A stretch of DNA of 64,000 nt from Alphaproteobacteria bacterium. GTDB lineage: Bacteria > Pseudomonadota > Alphaproteobacteria > UBA828. The notes beneath the pieces are model-generated. The model saw nothing but the letters and a program-made list of their open reading frames with translations, was not told the DNA's origin and made no database searches. This document shows positions 1 through 64,000 of this stretch, piece after piece. The first letter of the stretch is position 1; each line of letters starts with the position of its first letter. The stretch spans positions 384,001-448,000 of the forward strand of contig CBDCRW010000007.1 in NCBI GenBank assembly GCA_965221125.1, in the 5' to 3' direction. Both the position numbers and the translations under genes were made by a program.

Positions 1-16
1 CGGCACCGCCTGTTCT

Positions 17-60
17 CCTTCTCCGCCCCTGGGGGCGGAGAGGGTCGGGGTGAGGTGGGG
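17..60. repeat. REP-like palindromic element (CCTTCTCCGCCCC-TG-GGGGCGGAGAGGG..GGGGTGAGG)
   Basis: Perfect 9-bp stem 21-29/32-40, extendable to 17-44, followed by a GGGGTGAGG tail; resembles alphaproteobacterial intergenic palindromic repeats. Confidence 0.6.
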
Positions 61-112
61 GTGTTTTTCGTGGCGTCAACCTGCGCGCGTCACTGTTCAG
101 CCGCGGGCGGGA

Positions 113-185
113 CCCGGACGATGGTGCGGTGCACGGCGCACGCCGGGCGCGTCAGCATGGCGTCATGAGACGTTGCGCCATGAAC
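113..185 (+). promoter_or_regulatory. Conserved motif CCCGGACGATGGTGCGGTGCAC ... GCGCCATGAACG (copy A)
   Basis: 21/22 identical to 40437-40458 upstream of the phage-like module; the GCGCCATGAACG context is also shared; function inferred. Confidence 0.45.
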
Positions 186-354
186 GAACTGCACTCCTGC
201 CCGCCCGCCCCCGCACCGTGCTTCTGCGGGCACGAAAAAAATACAACTGTATCTGCGTGCGCGGCCCTGCGGGCGCTGGCGGCGTTCTCCGCGCCCGCAA
301 CCCATTGGGTGCAAACGACTTTCTCTGCGGACGCGGCCTGCCGCCCCGGTCGGT

Positions 355-470
355 CTTGTCTCGCTTTATCTCGCTTTGTCTCACTTTTATCTCGGTTTAT
401 CTCACTTTCATCTCGGCTTGTCTCACTTTCATCTCGGCTTGTCCCGCCTTGAAATCTCGCCTTGTCTCGC
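355..470. repeat. Degenerate tandem repeat, 10-11 bp units (TTRTCTCRST-like) with 21-bp higher-order period
   Basis: ttgtctcgct ttatctcgct ttgtctcact tttatctcggt ttatctcact ttcatctcggc ttgtctcact ttcatctcggc ... Confidence 0.85.
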
Positions 471-548
471 GAATTCCGACAAAAATGATGCGCGAAACGC
501 GGGCCGGTCAGCCGGAGATCGAAGCTCGCTCGACGCGCGGTGCGGGAC

Positions 549-4145
<3,597 letters not shown>

Positions 4146-4302
4146 GGGCGCCGTCCGTCGAACCGGCCCCATCGACCACAAAGGCGCGTCCATGTCCAAT
4201 CCGCAAGCCACGCCGTTCACTCCCGGATCACGTGGAAGTGGGATGCACGCGGTCCGGCCAATGCCTTAGGATGTGCGTGGCCCTGCGCCACGGAGGATTG
4301 CG

Positions 4303-5151
4303 ATGACCGCGCAGCTCGTCGATCGGATGGTGGGCATCGGAGACGGGATCGACCTGCACTACGTCGAGGCCGGCGAGGGCAGGCCGCTCATCATCATCCC
4401 CTCGTGGTCGCTCACCGGCGCGGCCTACCGGCACCAGCTTCAGGAGCTGTCGCGGACGCGGCGCGTGATGGCCTTCGACATGCGCGGCCACGGCGATTCG
4501 ACCACACCCGCCGGCGGCTACCGCGTGAGCCGGCTCGCGGCCGACCTGCGCGCCGTGATCGAGCGGCTGGAGCTCGACCGGGTCGATCTCATGGGCCACT
4601 CCATCGGCTCGTCGATCATCTGGAGCTACATCGACCTCTTCGGCGAGGACCGCCTCGGGCGCCTGGTGTTCGTGGACCAGGCGCCGTCGGTGACCGCGAA
4701 GGCCGACTGGTCGGCCGAAGAGCGCGTGACCTACGGCTGCCTGCTGCCGGACTTGGAAGCGCTCGCCGAGTTCTACCTCCAGGTGCTGGCGGCGGAGACG
4801 CCCGAGGCCACCGTGCCGGTGATCGCCCGCCTCTTCTCGCCGTCACTGTCGGCGGAAGAGCTGCTCTGGTTCGCCCGCGAGATCTGCAAGCTGCCGCGCC
4901 GGCACGCGGCCGACCTGCTCCACGATCACTGCGGGCTCGACTGGCGCGACGTGATCAGGCGGGTGCGGCGGCCGACCCTGGTGGTGGGCGCAGAGGCCAG
5001 CATCTTCTCGGCGGAGTCGCAGCACTGGATCGCGGCGCAGATCCCCGGCGCGGAGGTGGAGATCTTCAAGGCCGGCGAGGGCGGCTCGCACTTCATGTGC
5101 TACGAGAACCCGACCAAGTTCAACGCGCTGGTGGAGGCGTTCCTTGCCTGA
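4303..5151 (+). CDS. Alpha/beta fold hydrolase (non-heme haloperoxidase/esterase-like)
   Basis: DMRGHGDS and GHSIG nucleophile elbow, C-terminal His (SHFM); GGAGGA RBS. Confidence 0.85.
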   Translation: MTAQLVDRMVGIGDGIDLHYVEAGEGRPLIIIPSWSLTGAAYRHQLQELSRTRRVMAFDMRGHGDSTTPAGGYRVSRLAADLRAVIERLELDRVDLMGHSIGSSIIWSYIDLFGEDRLGRLVFVDQAPSVTAKADWSAEERVTYGCLLPDLEALAEFYLQVLAAETPEATVPVIARLFSPSLSAEELLWFAREICKLPRRHAADLLHDHCGLDWRDVIRRVRRPTLVVGAEASIFSAESQHWIAAQIPGAEVEIFKAGEGGSHFMCYENPTKFNALVEAFLA

Positions 5152-5352
5152 GCACGGGTTCGCGCTCTCGCCTCGCCGGCCCTTCCTGCCACTCCAGCGA
5201 GCCGGCCCTCGTGGCCCGCGAGGGCGGAGCCGTGACTTGCCGGGACGAACGGGGATATATCAGGGCACGCCGCCGCGCCTCACAGGTCGGCCGGCCGGCG
5301 ACGGCGTCTTGCGCTCCGGTCGGGGCGGACATCACGAGCAAGGGAGACTTTC

Positions 5353-6318
5353 ATGCAACTGAGCAGGGACGAGCTGCTGAAGGCGTATCGCACGATGGCG
5401 GCGGCGCGGCACTTCGAGGACAGCGTCTTCGAGGCGTTCTCGGACGGGAAGATTCCCGGATTCGTCCACCTTTCCGCCGGGCAGGAAGCGACGGCGGCCG
5501 GCGTCTACATGGCGCTGGACGAGCGGGACTGGATCGCCACCACCCACCGCGCCCACGGCCAATGCATCGCCCGCGGCCTGGACCTGCAGGAAACCATGGA
5601 CGAGATCTACGGCGCGACCACCGGCGTCTGCGGCGGCAAGGGCGGCTCGATGCACATCGCCGACCTCGACAAGGGGATGCTGGGCGCGAACGGGATCATC
5701 GGCGCGACCGGCCCGCTCGCGGTGGGCGCCGGCCTCTCCGCCAGAGCCAAGGGCGAGAACGGCGTGGCCGTGGCCTTCTACGGCGACGGCGGCTCCAACC
5801 AGGGCCTGATCTTCGAGGCCTACAACCTCGCGAATATCTGGAAGCTGCCCGTGATCTTCATCTGCGAAGACAACGGCTACGCCGAGGCGACGCCTTCGTC
5901 CTACTCGGTGGCGGGCTCGCAGGTGGCGCGCGCGAACGGGTTCGGCATGCCGGCGGTCGAGGTCGACGGGTTCGACTTCTTCGCCATCTACGACGCGACG
6001 CGGGAGGCGGTCGAGCGCGCCCGCAACGGCGAGGGCCCGAGCCTGATGCACATCAAGACCGCCCGCTTCTACGGCCACTTCGTCGGCGACGCGCAGACCT
6101 ACCGGGCCGATGGCGAGATCGACGATCTCCGCGCCGAGAAGGACTGCTTGCGGCTGTTCCGCGAGAAGGTGGTCGAGACCGGCCTGCTGACCGGCGAACA
6201 GCTCGACGAGATCTACGAAGAGGAGAAGAAGCGGATCCAGGATGCCGCCTCGGCCGCTCAGGCCGCGCCCCGTGCCACCGAAGCCGACCTCATGACCGAC
6301 GTCTACAGCTCTTACTGA
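5353..6318 (+). CDS. acoA: TPP-dependent dehydrogenase E1 alpha subunit (acetoin dehydrogenase-like)
   Basis: GFVHL, THRAHG, GKGGSMH, GDGG..N TPP motif, ENNGY-like EDNGY, RFYGH. Confidence 0.85.
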   Translation: MQLSRDELLKAYRTMAAARHFEDSVFEAFSDGKIPGFVHLSAGQEATAAGVYMALDERDWIATTHRAHGQCIARGLDLQETMDEIYGATTGVCGGKGGSMHIADLDKGMLGANGIIGATGPLAVGAGLSARAKGENGVAVAFYGDGGSNQGLIFEAYNLANIWKLPVIFICEDNGYAEATPSSYSVAGSQVARANGFGMPAVEVDGFDFFAIYDATREAVERARNGEGPSLMHIKTARFYGHFVGDAQTYRADGEIDDLRAEKDCLRLFREKVVETGLLTGEQLDEIYEEEKKRIQDAASAAQAAPRATEADLMTDVYSSY

Positions 6319-6333
6319 ACGGGAGTACCGATT

Positions 6334-7338
6334 GTGCCTAGAAAATCCTACAGGGCCGCCATCAACGAGGCGATGGCCGGCGAGATGCGCCGCGACCCCT
6401 CGGTCATCGTGATGGGCGAGGACGTGTCCGGCGGCACCGGCGCGCCCGGCGAGGACGATGCCTGGGGCGGCCCGCTGGGCGTCACCAAGGGGCTTCACAC
6501 CGAGTTCGGACCGATGCGGGTGCTGGATACGCCGATCGCGGAGGGCGGCTTCATCGGTGCGGCGGCCGGCGCTGCGGTGACCGGCATGCGCCCCATCGTC
6601 GATCTGATGTTCGTGGACTTCCTCGGGGTCTGCTTCGACGCGATCTACAACCAGGCAGGAAAATTCCGCTACATGTTCGGCGGCAAGGCGGAGACGCCGC
6701 TGGTGGTGCGGACGATGTACGGCGCGGGGCTCAGGGCCGCATCGCAGCACAGCCAGGTGCTCTATTCGCTCTTCGCCCATGTGCCGGGCGTGAAGGTGGT
6801 CGTCCCCTCCAACCCCTATGACGCCAAGGGGCTGATGATCCAGTCCATTCGCGACAACGACCCCGTCGTCTTCTTCGAGCACAAGGCGATGTACGACGAC
6901 GAGGCGGAGGTTCCCGACGAGGCCTACACGGTCCCCTTCGGCGAGGCCAACGTGGTGCGTGAGGGCGACGACGTCACCATCGTCGCGATCGGCAAGATGG
7001 TGCACCTGGCCGACCAGGCCGCCGACAACCTGGCGAACGACGGCATCTCGTGCACGGTGATCGACCCGCGCACGGTCTCGCCCCTGGACGAGGAAACCAT
7101 CCTGGAGGAGGTCGAGGCGACCGGCCGCCTGGTCGTGGTGGACGAGAGCCATCCGCGCTGCTCCATGGCGGCGGACATCTCGTCCATCGTGGCCCAGAAG
7201 GCGTTCTCGTCGCTGAAGGCCGCGATCGAGAAGGTGACGGCGCCGCACTGCCCGGTCCCGTTCGCGCCCGAGCTCGAGGACCTCTACATCCCCAAGGTCG
7301 AGGATGTCGAAGCTGCCGTTCGCCGGACCATGGCCTGA
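6334..7338 (+). CDS. acoB: TPP-dependent dehydrogenase E1 beta subunit (acetoin dehydrogenase-like)
   Basis: MGEDV, DAWGG, DTPIAE, QHSQ, DNDPVVFFEHK, IDPRTVSPLD. Confidence 0.85.
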   Translation: MPRKSYRAAINEAMAGEMRRDPSVIVMGEDVSGGTGAPGEDDAWGGPLGVTKGLHTEFGPMRVLDTPIAEGGFIGAAAGAAVTGMRPIVDLMFVDFLGVCFDAIYNQAGKFRYMFGGKAETPLVVRTMYGAGLRAASQHSQVLYSLFAHVPGVKVVVPSNPYDAKGLMIQSIRDNDPVVFFEHKAMYDDEAEVPDEAYTVPFGEANVVREGDDVTIVAIGKMVHLADQAADNLANDGISCTVIDPRTVSPLDEETILEEVEATGRLVVVDESHPRCSMAADISSIVAQKAFSSLKAAIEKVTAPHCPVPFAPELEDLYIPKVEDVEAAVRRTMA

Positions 7339-7439
7339 GTGCGGTCGGCCCCGGCCGGGCGGTGCGCGCGGTTTGACAGGTTTCGGCCTTTTTCCTAGCG
7401 TCGCGCCCGCCGGTGCGGGGCTCGTCGGCGGCGGGGGAG

Positions 7440-7475
7440 GGCCCAGCGGATGGCCCAGGGGATAGCCCAAGGAAT
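7440..7475 (+). repeat. Three imperfect 12-bp direct repeats upstream of cofC
   Basis: GGCCCAGCGGAT / GGCCCAGGGGAT / AGCCCAAGGAAT. Confidence 0.55.
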
Positions 7476-7481
7476 TGCAAT

Positions 7482-8162
7482 GTGACGATCGGCGCGGTCC
7501 TTCCGATCAAGGACTTCGGCCACGCCAAGCAGCGGCTGGCGGGCTTTCTCGGCGCGGCCGAGCGCCGGCTGCTGTGCGCGGCGATGGCCGAGGACGTGCT
7601 GGCGACTCTCTCTCAGGCGCCGGCCCTGTCCGACATCGTCGTGGTGACGCGGGACGCGCGGGCGGAAGCGCTCGCCGCCCGCCACGGCGCACGCGTGCTC
7701 AGAGAACCCTCCAACGATGGCCAGAGCGCAGCCGTGGAAAGGGCCGCCCAAGCATTGAGCCATGCCGGGGCGGAAAGCCTGCTCCAGTTGCCGGGCGACG
7801 TGCCCGGTGCGAGCCCGGACGAGATTGACGCGGTGCTCGCGGCACACGCGGGCGGGGACGACGGCGGATCGGCGGTGACGCTGGTGCCGTCGCACGACCG
7901 GCGCGGCACCAACTGCGTGGCGTGCTCGCCGCCGGGGGCGCTGCCCTTCGCCTTCGGCCACGACAGTTTCGGGCCGCACCGCGAGGCGGCGTGGGCGCAG
8001 GGCATCGCGCCGACGATTCTCGCGCTGCCGGGCCTCGGCCTCGATATCGACACGCCCGACGATCTGCGCGCTTTCATGGCGCGGCCGGCCGCTGGCTGCA
8101 CTCTCGACTACCTCCGCGAGAGCGGTATCGCCGCGCGGCTCCTGGTTACCGACGCGGCCTGA
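7482..8162 (+). CDS. cofC: 2-phospho-L-lactate/PEP guanylyltransferase (F420 biosynthesis)
   Basis: PIKDFGHAKQRL, AMAEDVL, GDVP, GTNC, FGHDSF..H, LDIDTPDDL; GTG start after AAGGA. Confidence 0.9.
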   Translation: MTIGAVLPIKDFGHAKQRLAGFLGAAERRLLCAAMAEDVLATLSQAPALSDIVVVTRDARAEALAARHGARVLREPSNDGQSAAVERAAQALSHAGAESLLQLPGDVPGASPDEIDAVLAAHAGGDDGGSAVTLVPSHDRRGTNCVACSPPGALPFAFGHDSFGPHREAAWAQGIAPTILALPGLGLDIDTPDDLRAFMARPAAGCTLDYLRESGIAARLLVTDAA

Positions 8163-8167
8163 GGCGG

Positions 8168-10636
8168 ATGCACGACGCCACCCGCGATTTGCTCGAGGCT
8201 GTGCTGGACGGCCGCCGCCCGGATGCGGCGGAGGCTCTCGCGCTCGCCGCCGAGGACGACCTGGCGCCGCTGCTCGACTGCGCGGCAACGCTGCGCGACC
8301 GGGCGCACCCCGACATCGTGACGTACTCGCGCAAGGTCTTCATCCCGCTCACCCATCTCTGTCGCGACGTCTGCCACTACTGCACCTTCGCCCGCCCGCC
8401 GCGCCGGGGCGAGACGGCGTTCATGACGCCGGAAGAGGTGCTGCAGGTGGCGCAGGCCGGCGCCGAAGCCGGCTGCAAGGAGGCGCTGTTCACCCTCGGC
8501 GACAAGCCCGAATTACGATATCGCGCGGCGCGCGAAGGGCTTGCGGCTCTGGGTTACGAGAGCACGCTCGCCTACCTCGCCGACATGGCGAAGCTGGTGC
8601 TGGAGAAGACGCCGCTGCTGCCGCACCTCAATCCCGGCGTGCTGGGCCGCGAAGACCTGCAGGCGTTGCGCATGGTCTCGGCCTCGCAGGGCATGATGCT
8701 GGAGAGTGCGTCCGAGCGGCTGTCCGCCAAGGGCGGGCCTCACTACGGCTCGCCGGACAAGCGGCCTGCGGCGCGGCTCGAGACGCTGCGCCTGGCGGGC
8801 GAGGAGGCGGTGCCGTTTACCTCCGGCATCCTCATCGGCATCGGCGAGACGCGGGAGGAGCGGATCGAGGCGCTGCTTGCGCTGCGCGATGCCCACGACG
8901 CGCACGGGCACATCCAGGAGATCATCGTCCAGAATTTTCGGGCCAAGCCGGGGACGCGGATGGCCGATGCGCCCGAGCCGAGTCTGGACGAGCTGCTCTG
9001 GACCATCGCGGCGGCGCGCATCCTCTTCGGGCCGGAGGCGAGCATCCAGGCGCCGCCCAATCTGAGCCCCGGCGCGCTGCCGCAGCTGGTGGCGGCGGGA
9101 ATCAACGACTGGGGCGGCGTCTCGCCGGTGACGCAGGACTACGTCAATCCCGAGGCGCCGTGGCCGCACCTCGACGCGCTCGCCCGCGAGACAGCTTCCG
9201 CCGGCAAGACGCTGGCCGAGCGGCTCACGATCTATCCGTCCTACGTGCGTTCCGGCGAGCGCTGGCTCGATCCGGCGTTGCGCGAGCGGGTGCTGAAGAT
9301 GGTCGACTCTTCCGGCTATCCCCGCACCGATCCCTGGGTGACGGGCGCGGGCGAGGCGCCGGCGAAGGATACCGCGCCGGCACCGGCCATCGTGGCGCCC
9401 GATATCGAGCGCTTGCTGGCGCGCGCCGATGCGGGCCAGGGGCTCGGCGAGGACGAGCTGGTGCGGCTCTTCGAGGCGCGTGGCGGGGCCTTCGATGCGG
9501 TGTGCGCCGCCGCCGACGAGGTGCGCGCCAGGGTCAGCGGGCCACAGGTCAGCTACGTGGTGAACCGCAACATCAACTACACCAACGTCTGCTATTTCCG
9601 CTGCCAGTTCTGCGCCTTCTCCAAGGGCAAGCTGAGCGAGAACCTGCGCGGCCGCCCGTACGACCTGCCGCTGGACGAGATCGTGCGGCGAGTGCGCGAG
9701 GCCTGGGATCGCGGTGCGACCGAGGTCTGCCTCCAGGGCGGCATCCATCCCGACTACACCGGCGAGACCTATCTCGCGATCTGCCGTGCCATCAAGCAGG
9801 CGGAACCCGCGATCCACGTCCACGCCTTCTCGCCGCTGGAGATCTGGCAGGGGGCGGCGACGCTAGGCCGCACGGTTCCGGACTTCCTCGCGGAGCTGCA
9901 GGAGGCCGGGCTGGGTTCGCTGCCCGGCACCGCCGCCGAAATCCTCGACGACGAGGTGCGCGCCGTCATCTGCCCCGACAAGATCGTCACCGACCAGTGG
10001 CTCTCGGTGATGGAGGCGGCGCATGGGCTGGGGCTCCGCAGCACCGCCACGATCATGTTCGGCCACGTCGACGCGCCGCGGCACTGGGCGCGGCACTTGG
10101 CTCGGGTCCGTGCCTTGCAGGAGCGCACCGGCGGCTTCACCGAGTTCGTGCCGCTCCCCTTCGTCGCGATGGAGGCGCCGCTCTACCTCAAGGGACGCGC
10201 CCGGCGCGGGCCGACCTGGCGCGAAGCCGTGCTCATGCACGCGGTGGCGCGGCTTGCCTTGCATCCCGTCATCGACAACATCCAGACCTCGTGGGTGAAG
10301 ATGGGGCGGGAGGGTGCCGCCGCCTGCCTCACGGCCGGCGCCAACGACATCGGCGGCACGCTGATGAACGAATCGATCACCCGCGCCGCAGGCGCCAGCC
10401 ACGGGCAGGAGTTTCCCCCGGCGGAGATCGAGGCCCTGGTCGAAGGACTGGGGCGCACGCCGGTGCAGCGCACGACGCTCTACGAACCGGCACCGGCCGC
10501 GCGCCGAGCCGCCGCACGCGCCGCAGCGCCGCTCGCCCCGGTCGTGAACGCGCCCGCCCGCCGCTACGAGCGGCGGGCCGCGCCGGGCGATCTGGTGCGT
10601 CCCGGCTTCGAAGCCACCGCACCGGCGGGGGAGTGA
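8168..10636 (+). CDS. fbiC: FO synthase, fused CofG-CofH radical SAM protein
   Basis: Two CX3CX2C motifs (CRDVCHYC, CYFRCQFC), TYSRKVFIPLT, NRNINYTN, GGTLMNESI. Confidence 0.95.
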   Translation: MHDATRDLLEAVLDGRRPDAAEALALAAEDDLAPLLDCAATLRDRAHPDIVTYSRKVFIPLTHLCRDVCHYCTFARPPRRGETAFMTPEEVLQVAQAGAEAGCKEALFTLGDKPELRYRAAREGLAALGYESTLAYLADMAKLVLEKTPLLPHLNPGVLGREDLQALRMVSASQGMMLESASERLSAKGGPHYGSPDKRPAARLETLRLAGEEAVPFTSGILIGIGETREERIEALLALRDAHDAHGHIQEIIVQNFRAKPGTRMADAPEPSLDELLWTIAAARILFGPEASIQAPPNLSPGALPQLVAAGINDWGGVSPVTQDYVNPEAPWPHLDALARETASAGKTLAERLTIYPSYVRSGERWLDPALRERVLKMVDSSGYPRTDPWVTGAGEAPAKDTAPAPAIVAPDIERLLARADAGQGLGEDELVRLFEARGGAFDAVCAAADEVRARVSGPQVSYVVNRNINYTNVCYFRCQFCAFSKGKLSENLRGRPYDLPLDEIVRRVREAWDRGATEVCLQGGIHPDYTGETYLAICRAIKQAEPAIHVHAFSPLEIWQGAATLGRTVPDFLAELQEAGLGSLPGTAAEILDDEVRAVICPDKIVTDQWLSVMEAAHGLGLRSTATIMFGHVDAPRHWARHLARVRALQERTGGFTEFVPLPFVAMEAPLYLKGRARRGPTWREAVLMHAVARLALHPVIDNIQTSWVKMGREGAAACLTAGANDIGGTLMNESITRAAGASHGQEFPPAEIEALVEGLGRTPVQRTTLYEPAPAARRAAARAAAPLAPVVNAPARRYERRAAPGDLVRPGFEATAPAGE

Positions 10637-10681
10637 GGGACGGCGCTCGTCGTCAGCTTTTTCATCCTTGTTGTGCACGAG

Positions 10682-11038
10682 TCATGGTTCTTGGTCTCCG
10701 AGCAGCCGGACCAGCATGTGACGAACGTGATCCTGCCCACCGAAGAACACCGCCAGCACTCGGACCATTTCATGCCCCTCGTCAACATCGAACCGGTAGA
10801 TCGCCCGATCGATAGCGAGATGCCGCAAGCCGGGCAGGATGTCGTCGTGGCTCTCGCCCCGGTGCGGGGCGGGTAAGATACGTTCTGCTGAAGCACGGAT
10901 TTCCAGAACCCGTGCCTCCGCACGATCCAGCGCGCTCTCCGGGCTCTCGCCGAAATCCAGGTAACTTTGAAAGAGATGGTCGAAGATCAGTTCGAAGTCG
11001 CGTTCGGCCTCGGCCGAGAACTCAAGACGATATGCCAT
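10682..11038 (-). CDS. Type II toxin, RelE/ParE family
   Basis: YRLEFSAEAERDF..I, PHRG, LPGLRH, VRVLAVFFGGQD; overlaps the antitoxin gene. Confidence 0.85.
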   Translation of the reverse strand: MAYRLEFSAEAERDFELIFDHLFQSYLDFGESPESALDRAEARVLEIRASAERILPAPHRGESHDDILPGLRHLAIDRAIYRFDVDEGHEMVRVLAVFFGGQDHVRHMLVRLLGDQEP

Positions 11039-11297
11039 GCGCGCGGCGTTTTTCGGCAATCAGCTCGGCGAGCCGCGCGTCCATTTGTTTCCCGCTCACG
11101 AACTCTCCCTCGCGGCGATGCGTCAGGAGCGCGCGTAGCGCCGCGGTTTCCACGTCCTGGGCGTCCGTCCGCTGGCGCAGCAATTCGACGCCTTGCTGCA
11201 GGACCGCGCTGAGACTGGCGTAGCGCCCTGCCTCGACCAGCGCCTTGGCAAAGGCATGCTGCTCGTCGGTGAGGGAAATCGAGGACTTGACCGTCAC
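11022..11297 (-). CDS. Type II antitoxin, ParD-like ribbon-helix-helix
   Basis: SSISLTDEQHAFAKALVEAGRYASLSAVLQQGVELL; GTG start with GGGAGG RBS. Confidence 0.85.
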   Translation of the reverse strand: MTVKSSISLTDEQHAFAKALVEAGRYASLSAVLQQGVELLRQRTDAQDVETAALRALLTHRREGEFVSGKQMDARLAELIAEKRRAHGISS

Positions 11298-11444
11298 GGG
11301 AGCCTCCCTGGGACAAAGGTAATACTCAGTAGCACCGAGGTCAACGGACACGCAGCACCCAACGCTTCCCGTCGGGAGTGAGGCCCAACCGTGTGATAGG
11401 CTCGGCCCGCGCGCAGCGGCGGCCACGAGGGAGGGATAGCGACC

Positions 11445-11900
11445 ATGGCGGGCTTCACGATTACCTCGACCAACCACACGAGCTTCACGGTTTCCAGCCT
11501 CGACCGGGCGATCGGCCTGTTTCGCGACGCCCTGGGCTTCACGCTGCTGAACCGCTCGCCGCGCGATCCCAAGTTCATCGAGCAGGTGGTGGGCGTCGAG
11601 GGCGCTGACATCGAGGTCGCCTACCTGCAGGCGCCGGGTCACCGGCTCGAGCTGATCGAGTACCTGGGCCCGGCCGACCGCGGCCGGGTCGACTCGCGGC
11701 CCTGCGACGCGGGCTTCGCCCACATCGCCTTCGACGTCGACGATATTCACGAGGCCATTGCGGCCGTCCGCGCCGCCGGCTCCGAGCCCATGGGCGCGCC
11801 GATCACCGTCAATGCGGGGCCCAACAAGGGCGGCCTCGTCGTCTACACGCGCGATCCCGACGGCATCACGGTCGAGTTCATCCAGAGGCCGAAGCAGTAG
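11445..11900 (+). CDS. VOC (glyoxalase) family protein
   Basis: NHTSFTV, LELIEY, HIAFDVDD, RDPDGITVEF. Confidence 0.85.
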   Translation: MAGFTITSTNHTSFTVSSLDRAIGLFRDALGFTLLNRSPRDPKFIEQVVGVEGADIEVAYLQAPGHRLELIEYLGPADRGRVDSRPCDAGFAHIAFDVDDIHEAIAAVRAAGSEPMGAPITVNAGPNKGGLVVYTRDPDGITVEFIQRPKQ

Positions 11901-12517
11901 TGTTCTACGAGACCGCGCGCAACGATCACGGCCTGTCGCACGACCCCTTCAAGTCCTGCGTGGTGCCGCGCCCGATCGGCTGGATTGCCACGGTCGATAC
12001 CGCCGGCGTTCTCAACCTCGCGCCCTTCAGCTACTTCAACGCCTGCGGCGATCACCCGCCGCAGGTGATGTACGCGCCGAGCGGATCGCACGTCGAGGGC
12101 GGCGCCAAGGACAGCCTGCAGAACGTGCAGGAGACCGGCGAGTTCGTCGCCAGCCTCGCGACCTGGGAGCAGCGCGAGGCGATGCGCCTCTCGTCCAGCC
12201 ACGTGCGGCGCAGCGTCGACGAGTTCGCGCTGGCCGGGCTCGAGACCGAGCCGGCCCGCCTCGTGCGCCCGCCGCGCGTCAAGGGCGCGCCCATCCACCT
12301 CGAATGCCGGCTCCACAAGGTGATCGAGCTGCTGGCCGACGATCCCGCGCGGTTCCGCAACTGGATCGTGGTGGGCCAGGTCGCGGGCATTCATATCGAC
12401 GATTCCGTCATCACTGCGGGACGGGTGGACCAGTCGAAGTTCCGCCCCATCGCGCGGCTCGGCTACGCCGACTACACCACAGTGGACAGCCGTTTCGAGA
12501 TGCCGTTCCCGGACTGA
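11900..12517 (+). CDS. Flavin reductase family protein (FMN-binding split barrel)
   Basis: VVPRPIGWI, NLAPFSYFN, KDSLQNV.ETGEFV, IARLG...Y. Confidence 0.85.
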   Translation: MFYETARNDHGLSHDPFKSCVVPRPIGWIATVDTAGVLNLAPFSYFNACGDHPPQVMYAPSGSHVEGGAKDSLQNVQETGEFVASLATWEQREAMRLSSSHVRRSVDEFALAGLETEPARLVRPPRVKGAPIHLECRLHKVIELLADDPARFRNWIVVGQVAGIHIDDSVITAGRVDQSKFRPIARLGYADYTTVDSRFEMPFPD

Positions 12518-12553
12518 AGCGTTTCCGTCTGAGACGGAAACGCTTCAGTTTTT
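12513..12553 (+). terminator. Intrinsic terminator
   Basis: Perfect 17-bp inverted repeat ACTGAAGCGTTTCCGTC / GACGGAAACGCTTCAGT followed by a T run. Confidence 0.8.
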
Positions 12554-12727
12554 CTTGTCGCTCACGGTAGCCGGCCTACAGCCGGCGCCTGCGCGGGCGC
12601 GCCGCATTTGCGGCGGGCCGCTATCGCGGCCTGTCGCGCGTCAAAGAAAGATGGACGCGCTCCAAGATTACGCGTCCGGGACACAAGACCTTGCATATCG
12701 GCGCGGCTGCGCCTACAACGTGTAGCG

Positions 12728-13690
12728 ATGCAGCCTGCACTTCTGCCCTCGATCTTCGGTGACCGGCATTTGCTGGGGATCGAGGGGCTTTCCGCCGGCG
12801 CCATCACCCACCTCCTCGATCTCTCCGAAGGCTACGTCGCGCTCAACCGCGAGGTGCAGAAGCGCAAGAGCCTGCTCGGCGGGCGCACCGTGGTGCTGCT
12901 CTTCTTCGAGACCTCGACCCGCACCCGCACCTCGTTCGAGCTTGCGGGCAAGCGGCTCGGCGCCGACGTCATCAACATCGCGGTGGCAAGCTCGGCGATC
13001 AAGAAGGGCGAGACGCTCATCGACACGGCGATGACGCTGAACGCCATGCATCCCGACATGCTGATCGTCCGCCACCCCGATGCCGGCGCCGCCCGGCTGC
13101 TCGCCGATCACGTCGAGTGCAGCGTCATCAACGCGGGCGACGGCAGCCACGAGCATCCCACGCAGGCGCTGCTTGATGCGCTCACCATCCGCCATCGCTT
13201 CGGCCGGATCGAGGGACTGCGGGTCGCCATCTGCGGCGACGTGCTGCACAGCCGGGTCGCGCGCTCCAACATTCTGCTGCTCAACACGATGGGCGCCGGC
13301 GTGCGGATCATCGCGCCGCCGACCCTGGTGCCGGCGGCGATCGAGCGCATGGGCGTGGAGGTCTTCCACGACATGCGCGCAGGCCTCGCGGGCTGCGACG
13401 TCATCATGATGCTGCGCCTGCAGCAGGAGCGCATGCAGGGCACCTTCGTGCCGTCGACCCGCGAGTATTTCCGCTTCTTCGGCCTCGACCGGGCCAAGCT
13501 GGCCGAGGCCCAGGAGAACGCGCTGATCCTCCATCCGGGTCCCATGAACCGGGGCGTGGAGATCGACAGCGAAGTCGCGGACGACATCACGCGGAGCGCC
13601 ATCCTCGACCAGGTCGAGCTTGGCGTCGCCGTGCGCCAGGGGTGCCTCGACGCGCTGAGCCGCAACCTCGGCCCGGCGCCGGTGTTCTGA
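12728..13690 (+). CDS. pyrB: Aspartate carbamoyltransferase catalytic subunit
   Basis: [47 protein letters not shown]. Confidence 0.95.
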
Positions 13691-13705
13691 GGAGGAGGGA
13701 GAGGC

Positions 13706-15009
<1,304 letters not shown>

Positions 15010-15013
<4 letters not shown>

Positions 15014-16239
15014 ACTTGCCGGCAATGTCCTACGCCGATATCGCCACCGCCTGCCTCAGGTGGCTGCCGCCGGAGACCGCGCACGATGCGGCGCTGGCCC
15101 TTCTGGGATTTGCTCCGTTGCCGAAGCTCCTGCCGCCTGCACCCACGCTCGCGATGACGCTCTGGGGGCTGCGCTTCCCGACGCCCGTGGGGCTCGCCGC
15201 CGGCTTCGACAAGGACGGGAGATGCCCGGATGCGGCGGCACGGCTCGGTCTCGGCTTCGGCGAGGTCGGCACGGTGACGCCGCGGCCGCAGGCAGGGAAC
15301 CCCAGGCCCCGGCTCTTCCGCCTGCGGCGGGAGCGCGCGCTGATCAACCGCTACGGCTTCAACAGCGCAGGGCTGGAGGTCGTGGCAGACCGGCTGGAAC
15401 GATGGCGCCGCGCGAACGGCGCGCCTCCGTGCCCGCTTGGGATCAACATCGGCGTGAACAAAGACAGCGACGATCCCGCACGCGACTACGCTGCCGGGCT
15501 CGCGCGGGTGGCGGCGCTCGCCGACTACGTGGCGGTCAACGTCTCCTCGCCCAATACGCCGGGGTTGCGGGCGTGGCAGGCGGGCGATGCACTGGATCGT
15601 CTGCTGGCGGCGCTGGCGAACGCCCATGCGCGCCTCGATGCCCCGCCGCCCATCCTGCTCAAGCTCGCGCCGGAGATTGACGACGAGGGGCTGGCGGCGC
15701 TGCTGGAGGCCATCCGGGACGCGCCCATCGCCGGCATGATTCTCACCAACACGACGACCGCACGGCCGGCGAGCCTGGTGTCAGCGGCGCGAGGGGAGGA
15801 AGGCGGCCTCAGCGGCCCGCCCCTGGCACCGCGCGCGCTTGAGGTCCTGCGCAGCGCCTACGCGTTAAGCGATGGCCGCCTGCCGCTGATCGGCGTGGGC
15901 GGGATCGATTCGGCGGAAGCAGCGTATGCCCGCATCCGCGCGGGCGCGAGCCTCGTCCAGCTCTACACCGCGCTGGTCTATCGGGGCCCGCGTCTCGTCG
16001 GCGAGATCACGCAGGGGCTCGCGCGGCTGCTCGCGGCCGACGGATTCGCTTCGCCGGCCGAGGCGGTCGGTGCCGACCACCGCGCCCCCGCCGCACATGG
16101 TCAGGAGGCGTCGGCGATTTCCTCCGCGATGGCCCGCGCGGCGGCGAGCGGGTCGGGCGCCTGCGTGATGGGGCGGCCGACGACCAGCGCGGTCGCGCCG
16201 GCGCGCGCCGCATCGGCCGGCGTCGCCACCCGCGCCTGA
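15010..16239 (+). CDS. pyrD: Quinone-dependent dihydroorotate dehydrogenase (class 2), with C-terminal extension
   Basis: PETAH, GLAAGFDK, GTVTPRPQAGNPRPRLFRL, NVSSPNTPGLR, GGLSG, GASLVQLYTAL. Confidence 0.9.
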
Positions 16240-16826
16240 TCGCCCTTGCCGCTGCCATCGCCGCTCGCCGGGCGGATGCCGGGCACGACGATGTCGAAAT
16301 CCGGGCCGTGTTCGGCGCGCAGTGCCGCGATCTCGTGCGGGCTCGCGATAACGCCCGCCAGCCCTGCCTCGTGAGCCAGCCCCGCGAGACGCAGCACCTG
16401 CTTGCCTGCCGAAGCGGCGATGCCCTGGCGCGCGAGTTCCGCCTCGTCGAGGCTGGTGAGCACGGTCACGCCGAGCAGGCGGGGCGGGCTCACGCCCTGG
16501 CGCGCGGCCTCTTCGTTTGCTGCCTCGCGCGCCGCCCGCATCATGGCGAGCCCGCCGGCGGCGTGGATGGTGAGATAGTGGGGCTCCAGCGCGACCACGC
16601 TGCGCACGGCGCCTGCCACGGTGTTCGGGATGTCGTGGAGCTTGAGGTCGAGGAAGAGGGGTGGGCCGGCCCCCCGCACAGCGCCGATACCCTCGGGCCC
16701 ATGCGCGCAGAAATACTCGAGCCCGAGCTTGAGCCCGCCCACCGCCGGCGCCAACAGGTGCGCCAGGCCCTCCACCGTGGACCTGTCGCGCGCATCGAGG
16801 GCGCAGTAGAGAGAAGCGTTCGGCAT
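16101..16826 (-). CDS. pyrF: Orotidine-5'-phosphate decarboxylase
   Basis: ALD, KLGLE, FLDLKLHDIPNTV, VTVLTS, VPGIRP, DQARV.TP, VVGRPIT. Confidence 0.95.
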   Translation of the reverse strand: MPNASLYCALDARDRSTVEGLAHLLAPAVGGLKLGLEYFCAHGPEGIGAVRGAGPPLFLDLKLHDIPNTVAGAVRSVVALEPHYLTIHAAGGLAMMRAAREAANEEAARQGVSPPRLLGVTVLTSLDEAELARQGIAASAGKQVLRLAGLAHEAGLAGVIASPHEIAALRAEHGPDFDIVVPGIRPASGDGSGKGDQARVATPADAARAGATALVVGRPITQAPDPLAAARAIAEEIADAS

Positions 16827-16906
16827 GGGCACTCCGTCCGGGCCGGAATAGTCTACCCTCGCGCGGATCGCGGGACGACCGGAGAGCGGAAGGGCAGGGA
16901 ACGACG

Positions 16907-17545
16907 ATGAGCGGAGCGGCGGAGGAGATCGCGGAAGCCCTGCTCGACACCGGCGCGTTCCTGGTGCGCCCGGAAAAACCCTTTCGCCTGACCTCGGGGC
17001 TCTACGCGCCCTTCTACGTGAACTGCCGCCTGATCCTGTCGCGGCACGAGGCGCGCGCCAGGGCGGCGGCGGCGCTGGCGTCTACCGTGCCGGTGCCGGC
17101 AACCACGGTGATCGCCGGCGGCGTCACCGCGGGCGTGCCCTTCGCCACCCTCGTCGCCGACCGGCTGGGCCTGCCCATGGTTTACGTCCGGGCCGAGGCC
17201 AAGGCGCACGGCACCGCTGGCCGCATCGAGGGCGGCAGCGTCGGCGGCGAGCGCGTCCACCTGATCGAAGACCTGATCTCGACCGCTGGCAGCATCCTCG
17301 CCTTTGCCTGCGCGTTGCGCGACGCGGGTGCGCAGGTGGACGGCGTGAGCGTGCTCTTCTCGCGTGCGAGCGCGTCGGCGCGGCAAGCGCTGGAAGAAGC
17401 GGGTCTCGCCATCACCTCGGTCTGCGATCTCGACACGCTGCTCGGGGTAGCGCTTAGCCGCGGCCGCATTGACGAGGGAGCGCTCGGCGAGGTCCGGGCC
17501 TTCCTCGCTGACCCCGAAGACTGGTCCGCCCGCCACGCGGCGTAA
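16907..17545 (+). CDS. pyrE: Orotate phosphoribosyltransferase
   Basis: F.LTSG..APFY, YVR..AK.HG, LIEDLISTAGS PRPP-binding motif. Confidence 0.9.
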   Translation: MSGAAEEIAEALLDTGAFLVRPEKPFRLTSGLYAPFYVNCRLILSRHEARARAAAALASTVPVPATTVIAGGVTAGVPFATLVADRLGLPMVYVRAEAKAHGTAGRIEGGSVGGERVHLIEDLISTAGSILAFACALRDAGAQVDGVSVLFSRASASARQALEEAGLAITSVCDLDTLLGVALSRGRIDEGALGEVRAFLADPEDWSARHAA

Positions 17546-17559
17546 GCGGGGCGCCGCGG

Positions 17560-18909
17560 TCAGAAGTCGATGGCGCGCCCCTTGCGCTCCCAATCGCCGT
17601 AGCGGGTGGGTTCCGGCCCCGCCGGCCCGCCCGTCTCGGGGACGGGTTCGATACTCTCTTCGGCGCCGTCCGCTGGCGTGTCGTCGGCGCCGTTCCCCGG
17701 TGCCGGGGCCGCCGCCACCGCTGCGAGCTTCCGTGCCGCCCTGGCGGGCCGGGCCAGCACGTCCGGTCCGATCGAGGCAATGTCGGCGAGACCGCAGAGT
17801 CCCATGGTGAGGTCCAGTTCGCGGCGGAGGATGTCGAGCGCATGGGCCACGCCCGCCTCGCCCGCGACCGTGAGGCCCCAGAACTGCGCCCTGCCGACGG
17901 TGCAGCAGTCGGCGCCCAGCGCCAGCGCCTTGACGATGTGGGTGCCCCGCCTGATGCCGCCGTCGAGCAGCACCGCGGCGCGGCCCGCCACCGCATCGGC
18001 CACGCGCGGCAGGGCGTCGAGCGCGCTCGCGGCGCCGTCGAGCTGCCGCCCGCCGTGGTTGGAGACGAACAAGCCGTCCACGCCGTTCGCCACCGCCTCG
18101 GCGGCGTCGGCGGGGTGAAGCACGCCCTTGAGCAGGAGCGGCCCCTTCCAGACGGCGCGCAGCGCCGCGACGTCGTCCCACTGCATGCCCTGGTCCGGCA
18201 GCGTCAGCATGCGGTGGTGGAGGGTGGTGAGGTCGTTGGCGTCGCCGGGCCTGCGGTAGTTGCCGAAGGTGATGTTCGGGATGGTGCGCCGCATCCGCCA
18301 CAGCCAGGGCAGCCTGGTCGCCATGTTGGCGATCTCGCCGGCCGAGAACCGGGGCGGGATGACGAAGCCGTTGCGGATGTCGCGCTCGCGGTTGCCGATC
18401 ATCTGCGTGTCGATGGTGACGATCAGCGCCTCGTAGCCGGCGGCCTGCGCGCGTTCCGCCATCTCGTGGGTGAGCCCGCGGTCCGTGTAAATGTAGGTCT
18501 GGAACCAGCGGGGCTCGATGCCGGTCTCGGCCAGCTCCTCGAGGGTGCAGACCGAGCCGTGGCTCAGGCAGTAGACGGTGCCCGCCCTGGTCGCTGCGCG
18601 GGCCGAGGCGGCCTCGCCGTTTGGCCACAAAAGCCCGGCGAGCCCCGTGGGCGGGACGATGAGCGGCATGGAGAGCCGCCGGCCGAAGAGCGTGGTCGAG
18701 AGGTCGCGGCTCGCCGAGCCGCCGATGGGGCGGGGGTAGAGGTCGACGTCGTCGAAGGCCGCGACGTTGCGGCGCAGCGTGTGCTCGTCGCCGGCGCCGC
18801 CGTCGACGAAGTCGAACACCGGGCGCGGCAGCACGCGCCGGGCCTCTTCCCGCAGCGCCGCGATGTTGTAAGCCCGCCGCTTCCAGCGCGGCTCGCGTTC
18901 GCTCGCCAT
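17560..18909 (-). CDS. FMN-dependent alpha-hydroxy acid dehydrogenase (LldD/glycolate oxidase family) with C-terminal DUF1674/SdhAF4-like motif
   Basis: FDFVDGGA.DE, GNRERD, KGVL, VSNHGGRQLDG, DGGIRRG; ends GGPAGPEPTRYGDWERKGRAIDF. Confidence 0.85.
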   Translation of the reverse strand: MASEREPRWKRRAYNIAALREEARRVLPRPVFDFVDGGAGDEHTLRRNVAAFDDVDLYPRPIGGSASRDLSTTLFGRRLSMPLIVPPTGLAGLLWPNGEAASARAATRAGTVYCLSHGSVCTLEELAETGIEPRWFQTYIYTDRGLTHEMAERAQAAGYEALIVTIDTQMIGNRERDIRNGFVIPPRFSAGEIANMATRLPWLWRMRRTIPNITFGNYRRPGDANDLTTLHHRMLTLPDQGMQWDDVAALRAVWKGPLLLKGVLHPADAAEAVANGVDGLFVSNHGGRQLDGAASALDALPRVADAVAGRAAVLLDGGIRRGTHIVKALALGADCCTVGRAQFWGLTVAGEAGVAHALDILRRELDLTMGLCGLADIASIGPDVLARPARAARKLAAVAAAPAPGNGADDTPADGAEESIEPVPETGGPAGPEPTRYGDWERKGRAIDF

Positions 18910-19106
18910 CCTCATCCTCGTCTTGAGGGCGCGCCAGTATAGGGGGCGAGCGCCATCCGCGCATGCCCGCACGGCTGGGCCTACCGACCAGGGCTCGCTT
19001 GACCCGCCTCGGTCCGGGTAAGACACTGCCCCGCCGTCGCCAGCGCGACGGCAGGCAGGGAACGATCAGGCGCGGCCGCCGGGCCGCAGGAGCGAGCGGA
19101 CGGCCC

Positions 19107-21185
19107 ATGAAGTTGATCGGCGTCGATGTCGGCGGCACCTTCACCGACCTCATCATCACCGACAGCGAGACGCGCGAGAGCGCGATTCACAAGGTGCCCA
19201 CCACGCCGGACGATCCCTCGGAGGGCGCGGCCGGGGGCATCGCCGCGCTCTGCGAGCGGAGCGGCACGGCGCCGGACGCCATCGCTCACGTCTTTCACGG
19301 CACCACGATCTCGACCAACGCGGTGCTCCAGTACGATGGCGCCGAGACCGGCATGATCACGTCGGCCGGCTACCGCGACATCATCCATATCGGCCGTCAC
19401 CAGCGGCCGCAGAACTACTCCATCATGCAGGACATCCCGTGGCAGGCCCGCCCGTTGGTGCGCCGCCGCCATCGGCTGACCGTGAAGGAGAGGCGGGTGC
19501 CGCCGCAGGGCGCCGTGCTGGAGCCGCTGGACGAGGAAGGCGTGCGCCAGGCCGCCCGCGCGCTGCGCGAGAAGGGCGTCGAAGCGGTCGCCATCTGCTT
19601 CCTCTTCGCCTACATCGATCCTGCGCACGAGGAGCGCGCGCGCGCCATCGTGCTGGAGGAATGGCCCGAGGCCTTCGTGACGACGTCTGCGCGCGTGGCG
19701 CCACAGTTCCGCGAGTTCGAGCGCTTCACGACGGCGGCGATGAACGCCTTCATCGGCCCCAAGGTGCGCAACTACGTGCGCCGCTTCGAGGACCGGCTGA
19801 AGCAGGCCGGCGTCGCCGGCGACCTCCATATCATGGGGTCGAACGGCGGCGTCGCGACGGCGGCGATGGTGGCGGACGTGCCGGTCATCACGCTCATGTC
19901 TGGGCCTGCTGCCGGCGTGCTGGGCGGCGCCTGGGCGGCGGAGCACTCCGGGCGGCGCCGCCTCATCACCTTCGACGTGGGCGGCACCAGCGCCGACATC
20001 GGCATCGTGATCGACGGCCACTACAACGAAGCCACCGCGCGCGACACCTGGATCGGCGGCTACCCGGTGCTTGTGCCGATGATCGACATCACGACCATCG
20101 GCGCCGGCGGCGGCAGCATCGCGCGAACCGATGCGGGCGGCGCCTTCAAGGTGGGGCCCGAGAGCGCGGGCTCTGAGCCCGGCCCCGCGTGCTACGGCCG
20201 CGGCGGCAACGCGCCGACGGTGACGGACGCCAACCTCGTGCTCGGCCGGCTGGATGCAGACAACTTCCTCGGCGGCGAGATGACGCTTGCGCCGGAACGG
20301 GCCGACACGGCGCTGACGGAGCTCGCGGAGACGCTCGGCGTCGACAAGCACGAGGCGGCCGAGGGCGTGCTCACCATCGTCAACGCCAACATGGCGAACG
20401 CCATCCGCTCCAAGACGGTGCAGAAGGGCCTCGACCCGCGCGACTTCTCGCTGGTGGCCTTCGGCGGCGCCGGGCCGCTGCACGGCGCCGAGGTCGCGGC
20501 GATGCTGGACGTGCCCGAGGTCGTTGTCCCGCCCCATCCCGGTATCACATCGGCGGCGGGCCTGCTCACCACCGACCTCAAGTACGACCAGATCATGACC
20601 GCCTTCCAGGTGAAGGGCGCGGTCGACATCGAGCGGATCAACCGCGACTTCGCGAGGCTGAGCCGCGACCTGCTGGCCCAGTACGACGCCGCCGGTCTCG
20701 GCGCAGACCGGGTGGAGGAGCGCCGCGCCGGCGACCTGCGCTATGTCGGCCAGGGCTACGAGCTGCGCGTGGCCTTCCCCGCGGGCGAGCTGGACGAGGC
20801 GGGGCTAGAGGGGGTGTGGCAGGCCTTCCACGCCCTGCACGAGCAGGAATACGGCCACTGCTTCACCGAGAGCCCCATCGAGATCGTGAACATCCGCATC
20901 ACAGGCGTGGGCCACATGCCCAAGATCGCGGCGCCGCCGTCGCCGTCCGGCGGGTCGCTCGCCGACGCGCAGGTCAAGACCGCGCGCTCGGTGTTCCGCG
21001 TCGACGGCGCGCTGGAAGGCTGCGACACCGTCTTCTACCGGCGGGATGCGCTGCCGGTGGAGACGCCGATCCCGGGCCCCGCGATCATCGTGCAGAAGGA
21101 CGCCACCACCGTGGTGCCGCCCGGCTGGTCGGTGCGCGTGGACACGAGCGCGAACCTCATCCTGCGCCAGGGCGAGGAGGAGTGA
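19107..21185 (+). CDS. Hydantoinase A/5-oxoprolinase family protein
   Basis: GVDVGGTFTD, HGTTISTNA, REFERFTT, SGPAAG, DVGGTSAD, IGAGGGS, FGGAGPLH. Confidence 0.9.
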   Translation: MKLIGVDVGGTFTDLIITDSETRESAIHKVPTTPDDPSEGAAGGIAALCERSGTAPDAIAHVFHGTTISTNAVLQYDGAETGMITSAGYRDIIHIGRHQRPQNYSIMQDIPWQARPLVRRRHRLTVKERRVPPQGAVLEPLDEEGVRQAARALREKGVEAVAICFLFAYIDPAHEERARAIVLEEWPEAFVTTSARVAPQFREFERFTTAAMNAFIGPKVRNYVRRFEDRLKQAGVAGDLHIMGSNGGVATAAMVADVPVITLMSGPAAGVLGGAWAAEHSGRRRLITFDVGGTSADIGIVIDGHYNEATARDTWIGGYPVLVPMIDITTIGAGGGSIARTDAGGAFKVGPESAGSEPGPACYGRGGNAPTVTDANLVLGRLDADNFLGGEMTLAPERADTALTELAETLGVDKHEAAEGVLTIVNANMANAIRSKTVQKGLDPRDFSLVAFGGAGPLHGAEVAAMLDVPEVVVPPHPGITSAAGLLTTDLKYDQIMTAFQVKGAVDIERINRDFARLSRDLLAQYDAAGLGADRVEERRAGDLRYVGQGYELRVAFPAGELDEAGLEGVWQAFHALHEQEYGHCFTESPIEIVNIRITGVGHMPKIAAPPSPSGGSLADAQVKTARSVFRVDGALEGCDTVFYRRDALPVETPIPGPAIIVQKDATTVVPPGWSVRVDTSANLILRQGEEE

Positions 21186-21188
21186 ACC

Positions 21189-22967
21189 ATGGCAGAGACG
21201 CCGAACCGCCGCCCCATCGACGCCGTAACCGCCAGCGTGATCCAGGGCGCGCTGGAGAACATCGCGGTCGAGATGGGCTGGAAGCTCATGCGCATGTCGT
21301 ATTCCTCGATCATCCGCGAGTCCGAGGATTTCGGCGCCGCGATCATCGACCGCCACGGCCGCCAGCTCTGCGAATCGGTGCACTCGACACCGCTCCAGTC
21401 GGGGCCGATTCCCGGCTACGTGAGGGGGATGAACCAGATCCTCGAAGAGCGCGGCCAGACGCTGAACGAGGGCGACGTCATCATCCACAACTCCGCCTAT
21501 CACGGCGCGAGCCACGGGCCGGACGTCGCCTTCATCGTGCCGGTCTTCGTCGACGGCGCGCTGGTGGGCTATGCCGTCACCACGGCGCATCATCTCGATA
21601 TCGGCGCTTTGAGCCCCGGCAGCTGCGGCATCGTCGATGCGATGGACGCCTACGCCGAGGGGCTCCAGTTCAAGGCGCTCAAGGCCTACGACAGGGGTGT
21701 CGAGAACGAGGCGCTCTGGCACATGATGCGCGACAACATCCGCGCGCCGGACATGGTGGTGGGCGACATGGAGGCGCAGGTCGCCGCCAGCCGGATCGGC
21801 GCCGAGCGCTACCTCGCGCTGATCGAGCGCCACGGGCTCGAAACCGTGGAGGCGGCGGCGGATGCGCTCATGGACTATTCCGAGCGGCTCATGCGCCAGG
21901 CGATCGAGGCGCTGCCAGACGGCACCTACCGGGCCGAGGGGCACGTGGACGGCTTCCTCGACGATCCGGACCGGCGCCACTTCAAGGTCGCCGTGGCCGT
22001 CACCGTGAAGGGCAGCGAGCTGTTGGTGGACCTGGACGGCACCGCGCGCCAGTGCGACGACCGGCCCATCAACATGCCCCTCGAAGGCACGGTCGACTGC
22101 GCGATCTGGCTGACGGTTCGCTCGATCCTGCTCGACAGTGAGACCTTCGGCCATATCCCGCAGAACTCCGGCCTGATCCGCCCCATCACCATCAGGGCGC
22201 CGGAGGGCACCATCGCCAATCCCACCTTCCCGGCGCCCACCATCGCGCGCTTCGTCTCCGGCAACATCGTCGCGGACACGCTGATGAAGGCGCTGGCCCA
22301 GGCGGTGCCCGACAAGGTCTCCGCCGGGGTCGGCAACCTCAAGGTCATCGCGTTCTCCGGCATCAAGGACGGCGGCCACTGGGTTCACATGGACATCCAC
22401 GAAGGGAGCTACGGCGGCCGTGCGGGCAAGGACGGGATGGACGCGGTGGACACGCTCTACGCCAACACCCGCAACAACCCGATCGAGGACATCGAGTCCC
22501 ACCTGCCGCTCCGCATCGCCCGTTACGAGCTGCGCGACGATGCGTCGGCCGCGGGACGCTGGCGGGGCGGCATCGGCTCGATCCGCGAGGTCTCCTTCCT
22601 CGCCGACAGCTTCATCTCGGTGGAAGGCGACGGCCACGCCTTCCGCCCCTGGGGCTTCGACGGTGGCGCTGAGGGGCGCGAGGCGGCGCTGGTCTACCAC
22701 CGGGCCGACGGGGAGGACATTCCCTTCCCCTCGATGATGCCGAACCGCGCGGTCAAGGCCGGAGAGAGGCTGACGCTCACCGGCACTTGCGGCGGCGGCT
22801 ACGGCGAGGCTGCCGAGCGCGCGCCGGCCGCCGTGGCGGAAGACGTGCGCGACGGCTACATCTCGCGCGAGACGGCCGAGAGCCTTTATGGTGTCGTGGT
22901 CACCGAGTCAGGCGAGCTCGATGCCGCCGCGACCGAAGCCCGGCGCGCCTCATCAAGTGCGGGATGA
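21189..22967 (+). CDS. Hydantoinase B/5-oxoprolinase family protein
   Basis: SSIIRESEDF, SH.PD, HHLDIG, EGLQF, GGSYGG-like EGSYGGR, GRWRGG, GGGYG. Confidence 0.9.
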   Translation: MAETPNRRPIDAVTASVIQGALENIAVEMGWKLMRMSYSSIIRESEDFGAAIIDRHGRQLCESVHSTPLQSGPIPGYVRGMNQILEERGQTLNEGDVIIHNSAYHGASHGPDVAFIVPVFVDGALVGYAVTTAHHLDIGALSPGSCGIVDAMDAYAEGLQFKALKAYDRGVENEALWHMMRDNIRAPDMVVGDMEAQVAASRIGAERYLALIERHGLETVEAAADALMDYSERLMRQAIEALPDGTYRAEGHVDGFLDDPDRRHFKVAVAVTVKGSELLVDLDGTARQCDDRPINMPLEGTVDCAIWLTVRSILLDSETFGHIPQNSGLIRPITIRAPEGTIANPTFPAPTIARFVSGNIVADTLMKALAQAVPDKVSAGVGNLKVIAFSGIKDGGHWVHMDIHEGSYGGRAGKDGMDAVDTLYANTRNNPIEDIESHLPLRIARYELRDDASAAGRWRGGIGSIREVSFLADSFISVEGDGHAFRPWGFDGGAEGREAALVYHRADGEDIPFPSMMPNRAVKAGERLTLTGTCGGGYGEAAERAPAAVAEDVRDGYISRETAESLYGVVVTESGELDAAATEARRASSSAG

Positions 22968-22983
22968 GGGCAAACTGGTGACT

Positions 22984-23071
22984 GGGCCGTTAGGCCCGGA
23001 CGGCGCGACTGCGCCGCGCGCCGAATGGCGCGTAGCCAAGCGAGCGGAGCGAGCGCCCGGCGCTTGAGGGA
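22984..23071 (+). repeat. Dispersed ~85-bp structured intergenic repeat, copy 1
   Basis: GGGCCGTTAGGCCCGGACGGCGCG...AGCCAAGCGAGCGGAGCGAGCGCCCGGCGCTTGAGGGA; matches copies at 48487, 49373 and 49856. Confidence 0.85.
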
Positions 23072-23086
23072 TATGGAGGAACACCC

Positions 23087-23845
23087 ATGAAGATCAAGGT
23101 GATCAATCCCAACACCACCCTGGAGATGACCGAGGGGATCGGCGAGGCCGCGCGCTCGGTCGCCAGGGCCGGCACCGAGATCGTGGCGGTGAGTCCCGAT
23201 TTCGGCCCGGACTCCATCGAGAGCTACTACGACGAGCAGGTGGCCGCCTGCGGCGTGCTCGACGAGGTGCGCAAGGGTGAGGGCGAGGGCGTCGATGCCT
23301 ACGTCATCGCCTGCTACGGCGACCCAGGCCTTCACGCCGCGCGCGAGATGACCGAGAAGCCTGTGGTCGGCATCGCCGAAGCCTCGTTCTACACAGCGTC
23401 CATGGTGGCGGCCCGCTTCACCGTCGTCTCGGTGATCCCCCGCATCCGCACCATGCTGCAGGAGATGGTGCACGGCTACGGCATGTCCGAGCGCATCGTC
23501 GCCATCCGCACGACGCCGCTCTACGTGCTCGACATCGAGCGCGACCCCGAAGGCTCGATGGAGAAGCTCCGAGACGAGGTGCGCCGCTCGGTCGCCGAAG
23601 ACGACGCGGAGGCGGTCTGCCTCGGCTGCGCCGGCTTCGCCCGCTTCGCTGCGGAGCTCGAGGCCGAGCTTGGCGTGCCGATCCTGGACGGCGTCGTCTG
23701 CGCGACCAAGCAGGCGGAGCTGCTGGTGGAGCTCGGCCTGAAGACCAGCAAGCGCAAGACCTACCGTCCGCCGGAGCGCAAGCGCTTCACCGGCATGTTC
23801 AGCCACTTCGGCACCGCCGACGACATCGCCGAAGCCGCGGAGTAG
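23087..23845 (+). CDS. Hydantoin/allantoin racemase (Asp/Glu/hydantoin racemase family)
   Basis: INPNTT..MT, IACYGDPGL, LGCAG two-Cys active site, DGV. Confidence 0.9.
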   Translation: MKIKVINPNTTLEMTEGIGEAARSVARAGTEIVAVSPDFGPDSIESYYDEQVAACGVLDEVRKGEGEGVDAYVIACYGDPGLHAAREMTEKPVVGIAEASFYTASMVAARFTVVSVIPRIRTMLQEMVHGYGMSERIVAIRTTPLYVLDIERDPEGSMEKLRDEVRRSVAEDDAEAVCLGCAGFARFAAELEAELGVPILDGVVCATKQAELLVELGLKTSKRKTYRPPERKRFTGMFSHFGTADDIAEAAE

Positions 23846-23984
23846 GGTGCGACGCGCCTGCTGCCGTATCGCCAAGACACCCGGCCATCGTCAACGCCGC
23901 TCCGATGCCCTCTCGGGCGTCGTCGCTTGCGTCGGCGCGTGCAGCCGACCACCACGGCAAATTCGCTTGCAATGCCGAGGAGGG

Positions 23985-24045
23985 GCGCTATATTTCTAAT
24001 GTTTTCAAATTAAATATTAGATAATATCTAGATAATAAAGGAGAA
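23985..24045 (+). promoter_or_regulatory. AT-rich promoter/operator of the PIN toxin operon
   Basis: Palindrome TAGATA-A-TATCTA, repeated TAGATAAT and AAGGAG RBS in an otherwise high-GC background. Confidence 0.55.
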
Positions 24046-24049
24046 TGTA

Positions 24050-24712
24050 GTGCAAATCCAGGATGTTACGCTCGATATCGAGCATGGTCTCGCCAGCCTG
24101 AAGAGCTTGAAACCGTCGGCCCTGCCGCCCGCATTGCAGGGGTTACGGCAGTTGCCGCTCGGCGACTACGAGCCTCGGGTGAGCATTCGCTATCGGGACG
24201 GCGGCAGGAAGATCCGCTGGGATGCGGATGCCAGTTACTTCGAGCCGGAGGCCTGCGAGGTGGTGATTCGCTTCGTCGCCTCCGACGAGCTTCAAGACGA
24301 CAATGGCCCGACCGATGCGGACGTGCCCAAGTCTGGTGGCGGCGGGGCCGGTGTGCTCGATTACGAGACGGCTATGGAGCAGCTCCTTGATGATCTCGCG
24401 GAGGTCGAAAGTGCGCGGGAGTTCGTGAGCCTCAAATGGTTCCGCGATCAGTATCTTCCTTCGCGCGGCCACGACTGGGCCAGCGACCCGAGGGACAACG
24501 GCGTCCTGCTGCGCCACGCGACCGGACAGCGCCTGATCCTGACGAGCCAGGTGCCGAACCCGAACAACCCGCTTCACCCCGTGACTGCGATACGGGTCAA
24601 TCGCCGGCATCCGCGTTTCCATACCGGCACGCCGTCGCAGCAAGCCCGATTCGAGCGGGTACGCATGCGGGGAGGCGCCATCGCGGATACCGTCCTCGGC
24701 GACAGACGCTGA
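24050..24712 (+). CDS. Hypothetical protein, probable antitoxin partner of VapC
   Basis: Strong RBS; directly upstream of a PIN gene; C-terminus RVRMRGGAIADTVLGDRR resembles VapB C-terminal tails. Confidence 0.6.
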   Translation: MQIQDVTLDIEHGLASLKSLKPSALPPALQGLRQLPLGDYEPRVSIRYRDGGRKIRWDADASYFEPEACEVVIRFVASDELQDDNGPTDADVPKSGGGGAGVLDYETAMEQLLDDLAEVESAREFVSLKWFRDQYLPSRGHDWASDPRDNGVLLRHATGQRLILTSQVPNPNNPLHPVTAIRVNRRHPRFHTGTPSQQARFERVRMRGGAIADTVLGDRR

Positions 24713-24721
24713 TCTCGACGG

Positions 24722-25171
24722 ATGACGAGCATCTATCTGGACACCAGTGCGCTGATCAAACTCTACGTCGAGGAGGAGGGGACCGAGCAGGTTGTCGACG
24801 CGACGCGAGATGCTGCCGATGGCCGCGTCATCGTTGTGGACCTTACCCCGCTCGAGGCCCGATCCGCCATTCGTCGGCGCGAGCGCGAAGGCGACATCTC
24901 GGCTGCCGATGCGGATCGGGTCCTCAGACAGATCGAAAATGACTGCTCGATGACTTTTCTGATGCAGCCGTCGACATCGGCGGTGATGGAGGAGGCCGCG
25001 CGGCTAATCGACCGCTACCCGCTCAGGGCATACGACGCGCTTCAACTCGCGGGGTGCCTCGTGGTTCGTGACGGTATGCCGGGGCCCGTGACCTTCGTTT
25101 GTGCGGATACGCGCCTGTGCGATGCAGCGCGCCATGAAGGCCTGGAGGCGCTGAACCCGATATCGCCGTGA
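24722..25171 (+). CDS. vapC: Type II toxin VapC (PIN domain)
   Basis: IYLDTSALIKLYVEEEG, E.RSA, LRAYDALQLA, FVCADTRL..AA..EG. Confidence 0.9.
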   Translation: MTSIYLDTSALIKLYVEEEGTEQVVDATRDAADGRVIVVDLTPLEARSAIRRREREGDISAADADRVLRQIENDCSMTFLMQPSTSAVMEEAARLIDRYPLRAYDALQLAGCLVVRDGMPGPVTFVCADTRLCDAARHEGLEALNPISP

Positions 25172-25247
25172 GGCCGTCGCTGTCCGCACGTGATCCCAGC
25201 GCTGCTCAGCGTCCCACCGGATAAGGGAGGGCCATACAAATTCGCCC

Positions 25248-25275
25248 TTGACTATAATGATAATAGTTCTAAATT
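25248..25275 (+). promoter_or_regulatory. Sigma70-like promoter overlapped by a Fur/Irr/PerR-like box
   Basis: TTGACT-N16-TAAATT; ATAATGATAATAGTTCTAAA resembles the Fur box 5' half plus an Irr TTCTAAA half-site; upstream of a peroxiredoxin. Confidence 0.55.
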
Positions 25276-25312
25276 GCATCGCATGAGCCATTTTCGATCA
25301 GGAGCAAGTGCC

Positions 25313-25849
25313 ATGCGTGTACCCGAGGTGACCTTCAAGACCCGCGTCCGTGACGAGAGCGTGGACGGGCCGAACCCCTTCCGCTGGCAGGACCGGACCA
25401 GCGCCGAAATCTTCAACGGCCGCCGCGTCGTGCTCTTCGCGCTGCCGGGCGCCTTCACGCCGACCTGCAGCAGCACCCATCTGCCCGGCTACGAGGCCTT
25501 ACACGATCGCTTCAAGGAGGCCGGGATCGACGAGGTGATCTGCCTCGCGGTCAACGACGCCTTCGTCATGTATCAGTGGGGCAGGCACCAGGGAGTGGAG
25601 GACGTCACCCTGTTGCCGGACGGTTCCTGCACTTTCACGCGCTTCATGGGCATGCTTGTGGACAAGGACAATCTCGGCTTCGGCCTGCGCAGCTGGCGCT
25701 ATTCCATGCTGGTCGAGGACGGCGAGATCACCAAGATGTTCGTGGAGCCGGGGCGTTGCGACAACGCGCCGGGAGACCCCTTCGAGGTCTCGGACGCCGA
25801 GACCATGCTCGCCTTCGTGGAGTCCCGCGATCGGGCGCAGGCGGCCTGA
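25313..25849 (+). CDS. Peroxiredoxin (Prx5/AhpE-like redoxin)
   Basis: [35 protein letters not shown]. Confidence 0.92.
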
Positions 25850-25889
25850 AGACCCGAGGTCTGTTCCCGGTGCCGCCTGGTGCCGGGAG

Positions 25890-26849
25890 TCAGCCCGCCC
25901 GCGGGTGGGCTGCCGTGTAGGCGGCGAGTAGCCCGGCCTCGTCCACCTCCGTGTAGCGCTGCGTGGTGGACAGGCTCGCGTGCCCCAGCAGCTCCTGGAT
26001 CGTGCGCAGGTCGCCGCCGCCCGCGAGCAGATGGGTGGCGAAGCTGTGGCGCAGCGCGTGCGGCGTCGCCGATGACGGCAGGCCGAGCGCGCCGCGCAGC
26101 CGCGCCATGGTCTGCTGCACGAGCTTGGGCTGAAGCCGCTTGCCGCGCACGCCGACGAAGAGGGGATCGCCCGGCTCCAGCCGGTGGGGGCAGGCGGCGA
26201 GATAGTCGGCGATCGCCTCCGCCACGACGGGCAGCACCGGCACGACCCGCTGCTTGTTGCCCTTGCCCGTGATCATCAAGCTGTGCAGCGCGGCATCGGC
26301 GGCCGGCGCGTCCGCGCGATCGAGGCCCAGCGCCTCGCCGATGCGCAGCCCGCAGCCGTAGAGCAGCAGCAGCACCGCGGCATCCCGGCGGGCGGTCCAG
26401 TCCGGTGGCCCGGCGTTCAGGCCGTCCAGATCGACGACAGCCCTGGCCTGGCCCTCGGTGAGCGGCCGGGGCACGGCGCGCGGCGTCTTGGGCGCGCGCA
26501 CCAGTGAGAGCGCGGAGGAGACGGGAACGCCCTCGCGCTCCAGGTGACGGAAGAAGACACGGACCGCCGACAGTGCCCGCGCGGTCGATGTTCGCGCCCG
26601 GCCTTCCGCCGCGCGGCGCGCGAGCCAGGCGCGCAGGTCGCGAACGGTGAGCGCGGCGAGCGTCGCCAGGTCGGGCGCCGCTCCCCGATGCTCCGCGAGG
26701 AAGCGCAGAAAATCGTCGAGGTCGCGCCGGTAGGCGGCGACGGTGTGGTCGGAACGCCGCCGCTCGTCCGCGAGCCGGCCGAGCCAGGTCTCGACCGCCG
26801 TAGTGAGGTCGGCGGCGGCCGGCATCGGCCCGCTCGCCGGCCTGCTCAT
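25890..26849 (-). CDS. xerC: Tyrosine recombinase XerC
   Basis: [53 protein letters not shown]; xerC-fsa-priA context. Confidence 0.9.
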
Positions 26850-27508
26850 GAGAGGATCGACTGGCCCGTCTTCTGCCAGTCGGCGAGGAAGGCGTCGAGA
26901 CCCTTGTCGGTGAGCGGGTGGCTCGCGAGCTTCCGCAGCACGCCCGGCGGCACCGTCGCCACCTCGGCGCCGAGCTTGGCGGCCTCCACGACGTGGAGCG
27001 GGTGGCGGATGGAGGCGACCAGGACCTCGGTCGAGATGGTATCGGGATAGGCGCGGTAGATCGTCACGATCTCGCGGATCAGGCCCATGCCGTCCTGGCT
27101 GATGTCGTCGAGGCGGCCTACGAAGGGCGAGATGAAGGCGGCGCCCGCCTTGGCTGCCAGCAGCGCCTGGGACGGGGAGAAGCACAGGGTGACGTTGACC
27201 TTGGTGCCACCCTGGCTGAGCGCGCGGCAGGCCTTGAGGCCGTCCCAGGTGAGCGGCACCTTGACCGCGACGTTGGGAGCGATCGCGGCAAGCGCGCGGC
27301 CTTCGGAGAGCATGGTCTCGGCGTCGGTCGCGGTGACCTCGGCGCTGACGGGACCCGGCACGATGTCGCAGATGTTGCGGATTACCTCGAAGAAGTCGCC
27401 GCCCGACTTGGCGATGAGCGAGGGATTGGTGGTCACGCCGTCGAGCAGTCCGGTGGCCGAGAGATCTTCGATCTCTGCGATGTCCGCCGTGTCCACGAAG
27501 AACTTCAT
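26846..27508 (-). CDS. fsa: Transaldolase / fructose-6-phosphate aldolase
   Basis: [41 protein letters not shown]. Confidence 0.92.
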
Positions 27509-27708
27509 GCCGCCGCTCCGTCCGAGATCTTTCGCCCAATGCCGGCCTTTCGGGTCATCGGGCTGGACGCCGTCGCGGGAGTGATGCAGGACGAGTGCAT
27601 GACCACGGCATCCACGACTCGACTCGGCTCCGGGCCGGCGGCTGACGCGGGCGGCCTCATAGCATGTCCCGCACGCCGTGACCATTCCGGCGCTCGGGAG
27701 CGGGTCCC

Positions 27709-29931
27709 GTGAACCTATCGAGCAGAGGCGGCGGGGCGAGCGCGAACGCGCCCCCGCCCGCCACCGTCGCCGTCCTTCTGCCGCTGCCGCTCGACCGCGC
27801 CTACGACTACATCGTGCCGGGCGATTTGGAGGAAGCCGTCGTACCCGGCTCCTTCGTGCGGGTGCCGCTCGGCGGGGTCGAGCGTGTCGGGGTGGTCTGG
27901 GGCGAGGGCGAAGGCGGCGTCGAGCCTGCGCGCCTCAAGCCGGTGATCGCAGCGCTGGAGGCGCCGCCGATGACCGAGCCGCTCCGCCGGCTGGTCGACT
28001 GGGCGGCCGAGTACACGCTCGCGCAGCGGGGCGCCGTTCTGCGCATGGCGATGAGCGTGCCTGCCGCGCTCGCGCCGGCGCCGGTCCGAACCGCCTACCG
28101 GCTCGGGCAGGGCGAGGCGCCGCGCATGACCGACGCGCGTGCTCGCGTGCTCGCCCTGTTGGGGGAGGGGCCGTCCCGCACCGCAGCCGAGATCGAGCGC
28201 GAGGGCGGGGTAAGCGCCGGTGTGGTGCGCGGGCTGGCTTCGCACGGCGCGGTCGAGGCGGTCTCGGTACGCGACGTGGCGACCTTCGACCGTCCCGACA
28301 CGCGCGCTGCCGGCCCGACCCTCTCCGACGCGCAACGCCGGAGCGCCGAGACGCTTTCGAGCGCGCTCGCGAATGGGGCCTTCTCGGTCACCGTGCTCGA
28401 CGGCGTGACCGGCGCCGGCAAGACCGAGGTCTACTTCGAGGCGATTGCCGCCGCGCTCGACGCCGGTCGTCAGGTGCTGGTGATGCTGCCGGAGATCGCG
28501 CTCAGCGCCCAGTGGCTCGGGCGCTTTCGCGCACGCTTCGGCTCAGCACCTGCGGTCTGGCACTCGGAGCTGGGCACGCGCCGGCGACGCGAGACCTGGC
28601 GTGCCGTCGCCGAGAGCCGGGCGCAGGTCGTGGTCGGCGCACGGTCTGCGCTGTGGCTGCCGTTCCGCTCGCTCGGCCTGATCGTCGTCGACGAGGAGCA
28701 CGACGCCGCCTTCAAGCAGGAGGACGGTGTCGTCTACCACGCGCGCGACATGGCGGTGGTGCGCGCACGCCTGGAGGACTGCCCCGCGGTCCTGGTGTCG
28801 GCCACGCCGTCGCTCGAGACGGTCGTCAACGTCGAGAGGGGCCGCTATGCCAGTGTGCTGCTGCCGGACCGCCACGGCGCCGCGCGGTTGCCGACGATCG
28901 AAACCGTCGATCTGCGCGAGACGCCGCCGGAACGCGGCGCATGGCTCGCGCCCCCATTGCGCGCGGCTCTCGCCGAGACCCTGGATGCCGGCGAGCAGGC
29001 GCTGCTCTTCCTCAACCGCAGGGGCTACGCGCCGCTCACGTTGTGCCGCGCCTGCGGCCACCGCTTCCACTGCCCGAATTGCAGCGCTTGGCTGGTGGAG
29101 CACCGCTTCACCGGCACGCTCGACTGCCACCATTGCGGCTTTCGCCAGCCGCAGCCCGAAGCCTGCCCGGCCTGCGAGACGGAGGGGAGCTTCGCGGCCT
29201 GCGGGCCGGGGGTCGAGAGGCTGGCGGAAGAGGTGGACGGCGCCTTTCCCGGCGCCCGCTGGGCAGTGCTCACCAGCGACACGGTGGGCGGCCCCAGTCA
29301 GGTGCAGGACCTGGTCGATGCCATCGCGGCCCACGAGATCGACGTGCTGATCGGCACGCAGATGGTGGCCAAGGGCCATCATTTCCCGCAGCTCACCCTG
29401 GTGGGCGTGGTGGATGCCGACCTGGGGCTCGCGGGCGGCGACATGCGGGCAGCCGAGCGCACCTACCAGCTTCTCCACCAGGTGGGCGGGCGCGCCGGGC
29501 GCGGCGGCCGCCCCGGCCGGGTCATGCTCCAGACCTGCGCCGCCGAGCATCCGGTTATCGCGGCGCTCGCCGCCGGCGACCGCGATTCCTTCATGGCGCG
29601 GGAGGCGGCGGCGCGGGAGGCCCACGGGCTGCCGCCCTTTGGCCGCCTCGCGGCGGTCATCGCGTCCGGCCCGAACGAGGCAGAGACGCTGCGTGCTGCA
29701 TCTGCTCTCGCCCGCACCGCCCGTGCCGAGGAGAAGAGTCTCGGAATCCAGGTGCTGGGTCCGGCGCCGGCGCCGCTCAAGCTGCTGCGGGGGCGCCATC
29801 GCTTCCGCCTCCTCTTCAAGGCGCCGCGCGGCGTGCTGTTGCAGCCCCACATGCGCCGCTGGCTTGCGGCCCTCGATCGGCACGCGCGCGCCCGCCTTCA
29901 GGTGGACATCGACCCGCACAGCTTCATGTAG
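27709..29931 (+). CDS. priA: Primosomal protein N'
   Basis: [27 protein letters not shown], four CxxC motifs, [22 protein letters not shown]. Confidence 0.95.
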
Positions 29932-30022
29932 TCGGCACTCGCCGTGACAGGCTCAGGGCCATTTGCTAGGGTCGCTCAGGCTCAACCGGAGCAGCGGCGG
30001 GAAGGCGCGCAAGGGGGATGCC

Positions 30023-30853
30023 ATGATCATCCAGACCCAGGCGGAGGAGCGGAAGGACGGCGCCCGCTTCGCTATCAAGCTCGACGAGCACCTCCAGCTC
30101 GTGGCTCAGCTCGCCGAGAATTTTGGCAACGATTCCTTCGTGCAGCCGGAGCCCCGCGACTACTTCCTCTATGCCTGCCGCTGGCACGACAAGGGCTGGA
30201 AGGACCTGGACGACAACCCGCCGCTCGATCCCGCCACCGGGCTCCCCTACAACCTGGTGGAGACGCCGATCCCCATCATCACGCTGACCGGCTGCCGCTC
30301 GCCCGAGTACAACGAGGCGCACCATGCCTACTGCGGTCTGCTGGACAGCATGCACATCTGGGGTCTCTACAACGGACGCTACGGGCTCTCGGACAAGGTG
30401 CTGATCGACATCGTGCCGGACGAGCATCGCCTCGCCGCCGATACCATGCTGGACACCGAGCGCCAGCGCCAGGAGCGGCTCACGGCCGTGCTGCAGGACG
30501 ATCCCGACACCGCGCCCTGGGTCGAGGAGGAGCAGCTCTTCGCCAACTACAAGGCGCTGCAGTTCTTCGATACCTTCGCGCTCTACTTCAACTGCGTGCA
30601 TCCCGAGGGGCGCGGCGAGAGCACGTTCGAGAACGTGCCGCGCGGGGTGGAGGACGACGTCGGCATCGAGGTGAGGGCGCTCGGCGACGGTGTCTACAGC
30701 CTCGATCCCTATCCCTTCCGCGACGACGGGCTGGAGGTCTCGTTCACCGGCCGCCATCTCACACCCTTCGGCGCAGACGACAAGCCCGACATGGCCGCGG
30801 TGATGCGGGAGACCCCGCGCGAGCGCCAGAGCGCGCGGCTGGTCGCAGCCTGA
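30023..30853 (+). CDS. DUF3891 family protein
   Basis: H..L..QLA..FGN, HDKGW, LL.SMH, LQFFD..ALY pattern. Confidence 0.65.
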   Translation: MIIQTQAEERKDGARFAIKLDEHLQLVAQLAENFGNDSFVQPEPRDYFLYACRWHDKGWKDLDDNPPLDPATGLPYNLVETPIPIITLTGCRSPEYNEAHHAYCGLLDSMHIWGLYNGRYGLSDKVLIDIVPDEHRLAADTMLDTERQRQERLTAVLQDDPDTAPWVEEEQLFANYKALQFFDTFALYFNCVHPEGRGESTFENVPRGVEDDVGIEVRALGDGVYSLDPYPFRDDGLEVSFTGRHLTPFGADDKPDMAAVMRETPRERQSARLVAA

Positions 30854-30885
30854 CCGCCGCCCCGCTCTCATCCGAGGCCTGAATC

Positions 30886-31398
30886 GTGCCGGCTTCCGCA
30901 CGCCCCAGCCCCGTCGAGGTGCTAGGACTCGACCACGTCGTGCTGCGGGTCGCCGATATCGACGCCTCGCTGGAGTGGTATCGGCGGGTGCTCGGCTGCA
31001 CCGTCGAGCGACGGATCAAGAGCTTCGGGCTCTACCAGCTGCGCGCGGGCGAGAACCTGATCGACCTCGTCCCCGTCGCCAGCGAGGCCGGCAAGCCGGG
31101 CGGCGGTGCGCCGGGCAGGACGCGGCGCAACATGGAGCATTTTGCGCTCAAGCTCGCCGCCTTCGATGAGAATAAGCTCCGCCGCTACCTCAAGCGGCGC
31201 GGCATCGAGGCCGGCGAGACGGCGCGGCGCTACGGCGCCGACGGTCACGGCCCCTCGCTCTACCTCACCGACCCCGACGGCAACACGGTCGAGCTCAAGG
31301 GTCCCCCCGATGCGGACCAGGACGAGCGCGTCGCGAGCGCCGAGTACCCTGCCCGCTCGCGGAGAGGGGCCGCAGTCAAACGGAGCACGCGGACATGA
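30886..31398 (+). CDS. VOC family protein
   Basis: LDHVVLRV, EHFAL, RYGADG.GPSLY.TDPDGNTVELK. Confidence 0.85.
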   Translation: MPASARPSPVEVLGLDHVVLRVADIDASLEWYRRVLGCTVERRIKSFGLYQLRAGENLIDLVPVASEAGKPGGGAPGRTRRNMEHFALKLAAFDENKLRRYLKRRGIEAGETARRYGADGHGPSLYLTDPDGNTVELKGPPDADQDERVASAEYPARSRRGAAVKRSTRT

Positions 31399-32441
31399 AG
31401 GCGGTCGTCATCCACCGTCACGGCGGGCCGGAAGAGCTCGTCTACGAGGACATCGAGACGCCTGCGGTGGGGGCCGAGGACGTCCTGATCAACCTCGAGA
31501 CGGTCGGCCTCAACCACTTTGATCTCGACGTCTGCGACGGCATCTCGGGCTATCTCAGTCTCGACATGCCGCACATCTTGGGCGTCGAGGGCGCCGGCAC
31601 GGTCGCCGAGGTGGGGTCGGCGGTGACCGCCTTTCGCCCCGGCGACCGGGTCATGCCCTTCCTCACCATCACGTCGGGCCTGTGCCGGCACAAGGTGTGC
31701 AACTGCGCGCTCGGCATGGACAACATCTGCCTCGACTTCGAGAAGCTGGGCGTGACCTGCTGGGGCACCTACGCCGAGTACGTGAAGGTGTCGCACCACA
31801 ACGTGCTCCGTATTCCCGACGGCCTCTCGGCGCTGGATGCGGCGGCGGGGCAGGTCGCCTTAGCCACCGCCTGGGAGCTGGTGGTGAAGAAAGCGCAGGT
31901 GCGCCAGGGCGAGGACGTGCTCGTCAACGCCGCCGGCAGCGGCGTCGGCTCGGCCGCGATCCAGTGCGCTCGCGTCGCAGGCGCGCGGGTGATCGCCACC
32001 GCCGGCTCTGACAAGAAGCTCGCGCGCGCCTGCCAATTGGGCGCAGACGAGGTCATCAACTATAACGATACCCCGGCGATCGGCGATGCCGTGCGCGACT
32101 TGACCGATGGCCGCGGAGTCGATGTCTGTATCGAGATGGTGGGTGGATCGGTGCTGCAGCAGAGCCTCGATGCGCTGGCGCTCAACGGGCGGCTTGCCAC
32201 TTGCGGCGCGCACGCCGGCGAGAAGGTCGAGATCGACATGATCGAGTTCTTTCGCAAGCAGATCACGATGACGAGCTGCCATTTCGCGCCGAAGTCCACC
32301 AACCACGAGGTCCTGCGCCTGATGGAGCAGGGCAAGCTCAGGCCGGTGATCGGCGAGGTCCTGCCGTTGGCGGAGATGCGCACGGCGCACGAGCGTCTTG
32401 CCGCGCGCGCGGTCTTCGGCAAGGTCGTGCTTGAGGTGTAG
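31395..32441 (+). CDS. Zinc-binding dehydrogenase / quinone oxidoreductase (MDR family)
   Basis: MKAVV, PHILGVEGAG, Cys cluster, AAGSGVG, FGKVVL. Confidence 0.85.
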   Translation: MKAVVIHRHGGPEELVYEDIETPAVGAEDVLINLETVGLNHFDLDVCDGISGYLSLDMPHILGVEGAGTVAEVGSAVTAFRPGDRVMPFLTITSGLCRHKVCNCALGMDNICLDFEKLGVTCWGTYAEYVKVSHHNVLRIPDGLSALDAAAGQVALATAWELVVKKAQVRQGEDVLVNAAGSGVGSAAIQCARVAGARVIATAGSDKKLARACQLGADEVINYNDTPAIGDAVRDLTDGRGVDVCIEMVGGSVLQQSLDALALNGRLATCGAHAGEKVEIDMIEFFRKQITMTSCHFAPKSTNHEVLRLMEQGKLRPVIGEVLPLAEMRTAHERLAARAVFGKVVLEV

Positions 32442-32460
32442 CGAAGCAGGGTATCGGAGT

Positions 32461-33444
32461 ATGGCAGAGCTGGAGCTACGCAAGGTCGACCGCTGGCATC
32501 ACCGGCGCATCGTTCTCGACGGTCTCAGCATGAAGGCGCCGTCGGGTCGCATCACGGCGCTCCTGGGCGACGAGGAGTCGGGCTGTGTTGAGGCGCTCAA
32601 GGTCATCGCCGGGATCGAGAAGCTGCAGGGCGGCTCGATCCTGATCGACGGCGAGGACGTGGGCGGGGAGAAAGAGGGCGTGCGCGAGGCGGCGACGGTC
32701 TTCCGCAGCGCCGCCCTGATGCCGCACAAGTCGGCGCTCGAGAACATCGCTTATCCGCTCAGGATCGCCCGCTTCGACCAGCAGACGATCGAGGAGCGCG
32801 TGCTGGCCGTCGCCGAGCATTTCGGGCTCATGGACGTGCTGACGGAACGGCCGAAGAAGCTGACTGACGTTCAGTGCTACCAGATCGGCCTCGCCCGCGC
32901 GCTCGTGCGCGACCCCGGCGTCTACCTCTTCGAGCTGCCGCCGGAGGAGGACACGACCATACGGGAGCTTGCGATCAGCGAGATGCGCCGGCTCAGGGAT
33001 GAGTTCGGCCGCACCGTGGTCTATGCGGCCGGCACCGTCGACTCCGTGCACGACCTTGCCGACTGGGTCGTCGTCCTCCACGAGGGGCGCAGGCTGCAGA
33101 TGGGCCGCCCGGAGCGACTTGCCCAATGGCCCGTCTCGCGTCAGGTCGCGAAGCTCTTCGGCGCCAGGCTCCGTGCCGCGCGAATCGAGGAAAGGGAGCG
33201 GGACTCGGTCACGGTCAGCCTCAAGGACGGCACCTTTCTCACGCTCCCCTGCGAATCCCAGGAGGCGGCCGCCGGCGAGCGCGCCACCCTCGCCATCTGG
33301 CCCGAGCACATCGGCCGCGAGGGCGAAACGGCGGTCTATCCGCCCGAACACTGCTACCTGTTCGACGCGCGCGGGCACCTGGCGCAGGGGCCGTTCGGAC
33401 TGCCGCCGAAGCCGAAGAAGAAGAAATCCTCCCGCCGGCGGTGA
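32461..33444 (+). CDS. MalK-like ABC ATP-binding protein with degenerate catalytic motifs
   Basis: Overall MalK layout (IAG.E...GG.I.IDG, ENIAYPL, LARALV..P) but Walker A, signature, Walker B and H-loop are all altered. Confidence 0.75.
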   Translation: MAELELRKVDRWHHRRIVLDGLSMKAPSGRITALLGDEESGCVEALKVIAGIEKLQGGSILIDGEDVGGEKEGVREAATVFRSAALMPHKSALENIAYPLRIARFDQQTIEERVLAVAEHFGLMDVLTERPKKLTDVQCYQIGLARALVRDPGVYLFELPPEEDTTIRELAISEMRRLRDEFGRTVVYAAGTVDSVHDLADWVVVLHEGRRLQMGRPERLAQWPVSRQVAKLFGARLRAARIEERERDSVTVSLKDGTFLTLPCESQEAAAGERATLAIWPEHIGREGETAVYPPEHCYLFDARGHLAQGPFGLPPKPKKKKSSRRR

Positions 33445-33715
33445 ATGCCGAGTCGACGCGCCGGCTTCATCGCGCGCTGCCGTGCTCTGTTACCGCTCAG
33501 TACTTCTTGCGGATGATTGTGCTATATGGAACAAAGTCATCAACATGTAGTAATGAGAGAGATGATTATACGACGACATATTGTAAGTATTGGTAGGTTT
33601 CGAGAATGATGCGTCGGGCCGAACACTGTATTGTGAGAGCGGCATCATTGCCATTATCGCGCCTCGTACACTAGAATGAACTAGCAACGTCTGCCTCCAA
33701 CGGGTTCCCCATACA

Positions 33716-34372
33716 ATGACCGACCACGCCGCCGCCCGCCGCAACATGGTCTCGGGCCAGATCAGGACCAACCGCGTCACCGACGAGCGGTTGATCGAGG
33801 CGATGGAGGAGATCCCGCGCGAGCGCTTCGTCCCACATGCCAAGCGGGGGGTCGCCTACGTGGACGAGGACGTGGAGATCGCGTCCGGCCGCTACCTGAT
33901 GGAGCCCATGGTGCTCGCGCGCATGGTGCAGGAGGCAGGCATAGCGGCGGACGACATGGTTCTCGATGTCGGCTGCGGCACGGGATACGCGACGGCGGTC
34001 ATGTCCCGCCTCGCCGGTACCGTGATCGCGCTGGATGTCGACGGATCGCTGGCCGCGGAGGCGGAGCGCGCGTTGAACGCGGTGGGCGCCGACAACGCGA
34101 TCGTGGTGACCGGCCCGCTCGCCGAGGGTTACGCCCGCCAGGCGCCCTATGACGTGATCCTGCTGGGCGGCGCGGTCGATCACCTGCCGCAGGCGCTGGC
34201 GGACCAGTTGGCCGAGGGGGGCAGGATCGTCGGCGTCCTGCGCGAGGCTGGCACGGTCGGGCAGGCGACCCTCTGGGCGCGGCACCGGGGCGCGCTGTCG
34301 AGCCGCAGCCTGTTCGAGGCATCGCTGCCGCCGCTTCCCGGCATCGCCCGCCCCGTGCAATTCGAGTTCTAG
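33716..34372 (+). CDS. pcm: Protein-L-isoaspartate O-methyltransferase
   Basis: AR.NMV..QIRT..V.D, PRERFVP, AY.D, LDVGCGTGY, APYDVI, QL.EGG. Confidence 0.9.
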   Translation: MTDHAAARRNMVSGQIRTNRVTDERLIEAMEEIPRERFVPHAKRGVAYVDEDVEIASGRYLMEPMVLARMVQEAGIAADDMVLDVGCGTGYATAVMSRLAGTVIALDVDGSLAAEAERALNAVGADNAIVVTGPLAEGYARQAPYDVILLGGAVDHLPQALADQLAEGGRIVGVLREAGTVGQATLWARHRGALSSRSLFEASLPPLPGIARPVQFEF

Positions 34373-34376
34373 CGCC

Positions 34377-34706
34377 ATGGACGGGGAGGTGCCGGCGCTT
34401 TCGGTCGGAGACTTCGCTGCGCTGCGCGCGCGCCAGGAGGACTACGCGCTCCTCGACGTGCGCGAGCCCTGGGAGGTGGCGGTCAGCGCGCTGCCGGAGG
34501 CAATGACCATCCCCATGAACGAGCTGCCCGATCGGCTCGAAACGCTGCCGGCGGACCGCCCCCTGGTCGTGCTGTGTCACCACGGCCAGCGAAGCGGCCA
34601 CGTCACGGCGTGGCTCAGGGGGCTCGGCTACGACAATGCGGTCAATCTGGAAGGCGGTATCGACGCGTGGGCGCGCACGGTCGATCCCGCCATGCCGACC
34701 TACTGA
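34377..34706 (+). CDS. Rhodanese-like sulfurtransferase
   Basis: LDVREPWE, CHHGQRS, NLEGGIDAW. Confidence 0.9.
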   Translation: MDGEVPALSVGDFAALRARQEDYALLDVREPWEVAVSALPEAMTIPMNELPDRLETLPADRPLVVLCHHGQRSGHVTAWLRGLGYDNAVNLEGGIDAWARTVDPAMPTY

Positions 34707-34718
34707 AAGGAGCGGCCC

Positions 34719-36122
34719 ATGACTCGCGATCGAAGGCTCTCCACGATTGGAAGATGCGCGGCGTTTGCACTGCTGGCAGCGCTTCTCGTCGGCGCCTCGG
34801 CGCAGTTCGGCGGCGCTGCCGCGCAGACCCTGGAGGAGGCGCTCGTCCTCGCCTACCAGAACAATCCCGCCTTGCAGGCCGAGCGTGCACGCCTGAGGGC
34901 CGTGGACGAGGAGGTGCCGGAGGCGCTGGCCGGCTGGCGCCCCACGATCGAGGTCGCAGGCGATATCGGGGCGCTCTACAGCAATACGGACGGCATGGCT
35001 CCCAACAGCGGAAGCGAAACGGTTGCCCCCTACGGCGTGGGCCTCTCTGCGGTGACGCCCATCTACCAGGGCGGGCGCGTCGACGCTCAGATCGAGTCGG
35101 CCGAGAACCGTGTCAACGCGGGCCGCGCCCAGCTCCAGGCTGTCGAGCAATCGATCCTGCTCGACGCGGTGACCGCCTACATGGACGTGCTCCGTTACGG
35201 CGCCGAGATCGAGCTCAGCCGGAGCAGCGAGCGGGTGGTGCGGCGCCAGCTGCAGGCGGCGCAGGACCGGCTCGAGGTCGGCGAGGTGACGCGCACCGAT
35301 GTGGCTCAGGCCGAGGCCAGGCTCGCGCAGGCGGGCGCGGAACGGGTGATGGCGGAGGGCGGCATGATGTCCGCCCGTGCCTTCTTCCGGCAGGTGATCG
35401 GCGAACCGCCGGGTGCGCTCTCCCGGCCGCCGGTTCCCATGGGACTGCCGGAGACCGAGGAGGAGGCGCTCGCCGCTGCGGCCGCGGGCAACCCGTCAAT
35501 CGTCGCGTCATCGTTTATCGCGCAGGCGTCGGAGGCGGAAATCGACGTGGCCGCGGCCTCGCTCAGGCCGCAGGTCGCGATCGTGGGCGACGTTCGCCAG
35601 CGCTTCGATTCGTCCGACCTCATCGAGTCCAGGGCCGATGTCTCGCTGATGGCGACGGTGCGCGTGCCGATCTATCAGGGCGGCGCTGCGAATGCGCGTA
35701 TCCGCCAGTCGAAGCAGGTATCGGCGCAGCGGCGCCTCGAGCTCGACCAGACCCGGCGCACGGTGCAGGAGCAGGTAGCTCATGCCTGGCGGGCGCTCAC
35801 CTCGGCACGGGCGCAGATCGCCGCCTTCGAGTCCCAGGTGGCCGCGGCAGCGGTTGCGCTCGACGGCGTCGAGCAAGAGACGCGAGTGGGCCTGCGCACC
35901 ACGCTCGATGTGCTGGACGCCGAACAGGAGCATTTCAAGGCGCAGATCAACCTTGTCCGGGCGCAGCGGGAGGAGATCGTCGCCGCCTATCAGCTGAAGT
36001 CGGCGATCGGTGCTCTCACGGCGCGTCAGCTCGGGCTCCCTGTCGACCTGTACGATCCCGAGGAACACTATCTGCGCGTGCGCGAGAGCCCTGGCGTGTG
36101 GTTATGGTCGGAAGAAGAATGA
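34719..36122 (+). CDS. tolC: TolC family outer membrane protein
   Basis: Signal peptide, AY.NNP.L, GEVTRTDVAQAEARL, PIYQGG, VG.RTTLDVLDAEQE; pcm-tolC context. Confidence 0.9.
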   Translation: MTRDRRLSTIGRCAAFALLAALLVGASAQFGGAAAQTLEEALVLAYQNNPALQAERARLRAVDEEVPEALAGWRPTIEVAGDIGALYSNTDGMAPNSGSETVAPYGVGLSAVTPIYQGGRVDAQIESAENRVNAGRAQLQAVEQSILLDAVTAYMDVLRYGAEIELSRSSERVVRRQLQAAQDRLEVGEVTRTDVAQAEARLAQAGAERVMAEGGMMSARAFFRQVIGEPPGALSRPPVPMGLPETEEEALAAAAAGNPSIVASSFIAQASEAEIDVAAASLRPQVAIVGDVRQRFDSSDLIESRADVSLMATVRVPIYQGGAANARIRQSKQVSAQRRLELDQTRRTVQEQVAHAWRALTSARAQIAAFESQVAAAAVALDGVEQETRVGLRTTLDVLDAEQEHFKAQINLVRAQREEIVAAYQLKSAIGALTARQLGLPVDLYDPEEHYLRVRESPGVWLWSEEE

Positions 36123-36152
36123 TCGCGACCGACGCGGCGAAGGAGTGAGGAC

Positions 36153-36749
36153 ATGGAAAAGCCGGCGCTGGCCGAGCACCCGATCAACGACACGATGAAG
36201 CGGCGCTGGAGCCCGCGCGCCTTCGCCCCGCGCCCGATGCCGCGCGAGGACGTCCTGACGATACTGGAAGCCGCGCGCTGGGCGGCGTCGAGCTTCAACC
36301 AGCAGCCCTGGCATTTCCTGGTCGCGACCCGGGACGAGGAGGAGCGATTCGCTCGGTTGCTCGGCTGCCTGGTGCCCGGCAACCAAGTGTGGGCGAAGAA
36401 TGCGTCGTTGCTCATCCTCACGGTCACCAAGCAGACGTTCGATCACAACGATTCACCCAACAGTTGCTGCGTCCACGATGTCGGCCTCACCGCCTGCCAG
36501 CTCGTCCTGCAGGCGACGGAGATGGGCTACGTCACTCACCAGATGGCGGGGATCGAAGCGGACAAGATCCGCGAGACCTATGGCGTGCCGGAGGGCTACG
36601 ATCCGGTGACGGGCATCGCCGTCGGCTACGCCGGGGATCCGGATGCGCTGCCCGCCGACCTCCGCGAGATGGAGCTCGGGCCGCGCACGAGGCGCCCGTT
36701 CAGCGAGTTCGTGTTCGCCGACCGCTGGGGACAGTCCGCCGGCTACTAG
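36153..36749 (+). CDS. Nitroreductase family protein
   Basis: RRWSPRAF, EAARWA.SS.N.QPW.F, HQMAG. Confidence 0.9.
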   Translation: MEKPALAEHPINDTMKRRWSPRAFAPRPMPREDVLTILEAARWAASSFNQQPWHFLVATRDEEERFARLLGCLVPGNQVWAKNASLLILTVTKQTFDHNDSPNSCCVHDVGLTACQLVLQATEMGYVTHQMAGIEADKIRETYGVPEGYDPVTGIAVGYAGDPDALPADLREMELGPRTRRPFSEFVFADRWGQSAGY

Positions 36750-36810
36750 ACGACCCTCAGGGCTCCCTCGAGATCCAAGCGAACGCAGTCAGGCCGATCT
36801 GGGGCGAAGG

Positions 36811-37248
36811 ATGTCCGACTTCCACTTGAGCGTCGGCGAGCAGGTCACGTTTGCCAAGACCGTTGGCGAGAGTGACGTTTATCTGTTCGCGGGCATTACC
36901 GGCGACCTCAACGGCCTTCACGTGAACGAGCAGTTCATGTCCGGCACGGCCTACGGGCGGCGCATCGCTCACGGCGCCCTGCTGGTGGGTTTCATGTCCA
37001 CGACGTCGACCATGATGATCGCCCGCTGCGCCGAGGGGGAAAGCGACGAGACCCCCGTTTCGCTTGGCTACGAACGAATTCGCTTCATCGCGCCCGTCTA
37101 TATCAACGACACGGTGAGCGTCACCTACACGGTTGCGCGGATCGACGAGGAGCGCCGGCGCGCGCTGTCCGATATCGAGGTCGTCAACCAGCGGGGCGAG
37201 ACGGTGGCCGTGGCGCAACACATCATCAAGTGGGTACCGCAGGGGTAA
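36811..37248 (+). CDS. MaoC family dehydratase
   Basis: KTV.ESDV..FAGITGD.N..H, RIAHGAL, RF.APV...DT. Confidence 0.88.
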   Translation: MSDFHLSVGEQVTFAKTVGESDVYLFAGITGDLNGLHVNEQFMSGTAYGRRIAHGALLVGFMSTTSTMMIARCAEGESDETPVSLGYERIRFIAPVYINDTVSVTYTVARIDEERRRALSDIEVVNQRGETVAVAQHIIKWVPQG

Positions 37249-37277
37249 ACGGCCATCGTATCCAGGGAGGATGAATC

Positions 37278-37562
37278 ATGGCGCGCGCACTCTGGCAGGG
37301 GCAGGTCATCGCCGAGTCCGACAGTTACGAAAGCGTCGAGGGCAACGTCTACTTCCCGCCGGATACGGTGAACCGGGCGCTCCTCACCCCGAGTTCGACG
37401 ACCACCGTCTGCGGCTGGAAAGGCACGGCGCACTATTACTCCATCGAGGTCGGAGGCGAGCGCAATGCGGACGCCGCGTGGTATTACCCCGACCCGAAGC
37501 CTGCGGCCGAAAACATCCGGGACCATGTCGCATTCTGGCGAGGAGTCACCGTCGAGTCGTGA
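37278..37562 (+). CDS. DUF427 domain protein
   Basis: [35 protein letters not shown]. Confidence 0.88.
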
Positions 37563-37632
37563 GCCGGGAGCGTCCCTCGGCGGCACGCGTGGTCTCGTAC
37601 CCGGAGGCGCGCAACGGAAGGCAGGAAACCCG

Positions 37633-38922
37633 ATGCCTCGATACCTGAAGACCGGCATCAGCGATGCCGAAGCGGCAGAGGCGGACTCGAAGGTCCGCCG
37701 CGTCGTGGAAGACGCGTTGAACGACATCGACAAGCGGGGCGATGCGGCCGTGCGGGAAATGTCGATCAAGTTCGACAAGTGGGAGCGCGACGATTTTCGC
37801 CTGAGCGAAGCGGAGATCGAGGCCTGCCTGGACCGGGTGCCGAGCCGGGACCGCGAGGACATCCTCTTTGCCCAGGAGCAGATCCGCAATTTCGCGCAGG
37901 CCCAGCGCGATGCGCTCCAGGACGTCGAGGTCGAGACCCTGCCGGGCGTGGTGCTCGGCCACAGGAACATCCCGGTGAATTCGGTCGGCTGCTACGTGCC
38001 GGGCGGCAAGTATCCGATGGTGGCGTCGGCCCACATGTCGGTGGTGACGGCGAAGGCTGCGGGGGTCGCGCGCATCGCGACCTGTGCGCCGCCCTTCAAG
38101 GGGAAGCCGGCGCCTGCGATCGTCGCCGCCCAGCATCTGGCGGGCGCCGACGAGATCTACGTGCTGGGCGGCATCCAGGCGGTTGGCGCCATGGCGCTCG
38201 GCACCGGCAGCATTGCCGCGGTCGACATGCTGGTCGGCCCCGGCAACGCCTTCGTGGCGGAGGCCAAGCGACAGCTCTTCGGCCGCGTCGGCATCGACCT
38301 CCTGGCGGGGCCCACCGAGACGCTGGTGATCGCGGACGACACGGTGGATGGCGAGCTTTGCGCCGCCGACCTGCTCGGCCAGGCCGAGCACGGGCCGACG
38401 TCTCCGGCGACGCTGCTGACCAACTCCGAAGCCCTCGCCCACCAGACGATTGCCGAGGTCGAGCGCCAGCTCACCATCCTGCCGACTGCCGGGATCGCGG
38501 GGCAGGCGTGGCGGGACTACGGGCAGGTGATCGTCTGCGACACGCTCGACGAGATGGTGTCGGTGGCGGACGAGATCGCCGCCGAGCACGTGCAGGTCAT
38601 GACCGAGGACCCCGACTGGTTCCTCGAGCGCATGACCAACTACGGCGCGCTCTTCCTCGGTCCCCGAACCAATGTCTCCTACGGCGACAAGGTGATCGGC
38701 ACCAACCACACGCTGCCGACGCGCCGGGCCGCGCGCTATACGGGCGGCCTCTGGGTCGGCAAGTTCCTCAAGACCTGCACCTATCAGAGAGTGCTGACCG
38801 ACGAGGCGTCTACCATGGTCGGCGAGTACTGCTCCAGGCTGTGCGCGCTGGAGGGCTTCGCCGGACACAAGGAGCAGGCCGACATCCGCGTGCGCCGCTA
38901 TGGCGGGAAGAACCTTGCCTGA
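37633..38922 (+). CDS. Histidinol dehydrogenase homolog (HpsN-like)
   Basis: GCYVPGG, GPGN.FVAEAK, AGP.E, QAEH, EH, GTNH.LPT; N-terminal YLK and YGDK resemble the HpsN-like clade rather than canonical HisD. Confidence 0.8.
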
Positions 38923-39700
38923 GCTTCAGGGCGAGGGCACGCTGCCGAAGACGCCGTCCTTCCGGCTCGACGGCAAGCGGGCGCTCGTCACCGGGGCCAG
39001 CCGCGGCCTCGGCCGCGCCTGCGCCGCCGCGCTCGCCGAAGCCGGCGCCCGGGTCGTGCTCGCGGCGCGTGGCCACGATGACCTGGAGCGAGCAGCAAGT
39101 GAGATCGAGGCGGCGGGCGGCGTCACGGAGATCCTGCCGCTGGACATCGCCGACGTGGAGCAGGCAGCGGCGGTGCTCGCAGCACTCGGGCCGGTCGACA
39201 TCCTCGTCAACAACGCCGGCGGCAACCGCCCCGCCGCATTGCTCGACGTGACGGTGGAGGATTTCGACGCGGTCATGGGCATCAACGTGCGCGGCGCCTA
39301 CTTCTGCGCTCAGGCGGTCGCGCGGGAAATGGTCGCCGCGGAGCGGCACGGCGTCATCATCAACATGTCGTCCCAGATGGGCCACGTGGGCGGGCCAAGG
39401 CGCACGGTCTACTGCGCCACCAAGCACGCGATCGAAGGCATGACCAAGGCGATGGCGATGGACCTCGCCCCGTACAACATCCGGGTCAACGCCATCGGCC
39501 CGACCTTCATTTCCACACCGATGACCGTGCCGTTTCTCGAAGATCCCGCGTTCAAGGAGGACACGCTGAGCCGGATCGCGCTCGGGCGCCTCGGCGAGCT
39601 TCCCGACGTGATGGGCGCCGTCGTGTTTCTGGCAAGCGATGCCGCCAGCCTGATAACCGGCGCGAGCCTGTTGATCGACGGCGGTTGGACTGCGCAATAG
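38900..39700 (+). CDS. SDR family oxidoreductase
   Basis: [22 protein letters not shown]; exact start uncertain. Confidence 0.88.
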
Positions 39701-39935
39701 CTGTACACAATCCGAGCAATTTGCGGAAGTACGGGGAAAATCTACCCCTGAATATCGGTGGAAAAGCACGACTAAATTTCTTCTATCAAGGCAGTTGAAC
39801 GACTTTTGTGTATACCCCCAAGATAGATTGGTATGCCTATACCGAATATCGCCACATATGCTGCTTTCAATCAATGGCATGTCTGCTATATGGCGGAAAG
39901 TTCGAGAATCGCTGGCATTCGACGGAGGTGAATTC

Positions 39936-40226
39936 ATGGCGAGACGGTCTGCGACCAGCTTCGACGAGAGCACATTGACCAAGGGTCAACGCCGCAAACT
40001 GGACACACTGCGAAATTCCGTGGGTGACGAGATCGGTGAGCGTGCGTTCGCTGCCTGGTATGCCAAGCAACCGAAGCCTGTCGAGCCTGAAGTGGACCAC
40101 GACGCCGCGTTGATCGTCGATACGCTCTGGCCGCTCGTCCGGGACGGTACGCTGGCAATTCCGCGGGGCGGGTATCTGCTTCGTCGCGGCCGTCACCGAC
40201 TCATTTGCGAGCCCGCAAGAAAATAG
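39936..40226 (+). CDS. Small basic hypothetical protein (96 aa)
   Basis: GGAGGTG RBS before ATG; preceded by an AT-rich promoter-like region. Confidence 0.6.
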   Translation: MARRSATSFDESTLTKGQRRKLDTLRNSVGDEIGERAFAAWYAKQPKPVEPEVDHDAALIVDTLWPLVRDGTLAIPRGGYLLRRGRHRLICEPARK

Positions 40227-40436
40227 AAATGCGGAGCTTCAGCCACCCGGCATTCGGGAGGCGTTGAACGACCGGGACGAGAATGGGCCGAGCTTGTCTC
40301 GGCCTTGTTCTTGACGAAGTTTCGGCGGGTACGAACGCCAGTATGTCCTTGCACATAGCCGAATATCAATCTCTCCAATCCGTGCAAAGAGGCGTGATTA
40401 GAGACGAATAGGTAAGCCGCGGAGGTCCGCCAATAC

Positions 40437-40495
40437 CCCGGACCATGGTGCGGTGCACAGGCGCTCCGGCGCGAGGCATTGTCCGCGCCATGAAC
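40437..40495 (+). promoter_or_regulatory. Conserved motif copy B, upstream of the phage-like operon
   Basis: CCCGGACCATGGTGCGGTGCAC ... GCGCCATGAACG, shared with 113-185. Confidence 0.45.
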
Positions 40496-41142
40496 GCTCT
40501 GAACGCTCCAACGCCCATCCACCACCCCGCCCGAGGCGCGGCGCACCGATGCCGCGCCCGTCGGGTTCCGGCTCACCATTTCCACACGTGCGGACGCGCA
40601 CCCATTCGATTCCACGCGCGTGGGGGCGCGCGATGAGCGCGCTCGACGGGTGGATCGACATCTGCCGTGCCGGCACCTGGCGCGACATGCAAGGCCACGA
40701 CGTGCGCCTCGACGAGGATCGGCTTGATCGCATCGTGGCGACGCACGCCGCCGCCGATCCGGCGCCGGTCGTGATCGGTCATCCCGAGACCGACGCGCCG
40801 GCCTTTGCCTGGATCGACGGGCTGCGCCGCGCCGGCGACCGGCTGCAGGCGAAGCTCCGCGACATCGCGCCGGCCTTCCGCGAGGCGGTGGAGGCGGGAC
40901 GCTACAGCGGCCGCTCGATCGCTCTCCAGGGCGACACGCTGCGCCACGTCGGATTCCTGGGCGGCCGCGCGCCGGCAGTGCCGGGGCTCGCGCCGACCCG
41001 CTTCGCGGCTGCGCCCGAGACGGTGGTCGCTTTCACCGACGACGGCGACGCGGACCGTTCAGACGACTCACCCGCAGACCACCCCGACTCTCTCCGCGCC
41101 CTGGAGCCGGGAGGAGACGAAGACGGCGACAGCCTCGTCTCG

Positions 41143-41170
41143 CTCCCCGCGCCTCAGGGGCGGGGAGAGG
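41143..41170. repeat. REP-like hairpin embedded in the protease linker
   Basis: CTCCCCGCGCC-TCA-GGGGCGGGGAG-AGG, similar to the element at 17-60. Confidence 0.4.
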
Positions 41171-41218
41171 CCGAAGAGGACGACGGTGATGAGGACGGCA
41201 ACGAACGTGTCGCCCTAG

Positions 41219-42831
41219 CCCGAATTATTCATGGCAGGTCTGGTTTTGGGGTGGCGGACGTAGCGTAAGTCGTTGCCATCGGGTAGGAATTCGTTGCCGA
41301 GGCGTCTTCCTCTCCGAACAACGAAAATGCCACGCCCGCCATGACCGACGATAGTCTTCTTCCCTTCGATCTGCCAAGCGTCCAACGCAAGAAGGTGAGC
41401 GCCGCCTTCGACGGCGGCCTGATCTCGTCTGACGGCGGCCTCGTCCTGCTTCGTGAGGCGGAACGCAGCTTGCGCCTGGCCGAGACCCTGGCCGGCTGCA
41501 TCCGCGACCGGCGCAAGCAGGCGCAGGTGATCCACTCGCTCTCGGCCATGCTGCGCTTCCGCATGTTCGCCATTGCGTGTGGCTACGAAGATGCCGACGA
41601 CTGCGACGCGCTGCGCGCGGACCCTCTGTTCAAGCTGGCCTCAGGCAAGGCGCCGGAGAGCGGCCGCGCACTCTGCTCCCAGCCGACCATGAGCCGCCTG
41701 GAGAACGCGCCGTCTCGTATCGAGGTGGCGCGCATGACGGCGGCGCTGGTCGATCTCTTCTGCCGCAGCTTCCAAGCCCCTCCCGCCGCCATAACCCTTG
41801 ACATCGACGACACCTGCGATGCGGTGCACGGCCACCAGCAGCTCTCGCTCTTCAACGCTCATTACGACACGCGCTGCTTCCTGCCCGTCCACGTCTACCA
41901 TGTGGAAAGCGGCAAGCCGGTGGCGGTCCTCCTGCGCCCGGGCAAGACGCCGTCGGGCCCTGAGGTCCGCACCCTCATCAAGCATCTGGTCCGCCGCATC
42001 CGCCGCCACTGGCCGCACACCCGGATCGTCTTCCGCGGAGACAGCCACTACGGCCGCCCGGAAGCCATGGCCTGGTGCGAGGAGAACGGGGTCGACTACA
42101 TCTTCGGCCTCGCGGGCAACCGCGCGCTGCACGCGCTCGCATACGAGATGGCCGACGATCTCAAGGTGCGCCGCGCCAAGGCCGGCGCAGACAGGATGCG
42201 CAGCTTCACCGCCTTCGACTACGCCGCCCGCTCCTGGAGCTGCGAACGCCGGGTCGTCGCCCGGCTCGAGGCGAGCACCCGCGGCTTCGATGCCCGCTAT
42301 GTCGTCACCTCACTCAAGGGCGAGCCCCGCCATCTCTACGAAGACATCTACTGCGCCCGCGGCCAGGCCGAGAACCTGATCAAGATGCACAAGGGCCAGC
42401 TCGCCTCGGACCGCACCTCCTGCCAGAGCCCGCTCGCCAATCAGCTCAGGCTGGTCCTCCACACCGCAGCCTACTGGCTCATGCTCGCGCTGCGCGACGC
42501 CATTCCCCGCGCCGCGCCGCTCGCCCGTGCAGAGTTTGCAACCCTCAGGCTGCGCCTCCTCAAGATCGGTGCCCGCGTCATCGAGAAGGCCACCCGCATC
42601 CGCATCCACTTCGCCTCGGCCTGCCCCGACGCCGCCCTCTTCCGCCTGCTCGCAGGCCGCCTCGCCGCAGCAGGCCCATGAGCGACGGGGCGGCGTGCCC
42701 CAATCACCCAGGCTCCATAAACCATCAACCCGATAACGACCATCCTCAGTTCCCGACGCCAAACCGCGTCAGGCCCCGACGCGCCCAATCAACCGAGCAT
42801 CAAGTGCAAGGCAGTCCATGAATAGGTCGGG
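41219..42831 (+). mobile_element. IS1380 family insertion sequence (1613 bp)
   Basis: Terminal IRs CCCGAATTATTCATGG / CCCGACCTATTCATGG (14/16); CTAG duplicated at 41215-41218 and 42832-42835. Confidence 0.93.
41341..42681 (+). CDS. IS1380 family DDE transposase
   Basis: FDGG.ISSDGG, GYED.DD, SQPTMSRLEN, LDIDDT, RGDS, Y..RG.AEN.IK. Confidence 0.95.
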   Translation: MTDDSLLPFDLPSVQRKKVSAAFDGGLISSDGGLVLLREAERSLRLAETLAGCIRDRRKQAQVIHSLSAMLRFRMFAIACGYEDADDCDALRADPLFKLASGKAPESGRALCSQPTMSRLENAPSRIEVARMTAALVDLFCRSFQAPPAAITLDIDDTCDAVHGHQQLSLFNAHYDTRCFLPVHVYHVESGKPVAVLLRPGKTPSGPEVRTLIKHLVRRIRRHWPHTRIVFRGDSHYGRPEAMAWCEENGVDYIFGLAGNRALHALAYEMADDLKVRRAKAGADRMRSFTAFDYAARSWSCERRVVARLEASTRGFDARYVVTSLKGEPRHLYEDIYCARGQAENLIKMHKGQLASDRTSCQSPLANQLRLVLHTAAYWLMLALRDAIPRAAPLARAEFATLRLRLLKIGARVIEKATRIRIHFASACPDAALFRLLAGRLAAAGP

Positions 42832-43358
42832 CTAGCCGAGCGGGAAGCCTCGCTCGCGGTGCGGGAGGAAGCGCTGCTGGCGCGGGAGGCAGCCGCCGCG
42901 GCAGACGACCGCCGCCGGGCGGCGGAGGCCGCGATTGCGCCGCATGTGGAAGCGGGGCGCATCCTGCCTGCGGAGCGGCCCGCGCTCGTCGCCCTGTTCA
43001 CCGCACTCGACGGCGAGGGGAGACGGGATGACGAGGGCGCCGACGATGGCTGCGTCACGGTCTCGTTCGCGTCCGCATCGGGCGACGAGGTGCAGATGCG
43101 GCCCGCCGCCATTCTCGAACGGTTCATCGAGGGCCTGCCCAGGCGTGTCGACTACCGCACGCTCGCGGGCGGCCCGGTGCCAGGCGCATCGGCCCTCACG
43201 GGCTCTCACGAAGGTACGGGCGAGGACAGCGAACGGATCGCTGCCGAGGCCCGCACGCTGATGGCGGCGGAGGCGGAGAGGGGCGTCACCCTCACGCCCG
43301 CCGAAGCCGTCGACCGGGCGCGCGCGAGGCGCGGACTCGGCATCCAAGGAGGAACGCA

Positions 43359-43715
43359 ATGAGTCATGTGTTGATGTGGCGAGCGGCGGACGCCGGCGGT
43401 GCCGTCGCCTCGCACCGGATCGTCAAGTACGGCGATGCGGACGGCAAGGTGGTGCAGTCCGCCGCTGCCGAGGACGCCCACGTCGGGGTCTCCGGTCGGG
43501 CGTCGGCCGCCTCAGGCGGGCGCGTCGAGATCGCCCGCGCCGGCATCGCCGACGTCCAGTACGGCGGCAACGTCGCGCGGGGCGCGCTGCTCACCGCCGA
43601 TGCCGACGGCAAGGCGGTGGCCGCCGCCGACGGCAATCGCGTCATTGGCATCGCCGAGGTTTCCGGCGCCGCCGGGGACATCGGCCAGGTGCTGCTGGCG
43701 CCCGGCCTCCACTGA
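43359..43715 (+). CDS. Capsid decoration/cement protein (DUF2190-like)
   Basis: Gly/Ala-rich 118 aa, G.LT.DADGKAV, IGIA..SG.AGD; lies between scaffold and capsid genes. Confidence 0.7.
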   Translation: MSHVLMWRAADAGGAVASHRIVKYGDADGKVVQSAAAEDAHVGVSGRASAASGGRVEIARAGIADVQYGGNVARGALLTADADGKAVAAADGNRVIGIAEVSGAAGDIGQVLLAPGLH

Positions 43716-43725
43716 GGGAATCACC

Positions 43726-44700
43726 ATGGATCACGAAACCGCTCAGCTCGCTTCCGGCCCCTACGAGGTCCAGACCCGGCTCACGCAGATCGCGCAGGCG
43801 GCGATGCCCTCCGGCCTGATCGCCGACGAGGTCTGCCCGCGCGTCCGCACCGGGTTCAAGTTCACCTACACGACGCTCACCGAAGAGGACCTGCTCACCA
43901 TCCCGGACGTCCGCGCCTCCCGCGCGGGCCACCTCAACCAGGTCGAGTTCGGCGCCACGGATACCACGGCAAGCGTCGTGGATTACGGCCTCGAAGACCC
44001 CGTCCCCTCACGCGACATCGAAGAGGCGCGCGCCCAGGAGGTCGCCTACGACCCCCTGGAGCAGGCGGCGATCTCGACCGCCGAGTTGGTGAAGCTCGCG
44101 CGCGAGCGGCGTGTCGCCGACCTGGTGACGACTGCGGCCAACTACGCGGCCGGCCATTCCACGACGCTCAACGGCAACGCGCGGTGGAGCCACGCCAGCT
44201 CGAATCCCCGCAAGGCGATCCTGGAGGCCCTCGACGTGCCGCTGGTGCGCCCCAACACGCTGGTGTTCGGCCAGAAGGTGTGGACCGCCCTGCGCCAGCA
44301 CCCGAAGATCGTGGAGGCTGTGGTCGCCACCGGCGCCGGCGACGAAGCCTCCGGCATCGTCATGAAGGAGGCGGTCGCCGAGCTCTTCGAGGTCGACCGC
44401 GTGCTGGTGGGCAAGGCCTGGTACCAGAGCGCCAAGCGCGGCCAGGCCGACTCCTTCGCGCGCCTCTGGGGCAAGCACGCGTGCGCCATCCACGTGCGCC
44501 ACGACATGGTGTCCGCCCGCGACCGCATGCCCAAGTTCTGCTGGACCGCCGATGCGCTGGGCGGGCTGCAGGTCGGCACCTATGAGGAGCCGGCGCGCGG
44601 CGTCAATCGGGGCTCCACGGTCGTCAAGGTCAGCGAATGCGTCAAGGAGCTGGTGGCCTATGGCCGTGCCGGCTACCTCTGGCGCGACGCGGTGGCCTGA
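43726..44700 (+). CDS. Major capsid protein (Mu-like phage type)
   Basis: LT.IA, LIADEV.PRV, RE.RVA.LV, W....S.P, RPNTLV.G..VW..LR.HPKI, WGKH, AGY...DAVA C-terminus. Confidence 0.8.
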   Translation: MDHETAQLASGPYEVQTRLTQIAQAAMPSGLIADEVCPRVRTGFKFTYTTLTEEDLLTIPDVRASRAGHLNQVEFGATDTTASVVDYGLEDPVPSRDIEEARAQEVAYDPLEQAAISTAELVKLARERRVADLVTTAANYAAGHSTTLNGNARWSHASSNPRKAILEALDVPLVRPNTLVFGQKVWTALRQHPKIVEAVVATGAGDEASGIVMKEAVAELFEVDRVLVGKAWYQSAKRGQADSFARLWGKHACAIHVRHDMVSARDRMPKFCWTADALGGLQVGTYEEPARGVNRGSTVVKVSECVKELVAYGRAGYLWRDAVA

Positions 44701-44703
44701 GCC

Positions 44704-45684
44704 ATGGCCGCATCCCCTCCTGATCCACTCTGCGGCCTCGGCTATTCGCCGGCAGACCCGCGCCAGTCGCCCGCCGAGGGCGCGGTCTGCCGGCACGCCG
44801 AGCGCCTGCTCAACATGGTCCACGCCTATTGCGAGATCCGGGACTCGTGGACCGGGTGGCTGCGCTCCGGTGCCATGAGCCGGACGCTGTTCGAGCGGAT
44901 CATCCCGGAGATGCGCGACCTCCAGGCCGCCGAGCGGCGCATCGTGGAGCGGCCGTCGGTAACGCTGCTGGCGGTGCTCGACTACGCCGCACGCGCGCGG
45001 CAGGCGGTGCGGGCGTACACGCCGCGCGAGGGCATCGACCATCCGCAGCCGGCGCTGCCGGACGGGGTGCGCGATGCCTGCGAGCGGATGGCGAGGGAGG
45101 CAGACCAGGCCGACCGTGCCGCCCGCCGCGCGGCCGCGCGCGAATACGCGGCGCGCATGGCCGACGCCATCGAGCGCGAGCGTGAGGAGGAAGCTCGCCG
45201 CCGGAAAGCGATGGTCGGGGCCGGCGTGACCGAGACGCCGGACGAGGCCAGGCGGGCGAGCGCCGCCGTGGAGGCTCGCATCGCGCTCTATGAGAGTGAA
45301 ATCCGGCGTGTCTACGCGAAAGCCGGTCTCGGCCCGGACGGCAAGGCCGAAGCCGCCGAAGCGCCGGCCGAGCCGCCGCCCGCTGCGACCGGAGTCGCCG
45401 TCCACTGGCACGTCCGCACGCGCCGGTGGGGCAGGACGATCCTGACACCCACGGCGGAAACCGCGCCCCGCTTCGCGGAGCGGCTGCTGCTGGTCGACCG
45501 GGGCAAGCGCGGCGGTGTGCTGCGCGCGTTCGGCGAGCCAGCGCTCGACGGTCTGCGCCAGACGATCAACGGCGTCGCCTTCCGCCTGAGCCACCGGCCG
45601 ACTGTCGCCGCGCGCCTTCGGCGCGACGCAGCTCGCTACGACGCGCGGCTCACGCCCGCGCAGGTCCGGGAGATGCGCACATGA
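44704..45684 (+). CDS. Hypothetical protein with central coiled coil
   Basis: 326-aa ORF tightly packed between capsid and gp36-like genes (ATGA overlap downstream). Confidence 0.6.
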   Translation: MAASPPDPLCGLGYSPADPRQSPAEGAVCRHAERLLNMVHAYCEIRDSWTGWLRSGAMSRTLFERIIPEMRDLQAAERRIVERPSVTLLAVLDYAARARQAVRAYTPREGIDHPQPALPDGVRDACERMAREADQADRAARRAAAREYAARMADAIEREREEEARRRKAMVGAGVTETPDEARRASAAVEARIALYESEIRRVYAKAGLGPDGKAEAAEAPAEPPPAATGVAVHWHVRTRRWGRTILTPTAETAPRFAERLLLVDRGKRGGVLRAFGEPALDGLRQTINGVAFRLSHRPTVAARLRRDAARYDARLTPAQVREMRT

Positions 45685-46082
45685 CCTACGCGACCCGCGC
45701 GGATCTCGATGCGCGCTTCGGCGCGGAAGAGGCGCTGGACCTCGCCGGGATGCAGGCCGGGCGGATCGAGTCCGCGCTCTCCGACGCGGCGGCCGAGATC
45801 GATGCGGCGCTCGCCGCTGCCTATCGCCTGCCGCTCGCGGGCGGCCCCTGGCCGCGGCTTATTGGCATCGCCTGCGACCTGGCCCGGCGTGCGCTCTACG
45901 ACGACGTCTCGTCAGCCGAAGTCGATGCGCGGGCCGAGCGGGCGCGTGCGGCGCTCGCCCGCCTCGCCGCCGGTGAGGAAGCGCTCCTCGACGACTCGGG
46001 CCGCCCGGCACCCCGACGCGACAGCGCCACGCGCGGCGGCTCGGCGCCCGCGCTCACGCCCGACAGCCTGGCGGGGTTGTGA
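45681..46082 (+). CDS. Head-tail connector, Mu gp36/DUF1320 family
   Basis: MTYAT..DL..RFG.EE, AL.DA.AEID..L...Y.LPL, ACDLAR..LY. Confidence 0.85.
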   Translation: MTYATRADLDARFGAEEALDLAGMQAGRIESALSDAAAEIDAALAAAYRLPLAGGPWPRLIGIACDLARRALYDDVSSAEVDARAERARAALARLAAGEEALLDDSGRPAPRRDSATRGGSAPALTPDSLAGL

Positions 46083-46531
46083 TGGCAGGGCAGGGGAGCA
46101 GCGTCGTGGTGGAGATCGCCCCGCGCGACGGATCGCTCGCACGACTGGCAGAGGTGCTTTCGCACCCCGGCGACATCATGGACCGGATCGGCCACTACCT
46201 GGTCGCGTCAACGCACCGGCGCTTCGAGCGCGAGCGCGCACCGGACGGCACGCCCTGGCTCAAGAGCGCCCGCGCCATTGCCGAGGGCGGTCAGACTCTC
46301 ACGAATACAGGCCGCCTGCGCGGCTCGATCGTGCACACGCTCACCGACGGCGGACGAGGCGTCGAAGTAGGGACGAACGTCGTCTACGCCGCCATTCACC
46401 AGTTCAGCGGCCGTGCCGGGAGAGGGCGGAGGACGAAGATTCCCGCGCGCCCCTACCTCGGCGTCGACGAGCACGACCGCGACACGATCCTTCGCATCGT
46501 CGCCCAGGCCATCGAAAGGGCAGGGGCATGA
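46082..46531 (+). CDS. Phage virion morphogenesis (tail completion) protein
   Basis: RF..E.APDG.PW, L..TGRLR.SI, VGTNVVYAAIHQF, IPARPYLG. Confidence 0.88.
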   Translation: MAGQGSSVVVEIAPRDGSLARLAEVLSHPGDIMDRIGHYLVASTHRRFERERAPDGTPWLKSARAIAEGGQTLTNTGRLRGSIVHTLTDGGRGVEVGTNVVYAAIHQFSGRAGRGRRTKIPARPYLGVDEHDRDTILRIVAQAIERAGA

Positions 46532-47004
46532 CTCTCGCGGCGCTGGAAATGCACCTCGCCGACGCAGTGGCGGAACGGCTCGCGGCGCTCAAGGCCGACG
46601 ACGACGCGCCGGTCTTTGCGGCCGTTCTCAGCGCGCTCGATACGGCGGCGCTCACGGCCTGGCCCAAGACGCCGGCCGCCCTGGTGCTGCCGATCTCAGA
46701 CGAAGCGGAGGGCAGCACGACGCGGCGCGTCGAGAACGCGCCGGTGCAGCACGTCGTGCGCGTCGGCGTCTCGATGATGGTCGCGGCGCCCAACGACCGC
46801 GGCGGCGTGCGCGGGCGCGAGCGACTCTCCGCCCTGCTCGCCCGCGCCCGGCAGGCGCTTGCGGGCTGGGCGCCGCCCGGCCAGCGCGAGGTCCTGTCCT
46901 TCCGCCGCGGGCGGCTGATCTCGCTGGAGGACGGGCGCCTTCAGTGGCTTGACGAGTACGAAATCCGCCGCGTCGCCCGTGCCGGCGTCGTGGAAGCTGA
47001 ATAG
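46528..47004 (+). CDS. Putative tail terminator (Mu gp37-like)
   Basis: Position before the tube gene; TPAA.V.P, AL.GW.P, L.W.DEY. Confidence 0.65.
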   Translation: MTLAALEMHLADAVAERLAALKADDDAPVFAAVLSALDTAALTAWPKTPAALVLPISDEAEGSTTRRVENAPVQHVVRVGVSMMVAAPNDRGGVRGRERLSALLARARQALAGWAPPGQREVLSFRRGRLISLEDGRLQWLDEYEIRRVARAGVVEAE

Positions 47005-47016
47005 GGAGACACGCGA

Positions 47017-47907
47017 ATGACCGCGCGAAGCATCGACAAGCGCACCGACAACATCCTCATCGGCGCCGGCGAGGTCTATCTCGACATCCACGAGGGAGGC
47101 GCTGCCACGGGCGAGCGCTACCTCGGCGATGCCGTGGGCGCCGAGCTGGAGGTGGCGGCCGAGGAAACCACGGTCTTCTCGGGCTCGGGCCCCGTCGCGC
47201 GCGAGCTCACGCGCATCGCCCGCAGCGTGACGCGGACGGCGCGGCTCACGCTCCACGACATCAGCCTGGAGAACCTGGCGCTCTTCACGGTAGGCGACGT
47301 GAAGCGGCTCGGCGCCGCCGGCGCTGTCTCGGGCGAGGCGGCCATCCTGCGGCCCGGCCGCTGGTACCAGCTGGGAGGGGCCGACCGGCCCGCCGGCGTG
47401 CTCAGGCTCGCGACGCCAGCCAGCAAGGCCGCGGCCATCGCCGCCGTGACCGTCGCCTCCACAGCGCAGACGCCGGTGACGGCGACGCAAGCGATCGAGG
47501 CCAACCGCTTCGCCACGGGCAACGCCGAGGCCGAGCAGAAGGGCCAGTACATCGTGGACTATGCCCGCGCCCGGATATTCTGGTTGCCCGCCGACCACGC
47601 GCTCTACGAGGCCAAGGCCGGTGTCGAGGCGGATACCGCTCTCGCCATCGACTACACGCCCGACGATGCGGCGCGGGACCAGGTGCAGGGCGCGTTCCGG
47701 CAATTGATCGGCGCCTTCCGCTATATCGAGGACGCCGCCGAGGGCCAGGGGCGGAACATCTATGCGCCGCGCTGTTCGATCCAGCCGGCCGGCGGGCTGA
47801 CCCTGCTCGACGGGCGCTCGTCCGAGCAGCAGATCCGCCTCGCCGTCTCGATGCTGGAGCCAGGCGGCGGCCGGCCTGCGCTCTATATCGACGGGCAGGC
47901 CGCATGA
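47017..47907 (+). CDS. Putative major tail tube protein (non-contractile)
   Basis: N..IG.GEVY, GERYLGD, LTLHDISLENLALF; position; no sheath gene nearby. Confidence 0.7.
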   Translation: MTARSIDKRTDNILIGAGEVYLDIHEGGAATGERYLGDAVGAELEVAAEETTVFSGSGPVARELTRIARSVTRTARLTLHDISLENLALFTVGDVKRLGAAGAVSGEAAILRPGRWYQLGGADRPAGVLRLATPASKAAAIAAVTVASTAQTPVTATQAIEANRFATGNAEAEQKGQYIVDYARARIFWLPADHALYEAKAGVEADTALAIDYTPDDAARDQVQGAFRQLIGAFRYIEDAAEGQGRNIYAPRCSIQPAGGLTLLDGRSSEQQIRLAVSMLEPGGGRPALYIDGQAA

Positions 47908-48403
47908 AGGCCGTGCACGAGCTGGCGGTGCTGTTCCCGGACCGCGACGTAGCGGTGCGGGATCCCGACACCGGCGCCGAGGTCTCGCTCACGGTGCGGG
48001 AGTTCCGCTTCCGCGAAGGGCTGCGACGGCGCTGGGGCGGCCCTTGATCGCGGCCCTGGCGGCGCTGGTGCCGGAGACGGGCAGCAGCGCGAACGACCAG
48101 GAGGATGAACCGGACGCGCTTACGATCGAGAGCGCGCTCGCCGCCCATGCGGCGCTCTGGCTGGAACTCACCGCCCGCGCCTGCGGCCGGGATGCGGACT
48201 GGCTCGCGCGCCTCGGCGATGCGGACGGCCGCGCGCTCTCGGAGGCGATGTGGGCGGCGAACGGAGGATTTTTTTTGCGCCGCGTCGTGGCCCAGGTGGC
48301 GAGCCGGGCGCGGGGAGCGAACCCGTTGCGCTCTCCCGCGTGCTCGACACCCTCGTCCGCGCCGGCCACGGGCGCGGCCACCTCGACCTCGGCGAGCGCC
48401 TGA
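47904..48403 (+). pseudogene. Tail assembly chaperone, frameshifted near 48022
   Basis: MKAVHELAVLFPDR..VREFRFREGL stops at 48047; the C-terminal part (..PLIAALA..W..N..FF.RR) continues in another frame. Confidence 0.65.
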
Positions 48404-48447
48404 CGTGGCGGCAGATCGTCCTCTTCTACCGAACGGCGACGGAATGA
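48269..48447 (+). CDS. -1 frameshift extension of the tail chaperone (gpGT-like)
   Basis: T8 run with T TTT TTG heptamer; the -1 frame is open and ends LTWRQIVLFYRTATE. Confidence 0.55.
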
Positions 48448-48486
48448 CCGGCTGGCGGTCGAAGGAGATGGTGCATCGGGAGCGCC

Positions 48487-48574
48487 GGGCCGTAGGCCCG
48501 GACGGCGCGGACGCGCCGCGCGCCGCACGGCGCGAGAGCCAAGCGAGCGGAGCGAGCGCCCGGCGACTGAGGGA
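48487..48574 (+). repeat. Dispersed structured repeat, copy 2
   Basis: GGGCCGTAGGCCCGGACGGCGCG...AGCCAAGCGAGCGGAGCGAGCGCCCGGCGACTGAGGGA, 8 nt before the TMP ATG. Confidence 0.85.
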
Positions 48575-48582
48575 ACCAAAAT

Positions 48583-49362
48583 ATGCCAAGTGATCTCGAT
48601 CTCGCGGTGCGCGTTCGTGCCGACATGCGCGAGGCGCTGCAGGGAATCGGCGCGCTCAACCGCTCCCTCGGGGATACCGCGCGGCGGAGCGGCGAGGCGG
48701 ACGCGGCGCTTGCGGGCGCAACCGGCGCGGCGCGGGAACTCTCGGCGACGTTCGGGCGGGCGCCGGGTCCCGAGGCGGACGCAGCCTGGATCGACGCGAT
48801 GCAGACATCGCTGAGCGCTCTCGGCCGCGAGAGCGAGCGCACGCTTGATGGAACCCGATCTGCGGCGGAGACCGCCTTCGACGCCATGGAGGGGGCGCTC
48901 ACCCGGTTCGTGACCACGGGCAGGCTCGATTTTTCCGGCTTCGTCGATTCCGTGATCGCCGATCTCGCCCGCCTGGCGACACGCCGCTTCTTCGCCCAGC
49001 CCCTGAGCGACCTGCTGTTCGGCGTGCTCGGCGGCGGCGCGGCGGCTGCCTCTGCCCCGATCTTCCACGCCGGCGGCACGATCGGCGCGCTGGGCGGCGT
49101 CAGGCGGGACGCCGGGCTCCGCGCCGATGAGGTGCCGGTGATCGCGCAACGCGGCGAGACGATCCTGCCGCGCGGCGCGCGGATCGCTCCGCCTTCCGTG
49201 CACGTCAACTTCGAGAACCGCGGCACGCCGCAGCGCGAGGTGAGCCGCGAGGTGCGCTTCGATGCCCGCGGCGTCGTTGTCTCAATCGTTACCGACGATC
49301 TCCGGCGGGGCGGCCCCATTCGTCAGACCATGCAGCGCGAACTCGGCGGAGGCACGCGATGA
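48583..49362 (+). CDS. Short tail tape measure protein (lambda-type C-terminal domain)
   Basis: L.VRVRAD N-terminus; F.AMEGALT.FVTTG.LDF..F..SVIADLAR; FHAGG; DEVP.I.QRGE. Confidence 0.8.
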   Translation: MPSDLDLAVRVRADMREALQGIGALNRSLGDTARRSGEADAALAGATGAARELSATFGRAPGPEADAAWIDAMQTSLSALGRESERTLDGTRSAAETAFDAMEGALTRFVTTGRLDFSGFVDSVIADLARLATRRFFAQPLSDLLFGVLGGGAAAASAPIFHAGGTIGALGGVRRDAGLRADEVPVIAQRGETILPRGARIAPPSVHVNFENRGTPQREVSREVRFDARGVVVSIVTDDLRRGGPIRQTMQRELGGGTR

Positions 49363-49372
49363 TCCGGGTGAA

Positions 49373-49465
49373 GGGCCGGGGCGCGAAGCGGCCCGGAGCG
49401 CGCGACCGCGCGCCGCGCGAAGCGCGTAGGCAAGCGAGCGGAGCGAGCGCCCGCCGATTGAGGGA
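49373..49465 (+). repeat. Dispersed structured repeat, copy 3
   Basis: GGCCCGGAGCGCGCG...GGCAAGCGAGCGGAGCGAGCGCCCGCCGATTGAGGGA, 9 nt before GTG start. Confidence 0.8.
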
Positions 49466-49474
49466 AACGAACAA

Positions 49475-49843
49475 GTGACGGGCCTCGTCTGGCCCGACTA
49501 CGCGGCGGTCGAGGCGGACGGCTACGCCGTCAGCGACGACACCAACGTGGAACGCACGCCCTTCGACGACGGCTTGATCCGCCAGGTGCGGCGCCATGCA
49601 AGCGCGCTGACGGCGCTCTCGATCACCGCCTTGCTCGCGAACGACGCCGACTATCGGCGCTTTCGCGCCTGGGCGGCGGAGAACGCGCATCGCTGGTTCG
49701 CATGGGCGGCACCGGAGTCCGGCACCGTGCATCAGGTGCGCGTGCGCGGCGGCGCCGGCGGAATCGAATACACGGCGCGCATCGGCCCGGACGGCCGGCG
49801 CTCGTGGGAGGCGATCCTCGATCTCGAGGGCGTCGGACTTTGA
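49475..49843 (+). CDS. Putative distal tail protein
   Basis: WP.Y, GY, V.RT.FDDG..RQ.R, F.AW, WF.W; directly follows the TMP. Confidence 0.65.
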   Translation: MTGLVWPDYAAVEADGYAVSDDTNVERTPFDDGLIRQVRRHASALTALSITALLANDADYRRFRAWAAENAHRWFAWAAPESGTVHQVRVRGGAGGIEYTARIGPDGRRSWEAILDLEGVGL

Positions 49844-49855
49844 GCCTTTTGTATT

Positions 49856-49940
49856 TCCCTCAATCGCCGGGCGCTCGCTCCGCTCGCTTGGCTACGCGCT
49901 GCGCGCGCGGCGCGGTCGCGCCGTCCGGGCCTGCCGGCCC
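49856..49940 (-). repeat. Dispersed structured repeat, copy 4 (inverted)
   Basis: TCCCTCAATCGCCGGGCGCTCGCTCCGCTCGCTTGGCT...CGCGCCGTCCGGGCC is the reverse complement of the consensus. Confidence 0.85.
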
Positions 49941-49947
49941 GGCCCTC

Positions 49948-52900
49948 ATGCAGCAAAGCGGTAGGGCGACTCAAATCTCTACCGATATCTGGCCGCATCC
50001 GCTCACTGCGCACGGCCGCCAGGCCCGCGCGCTCGCGGTGCTGCCGGAGACCGCCCTCGCGGATGTGATCGCGGAGGCGCTGCCCGGCGCCGGCGATTCC
50101 GATCTGATCGCGTCCGCGCTACCGCTGCGCTGCTTGAGCGCGGACGCGCCCTTCACCGCCGCCATCGATGGCCGGCCCGTGCCGCCGGCCGTCTGGGCAA
50201 CAACGCAACTCCGCGCCGGCCAGATCGTCACCTTGCGCGCGGCGCTGGCCGACGGCAGCGGGGGCAAGAATCCCCTCGCCGCAATCCTCCAGATCGCCAC
50301 CCTCGTCGCCGCCATTGTGGTGCCGCCCCTGCTCTTCGCCTCATCCTGGGCGCAAGCGATCACCGGCGCCGCCATCACCATCGCCGGCGGGCTGATCGTG
50401 AATGCGCTCGCCCCGCCCCGCGCGCCGGATGCCCTGCCCGAGCCGGGCGCCGCGCCCGCGCCCGTCTACAGCCTCCGCGCCGGCTCCAATCGCGCGCGCC
50501 CCTACGAGCCCCTGCTGCTCGTCATGGGCGCGCATCGCGTGTTCCCCGATCTCAGCGCCGCCGAGTACACCGAGATCGTCGACGGCGAGCAGTACCTCCA
50601 TCAGATTTTCAACTTCGGCCTCGGCAATCTCGCCATCGACGATTTCCGCATCGGCGAGACGGCGCTGCGCTCCTACGAGGAGGTGAGCCTCCAGCGCGAC
50701 GATGCGGCCGGCGCGCTTACCCTCGTCGCCGGCAACGTGGACAGCGAGGCCGGCGGCGTGCTGGCCGATCCCGCCTTTATCGAAAGGGCCACCGGCCCGA
50801 ACACGGGGCGCATCGGCATCGATCTCGCCGGGCGCATCTTCGAGGTGAACGAGCAGGGCGATATCGTCGCGAACAGCGTGGAGATCGAGGTCCAGTGGGA
50901 GCCGGCCGCCGGCGGCGGCCCGGTGGAAAGCCGCACGGTCACGCTCACCAACGATAGCCAAGCGCCCTATCGCCGCACGCTGGGCTACGATCTCGGCACG
51001 CCCGGCGCCTGGATCGTGCGCGTGCGCCGCGCCGCCCCGCCGGCCGATTCGGATCGCGTCTATGACGATCTCTCCTGGGCCGCGCTCCGCGCCTATCAGC
51101 TCGATACGGCCGATTACCAGGGGCAGACGCGCTACGCCCTGCGCATCCGCGCATCCGGCCAGCTTTCCGGCCGCCTCAATCGCGTCTCCGCGATGGTGCG
51201 CCAGCGCGTGCCTACATGGGACGGCACTCAATGGACGGCCTCGATGCCGACGGACAACCCGGCATGGCTGTTCCGCTGGTATGCGCGGGGCATCCGCGTG
51301 GACGGCCGCCTCGTGGCCGGCCTCGGCCTCTCCAGCCGGCGCATCGATGAGGAGGCGCTGAAAGCATGGGGCGCCTGGTGCGCCGCGCAAGGGCTCGGCT
51401 GCAACCTTGTGCTGGACCGCGCCATCACGCATGGCGATGTGCTGGCGCTCATCGCCCAATGCGGGCGCGCGAGCGTGAGCTGGCAGAGCGGCAGGCTCGG
51501 CGTGGTCTGGGAGGAAGCCGGGCGCCCGGCAACGGCCCTGATAACGCCCGGCAACATCGTCGCCGGCTCCTTCGCCGTGGAATACGCCAATGGCCGCGGG
51601 GCGGACGAGATCGCGGTGCGCTACATCGATCCCGCGCTCGATTGGCAATACAACACGCTCCGCCGCCTGGCGCCCGGCGTCACGACTCCGCCCGCGAGCA
51701 CGGCCACGATCACGCTGCACGGCGTCACCTCAAGCATGCAGGCGGCGGCGGAATGCAATCTGCAGGCCGCGCGCCAGCTCTACCATCGCCGCCGCTTCTC
51801 ATGGGAGATGGCGGCGGAGGGGCTTTCGCTCGCGCGGGGCGACGTGGTCCATCTCACCCATTCCCTGATCGATGGCGGGCGCGCCGGGCGCCTCGCCGGC
51901 GGCGATGCCGCGCGCCCGGTGCTCGATAGGCCGGTGAACGTCGACGGCGGTGGCGAGATGCTGTTCCGCCTGGCGGACGGCCGCGTGCATCGGAGCGCCG
52001 TCTCCGCCCCGCCGGGCGTGGCCGGGGAGACCGCCGCAATCGCGCTCGCCACGCCCTTGCCGCAGGCCCCGGATGCGGATGGCGCCAGCCCGCGCGATTC
52101 GCTCTGGCGCCTCTACGATGCCGCCCTGCCGCCGGTGCGCGCCCGCATCGTCGCGGTAGAGCCCGCAACGGACCGGCGGGTGCGCTTTACCGCCATCGAC
52201 GAGCTCGCGCTCTACTACGATGCCGCCACGCTCGATCTCTCCGCACCGCTGCCGCCGCTGCGCTCGCGCGCGCCCCGCATCCTCGATGTCACGCTGGCCG
52301 AAACGCTGGTGCGCGTGGGCGCCGGCTTCGCCGTGGAGATCGAGGCCGCGCTGACCGTGGCCGGCGATTGGCGGGGCGGCGTGATCCGCGCCGGCATCGA
52401 TGGCGAGACGCCGCGCACCGTGGCGCGCATGATCGATGGCGAGACCACCGCGCGATGGCTGGCGCCGCCCGCCGGCACGCTCACCGTGACCGTCACGCCC
52501 GGCACGGAGGCCGCGCCCTCCGGCGCGCCGTTCACTACCATCTACGAGATCGTCGGCCCCCTGGCGCCGCCGCTGCCGCCCTCCAATTTCCTGATCGATG
52601 TGCTGGGCGACGGCACGCGGCGCCTGCGCTGGACCCCGCCGCTGGACGTCGATCTCGCCGGCGTGCTGATCCGCTTCGGCGCCCAGGCCCGCCCGCCGCT
52701 GGATTGGGAGCAGCTCATGCCGCTGCATCGGGGCCATCTCACCGCCTCGCCGCTGGAGACAATCGAGCCGCCCGCCGGCGTCTGGGTCTTTTCGGCCCGC
52801 GCCATCGATACCGGCGGGCGCCTCTCCGAAGAGGAGGTGCGGATCGTGGCCGAGCTCGGGCCGCAGCGCCAGGGCGATGCCATCGTTTGGGTCTGCCCCT

Positions 52901-53565
52901 CCGCTACCGGCTGGCCCGGCACGCTGTTCGATACCATCGAACGCTCCGATGATGGCCGCGATGCGCTGGAGAACATCGGCGATTACACCTGGGACGATCT
53001 CACCACCTGGGACGCCTGGGAGTCGTGGACAACCGGGAACGGCATGCAGGCGACCACGGAGATCCTGTTTCGGAGCACGGTCGAAGATTTGGGCGCCGTG
53101 TTCGATGCCGAGTTGCGCTGGACGGCGGATGTGGTGGGCGAGGCCGAATTCGAATACCGCGCCGCGGAGGCGCGGGAGGATATCGCGGGCGCGGCCTGGA
53201 CGCCCTATGTGCCGGCGACAACGGTGCATGGGCGCTTCCTGCAAATGCGCTGGCGCGTCACCGGCGACGGCACGCGGGTTATCGGCCTCGATCACCTCTG
53301 CTGGTCAATCCACGCCCCCGGCGCCATCCGCAAGCTGCTTGATCGCAACACGGCCGATTGGCCGGGCACGGCGGCGGATGGGCGCGAGGTGCCGAACGAT
53401 CTCCGCCTCGTCACCGATCTCGACGTCACCCTGCAATCCGTAAGCGCCGGCTGGAGCTGGACGCTGCTCAGAAAGAACGATCCCACGCTGATCAGGATTT
53501 ACGATGGCGACGGCAATCCGGCCGATGCCATCGTGGACGTGATCGTGCGCGGCGTCGCCGCATAG
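49948..53565 (+). CDS. Tail tip/host specificity protein (TipJ-like, with N-terminal gpI-like region)
   Basis: Hydrophobic hairpin after GGKNPL, N.ARPYEP...V.G.HR..PD, RIRASGQLSG, NPAW, FN3-like P..P.NF..RLRW; start uncertain. Confidence 0.8.
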   Translation: MQQSGRATQISTDIWPHPLTAHGRQARALAVLPETALADVIAEALPGAGDSDLIASALPLRCLSADAPFTAAIDGRPVPPAVWATTQLRAGQIVTLRAALADGSGGKNPLAAILQIATLVAAIVVPPLLFASSWAQAITGAAITIAGGLIVNALAPPRAPDALPEPGAAPAPVYSLRAGSNRARPYEPLLLVMGAHRVFPDLSAAEYTEIVDGEQYLHQIFNFGLGNLAIDDFRIGETALRSYEEVSLQRDDAAGALTLVAGNVDSEAGGVLADPAFIERATGPNTGRIGIDLAGRIFEVNEQGDIVANSVEIEVQWEPAAGGGPVESRTVTLTNDSQAPYRRTLGYDLGTPGAWIVRVRRAAPPADSDRVYDDLSWAALRAYQLDTADYQGQTRYALRIRASGQLSGRLNRVSAMVRQRVPTWDGTQWTASMPTDNPAWLFRWYARGIRVDGRLVAGLGLSSRRIDEEALKAWGAWCAAQGLGCNLVLDRAITHGDVLALIAQCGRASVSWQSGRLGVVWEEAGRPATALITPGNIVAGSFAVEYANGRGADEIAVRYIDPALDWQYNTLRRLAPGVTTPPASTATITLHGVTSSMQAAAECNLQAARQLYHRRRFSWEMAAEGLSLARGDVVHLTHSLIDGGRAGRLAGGDAARPVLDRPVNVDGGGEMLFRLADGRVHRSAVSAPPGVAGETAAIALATPLPQAPDADGASPRDSLWRLYDAALPPVRARIVAVEPATDRRVRFTAIDELALYYDAATLDLSAPLPPLRSRAPRILDVTLAETLVRVGAGFAVEIEAALTVAGDWRGGVIRAGIDGETPRTVARMIDGETTARWLAPPAGTLTVTVTPGTEAAPSGAPFTTIYEIVGPLAPPLPPSNFLIDVLGDGTRRLRWTPPLDVDLAGVLIRFGAQARPPLDWEQLMPLHRGHLTASPLETIEPPAGVWVFSARAIDTGGRLSEEEVRIVAELGPQRQGDAIVWVCPSATGWPGTLFDTIERSDDGRDALENIGDYTWDDLTTWDAWESWTTGNGMQATTEILFRSTVEDLGAVFDAELRWTADVVGEAEFEYRAAEAREDIAGAAWTPYVPATTVHGRFLQMRWRVTGDGTRVIGLDHLCWSIHAPGAIRKLLDRNTADWPGTAADGREVPNDLRLVTDLDVTLQSVSAGWSWTLLRKNDPTLIRIYDGDGNPADAIVDVIVRGVAA

Positions 53566-53576
53566 GAGAGGAACAC

Positions 53577-54287
53577 ATGCCCTGGCCGCGAGACGATCTT
53601 GTGACGGACGATCTGGACTCCGGCGCGGATCGCCCGCCGCGCGCGGAATTCTTCAAGCTGTTCGAGCGCGTGAAGGCGATCATCGGCTCGCGCGGCGAGA
53701 TCAACGGCGTTCCGATCCTGGACAGCCGGGGCCGCATTCCGGCGGCGCAGATAGGGCGCGGCGTGGCCGGCGGCGTGGCCTCGCTCGGCCCCGCCGGCAC
53801 CGTGCCGCTGGCCCAGCTCCCGACTCTGTCTGCGCCGGAAAGCGAGGTGCCGCCCGGCGCGATTGCGATGTGGGCCGGCGGCAACGCGGCGCCGCAGGGC
53901 TGGCACAATTGCTATGGCGCCGCCGTGAGCCGCGCCACCTACGCCGCGCTGTTCGCCGCGATTGGCACCACTTACGGCGCGGGCGATGGCGTGAGCACGT
54001 TCAATCTGCCGCATCTGGGCGCGCGCTTCCCGCTGGGCCGCGGCTCCGGCCGCGCCCTCGGCGCCACCGGCGGGGCGGTCACGCATACGCTCACCGAGGC
54101 GGAGATGCCGCGCCACTTTCACACCATCGCGGAATCGGAGGAGGACGATAACCCGGACCCCGGCAACCGGGTGATCACGAACACGCGGGCGCAGCTAGGC
54201 ACGATCAACACGGGCCACGCCGGCGGCAACGCGGCGCACAACAACATGCCGCCCTATCTCGTCGTGAACTTCATCATCAAATGGTGA
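53577..54287 (+). CDS. Tail fibre protein with tail collar domain
   Basis: P.GAI.MWAG..AP.GW..C.G..VSR.TYAALFAAIGTTYG.GDG.STFNLP, HNNMPPYL.VNFIIK. Confidence 0.88.
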   Translation: MPWPRDDLVTDDLDSGADRPPRAEFFKLFERVKAIIGSRGEINGVPILDSRGRIPAAQIGRGVAGGVASLGPAGTVPLAQLPTLSAPESEVPPGAIAMWAGGNAAPQGWHNCYGAAVSRATYAALFAAIGTTYGAGDGVSTFNLPHLGARFPLGRGSGRALGATGGAVTHTLTEAEMPRHFHTIAESEEDDNPDPGNRVITNTRAQLGTINTGHAGGNAAHNNMPPYLVVNFIIKW

Positions 54288-54329
54288 GACGGGCCGCAAG
54301 CGCGCGGGCGGCGGCGGGGGCGGTGCGAG

Positions 54330-54986
54330 TCAATCCGATGCGCGCTTTTGCGCCCAGCCCCAATTGCCGTCGTCGATCCTGCAATTGCCGAAGCCGGGGT
54401 GCTGCTCCACCAGGAGCGAGAACACCTTTCCGACCTGCGCCGTCGTGGCTTCTTCATCGCTGAGCCGGGCGGCGCGCTGGCGAACGGTCGGGGTGGGGCT
54501 GTTGGCCATCGTCCAGCGCAGATCGTCGAACAGCAGCCAGCCTCCCGGTCTCAGCAGTTTCTCGACCAGGAAGAAGCCGAATCCGGTCACGTCCCACGTG
54601 TGTCCCGCGTCCAGGTAGCAGAAGTCGAAGCGGGGCCGGCAGCAGCCGTCCACGGTCGCCGCCTCGATGACCTTCATCAGCTCCCAGGTGAACGAGCGCT
54701 TGGCAAAGACCGGCCGGACCCACGCGCCCAGTCCCGTGCGTTCGAGCAGCGTTTCGATGTTGGGCGTGCGGTTGCGGGCGCCTTCCAGGTCCATAGTCAG
54801 GACCGAGCCGGAGCCAAGCTCCCGGACAGCGGCGCCGAGGTAGCAGCTCGACTTTCCGTGCGCGAAGCCGAGCTCCAGGATGTCGCGGCACTCGTTCTCG
54901 ATGACGAAGTCGTAGAGCGAGCGCGCCCGGCGAGAGGAGATGAAGGGCAGTCCGTCGAGCTGACTGTCGATCCGGTCGAAACCCAT
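54330..54986 (-). CDS. Class I SAM-dependent methyltransferase (Methyltransf_24-like)
   Basis: ILELGFAHGKSS, FDFCYLDAGH, LRPGGWLLFDD. Confidence 0.85.
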   Translation of the reverse strand: MGFDRIDSQLDGLPFISSRRARSLYDFVIENECRDILELGFAHGKSSCYLGAAVRELGSGSVLTMDLEGARNRTPNIETLLERTGLGAWVRPVFAKRSFTWELMKVIEAATVDGCCRPRFDFCYLDAGHTWDVTGFGFFLVEKLLRPGGWLLFDDLRWTMANSPTPTVRQRAARLSDEEATTAQVGKVFSLLVEQHPGFGNCRIDDGNWGWAQKRASD

Positions 54987-55009
54987 TCCCGGTTCGCTTC
55001 GGCTCACGT

Positions 55010-55396
55010 TCAGGCGACAGCGACGGCGTCGATCTCCACCTTCCATTCGGGGCGGACGAGGCCGGCCACCACGATGGTCGTCGATGCGGCCTTGTGGTCG
55101 GCGCCCAGGTGCTGCCGCCGGGCGGCTGCGAGCAGGGGAACGTAGTCGGCGTCCAGCATGTAGGTGATGGTGCGTACGATGTTGGCGGGCGTCATGCCGG
55201 CGTCGGCGAGGACGGCCTCGATGTTGCCCCAGACGCATTCGATCTGCGCCGCCACGTCCTCGGGCACGGTGCCGTCGGGGGCCGTGCCGACCTGCCCCGA
55301 TACGTGCAGCAGGCGCGAGACGTCGACGGCCTCGACGCCGTGGTCGTAGTGGCCGAACGGCCCGGCGATGCCGGCCGGGTTGTATGTCTTGAGCAT
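55010..55396 (-). CDS. RidA family protein
   Basis: Y.HG, VSGQVG, NIEAVL..AG, AST...V.GL..P.WKVEIDA.A. Confidence 0.88.
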   Translation of the reverse strand: MLKTYNPAGIAGPFGHYDHGVEAVDVSRLLHVSGQVGTAPDGTVPEDVAAQIECVWGNIEAVLADAGMTPANIVRTITYMLDADYVPLLAAARRQHLGADHKAASTTIVVAGLVRPEWKVEIDAVAVA

Positions 55397-55434
55397 GGTG
55401 GCCTCCTGACTCTCTCGCGTGGACCGGCAGGTGG

Positions 55435-56016
55435 CTAGGCTGCGGCGCGGGGGCCCACCGGGCAGTGCGCCTCGCGCTCCACCAGGTCGTAGACGAAGAG
55501 GAACTTCGCGATTCCGGTGAGCACCGCCGCCACCATACCGAGCTCGAAGATCTCGCCGTCGTCGAAGTGGGCGGAGAGATCGGCGTAGAGGGCGGGCGTG
55601 AGCTGGCCTTCCATGTTGGGGAGCACCATCTCGGCACCGAGGCGCAGCACGGCGCGCTCGCGCTCGTCGAAGACGTCGCTCGCCTCGTTCATGATGGCGT
55701 CGAGCTGGGCATCGGTGACGCCGGCGCGGCGCGCGGCCTCGACGTTGCCCTTGTTGCAGAAGGCGCAGCCGTGGGTCATCGAGAGCCGGTAGCGCAGCAG
55801 CTCCTTGATCCTGACCTCGACGCGCCCGCCATAGAAGACGCCCTCGTAGAAGCTCTTGAAGTACCACTCGAGCATGTGGGGGGCGTTGGCGCCGATCTCG
55901 TAGAAGGTCGCATCGCCGCCCTTGCTCTCCTGCAGCGTGCGGCTCTCCTGGTAGGCATCGCGCAGCCAGCCGTCCATGGCGTCCGGCGCGATCCGTTGCA
56001 GCAAGGGGTTGGGCAC
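55435..56016 (-). CDS. Carboxymuconolactone decarboxylase/AhpD family protein
   Basis: KELLRYRLS..HGCAFC CxxC, F.ERERA.L. Confidence 0.8.
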   Translation of the reverse strand: MPNPLLQRIAPDAMDGWLRDAYQESRTLQESKGGDATFYEIGANAPHMLEWYFKSFYEGVFYGGRVEVRIKELLRYRLSMTHGCAFCNKGNVEAARRAGVTDAQLDAIMNEASDVFDERERAVLRLGAEMVLPNMEGQLTPALYADLSAHFDDGEIFELGMVAAVLTGIAKFLFVYDLVEREAHCPVGPRAAA

Positions 56017-56205
56017 GCTCTCCTCCTTTATCGCTCACGGCAGCCGGCCGTCGCGCGATTCCGCGCGCCTACCGGCGCGACGGCCGGCGCCTCCGCGAGG
56101 GCGCCGCATACGCGGCGGGCCGCTGTCGCGGCCTGTCGCACGTCCGTCAAAGTCGGACGCGCTCTATGCGCTCAGCAAGACCATGACACGGGCGAGACGT
56201 GCCGC

Positions 56206-56856
56206 CTAGTCGTCTGCCTCCTTGAGCGCGGCGATGATCTCGTCGGGCTCGAGCCGTTGGGTGTAGTCCGCGTCGACGAAGGCCTTGAGCACCGTGCCGC
56301 CCTTGCCGATGACGAAGGTGGCCGGGACGGGCAGGGTCTGGCTCCCCTCGCCGTTGGAGGCCTCCAGGTCGATGCCGAAGCCCTTGTAGATGTCGTTGAC
56401 CGCATCGGGCAGGCGGAAGGTGAGGCCGAAGGCGCTCGCCACCCGGTTGCCGTCGTCGCTCAGCACGTCGAAGCCGATCTCGTTCTTCTCCTGCGTGGTG
56501 AGCGCGTTGTCCGGCGTTTCCGGCGTGATCGCGACCAGGCGCGCGCCCAGCGCCTCGATCTCCGGCAGCCGGTCCTGCAGCGCCTTCAGCTCGATGTTGC
56601 AGTAGGGGCACCAGCCGCCGCGGTAGAAGGAGACCACGGCCGGGCCGTCGCTCCACAGCGCCTCGGAGGCGACCGGCTCGCCGTGCGCGTTGGGGAGCGA
56701 GAAATCCGGGGCGGCGCTGCCTTCGCCCGCGCTCTGCTCGGCGATGCCGGAAGCGATGAGGTCTTTCGTGGCTCCCTGCATCACGGCGAGGGTCTCCGGC
56801 GGGAATTTCTGCGCGGAAGCGGCCCGCAGCCTGGCCAGTTCGTCCTCCAGGGGCAT
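56206..56856 (-). CDS. Peroxiredoxin-like AhpC/TSA family protein
   Basis: APDF.LP, FYRGGWCPYCN.EL, LPVPATFVI, DY..RLEP. Confidence 0.88.
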   Translation of the reverse strand: MPLEDELARLRAASAQKFPPETLAVMQGATKDLIASGIAEQSAGEGSAAPDFSLPNAHGEPVASEALWSDGPAVVSFYRGGWCPYCNIELKALQDRLPEIEALGARLVAITPETPDNALTTQEKNEIGFDVLSDDGNRVASAFGLTFRLPDAVNDIYKGFGIDLEASNGEGSQTLPVPATFVIGKGGTVLKAFVDADYTQRLEPDEIIAALKEADD

Positions 56857-57130
56857 TCGGTCGTACTCCTCGGTTGGTCCGCCGGGCGCATCGCTCCGGC
56901 AGCCCTCCTTTCAAGCAGCAAATCTGCGCCGGAGTCCAGGCTTTCGGGGCCGGTGCGACGGGTTGGGGGCGGGCCCAGTCCGGGGCCGCTCCTGCGGTTG
57001 CGCGGGCCGGGTGAGTGTGCTACCCATCCGACGCCTTGTCCGGGACGGGCGCCCGCGAGGCTTTTTTTGCGGCCGCGATGCGGGAATTCCGCGTCCACGG
57101 GCGCATCCGAAGCAGACCTGGGGAGTGGCG

Positions 57131-57688
57131 GTGGCTGGGCAATCGGTCGGCGGAGCCGGTCTCGCAGATCGTTACGCGACCGCGCTCTTCGAGCTTGCTC
57201 TGGAGCGGGACGCGGTCGAGCAAATCGAGCGCGACCTCGAAGCCATCCGCGCGCTCGTGGACGGCAGCGACGACCTGAAGCGCGTCGTCCGCAGCCTGAC
57301 GCTCAGCCGCAGCGAGCAGGGCAAGGCCCTCGACGCGGTGCTGGAGCGGCTGGGATCGAGCCAGTACGTCAGGAATTTCGTGGCCCTGCTTGCCCGCAAC
57401 CGGCGGGTCTTCCTGCTGACGGACATGATCGCCGCGTTCCAGGCGAAGCTCGCCGAGCATCGCGGCGAGGTCTCGGCGGAAGTGACGTCGGCCGTGCCGC
57501 TCAAGTCCAACCATCTGGATGCCGTGAGGGAAGCGCTGCGCAACATCGTCGGCCGCGATGTGGCGCTGGAGATCCGCGTCGATCCCGCGCTGATCGGCGG
57601 GCTCACGGTGCGCGTCGGCTCGCGCATGCTCGACAACTCGCTCAGGACGAAGTTGCAGAATCTCGAATTGGCGATGAAGGGGATCTGA
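57131..57688 (+). CDS. atpH: ATP synthase F1 delta subunit
   Basis: [30 protein letters not shown]. Confidence 0.92.
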
Positions 57689-57689
57689 C

Positions 57690-59219
<1,530 letters not shown>

Positions 59220-59252
59220 GCTTTGGCATCGTTGAGAAAATAGGCGACTGCC

Positions 59253-61608
<2,356 letters not shown>

Positions 61609-61635
61609 GGAAGCGCAGGAGCCTGAGGAACGGCC

Positions 61636-62037
61636 ATGGCCGACACCCTGCAGTTCGAGCTTGTCGCGCCGGAGCGGCTGATCTTCTCCGGCGACGTCGA
61701 GATGGTGGTGGTGCCGGGCGCCGAGGGCGACTTCGGCGTGCTGCCGGGCCACACGCTGCTGCTGTCGACGCTGCGGCCGGGGGTGATCGAGATCTACGAG
61801 AACGAGAAGCCCAAGGACCGCTACGTGGTGGCCGAAGGCTTCGCCGAGGTCACGGGCGAGCGCTGCACGGTGCTGTCCACCGAGGCGTTCGAGGCCGGCG
61901 CCATCGACCGCGCCCAGGCGGACGCGCGACTGGAGCAGGCGCAACTGCGGCTGCGGGACGCCGAGGGCGAGGAGGAGCGCGCGAAGTACGAGCGCGAGGT
62001 CGAGCTGGCCGAGCTTCTGGCCGCCAACGCCGGCTGA
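61636..62037 (+). CDS. atpC: ATP synthase F1 epsilon subunit
   Basis: LVAPE, PG.EGDFGVLPGH, GFAEV. Confidence 0.95.
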   Translation: MADTLQFELVAPERLIFSGDVEMVVVPGAEGDFGVLPGHTLLLSTLRPGVIEIYENEKPKDRYVVAEGFAEVTGERCTVLSTEAFEAGAIDRAQADARLEQAQLRLRDAEGEEERAKYEREVELAELLAANAG

Positions 62038-62180
62038 GCCGCGCGCGGGCGGGGCGGCGGTCGGCGCCAAGGAGAGTTTTTGCAAAACGAAGCCAATTTC
62101 GCGTAAGGCGTTGTTTTGTTTGTAAAATAAGGGAATTTCAACCCCGGCGCCGGGGCGTCACGTCGTCAGGAGAGTGAGCC

Positions 62181-63083
62181 ATGCCGAGGACCGTCTCCAT
62201 CGCGGCGTGCCAGTTCGTGGTCAGGCCGGCCGGCAGCTTCGACGAGTTCGCCGCGCACGCCCGCGGGCTGCTGGACCGGGCAGAAGGCGCGGACCTCGTG
62301 CTGTTCCCCGAGCTCTTCACCATCGAGCTGTTCACGACCTTTCCGGACTGGATGGACCTGCCGGTCTCCGAACTGACCCGCATTCACCAGTACGGCAACA
62401 CCAGCTACACCGAAGACTACCGCCGCCTCTTCGAGAGCGAGGCCAAGGAGCGGGGGCAGCACATCGTCGCCGGCTCGCACCTGGAGAGGAAGGGCGGCAG
62501 GTATCTCAACGTCGCCTACCTCTACGGCCCCGACGGGCTCGTTCACACCCACGACAAGACGCATATCTTCCCGGCCGAGGCGCAGTGGTCGACCGAGGAA
62601 GGCGATACCATCGAGATGGTCGAGCTCCCCTTCGCCAGGGTCGGGTTCAACGTGTGCTACGAGGCCGAGATACCGGAGTGCGCGGCGAGCCTTGCGGAGC
62701 AGGGCGCCGAGATCATCCTGTGCCCGTCGCTCACCTTCACGGAAGAGGGTTTCTGGCGCGTCCGCCACTGCGCCCAGGCGCGCGCGATCGAGAACCAGGT
62801 GTACGTCGTCCACTGCGGGGGCAGCGCCGTGCTCCCGCCCGGCGGGCCGCTGCCGTCGCCCTGGGGGCGCAGCGCGATCCTGAGCCCGTGCGATGCCCCG
62901 TGGGACGCGCCGAACGGCGTCGTCGCCGAATCGCCGGCGCCCAACATCGAGACCGTGGTGCGGGGCGTGGTCGACCTCGACAGGCTCCATGAGAACCGGG
63001 AGAACGGCGCCGCACCCACCTTCCGGGACCGCCGCCGCCGCGCGGACCTCTACGGGGCGTGGCCCGGCCACTTCAACGCGTGA
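62181..63083 (+). CDS. Carbon-nitrogen hydrolase (nitrilase family)
   Basis: E-K-C triad: FPELF, KTH, VCYE; ARAIENQ. Confidence 0.88.
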   Translation: MPRTVSIAACQFVVRPAGSFDEFAAHARGLLDRAEGADLVLFPELFTIELFTTFPDWMDLPVSELTRIHQYGNTSYTEDYRRLFESEAKERGQHIVAGSHLERKGGRYLNVAYLYGPDGLVHTHDKTHIFPAEAQWSTEEGDTIEMVELPFARVGFNVCYEAEIPECAASLAEQGAEIILCPSLTFTEEGFWRVRHCAQARAIENQVYVVHCGGSAVLPPGGPLPSPWGRSAILSPCDAPWDAPNGVVAESPAPNIETVVRGVVDLDRLHENRENGAAPTFRDRRRRADLYGAWPGHFNA

Positions 63084-63157
63084 GCGCGCGCGCAACCGGC
63101 CCCGCCTGTGCTATAGTGCCGGCCGCCGTCGACTCGTCGCAATCCAGGAAGCGGAGC

Positions 63158-64000
63158 ATGGGTACCTGGACCCTTGATGACATCCCGTGGGACCAGTTCG
63201 ACCGATCGAAGGTCGACCCGGAGATGGTCAAGATCGCCAAGGCGGCGTGCATGGTGGAGCACCACAGCGCCGACTACGGCAAGTATCTCTGCGGCGTCTT
63301 CCACGACGATCCCGACTTCTGCGCCGACGCGCTCGCGTGGGCGGAGGAGGAGGTGCAGCACGGCGCGGTGCTCAGGCGCTACGCCGAGTTGGCGGACCCG
63401 TCATTCGACTTCGATGCGACCTTCGCGCGCTTCGTCGCCGGCCACCCCATCGACACCGAGGCGAGCGATTCGATCCGGGGCTCGCGCTGCGGCGAGATGG
63501 TGGCGCGCTGCATCGTCGAGGTCGGCACGTCGGCCTACTACAGCGCGCTGCGCGATGCTGCCGAGGAGCCCGTGTTCAAGGCGATCTGCAAGCGGATCGC
63601 GGGCGACGAGTTCCGCCACTACAAGCTCTTCTACAGCACCATGAAGCGCTACCGGGACATCGAGGGCATGGGACGCCTCAGCCGGGCCAGGGTGGCGTTA
63701 GGCCGCCTCTGCGAGGCGAGCGACGACGAGCTCTCCTACGCCTACCATTGCGGCGCCGGCGAGCCCGATCCCTACGTTCGCCGCCGCGCGACCCTAGCCT
63801 ATGCGGCGCGCACGCTGCCGCTCTACCGGCGCGACCACGTGCAGCGCGGCGTGGGCATGACGCTGAAGTCCATCGGCATCAAGCCGCAGTCGCGGCTGGG
63901 CAGGGTCATCGGCGCGGTGACCTGGTACGTGCTCAGGCTCTACGTGCGCCGTCTGGCGCTGGTGAGAGAAGCGGGCGAAACTCCGCGATCACCGCTTCGT
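63158..64000 (+). CDS. Ferritin-like di-iron protein (rubrerythrin/acyl-ACP desaturase-like), 3' end beyond the window
   Basis: Manual translation: W..DDIPW..FD, W..EEVQHG, VEVGTS.YY, IAGDEFRHY; no stop before the window end. Confidence 0.8.
   Translation, partial: MGTWTLDDIPWDQFDRSKVDPEMVKIAKAACMVEHHSADYGKYLCGVFHDDPDFCADALAWAEEEVQHGAVLRRYAELADPSFDFDATFARFVAGHPIDTEASDSIRGSRCGEMVARCIVEVGTSAYYSALRDAAEEPVFKAICKRIAGDEFRHYKLFYSTMKRYRDIEGMGRLSRARVALGRLCEASDDELSYAYHCGAGEPDPYVRRRATLAYAARTLPLYRRDHVQRGVGMTLKSIGIKPQSRLGRVIGAVTWYVLRLYVRRLALVREAGETPRSPLR

Follow-up and report, generated by a model that had tools for sequence, protein, structure and literature searches.

A 22-nt motif that occurs twice, 40 kb apart, in the stretch of alphaproteobacterial DNA analysed here (the window, 64,000 nucleotides) is probably the operator end of a 55-nt promoter-and-start module of the phage Mu Mor/C type. 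From its architecture, we infer that a dimeric Mor-like activator, on which expression would depend, binds a 16-bp dyad that stands in for the -35 element. RNA polymerase would use a cAnnAT hexamer and start at an invariant ATG, or within one base of it. With such a start, the mRNA would have no leader. The ATG would be either the gene's own start codon or the opening of a short ORF that overlaps the start of the real gene, giving coupled translation. Modules of this kind head every locus of a split head-tail system (TerL, portal, DUF5675 with a holin-like gene, and a protease-capsid-tail operon), together with multicopy Gp27-like/iteron cassettes and their non-coding derivatives. If this reading holds, one 16-bp operator and one Mor-like activator link scattered Mu-like phage remains, and the whole regulon can be traced by sequence.

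Copies and anatomy of the module

The 22-mer belongs to a multicopy family. Its sequence, CCCGGAC[C/G]ATGGTGCGGTGCAC, is found at window positions 113-134 (copy A) and 40437-40458 (copy B), and scanning the window at ≤3 mismatches returned these two matches against 0.00 expected (100 shuffles). The copies are identical at 21/22 bases and differ at one, as a preliminary description of this DNA had reported. That description treated them as a pair, which does not hold: the 4.58-Mb genome, scanned at the same tolerance, contains 42 sites (20 forward, 22 reverse; 0 for a reversed-pattern control), 41 of which are full 55-nt modules. In view of the 42 sites, we dropped a prophage att-site reading, in which the two copies would be direct repeats 40 kb apart. 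Sigma-54 and ECF-type promoters were judged by eye and rejected for their unsuitable spacing. Among viral contigs (IMG/VR), the exact 16-mer gave nine matches, none with an ATG at the module distance, and we take these occurrences to be unrelated.

The module has three parts. The first is the 16-bp dyad CCG[C/G]ACCATGGT[G/C]CGG, which lies inside the 22-mer and is spelled CCG[C/G]A-CCATGG-T[G/C]CGG, its two 5-bp arms forming inverted repeats. Its positions are each conserved in 13-18 of the 18 non-redundant copies; the palindrome is perfect in 9 of the 41 modules, and the commonest variant, with G at position 5, accounts for 24. The second part is a -10-like hexamer, cAnnAT, at -12 to -7 with +1 at the ATG, in which A at -11 and T at -7 are each present in 18/18 non-redundant copies from the source genome. 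The third is the ATG itself, 7 bases past the hexamer in 18/18 such copies and 52 or 53 nt from the start of the 22-mer in 40 of 41 modules. Among the 18 copies, conservation sets in abruptly at the dyad and covers positions -52 to -29; no conservation is seen before -53 or after +3. A typical -35 hexamer is absent, the region reading TGCACG (3/6 bases of TTGACA). Taking the conserved ATG as +1 puts the dyad centre at -43.5; the figure depends on this assignment, which the invariant A at -11 and T at -7 support. Dyad, hexamer and ATG together have the anatomy of an activator-dependent late promoter, which, judged by sequence, bears out the earlier suggestion of a late-promoter or activator site.

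The dyad could instead be a repressor operator, bound for example by an S24-peptidase CI/LexA-like protein that silences the phage-derived loci, with the promoter elsewhere. Dyad operators are typical of CI/LexA-like repressors, and a gene beside the activator gene described below (G000:C7:361030-361974, G000 being the source genome) encodes a CI-like repressor that contains a Peptidase_S24 domain; it is conserved in the relative G003. However, there is no conserved promoter candidate upstream of the dyad, and the poor -35 (TGCACG) with a well-placed -10-like hexamer fits activation from about -43.5, not repression. A Mu-type precedent with matching 16-bp geometry also exists (PMC4390567). We consider a repressor operator quite improbable.

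A structured leader, also raised in the preliminary description, would make the motif the 5' arm of an RNA that hides the ATG in a riboswitch-like or attenuator arrangement, CAUGGUGCG pairing with CGCGCCAUG. Positions -45 to -37 are complementary to -6 to +3 in copy B and in many short-spacer copies. This pairing is, however, missing in the long-leader class, and the 3' arm is moderately conserved (11-16 of 18 copies agreeing per position). The 5' arm is invariant, so covariation cannot support the pairing. In the commonest variant (24/41), the dyad cannot form an intact stem of its own, the abrupt onset of conservation at the dyad does not fit a leader, and there is no conserved upstream promoter able to transcribe the 22-mer. 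A search of the 64-kb window for known structured RNAs (Rfam, gathering threshold) gave 0 matches. We hold this possibility to be very remote, and the promoter module remains our preferred reading.

The flanks of the two copies are partly shared. As first described, AGCCGCGG lies upstream and GCGCCATGAACG downstream of both, but the spacing of AGCCGCGG is unequal (6 nt in copy A, 14 nt in copy B), and in copy A it is part of a separate 19-mer repeat, cactgttcagccgcgg, of which there are 8 genome copies, 6 of them ≤40 nt upstream of a module. The features around copy A are as follows (window coordinates).

1..112, forward strand: REP-like composite repeat between two 22-mer copies; the part at 1-75 has dozens of BLAST copies in the genome
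88-106, forward strand: cactgttcagccgcgg repeat, an optional upstream element at the end of the composite repeat and the source of copy A's AGCCGCGG
113..134, forward strand: copy A 22-mer, comprising the dyad at 114-129 (imperfect, G at two positions) and a TGCAC tail
153..158, forward strand: -10-like hexamer CAGCAT, placed at -12 to -7 when +1 is set at the ATG at 165
165..167, forward strand: family-conserved ATG, 52 nt past the start of the 22-mer
356..471, forward strand: about 10 tandem 10-bp iterons, S type (TT[G/A]TCTC[G/A][G/C]C)
113..517 (right limit approximate), forward strand: whole non-coding cassette headed by copy A

The neighbouring 22-mer lies at G000:C7:383920, 80 nt left of the window, and its module is 193 nt left of copy A. 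The preliminary description had given ATGs at 40490 and 180 as the downstream starts. The former is the module ATG of copy B; the ATG at 180-182 is a by-product of a local 15-nt duplication that sister copies do not have, the conserved ATG being that at 165-167. The cassette runs from the module through a ~190-nt non-coding stretch to the iterons and an A-rich tail. Copy A serves no gene and is one of the internally deleted cassettes.

Loci behind the module and their candidate activator

Copy B is the predicted promoter of a phage-like structural operon, which is laid out as follows (window coordinates).

39936..40226, forward strand: small conserved ORF of 96 codons (from an internal ATG of ORF 39795-40226), upstream of copy B
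40437..40458, forward strand: copy B 22-mer, comprising the dyad (putative operator) and TGCAC, before the structural operon
40477..40482, forward strand: -10-like hexamer CATTGT (cattgt, catggt, caatgt or cagagt in orthologues)
40490..40636, forward strand: upstream ORF of 48 codons, beginning at the module ATG; its TGA overlaps the protease ATG (ATGA, 40633-40636)
40633..41268, forward strand: head maturation protease gene, 5' part (phrog_976 positions 33-177), interrupted by an insertion sequence
41341..42681, forward strand: IS transposase (DDE_Tnp_1_4) splitting the protease gene
42859..43362, forward strand: protease gene, 3' part (phrog_976 positions 268-387)
43359..54287, forward strand: rest of the head-tail operon, with genes for scaffold/cement, major head protein, neck, major tail protein, short tape measure, J-like central fibre and collar fibre

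Among sequencing runs recorded as RNA, none was listed as containing window 37400-41340. Copy B has the lowest family-profile score (27.9 bits); here and in the orthologous copies, one extra base separates dyad and ATG (offset 53). Its position is kept in 17 related loci; the DNA to its left is not conserved. The order SDR gene, small ORF, module, protease recurs across relatives, and synteny with the housekeeping SDR gene is seen at 10 protease loci. In one protease paralogue (L034), a palindromic form of the motif lies 31 nt ahead of the gene's own ATG.

The short ORF before the protease is constrained in frame. We find the module upstream of the orthologous protease operon in 17/17 loci that carry the operon. 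The short ORF is open in all 17 and has 10 lengths (18-58 codons); measured to the protease start, the distance is 2 mod 3 at every locus, and stop and start overlap (ATGA, GTGA or TGATG) in 17/17. Every one of the 10 length variants keeps the frame, and no locus lacks the stop-start overlap; on this comparative evidence, the short ORF at 40490-40636 is translated and coupled to the protease. Its 48 codons and its stop overlapping the protease ATG had been correctly described (ATGA at 40633). The module is also found upstream of the portal in 16/17 loci, where the short ORF has 14, 17 or 20 codons and always a TGATG overlap. The motif is conserved upstream of homologous clusters. Before the Gp27-like gene, the short ORF has 29 and 21 codons in two of three full units, again with TGATG. 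If our reading holds, this is unusually clean comparative evidence that 5'-terminal short ORFs are translated, loading ribosomes onto structural genes.

Functions missing from the window had been expected elsewhere under the same motif, and TerL, portal, a DUF5675 gene with a holin-like gene, and small-terminase-like genes are indeed found there. TerL has a degenerate module upstream, and for the DUF5675 gene (PF18925, E 9.6e-25) the module ATG serves as the start. When module-served genes are compared across ~17 species, the module precedes every Mu Gp27-like (small-terminase-like) gene. The Gp27-like protein matches PF11985 Phage_Mu_Gp27 (58.6 bits, cut-off 28) and phrog_426 ‘terminase small subunit’ (E 4.8e-19). 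Its three full copies in the source genome are on contigs C5 and C6 and TerL is on C7, so the small-terminase gene does not adjoin TerL; a Gp27-like fragment beside TerL is found in G003 only. Mu F was not found in the source genome. The Mu transposase DDE_2 gave no match there either, but the control was silent too and this blank is uninformative.

The motif is abundant within the genus and rare outside it. The 16-mer occurs 10-66 times in 17/20 congeners vs 0-1 times in 20 genomes of other genera. Among the 20 congeners, the protease was found in 16, Portal_Mu in 18 and Terminase_6C in 17; the genomes compared are relatives, and cross-genome counts such as these are not independent. G019 has 32 motif copies, and a protease homologue was not found there with the query used. 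Portal and TerL loci are on different contigs from the protease locus or 0.08-1.7 Mb from it (e.g., in G011, G004, and G000). The source genome's own protease gene is interrupted by an IS, and ~110 profile positions are missing from its portal, which has an internal deletion; relatives such as G008, G011, and G004 have both genes intact. As read from these genomes, the head-tail system is Mu-like, vertically inherited across the clade, and dispersed so that no single locus is a whole phage. If our reading holds, its retention by an uncultured alphaproteobacterial genus through ~20 speciations is the signature of a domesticated phage, which we regard as a candidate gene transfer agent of a lineage unlike known ones.

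The regulator is probably not the one originally put forward. The ORF at 39936-40226 shows 58-84% identity at the matching place in 14 related loci, but it has no Pfam or PHROG match, and no DNA-binding family was found among the searches. Profile matches point to a better candidate, a Mor-like protein of 107 aa encoded once per genome (G000:C7:359666-359986), whose gene was traced through a PHROG match in G003 and then by tblastn. It matches phrog_836 ‘late transcriptional activator’ (E 1.3e-12, profile positions 16-120 of 133) and falls just below the Pfam Mor cut-off (24.2 bits, cut-off 24.9); 26 of its 46 database homologues have a precomputed PF08765 match. A six-frame genome search with Pfam Mor (PF08765) gave nothing at E ≤ 0.001. 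Foldseek, run on the predicted fold (pLDDT 91), returned nothing at E ≤ 0.001; Mor 1rr7 ranked second (E 1.4) and 9l0y_J sixth. A second fold comparison of the activator model returned only a generic C-terminal HTH (Z ~3), and a PDB sequence search with the Gp27-like and Mor-like proteins returned nothing meaningful. The gene is present as a single copy, at 84-98% identity, in 13 further genomes of the genus (15/20 matching overall). It was not found in G012, G016, and G017, which have 0-1 motif copies, nor in two incomplete assemblies. Promoter anatomy, the phage loci served, and this co-occurrence suggest that the original proposal of a dispersed late regulon was largely right, except that copy A heads a non-coding cassette.

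Multicopy cassettes and the packaging question

Most modules (37/41) head cassettes, all of them intergenic. Cassettes are ~260-560 bp in size, apart from three full units of ~900-970 bp that consist of a module, a Mu Gp27-like gene, and a 10-bp iteron array. The others are internally deleted, non-coding derivatives, and the short ones retain exactly the promoter, the first codons of the small-terminase-like gene, and the direct repeats. Short V-type cassettes have one deletion junction in common relative to full units, which suggests that a single derivative has multiplied. ORFs that open at cassette module ATGs have a GC3 of mostly 0.57-0.79 (two at 0.86-0.87), compared with ~0.9 in genes. 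Occurrence at many random intergenic sites had been named as evidence against a regulon. Many intergenic sites do exist, 34/41 modules having no phage gene behind them, yet these sites are not random, since they derive from a phage packaging cassette. A purely regulatory reading leaves the existence and multiplication of these gene-less copies unexplained.

The motif might be only the terminal recognition sequence of selfish MITE-like repeats, recognised by a trans-acting transposase or recombinase, with its position before phage genes reflecting an insertion preference. The short intergenic cassettes and the single amplified V-type derivative favor this, as do copy numbers that vary widely among species. 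Copy A is a case in point, since at the orthologous intergenic position five relatives (G020, G015, G011, G006, and G018) have only 40-110 bp and no cassette, and three (G001, G014, and G004) have a different module-plus-iteron cassette. However, the module keeps a fixed place before the protease or portal in 16-17 loci, with the short-ORF frame preserved. Within it, only the dyad, two hexamer bases, and the ATG are invariant and the spacer varies, a functional pattern and not one of recent copying. We saw no terminal inverted repeats, target motif, or target duplications on inspecting the flanks and comparing one filled with one empty site, and the sole protein of the full units is in no transposase family. 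Mobility and promoter function are also compatible with each other. That the motif is nothing but a recognition sequence thus seems unlikely, and we retain the promoter module. Cassette orientation relative to flanking genes follows no rule (++ 16, +- 9, -- 7, -+ 5, 4 unresolved), so the idea that cassettes act as promoters of downstream host genes is unsupported.

The iterons may have a role in packaging. Arrays are exactly 10-bp-periodic, comprise 3-15 units, and are placed after the Gp27-like gene. There are 1-15 small-terminase-like matches per genome, and each intact gene has its own repeat array after it. There are three iteron types (V, S, and P) and three variants of the presumed recognition helix, and each type goes with its own variant in 15/15 classifiable cases, with 0 mixed, an association that amounts to only three independent contrasts. 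Tentatively, the ~40 cassettes per genome might be working pac sites, each small-terminase-like protein reading its own iteron type, at which the domesticated Mu-like particle would fill its heads once the activator fires; we think this possible, though doubtful. If true, it would describe a gene transfer agent with programmed, oriented entry at dozens of chromosomal points, not random entry. Alternatively, the cassettes may be the smallest known satellites (a promoter, a terminase adaptor, and a pac site) hitch-hiking on the Mu-like particle. Amplification of a promoter together with a terminase-adaptor gene and helically phased repeats raises the question of how packaging specificity evolves and spreads, whether the cassettes are pac sites, satellites, or junk. 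In the literature searched, we found neither multicopy Gp27-like/iteron cassettes nor a dispersed element under Mor control.

Comparison with known systems

The module resembles the Mor/C promoters of phage Mu. In Mu, PI precedes gene I, and one of the operons served here begins with a head protease, as the PI operon does. As in Mu, the element encodes a small HTH protein, which is here a candidate Mor-like activator. According to PMC4390567, the 16-bp element recognised by a dimer of Mu Mor is centred at -43.5 and contains two 5-bp inverted repeats, to which the dimer binds. Mu Mor/C promoters (Pm, Plys, PI, PP, and Pmom) share with the module a 16-bp dyad, 5-bp inverted repeats, and a -43.5 centre if +1 is the ATG, as well as a recognisable -10 and the lack of a proper -35 (PMC4390567, PMC2582627). 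Unlike in Mu, we predict a leaderless transcript that opens with a coupled short ORF, and the dyad sequence is unrelated to Mu's. Furthermore, the promoters serve loci scattered over megabases of chromosome instead of one phage genome, and the promoter is copied ~40 times per genome.

Multilocus gene transfer agents offer a second comparison. Examples are RcGTA, with dispersed loci controlled by GafA, and CcGTA, with GafYZ; as in these, the phage-derived structural genes are vertically inherited in a clade, split over loci, and tied together by one dedicated activator, here predicted (PMC5026251, PMC9638019, PMC11150451). However, ancestry is Mu-like here (Portal_Mu, Gp27, Gam, Mor-like) and not HK97/RcGTA-like. 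The present system is not known to make particles or to transfer DNA, and its source genome has an IS-split protease and an internally deleted portal. The RcGTA small terminase reportedly lacks sequence specificity, whereas here there are 1-15 small-terminase-like matches per genome, the intact genes each having a repeat array.

The cassettes can be compared with pac regions and with prokaryotic MITEs. As in the pac regions of SPP1 and SF6, short cassettes combine a promoter, the first small-terminase-like codons, and direct repeats. In contrast to those regions, the repeats form long 10-bp-periodic arrays (3-15 units) after the gene and not around its start, and there are dozens of such regions per chromosome, their pac role being putative. 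Like MITEs, the cassettes are short, non-coding, and multicopy, have a common deletion junction with a longer coding parent, and differ in presence or absence between species. Unlike with MITEs, inspection showed no terminal inverted repeats or target duplications, the parent has no known transposase, and what is conserved at the cassette end is a promoter-like module, found in front of fixed chromosomal genes as well.

The 22-mer module and the genes it precedes

The 22-mer belongs to a dispersed family. CCCGGAC[C/G]ATGGTGCGGTGCAC occurs at window positions 113-134 (copy A) and 40437-40458 (copy B), and shuffled sequence gave no match. Both copies have GCGCCATGAACG downstream and AGCCGCGG upstream, the latter at unequal spacing from the 22-mer (6 nt versus 14 nt). 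The preliminary description of the repeat thus holds, including the shared flanks and the ORF at 40490-40636, which ends in an ATGA overlapping the start of the next gene. The two window copies are real, but they are not a duplicated pair: allowing three mismatches on both strands of the genome (4.58 Mb, 69% G+C), we found 42 sites, against none for a reversed control. A profile of the 22-mer plus the next 36 nt recovered 41 full-length modules.

All module copies share one architecture. The 22-mer is followed by some 18 variable, G+C-rich bases, then by the hexamer cAnnAT, and after six more bases comes an ATG. In 39 copies the ATG lies 52 nt beyond the point where the 22-mer begins, and in copy B 53 nt; in one copy it is shifted by a 4-nt insertion. 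Among 18 copies whose downstream 53 nt are less than 75% identical, and with the A of the ATG as +1, only positions -52 to -29, the A and T of the hexamer (18/18 each), and the ATG (18/18) are conserved, with background-level conservation upstream of -53 and downstream of +3. The 22-mer contains a 16-bp dyad, CCG[C/G]ACCATGGT[G/C]CGG, which is a perfect palindrome in 9 of the 41 copies. The commonest form has G at position 5 (24/41), leaving one position asymmetric, and a relative carries a doubly swapped dyad that is still perfect (ACCGGACCATGGTCCGGT). The bases around the ATG, -6 to +3 (e.g., 40484-40492), CGCGCCATG, are similar to the dyad's left half, CGCACCATG. The likeness may mark a third half-site or be coincidental in G+C-rich DNA.

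Modules stand before several phage-derived genes, and no terminase or portal gene lies within the 64-kb window. In the source genome (contig numbers prefixed C), where the window spans C7:384001-448000, the features are:

Window 40437-40458: copy B, preceding the head maturation protease gene (phrog_976)
Window 40633-41268 and 42859-43362: the protease gene, split by an insertion sequence
Window 41341-42681: the insertion sequence, with a DDE_Tnp_1_4 transposase (E 4.5e-166)
C7:342908, minus strand: portal module, heading a 17-codon ORF whose TGATG overlaps the portal gene
C7:342183-342824: internally deleted portal gene, without the first ~110 profile positions
DUF5675 module: its ATG is the DUF5675 start codon (PF18925, E 9.6e-25), and a holin-like gene is next
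C6:422624, plus strand: module separated from its iterons by an insertion

These four modules (copy B, portal, DUF5675, and C6:422624) lack directly associated iterons. TerL is also preceded by a module, which is degenerate. The protease is followed by scaffold, major head, neck, tail, short tape-measure, J-like, and collar-fibre genes. The split protease and the shortened portal suggest that the phage-derived system is defective here and intact in most relatives.

The tape-measure gene (window 48583-49362) has 259 codons and its counterpart in a relative (G003, L106:4828-5685) has 285. This is short for a siphovirus-type tail, and the shortness appears to be conserved rather than the result of truncation. 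Between TerL and the portal module, outside the window on its left side, stands a gene of 449 codons (C7:342955-344304, minus strand) that encodes RTX calcium-binding repeats and a C-terminal serralysin domain. It is probably an insertion, since TerL and portal adjoin in relatives.

Conservation in relatives and short, probably coupled ORFs

The module is widespread within the genus. The 16-mer CCATGGTGCGGTGCAC, with at most one mismatch, occurs 10-66 times in 17 of 20 congeners. It occurs 0-1 times in the other three (G012, G016, and G017) and in 20 genomes of other genera. Among the congeners, the protease was found in 16, Portal_Mu in 18, Terminase_6C in 17, and the Gp27-like gene in 17 (1-15 matches per genome). 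TerL and portal are usually neighbours with a module in between, and the protease locus is remote from them, on another contig or 0.08-1.7 Mb away. That locus is syntenic: an SDR gene (91-96% identity across 10 loci), a small ORF, the module, and the protease. Such an arrangement bears the mark of a domesticated phage, scattered through the genome and passed down vertically, rather than that of a recent prophage.

The 22-mer, the hexamer, and ATGAACGCTCTGAAC are kept upstream of the protease in 17 loci, while DNA further left is not. Two paralogous protease loci (L033 and L038) are without a module, at a third locus (L034) a palindromic variant stands 31 nt upstream of the ATG of the protease itself, and L018 carries a module that falls outside the one-mismatch filter of the ORF analysis. 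Upstream of the portal, the module is present in 16 of 17 loci and absent from one stretch (L129). The proposal that the 22-mer is a shared late-promoter or activator site, linking the structural operon to missing functions elsewhere, is largely borne out, and the motif is conserved before homologous clusters. The alternative of a structured leader found no support.

Short ORFs starting at the module ATG are under frame constraint. Before the protease, the ORF is open in all 17 loci analysed, with 10 different lengths (18-58 codons), and its ATG is invariably separated from the protease start by a distance of 2 mod 3. The stop of the ORF overlaps the protease start in every locus, as ATGA, GTGA, or TGATG. 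Some of these loci are near-identical; even so, each length change required frame-keeping indels. Before the portal, the ORF has 14, 17, or 20 codons in 16 loci, with TGATG on the portal ATG. We take these comparisons as strong evidence for translation of the short ORFs, which would pass ribosomes to the structural genes. The module ATG is the gene's own start in DUF5675 and in a large Gp27-like subfamily (MQNE...).

A candidate Mor-like activator and the proposed promoter

A candidate activator is encoded elsewhere in the genome. In G003, a phrog_836 'late transcriptional activator' gene lies amid Mu Gam-like, CI-like repressor, DUF5675, and holin-like genes, a Gp27 fragment, and TerL; the same set occurs in the source genome at C7:359-364 kb. 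The evidence for its family is mixed: the Mor-like protein there matches phrog_836 (E 1.3e-12) and scores 24.2 bits against Pfam Mor, just below the cut-off of 24.9; a precomputed Mor match exists for 26 of its 46 database homologues. The predicted structure of the Mor-like protein is confident (pLDDT 91) and matches solved Mor weakly, a comparison that says little either way because Mor is an intertwined dimer. The gene is single-copy, with 84-98% identity in 13 further genomes of the genus. Matches were found in 15 of the 20 congeners searched in all, and none in three motif-poor genomes or two incomplete assemblies. The regulator proposed earlier, at 39936-40226, gained no support.

Two papers (PMC4390567, PMC2582627) describe a 16-bp element, centred at -43.5, whose pair of 5-bp inverted repeats is bound by a Mor dimer, and Mu late promoters, including PI, with a -10 and no -35. 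With the ATG as +1, the module hexamer lies at -12 to -7, with invariant bases at -11 and -7, and the dyad centre lies at -43.5. The module would therefore match Mu Mor-dependent geometry exactly if transcription starts at the ATG. We propose that a dimer of the Mor-like protein occupies the dyad and brings in RNA polymerase, that transcription starts at or next to the ATG, that the message would be leaderless, and that translation of the structural gene is coupled to that of the short ORF. A search for RNA records covering window 37400-41340 gave none. All the evidence is computational, and gene calls not taken from tool outputs rest on a crude caller that uses third-position G+C. Within that scope, comparison shows how the module is built, that it is conserved at orthologous genes, that short ORFs are held in frame, and that the module co-occurs with the Mor-like gene across the genus.

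Iteron cassettes

Most of the 41 family members are non-coding cassettes. Tandem 10-bp arrays follow 37 of the 41 modules on the same strand, 142-819 nt downstream. V iterons (TTG[T/G][G/A]CC[A/G]C[C/T]) form 24 arrays and S iterons (TT[G/A]TCTC[G/A][G/C]C) form 16, and 37 of these 40 are paired with a module. Each of three full-length units starts with a module. Next come a short ORF (of 29 and 21 codons, with a TGATG overlap, in two of the three) and a gene of some 200 codons whose stop is immediately followed by iterons. The product of this gene matches Pfam Phage_Mu_Gp27 (58.6 bits) and phrog_426 'terminase small subunit'; these are the genome's only Gp27-like genes. The full unit is kept in five other assemblies (protein identity 61-67%), with the same downstream gene in four.

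Short V-type cassettes run from the promoter through the short ORF into the opening codons of the Gp27-like gene, then switch to iterons at a junction that is identical throughout. They therefore descend from one deletion derivative that multiplied. No inverted termini, target duplication, or transposase were seen in the cassettes and flanks inspected. A dispersed repeat, gcccgcatttctcaccaaggtcatgg(t/c)c, lies beside or inside cassettes (e.g., C5:247380-247430, C6:287436-287480, and C5:126700-126760). Several V-type cassettes end in ...CGCTCTA abutting the stop codon of a convergent gene (e.g., C2:135870 and C5:418040), and the cassette end may supply that stop codon.

Copy A does not stand at a gene. 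It heads a short, non-coding S-type cassette (window 113 to about 517) between two convergent genes, and ORFs from its ATG have low third-position G+C (0.59). The corresponding site is an empty spacer of 40-110 bp in five relatives and holds a different module-plus-P-iteron cassette in three. Cassettes therefore come and go, and the site is reused.

Two further repeats adjoin modules. A REP-like composite (CCCCTCCCC...GGAGGGGG hairpins, then GGGGTGAGGTGGGGGTGTTTTTC...) lies between two 22-mer copies at two loci:

Window 1-112 and C7:383920-384112: composite flanked by 22-mers; the part at window 1-75 has dozens of genome copies
C3:520545-520852: second composite flanked by 22-mers

It looks as if the composite inserted into the dyad, duplicating it. 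The repeat cactgttcagccgcgg (window 88-106) has 8 genome copies, 6 within 40 nt upstream of a module, and either extends some cassettes on their upstream side or is a neighbour sharing the same target.

Array type tracks the recognition helix presumed for the neighbouring Gp27-like protein, with no mixed cases. V arrays accompany SAV[V/N]R proteins in 7/7 and S arrays accompany AAVGRY proteins in 2/2. SAVGRY proteins have P arrays ([A/T][A/T]TCCC[A/G]C[T/C]T, seen in relatives; the source genome was searched for V and S types) in 6/24, the other 18 having fewer than three recognisable units. The association spans three clades and so provides only three independent contrasts.

The promoter type itself is already known. 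Three aspects appear to be new, as the literature searched held no earlier description of any of them: its deployment across a Mu-like system that is dispersed and inherited vertically, the short ORFs with their putative coupling and leaderless start, and its amplification with terminase-adaptor/iteron cassettes. In PMC4737164 the SPP1 pac region is defined by a promoter, the start of the small-terminase gene, and direct repeats. The cassettes combine the same three elements, and this likeness gives rise to the most interesting of the readings still standing, in which the cassettes would be pac sites dispersed through the genome or else minimal satellites.

Follow-up and report, generated by a model that had tools for sequence, protein, structure and literature searches.

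Does a run of phage head and tail genes that lies among host genes, with no packaging gene beside it, represent a decayed prophage or a particle system domesticated by its host lineage? This question is raised by positions 40633–54287 (locus A, the head-and-tail locus) of a stretch of 64,000 nucleotides (the window) from an uncultured genus of the Rhodospirillales. The initial annotation had proposed long-term domestication, either as a new lineage of gene transfer agents (GTAs) with packaging genes elsewhere or as a DNA-free particle. The genome of the window (G000) was compared with 20 other species of the genus (labelled in the style G001–G020), all genomes compared being metagenome assemblies. 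Families were called from Pfam and PHROGs profile matches, several of them from orthologues in G011, and dN/dS and dS are given as Nei-Gojobori medians.

The head-and-tail locus

The gene content and order initially claimed for locus A were borne out by Pfam and PHROGs matches, and judged by these the region is a B3/Mu-type head module with a short siphovirus tail. As described before, it is bounded by host genes (HisD and SDR upstream; CMD, AhpC and AtpA downstream). Features of the region are the following (+, forward strand;., no strand given):

39936–40226, +, orf97, a 96-aa ORF directly 5' of the cluster; membership and role uncertain
40438–40500, +, putative shared promoter/operator block, ~175 nt upstream of the protease start
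40633–41218, +, head maturation protease/scaffold gene, 5' part (codons 1 to ~195), 89% identical to residues 1–177 of the intact 379-aa G020 orthologue
41219–42831, +, insertion sequence (IS), 1613 bp, splitting the protease/scaffold gene, with CTAG target duplication
42832–43362, +, protease/scaffold gene, 3' part, 85% identical to G020 residues 202–379, in frame +1 like the 5' part
43359–43715, +, decoration/cement-like head protein, 118 aa (Phage_cement_2; phrog_673)
43726–44700, +, major capsid protein of B3/Mu type, 324 aa (phrog_1005, E 4e-70)
44704–45684, +, conserved 326-aa protein in the position of B3 ORF39 (62–78% identity in relatives; dN/dS 0.30)
45681–46082, +, Mu gp36-type head-tail adaptor, 133 aa, intact (PF07030, E 3e-17; phrog_195)
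46082–46531, +, Mu gpG-type virion morphogenesis/Neck1 protein (Phage_tail_S, PF05069, E 3e-30; phrog_26)
46528–47004, +, tail terminator (PF23840, E 3e-17)
47017–47907, +, major tail (tube) protein, 296 aa (phrog_807)
47904–~48400, +, tail assembly chaperone (DUF6631), frameshifted (G011 orthologue: DUF6631, phrog_1442)
48583–49362, +, miniature tape measure protein (TMP), 259 aa (Tape_meas_lam_C)
49389–49476,., REP-like host repeat separating the TMP gene from the distal-tail gene, matching other copies in the genome
49475–49843, +, small distal-tail protein, 122 aa, earlier named Dit (73–84% identity in relatives)
49847–49947,., REP-like repeat marking a 2.7-kb deletion junction, with ~15 other copies in the genome
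49948–53565, +, J-like central tail fibre/tip protein (FNIII-A_GpJ, Phage-tail_3; dN/dS 0.39)
53577–54287, +, tail fibre with collar domain (PF07484, E 1e-20)

Among the head genes, the intact protease/scaffold orthologue of G011 matches phrog_976 (head maturation protease, E 3e-44), and the decoration protein is 81–95% identical in relatives (dN/dS 0.15). Neither a Pfam, PHROG or PDB match nor similarity to B3 ORF39 was found for the 326-aa protein. As a correction of the initial annotation, the gp36-like gene is not read in the frame of the long ORF at 45709–47004. In the tail, the terminator (88–92% identity in relatives, dN/dS 0.13) and the tube protein (79–91%, 0.22) are followed by the TMP, which consists of the C-terminal part only and matches positions ~840–1120 of TMP profiles ~1100 aa long. 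Its miniaturisation, already recognised earlier, is conserved in the two relatives read, at 258 aa in G020 and 269 aa in G011. G011 orthologues of the small distal-tail and the J-like protein match phrog_384 (virion structural protein) and phrog_31 (E 2e-110), respectively, and the collar-domain fibre (45–57% identity, dN/dS 0.62) is the fastest evolving of the set.

Upstream, 12 of the 17 carrier stretches have orf97 next to the cluster, and it is not found beside SDR in G019 and G012, both without the cluster. It has no Pfam or PHROG match, paralogues elsewhere in G000 and a 36% homologue within a Mu-like element of G002.

Further loci and a common palindrome

Within 40633–54287, genes for portal, terminase, gpF, repressor and lysis are all missing, as is any transposase other than that of the IS. 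This absence, stated at the outset, holds for the cluster but not genome-wide, as portal, TerL, TerS, repressor and lysis-like genes occur at other loci. The suspicion that packaging genes lie elsewhere proved right, since a search for portal and terminase found both, the portal of Mu type and TerL, together at another conserved locus. Two loci lie on contig C7:

C7:342141–345916, locus B, TerL and Mu-type portal, 78 kb upstream of locus A
C7:360193–363913, locus C, Gam, repressor and lysis-like genes, 60 kb upstream of locus A

Locus C begins with Mu Gam-like, a small PHROG-7669 protein and a CI-like S24 repressor; after an unknown gene come DUF5675 and a holin-like gene. Three Mu gp27-type TerS (small terminase) genes lie on contigs C5 and C6 of G000, where the system extends over 96 kb or more, besides other contigs. 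TerS covers positions 2–171 of 173 in the Mu gp27 profile, and in each of 10 TerL sequences aligned the residues which we take to be Walker A (deviant), Walker B and the acidic residues of the nuclease line up with those of B3 TerL. Neither transposase, integrase or replication genes nor immunity or toxin genes were seen at the system loci.

This dispersal recurs throughout the genus. The Mu portal family was found in 18, TerS in 17 and the holin-like gene (80–95% identity; single copy except in G002) in 14 of the 20 other genomes. Locus B is flanked as in G000 in 8 of the 10 relatives fetched, locus C keeps its order in 8 of 10, and in G003 and G019 DUF5675 and the holin-like gene stand directly before TerS/TerL, which is the order of Mu. 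Across genomes, stretches of 14 to 60 kb that contain conserved host genes separate the parts, which in G003 and G005 are on separate contigs.

All units of the system have a common start, one 16-bp palindrome. In the block at 40438–40500 the palindrome CCGGACCATGGTGCGG is followed by TGCAC and the conserved ATTGTCCGCGCCATG, and 33 nt behind the 18-nt motif stands an ATG; the block does not vary among the nine relatives aligned, some of which have another context upstream, and the same block stands 5' of portal, TerL, TerS and DUF5675. All 10 genomes have the palindrome ahead of the protease gene and all 11 ahead of DUF5675; the portal gene has it in 10 of 11, and each of the three TerS genes is preceded by it. 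Upstream of TerL a degenerate form occurs in 11 of 12 genomes including G000, none being listed for G003. Between 11 and 78 palindromes per genome were counted in the 18 genomes of the genus with system parts, in contrast to none in the three without. Because it is absent from genomes without the system, control is probably exerted by a regulator of the element itself and not by that of the host. TerS and the palindrome belong to a repeat family with MITE-like derivatives, and this family looks selfish rather than host-controlled. Both points speak against the GTA-like reading given below.

Inheritance, selection and damage

A simple decayed prophage was expected to have no orthologous cluster at a conserved locus in relatives, a dN/dS near 1, or intact recent prophages as closest homologues. 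Instead, the cluster occupies the same chromosomal site in 17 of 17 capsid carriers, each with at least one shared host flank; dN/dS ranges from 0.10 (capsid) to 0.62 (fibre), with dS equal to that of host flank genes (0.35–0.72 in system genes versus 0.30–0.76 in flanks); and the nearest phage capsids are only 39% identical. As none of these tests went against it, the reading as a domesticated, possibly new GTA-like lineage gains support at the level of sequence. Purifying selection also acts on the holin-like gene (dN/dS 0.18), portal (0.19), repressor (0.25) and TerL (0.26), the value for a 556-aa DUF1833 protein being 0.55, and in the closest pair, G000 and G020, values are 0.06 for the capsid and 0.15 for TerL. 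Of the 20 other species, 16 carry the capsid gene (92–97% identity), compared with none of 28 genomes from 13 other genera of the order; the system is missing from three to four species of the genus. In trees from concatenates, three main clades are common to host and system, and the two disagree inside one clade.

A still autonomous temperate phage or PICI-like satellite, moving horizontally and preferring these sites, might be suggested by G002, which carries a related Mu-like element with MuA-type transposase, gpF, TerL (67%), portal (69%) and capsid (80%). This element indicates that phages of the lineage do infect the genus. Nevertheless, the layout with host genes between distant parts contradicts such autonomy, mobility and replication genes are wanting at every locus, and the system follows the host in dS and in its tree. 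Phage collections likewise yielded no close intact phage, the best phage capsid being 39% and the best full-length IMG/VR capsid match 44% identical, with one 5-kb IMG/VR contig bearing a 93%-identical capsid fragment. An autonomous element is thus highly improbable.

That the present copy is damaged had been stated before, and the damage goes beyond what was then listed: the lesions are the IS, the chaperone frameshift, a tail-tip deletion and a portal deletion. The IS, whose transposase (41341–42681) belongs to DDE_Tnp_1_4 (Pfam E 4.5e-166) and which has terminal inverted repeats of ~16 bp, is present in G000 in 11 copies at 100% identity. A frameshift attributed to the protease gene is not there, both halves sharing one frame, but in the chaperone near 48023: the G011 chaperone matches G000 in two frames (residues 7–42 at 47919–48026, residues 43–153 at 48023–48364), and Logan contigs spanning 46864–48558 show no difference from G000. 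The second-frame extension is conserved in relatives and looks like the product of a G/GT programmed frameshift. Compared with relatives, G000 is without ~2.7 kb between 49843 and 49948 (window 49945–50162 corresponds to G020 26021–28910), which comprise three tail-tip genes kept by the relatives (Gp80-like, 172 aa; DUF1833, 556 aa; DUF6950-like, 101 aa), and its portal has lost residues 24–183 (160 residues). By these lesions the system of G000 is dead, and has become so recently.

Other carriers are affected as well: G004 has lost the decoration gene and has a 5'-truncated capsid gene, G006, G013 and G014 keep head genes with neck and tail genes gone, and insertions of 4.4 kb and 5 kb lie within the terminator gene of G009 and TerL of G008. 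With a disabling lesion in some part of at least 7 of 17 carriers, the system is dispensable and selection may now be weak. These lesions, many active IS elements (in G000, 20 identical copies of another besides the 11 mentioned) and the absence from some species could point to inert leftovers of one old Mu-like prophage, scattered by rearrangement in an IS-rich genome and slowly decaying. Yet neutral decay over a dS of ~0.4–0.6 predicts a dN/dS near 1 and many frameshifts, whereas most genes have values of 0.10–0.38, low also in the closest species pairs, and the promoter palindrome of every unit is unchanged from species to species. The lesions moreover look recent, as seen in the 100%-identical IS copies. 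Inert remains are therefore quite unlikely.

The GTA-like reading and related systems

On the best reading, the genes probably form a phage-derived, fixed, dispersed and vertically inherited multi-locus particle system of GTA-like kind, which arose from a B3/Mu-like transposable siphophage. One system-encoded DNA-binding protein would switch all loci jointly; for this role the S24 repressor suggests itself, in which case the system would be damage-inducible. Heads would be built from portal, protease/scaffold, capsid and decoration proteins and filled with DNA by TerS and TerL; gp36, gpG and terminator would attach a short tail (~40 nm as predicted from the 259-aa TMP), and the lysis-like pair of DUF5675 and holin-like protein would free the particles. 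Since the genes are spread over at least 96 kb and other contigs, with no transposase or replication gene at the loci, such particles could not carry their own genes; any DNA held would be host DNA, which would make them gene-transfer-agent-like. The alternative of a DNA-free particle is less likely given the conserved TerL with intact ATPase/nuclease motifs and the portal under purifying selection. GTA-like DNA transfer, taken on its own, is a tentative proposal that falls a little short of probable. Retained by almost all species of the genus, the system is a candidate for a new type of GTA.

The particles may also be functional and domesticated, but not for gene transfer, as a PBSX-like killer particle with incidental uptake of host DNA or as a capsid with another cellular role. 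Fibre and tip evolve fastest (fibre 0.62, DUF1833 protein 0.55), which would suit an arms race over receptors, the S24 repressor implies a control resembling that of SOS-induced defective phages, and the three tail-less genomes retain heads as if the head module were valuable alone. On the other hand, TerL, TerS and portal are kept under purifying selection with catalytic motifs intact, so that DNA filling appears to matter, and no immunity or toxin gene accompanies the loci. Killing and transfer are not separated at the sequence level; overall, we regard such a role as rather unlikely.

The closest characterised phages to the GTA-like system are Pseudomonas phage B3 and related transposable siphophages (Beetrevirus; D3112/JBD-like). 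Shared with B3 are the head order (protease with nested scaffold, small decoration/scaffold, capsid, unknown gene, gp36 adaptor), the families gpG/Neck1, Mu-type TerL, portal, gp27 TerS, Gam and repressor, a capsid 39% identical over 98% of its length and a TerL that aligns end to end. Unlike B3, the present system has no contiguous genome, A/B transposase at its loci or gpF; its TMP has 259 aa compared with ~1100 aa (B3 TMP gene 3300 nt), gpG now follows gp36, the tip of the tail is lambda J-like, and the genes are vertically inherited at four or more chromosomal sites.

PBSX-type defective prophages are comparable in forming non-propagating particles, in possessing terminase and portal, in repressor/SOS-type control and in their retention across strains; they are one contiguous cluster with a contractile tail, whereas the present system is dispersed and its tail non-contractile. 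VSH-1 (Brachyspira) and BaGTA (Bartonella), independent GTA lineages with divided or dispersed genes, are likewise domesticated phage genes conserved in their genus, VSH-1 being divided between loci; their sequence families are unrelated, and their DNA transfer was shown experimentally, that of the present system being a proposal. The RcGTA-type agents of Alphaproteobacteria share with the present system a phage-derived head and short-tail cluster that is inherited vertically, additional genes placed elsewhere, a TMP that is very short, Phage-tail_3 as a domain of the large tip protein and the absence of genes for replication or integration. In contrast to RcGTA, capsid, portal, TerS and neck genes are of Mu/B3 and not HK97 type (the only PF05065 match in G000 is weak and on another contig), TerL and portal lie outside the head-tail cluster, and control appears to act through an own palindromic operator and the S24 repressor, that of RcGTA acting through host regulators.

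TerS retains the full Mu gp27 profile, a point against the GTA reading, as the TerS of known GTAs is reported to be without a DNA-binding domain (PMC11841831).

Gene content and damage of the head-and-tail cluster

In the window, which spans C7:384001-448000 of the genome under study (G000; G+C content ~69%), the head-and-tail cluster (locus A) forms a single co-oriented gene run. Its genes were identified by Pfam and PHROG scans of the window and by orthologues from relatives, i.e., other species-level genomes of the same uncultured Rhodospirillales genus (such as G002 and G020), and these bore out the gene content and order proposed in the initial annotation, with three details corrected. 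The genes are, in window positions:

40633-41218 and 42832-43362, head maturation protease/scaffold, split by an insertion sequence (IS)
43359-43715, decoration protein
43726-44700, major capsid protein of B3/Mu-type, matching phrog_1005 and B3-like capsids
44704-45684, 326-aa unknown protein (unk326)
45681-46082, Mu gp36 adaptor
46082-46531, Mu gpG/Neck1
46528-47004, tail terminator
47017-47907, tube
47904 to ~48400, chaperone, frameshifted
48583-49362, tape measure protein (TMP), 259 aa
49475-49843, small distal-tail protein
49948-53565, J-like tip protein
53577-54287, collar-domain fibre

Host genes flank the cluster on both sides, with PriA through HisD and an SDR upstream and CMD, AhpC and AtpA downstream. 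For unk326 no match was found in Pfam, PHROG or PDB, and no likeness to ORF39 of the Pseudomonas transposable siphophage B3. The 96-aa ORF just upstream of the cluster (orf97, window 39936-40226) was considered as a TerS or gp26 homologue and rejected, as it showed no similarity to B3 ORF29 or ORF30 and matched no Pfam or PHROG family; no fewer than four diverged paralogues of it (69-76% DNA identity) occur elsewhere in the genome, and one of these adjoins an anti-sigma-factor-like gene (C7:55804-56042). Beside the fibre gene, a minus-strand ORF (window 54330-55000) possesses a Methyltransf_24 domain in G000, and relatives match only its residues ~72-218, outside the Methyltransf_24 part. Elsewhere in the window, G+C drops to 0.63-0.65 at 23000-26800, against ~0.70 around it, and this stretch, devoid of called high-GC3 ORFs, could represent an island or an RNA region.

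The suspicion that this copy is damaged proved correct, with portal, chaperone, protease/scaffold and three tip genes either disrupted or absent in G000. The protease/scaffold gene is interrupted by an IS of 1613 bp (window 41219-42831) with a DDE_Tnp_1_4 transposase and a CTAG target duplication. Since its 11 copies, which are spread across five contigs, are 100% identical, the insertion is recent, and this points to a very recent transposition burst in G000. A GC3 plot had hinted at a frameshift in the protease gene; this was ruled out, as its two halves align in frame +1. The chaperone is frameshifted near 48023, where independent Logan contigs from two runs, probably of the source sample, show the same sequence; this read support consists of contigs, which confirm the chaperone frameshift region and the sequence from 49905 onward, and none of the Logan contigs listed crosses the junctions of the IS or that of the tail-tip deletion. 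This deletion lies between 49843 and 49948, where ~2.7 kb with three tail-tip genes (Gp80-like, DUF1833 of 556 aa, DUF6950-like) is missing and a REP-like repeat (49847-49947) is situated. Together with a second, inverted REP-like host repeat (49389-49476; both ~90 bp) it brackets the small distal-tail gene, and ~15 further copies of the 49847-49947 repeat occur in the genome. The portal has lost residues 24-183 through an internal deletion that keeps the reading frame, and its end is altered. Other lesions were detected in G004, G006, G008, G009, G013 and G014; G011 and G020 are apparently intact in every part examined.

Packaging genes and the shared palindrome

Neither portal nor terminase had been seen beside the capsid genes, and the proposal that packaging genes reside elsewhere was confirmed. 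In a whole-genome search the Mu portal family (PF06074) gave one match in G000, 82 kb upstream of locus A on the opposite strand. It is neighboured by a 470-aa TerL, the sole Terminase_6C match of the genome, both together constituting locus B. This TerL aligns end to end with that of phage B3, and the positions of its ATPase and nuclease motifs are kept in ten of ten genus sequences aligned. Between TerL and portal lies the gene of a 449-aa RTX calcium-binding-repeat protein (C7:342955-344304, outside the window), which may be cargo or a particle component and is found there in G000, G004, G005 and G014 and lacking there in G009, G011, G018 and G020. The reading of a single inversion once joining a portal fragment to the protease gene was ruled out, because the protease gene has a complete start of its own, preceded by ~400 non-coding nt that include a conserved promoter block, and because eight relatives share the two-locus layout. 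The remaining parts are located in G000 as follows:

C5:247597-248205, TerS, Mu gp27-type (PF11985, phrog_426)
C5:669546-670169, TerS, Mu gp27-type (PF11985, phrog_426)
C6:145365-145985, TerS, Mu gp27-type (PF11985, phrog_426), 66% copy
C7:360193-363913, locus C, found by following copies of the palindrome motif

TerS covers positions 2-171 of 173 of the Mu gp27 profile, without visible truncation. A review (PMC11841831) describes the small terminase of known gene transfer agents (GTAs) as being without a recognisable DNA-binding domain. The first TerS gene is embedded in a ~940-bp repeat (C5:247433-248370), of which ~16 shorter copies (e.g., C4:248500-248784, C6:812213-812502) have lost everything but the promoter block, the first codons and the 3' end, in the manner of MITEs arising from a TerS cassette.

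These loci are tied together by a 16-bp palindrome. Upstream of the protease gene an invariant block, CCGGACCATGGTGCGG followed by TGCAC and ~25 nt later by ATTGTCCGCGCCATG, is present in nine of nine relatives aligned, three of which have a different upstream context. Palindrome and block also precede the portal gene in G000 and in 9/10 relatives, and a degenerate copy stands before TerL. When every motif copy in G000 was listed and the sequence downstream of it read, the copies led to TerS, the lysis pair and the repressor. Locus C comprises, in this order, a Mu Gam-like gene, a 97-aa PHROG-7669 protein, a CI-like repressor of 314 aa bearing an S24 peptidase domain, a gene of unknown function, the motif, DUF5675 and a membrane protein of holin-like type; the start codon of DUF5675 is placed exactly 33 nt downstream of the motif. 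DUF5675 had no informative relative among solved structures, and its putative lysis role is deduced from position only.

Counted on both strands with at most one mismatch, the motif reaches 11-78 copies per genome in the 18 genus members with system parts (reversed-motif control: 0-1 copies per genome) and is absent from G012, G016 and G017, which are 100% complete, possess none of the system and are devoid of TerS homologues. Due to this absence from genus genomes without the system, the motif is regarded as belonging to the element and not to a general host regulon, and the protein binding it is probably encoded by the system. No Rfam family matched the palindrome region, the sole hit in 39700-54400 being a sub-threshold chance match inside the IS. 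The shared palindrome offers an experimental handle for testing co-regulation, for identifying the regulator and for defining the complete gene set. A further copy of the motif, with one mismatch and, as is usual, an ATG 33 nt downstream, lies at window 114-131.

Distribution and selection within the genus

The capsid was recovered at 92-97% identity in 16 of the 20 other species-level genomes of the genus; 28 genomes representing 13 further genera of the order yielded no match. The relatives for which a name was retrieved are metagenome-assembled genomes called 'Rhodospirillales bacterium' or 'Alphaproteobacteria bacterium', the organisms being uncultured, and public runs sharing part of the sequence, albeit in small shares only, are labelled sponge metagenome. 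Judged from the stretches surrounding the capsid gene, each of the 17 carriers retains at least one shared host flank of locus A, with SDR and/or orf97 upstream in 12 and AhpC and/or AtpA downstream in 11. Locus B lies between a MetE-like gene and pyruvate carboxylase in eight of ten relatives fetched (G003 and G019 are rearranged), and the order of locus C is likewise unchanged in 8/10; in G003 and G019 the pair of DUF5675 and holin-like gene directly precedes TerS/TerL, which is the Mu late-operon order.

Medians of pairwise Nei-Gojobori dN/dS for genes of the system

Gene: dN/dS
capsid: 0.10
terminator: 0.13
decoration: 0.15
tube: 0.22
TerL: 0.26
protease/scaffold: 0.31
TMP: 0.38
J: 0.39
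DUF1833 tip protein: 0.55
fibre: 0.62

Median dS of these ten genes amounted to 0.37-0.72, and the genes of locus C and the portal showed dN/dS of 0.18-0.34; neighbouring host genes displayed dS of 0.30-0.76 and dN/dS of 0.06-0.23. In the closest pair, G000-G020, from which two host rows were left out as paralogues, dN/dS was 0.06 for the capsid, 0.15 for TerL and 0.18 for the tube. For eight taxa, the maximum-likelihood tree of the concatenated host genes and that of the concatenated system genes agree on the clades {G000, G020}, {G004, G014} and {G011, G008, G005, G009}, with a different branching order within the last of these.

As marks of a simple decayed prophage, the initial annotation had named the lack of an orthologous cluster at a conserved site in relatives, dN/dS near 1, and intact recent prophages as closest homologues. 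None of these was observed: the cluster keeps its host flanks, dN/dS ranges from 0.10 to 0.62 with host-like dS, and the nearest phage capsid is 39% identical. Simple inert decay is unlikely, as the selection data speak against it.

A candidate gene transfer agent of Mu/B3 ancestry

The nearest phages are B3-like Pseudomonas transposable siphophages, the source of this 39% capsid; matches to the capsid in IMG/VR were limited to a 5-kb fragment (93%) and a 39.7-kb contig (44%). With Mu/B3 the system shares homologous head and packaging genes (gp27, gp28, gp29, I/Z, T, gp36, G), but a DDE transposase A with ATPase B and a contiguous genome of ~37-40 kb are lacking. No MuA-type transposase was detected at any system locus in G000, where 20 PF09299 matches represent one unrelated IS family elsewhere in the genome, and no match to the minor head protein gpF (Mu gp30, PF04233) was obtained from G000 or from 12 of the 17 genomes carrying the capsid. 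The TMP, with 259 aa here and 258-269 aa in two relatives read, has about a quarter of the length found in B3 (3300-nt gene). Parts of the system are 14-60 kb apart, and the loci span C7:342141-438287 (96 kb) plus the TerS genes on C5 and C6; in G003 and G005 they lie on different contigs.

The most economical reading of these sequence data is a domesticated multi-locus particle system of Mu/B3 ancestry, presumably governed by one operator and maintained by purifying selection while the genus diversified. As mechanism, packaging of host DNA in the manner of a GTA is favoured, as conservation extends to TerS, TerL and portal and self-transmission cannot occur; a role as killer particle cannot be separated from transfer by sequence. 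As expected of a GTA, a full phage-derived set of head, tail, portal and terminase genes is found in the genus, and synteny, dN/dS and trees indicate vertical inheritance at fixed sites under purifying selection. The system's own genes are not transmissible, as they exceed a headful, the size of which was inferred from the 38-kb B3 genome, and include none for replication, integration or transposition; spread over 96 kb of C7 plus other contigs, they could not all be held by any single head. The system is nevertheless termed a candidate and not a demonstrated GTA, because of frequent recent lesions, a full-length TerS, and a TerS repeat with ~16 MITE-like derivatives. It also differs from RcGTA-like viriforms, which combine an HK97-family capsid (PF05065), portal and terminase in one head-tail cluster; PF05065 gave only a weak match in G000, on C6.

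A more far-reaching joint reading, which we consider improbable, is that of an independent GTA lineage, the first derived from a transposable (Mu/B3-like) siphophage, in an uncultured Rhodospirillales host known from sponge metagenomes. The element's own S24 repressor would control its dispersed loci, at least four in number, through a single palindromic operator so that they fire in concert, and the ~16 internally deleted, MITE-like copies of the TerS repeat per genome could serve as dispersed packaging-start (pac) sites, from which headfuls of host DNA would be taken at many chromosomal places.

According to the same review (PMC11841831), GTAs have originated repeatedly and from various phages, and further ones are difficult to spot because searches depend on resemblance to known GTAs. 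Among the papers listed by full-text literature searches, none dealt with a Mu-like GTA or with a GTA of sponge-associated Rhodospirillales, and the ancestral phage type is not among the known GTAs in the literature searched. The present system was recognised by its evolutionary behaviour instead, namely fixed site, dispersal, purifying selection, host co-divergence and one shared operator. If particles are made, gene exchange would be added to the biology of a widespread sponge-associated bacterial group, and a natural example of a Mu-like head freed from transposition would be at hand.

Two further elements were noted. A second IS-like element exists in 20 identical copies in G000 (e.g., C5:251467-252795) and encodes a transposase of ~440-457 aa (HTH_32, rve, Mu-transpos_C) with an ATPase-like ORF behind it; its interpretation as the freed transposition module of the phage is not supported, the transposase being only 24% identical to the B3 transposase over 176 residues. 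In G002 a less reduced, more phage-like Mu-type element (C1:187861-212470) carries a MuA-type transposase, a holin-like gene, TerL (67%), portal (69%) and gpF on one strand and the head genes, with a capsid 80% identical, on the other, so that this element is rearranged as well; its presence shows that the source phage lineage infects the genus.
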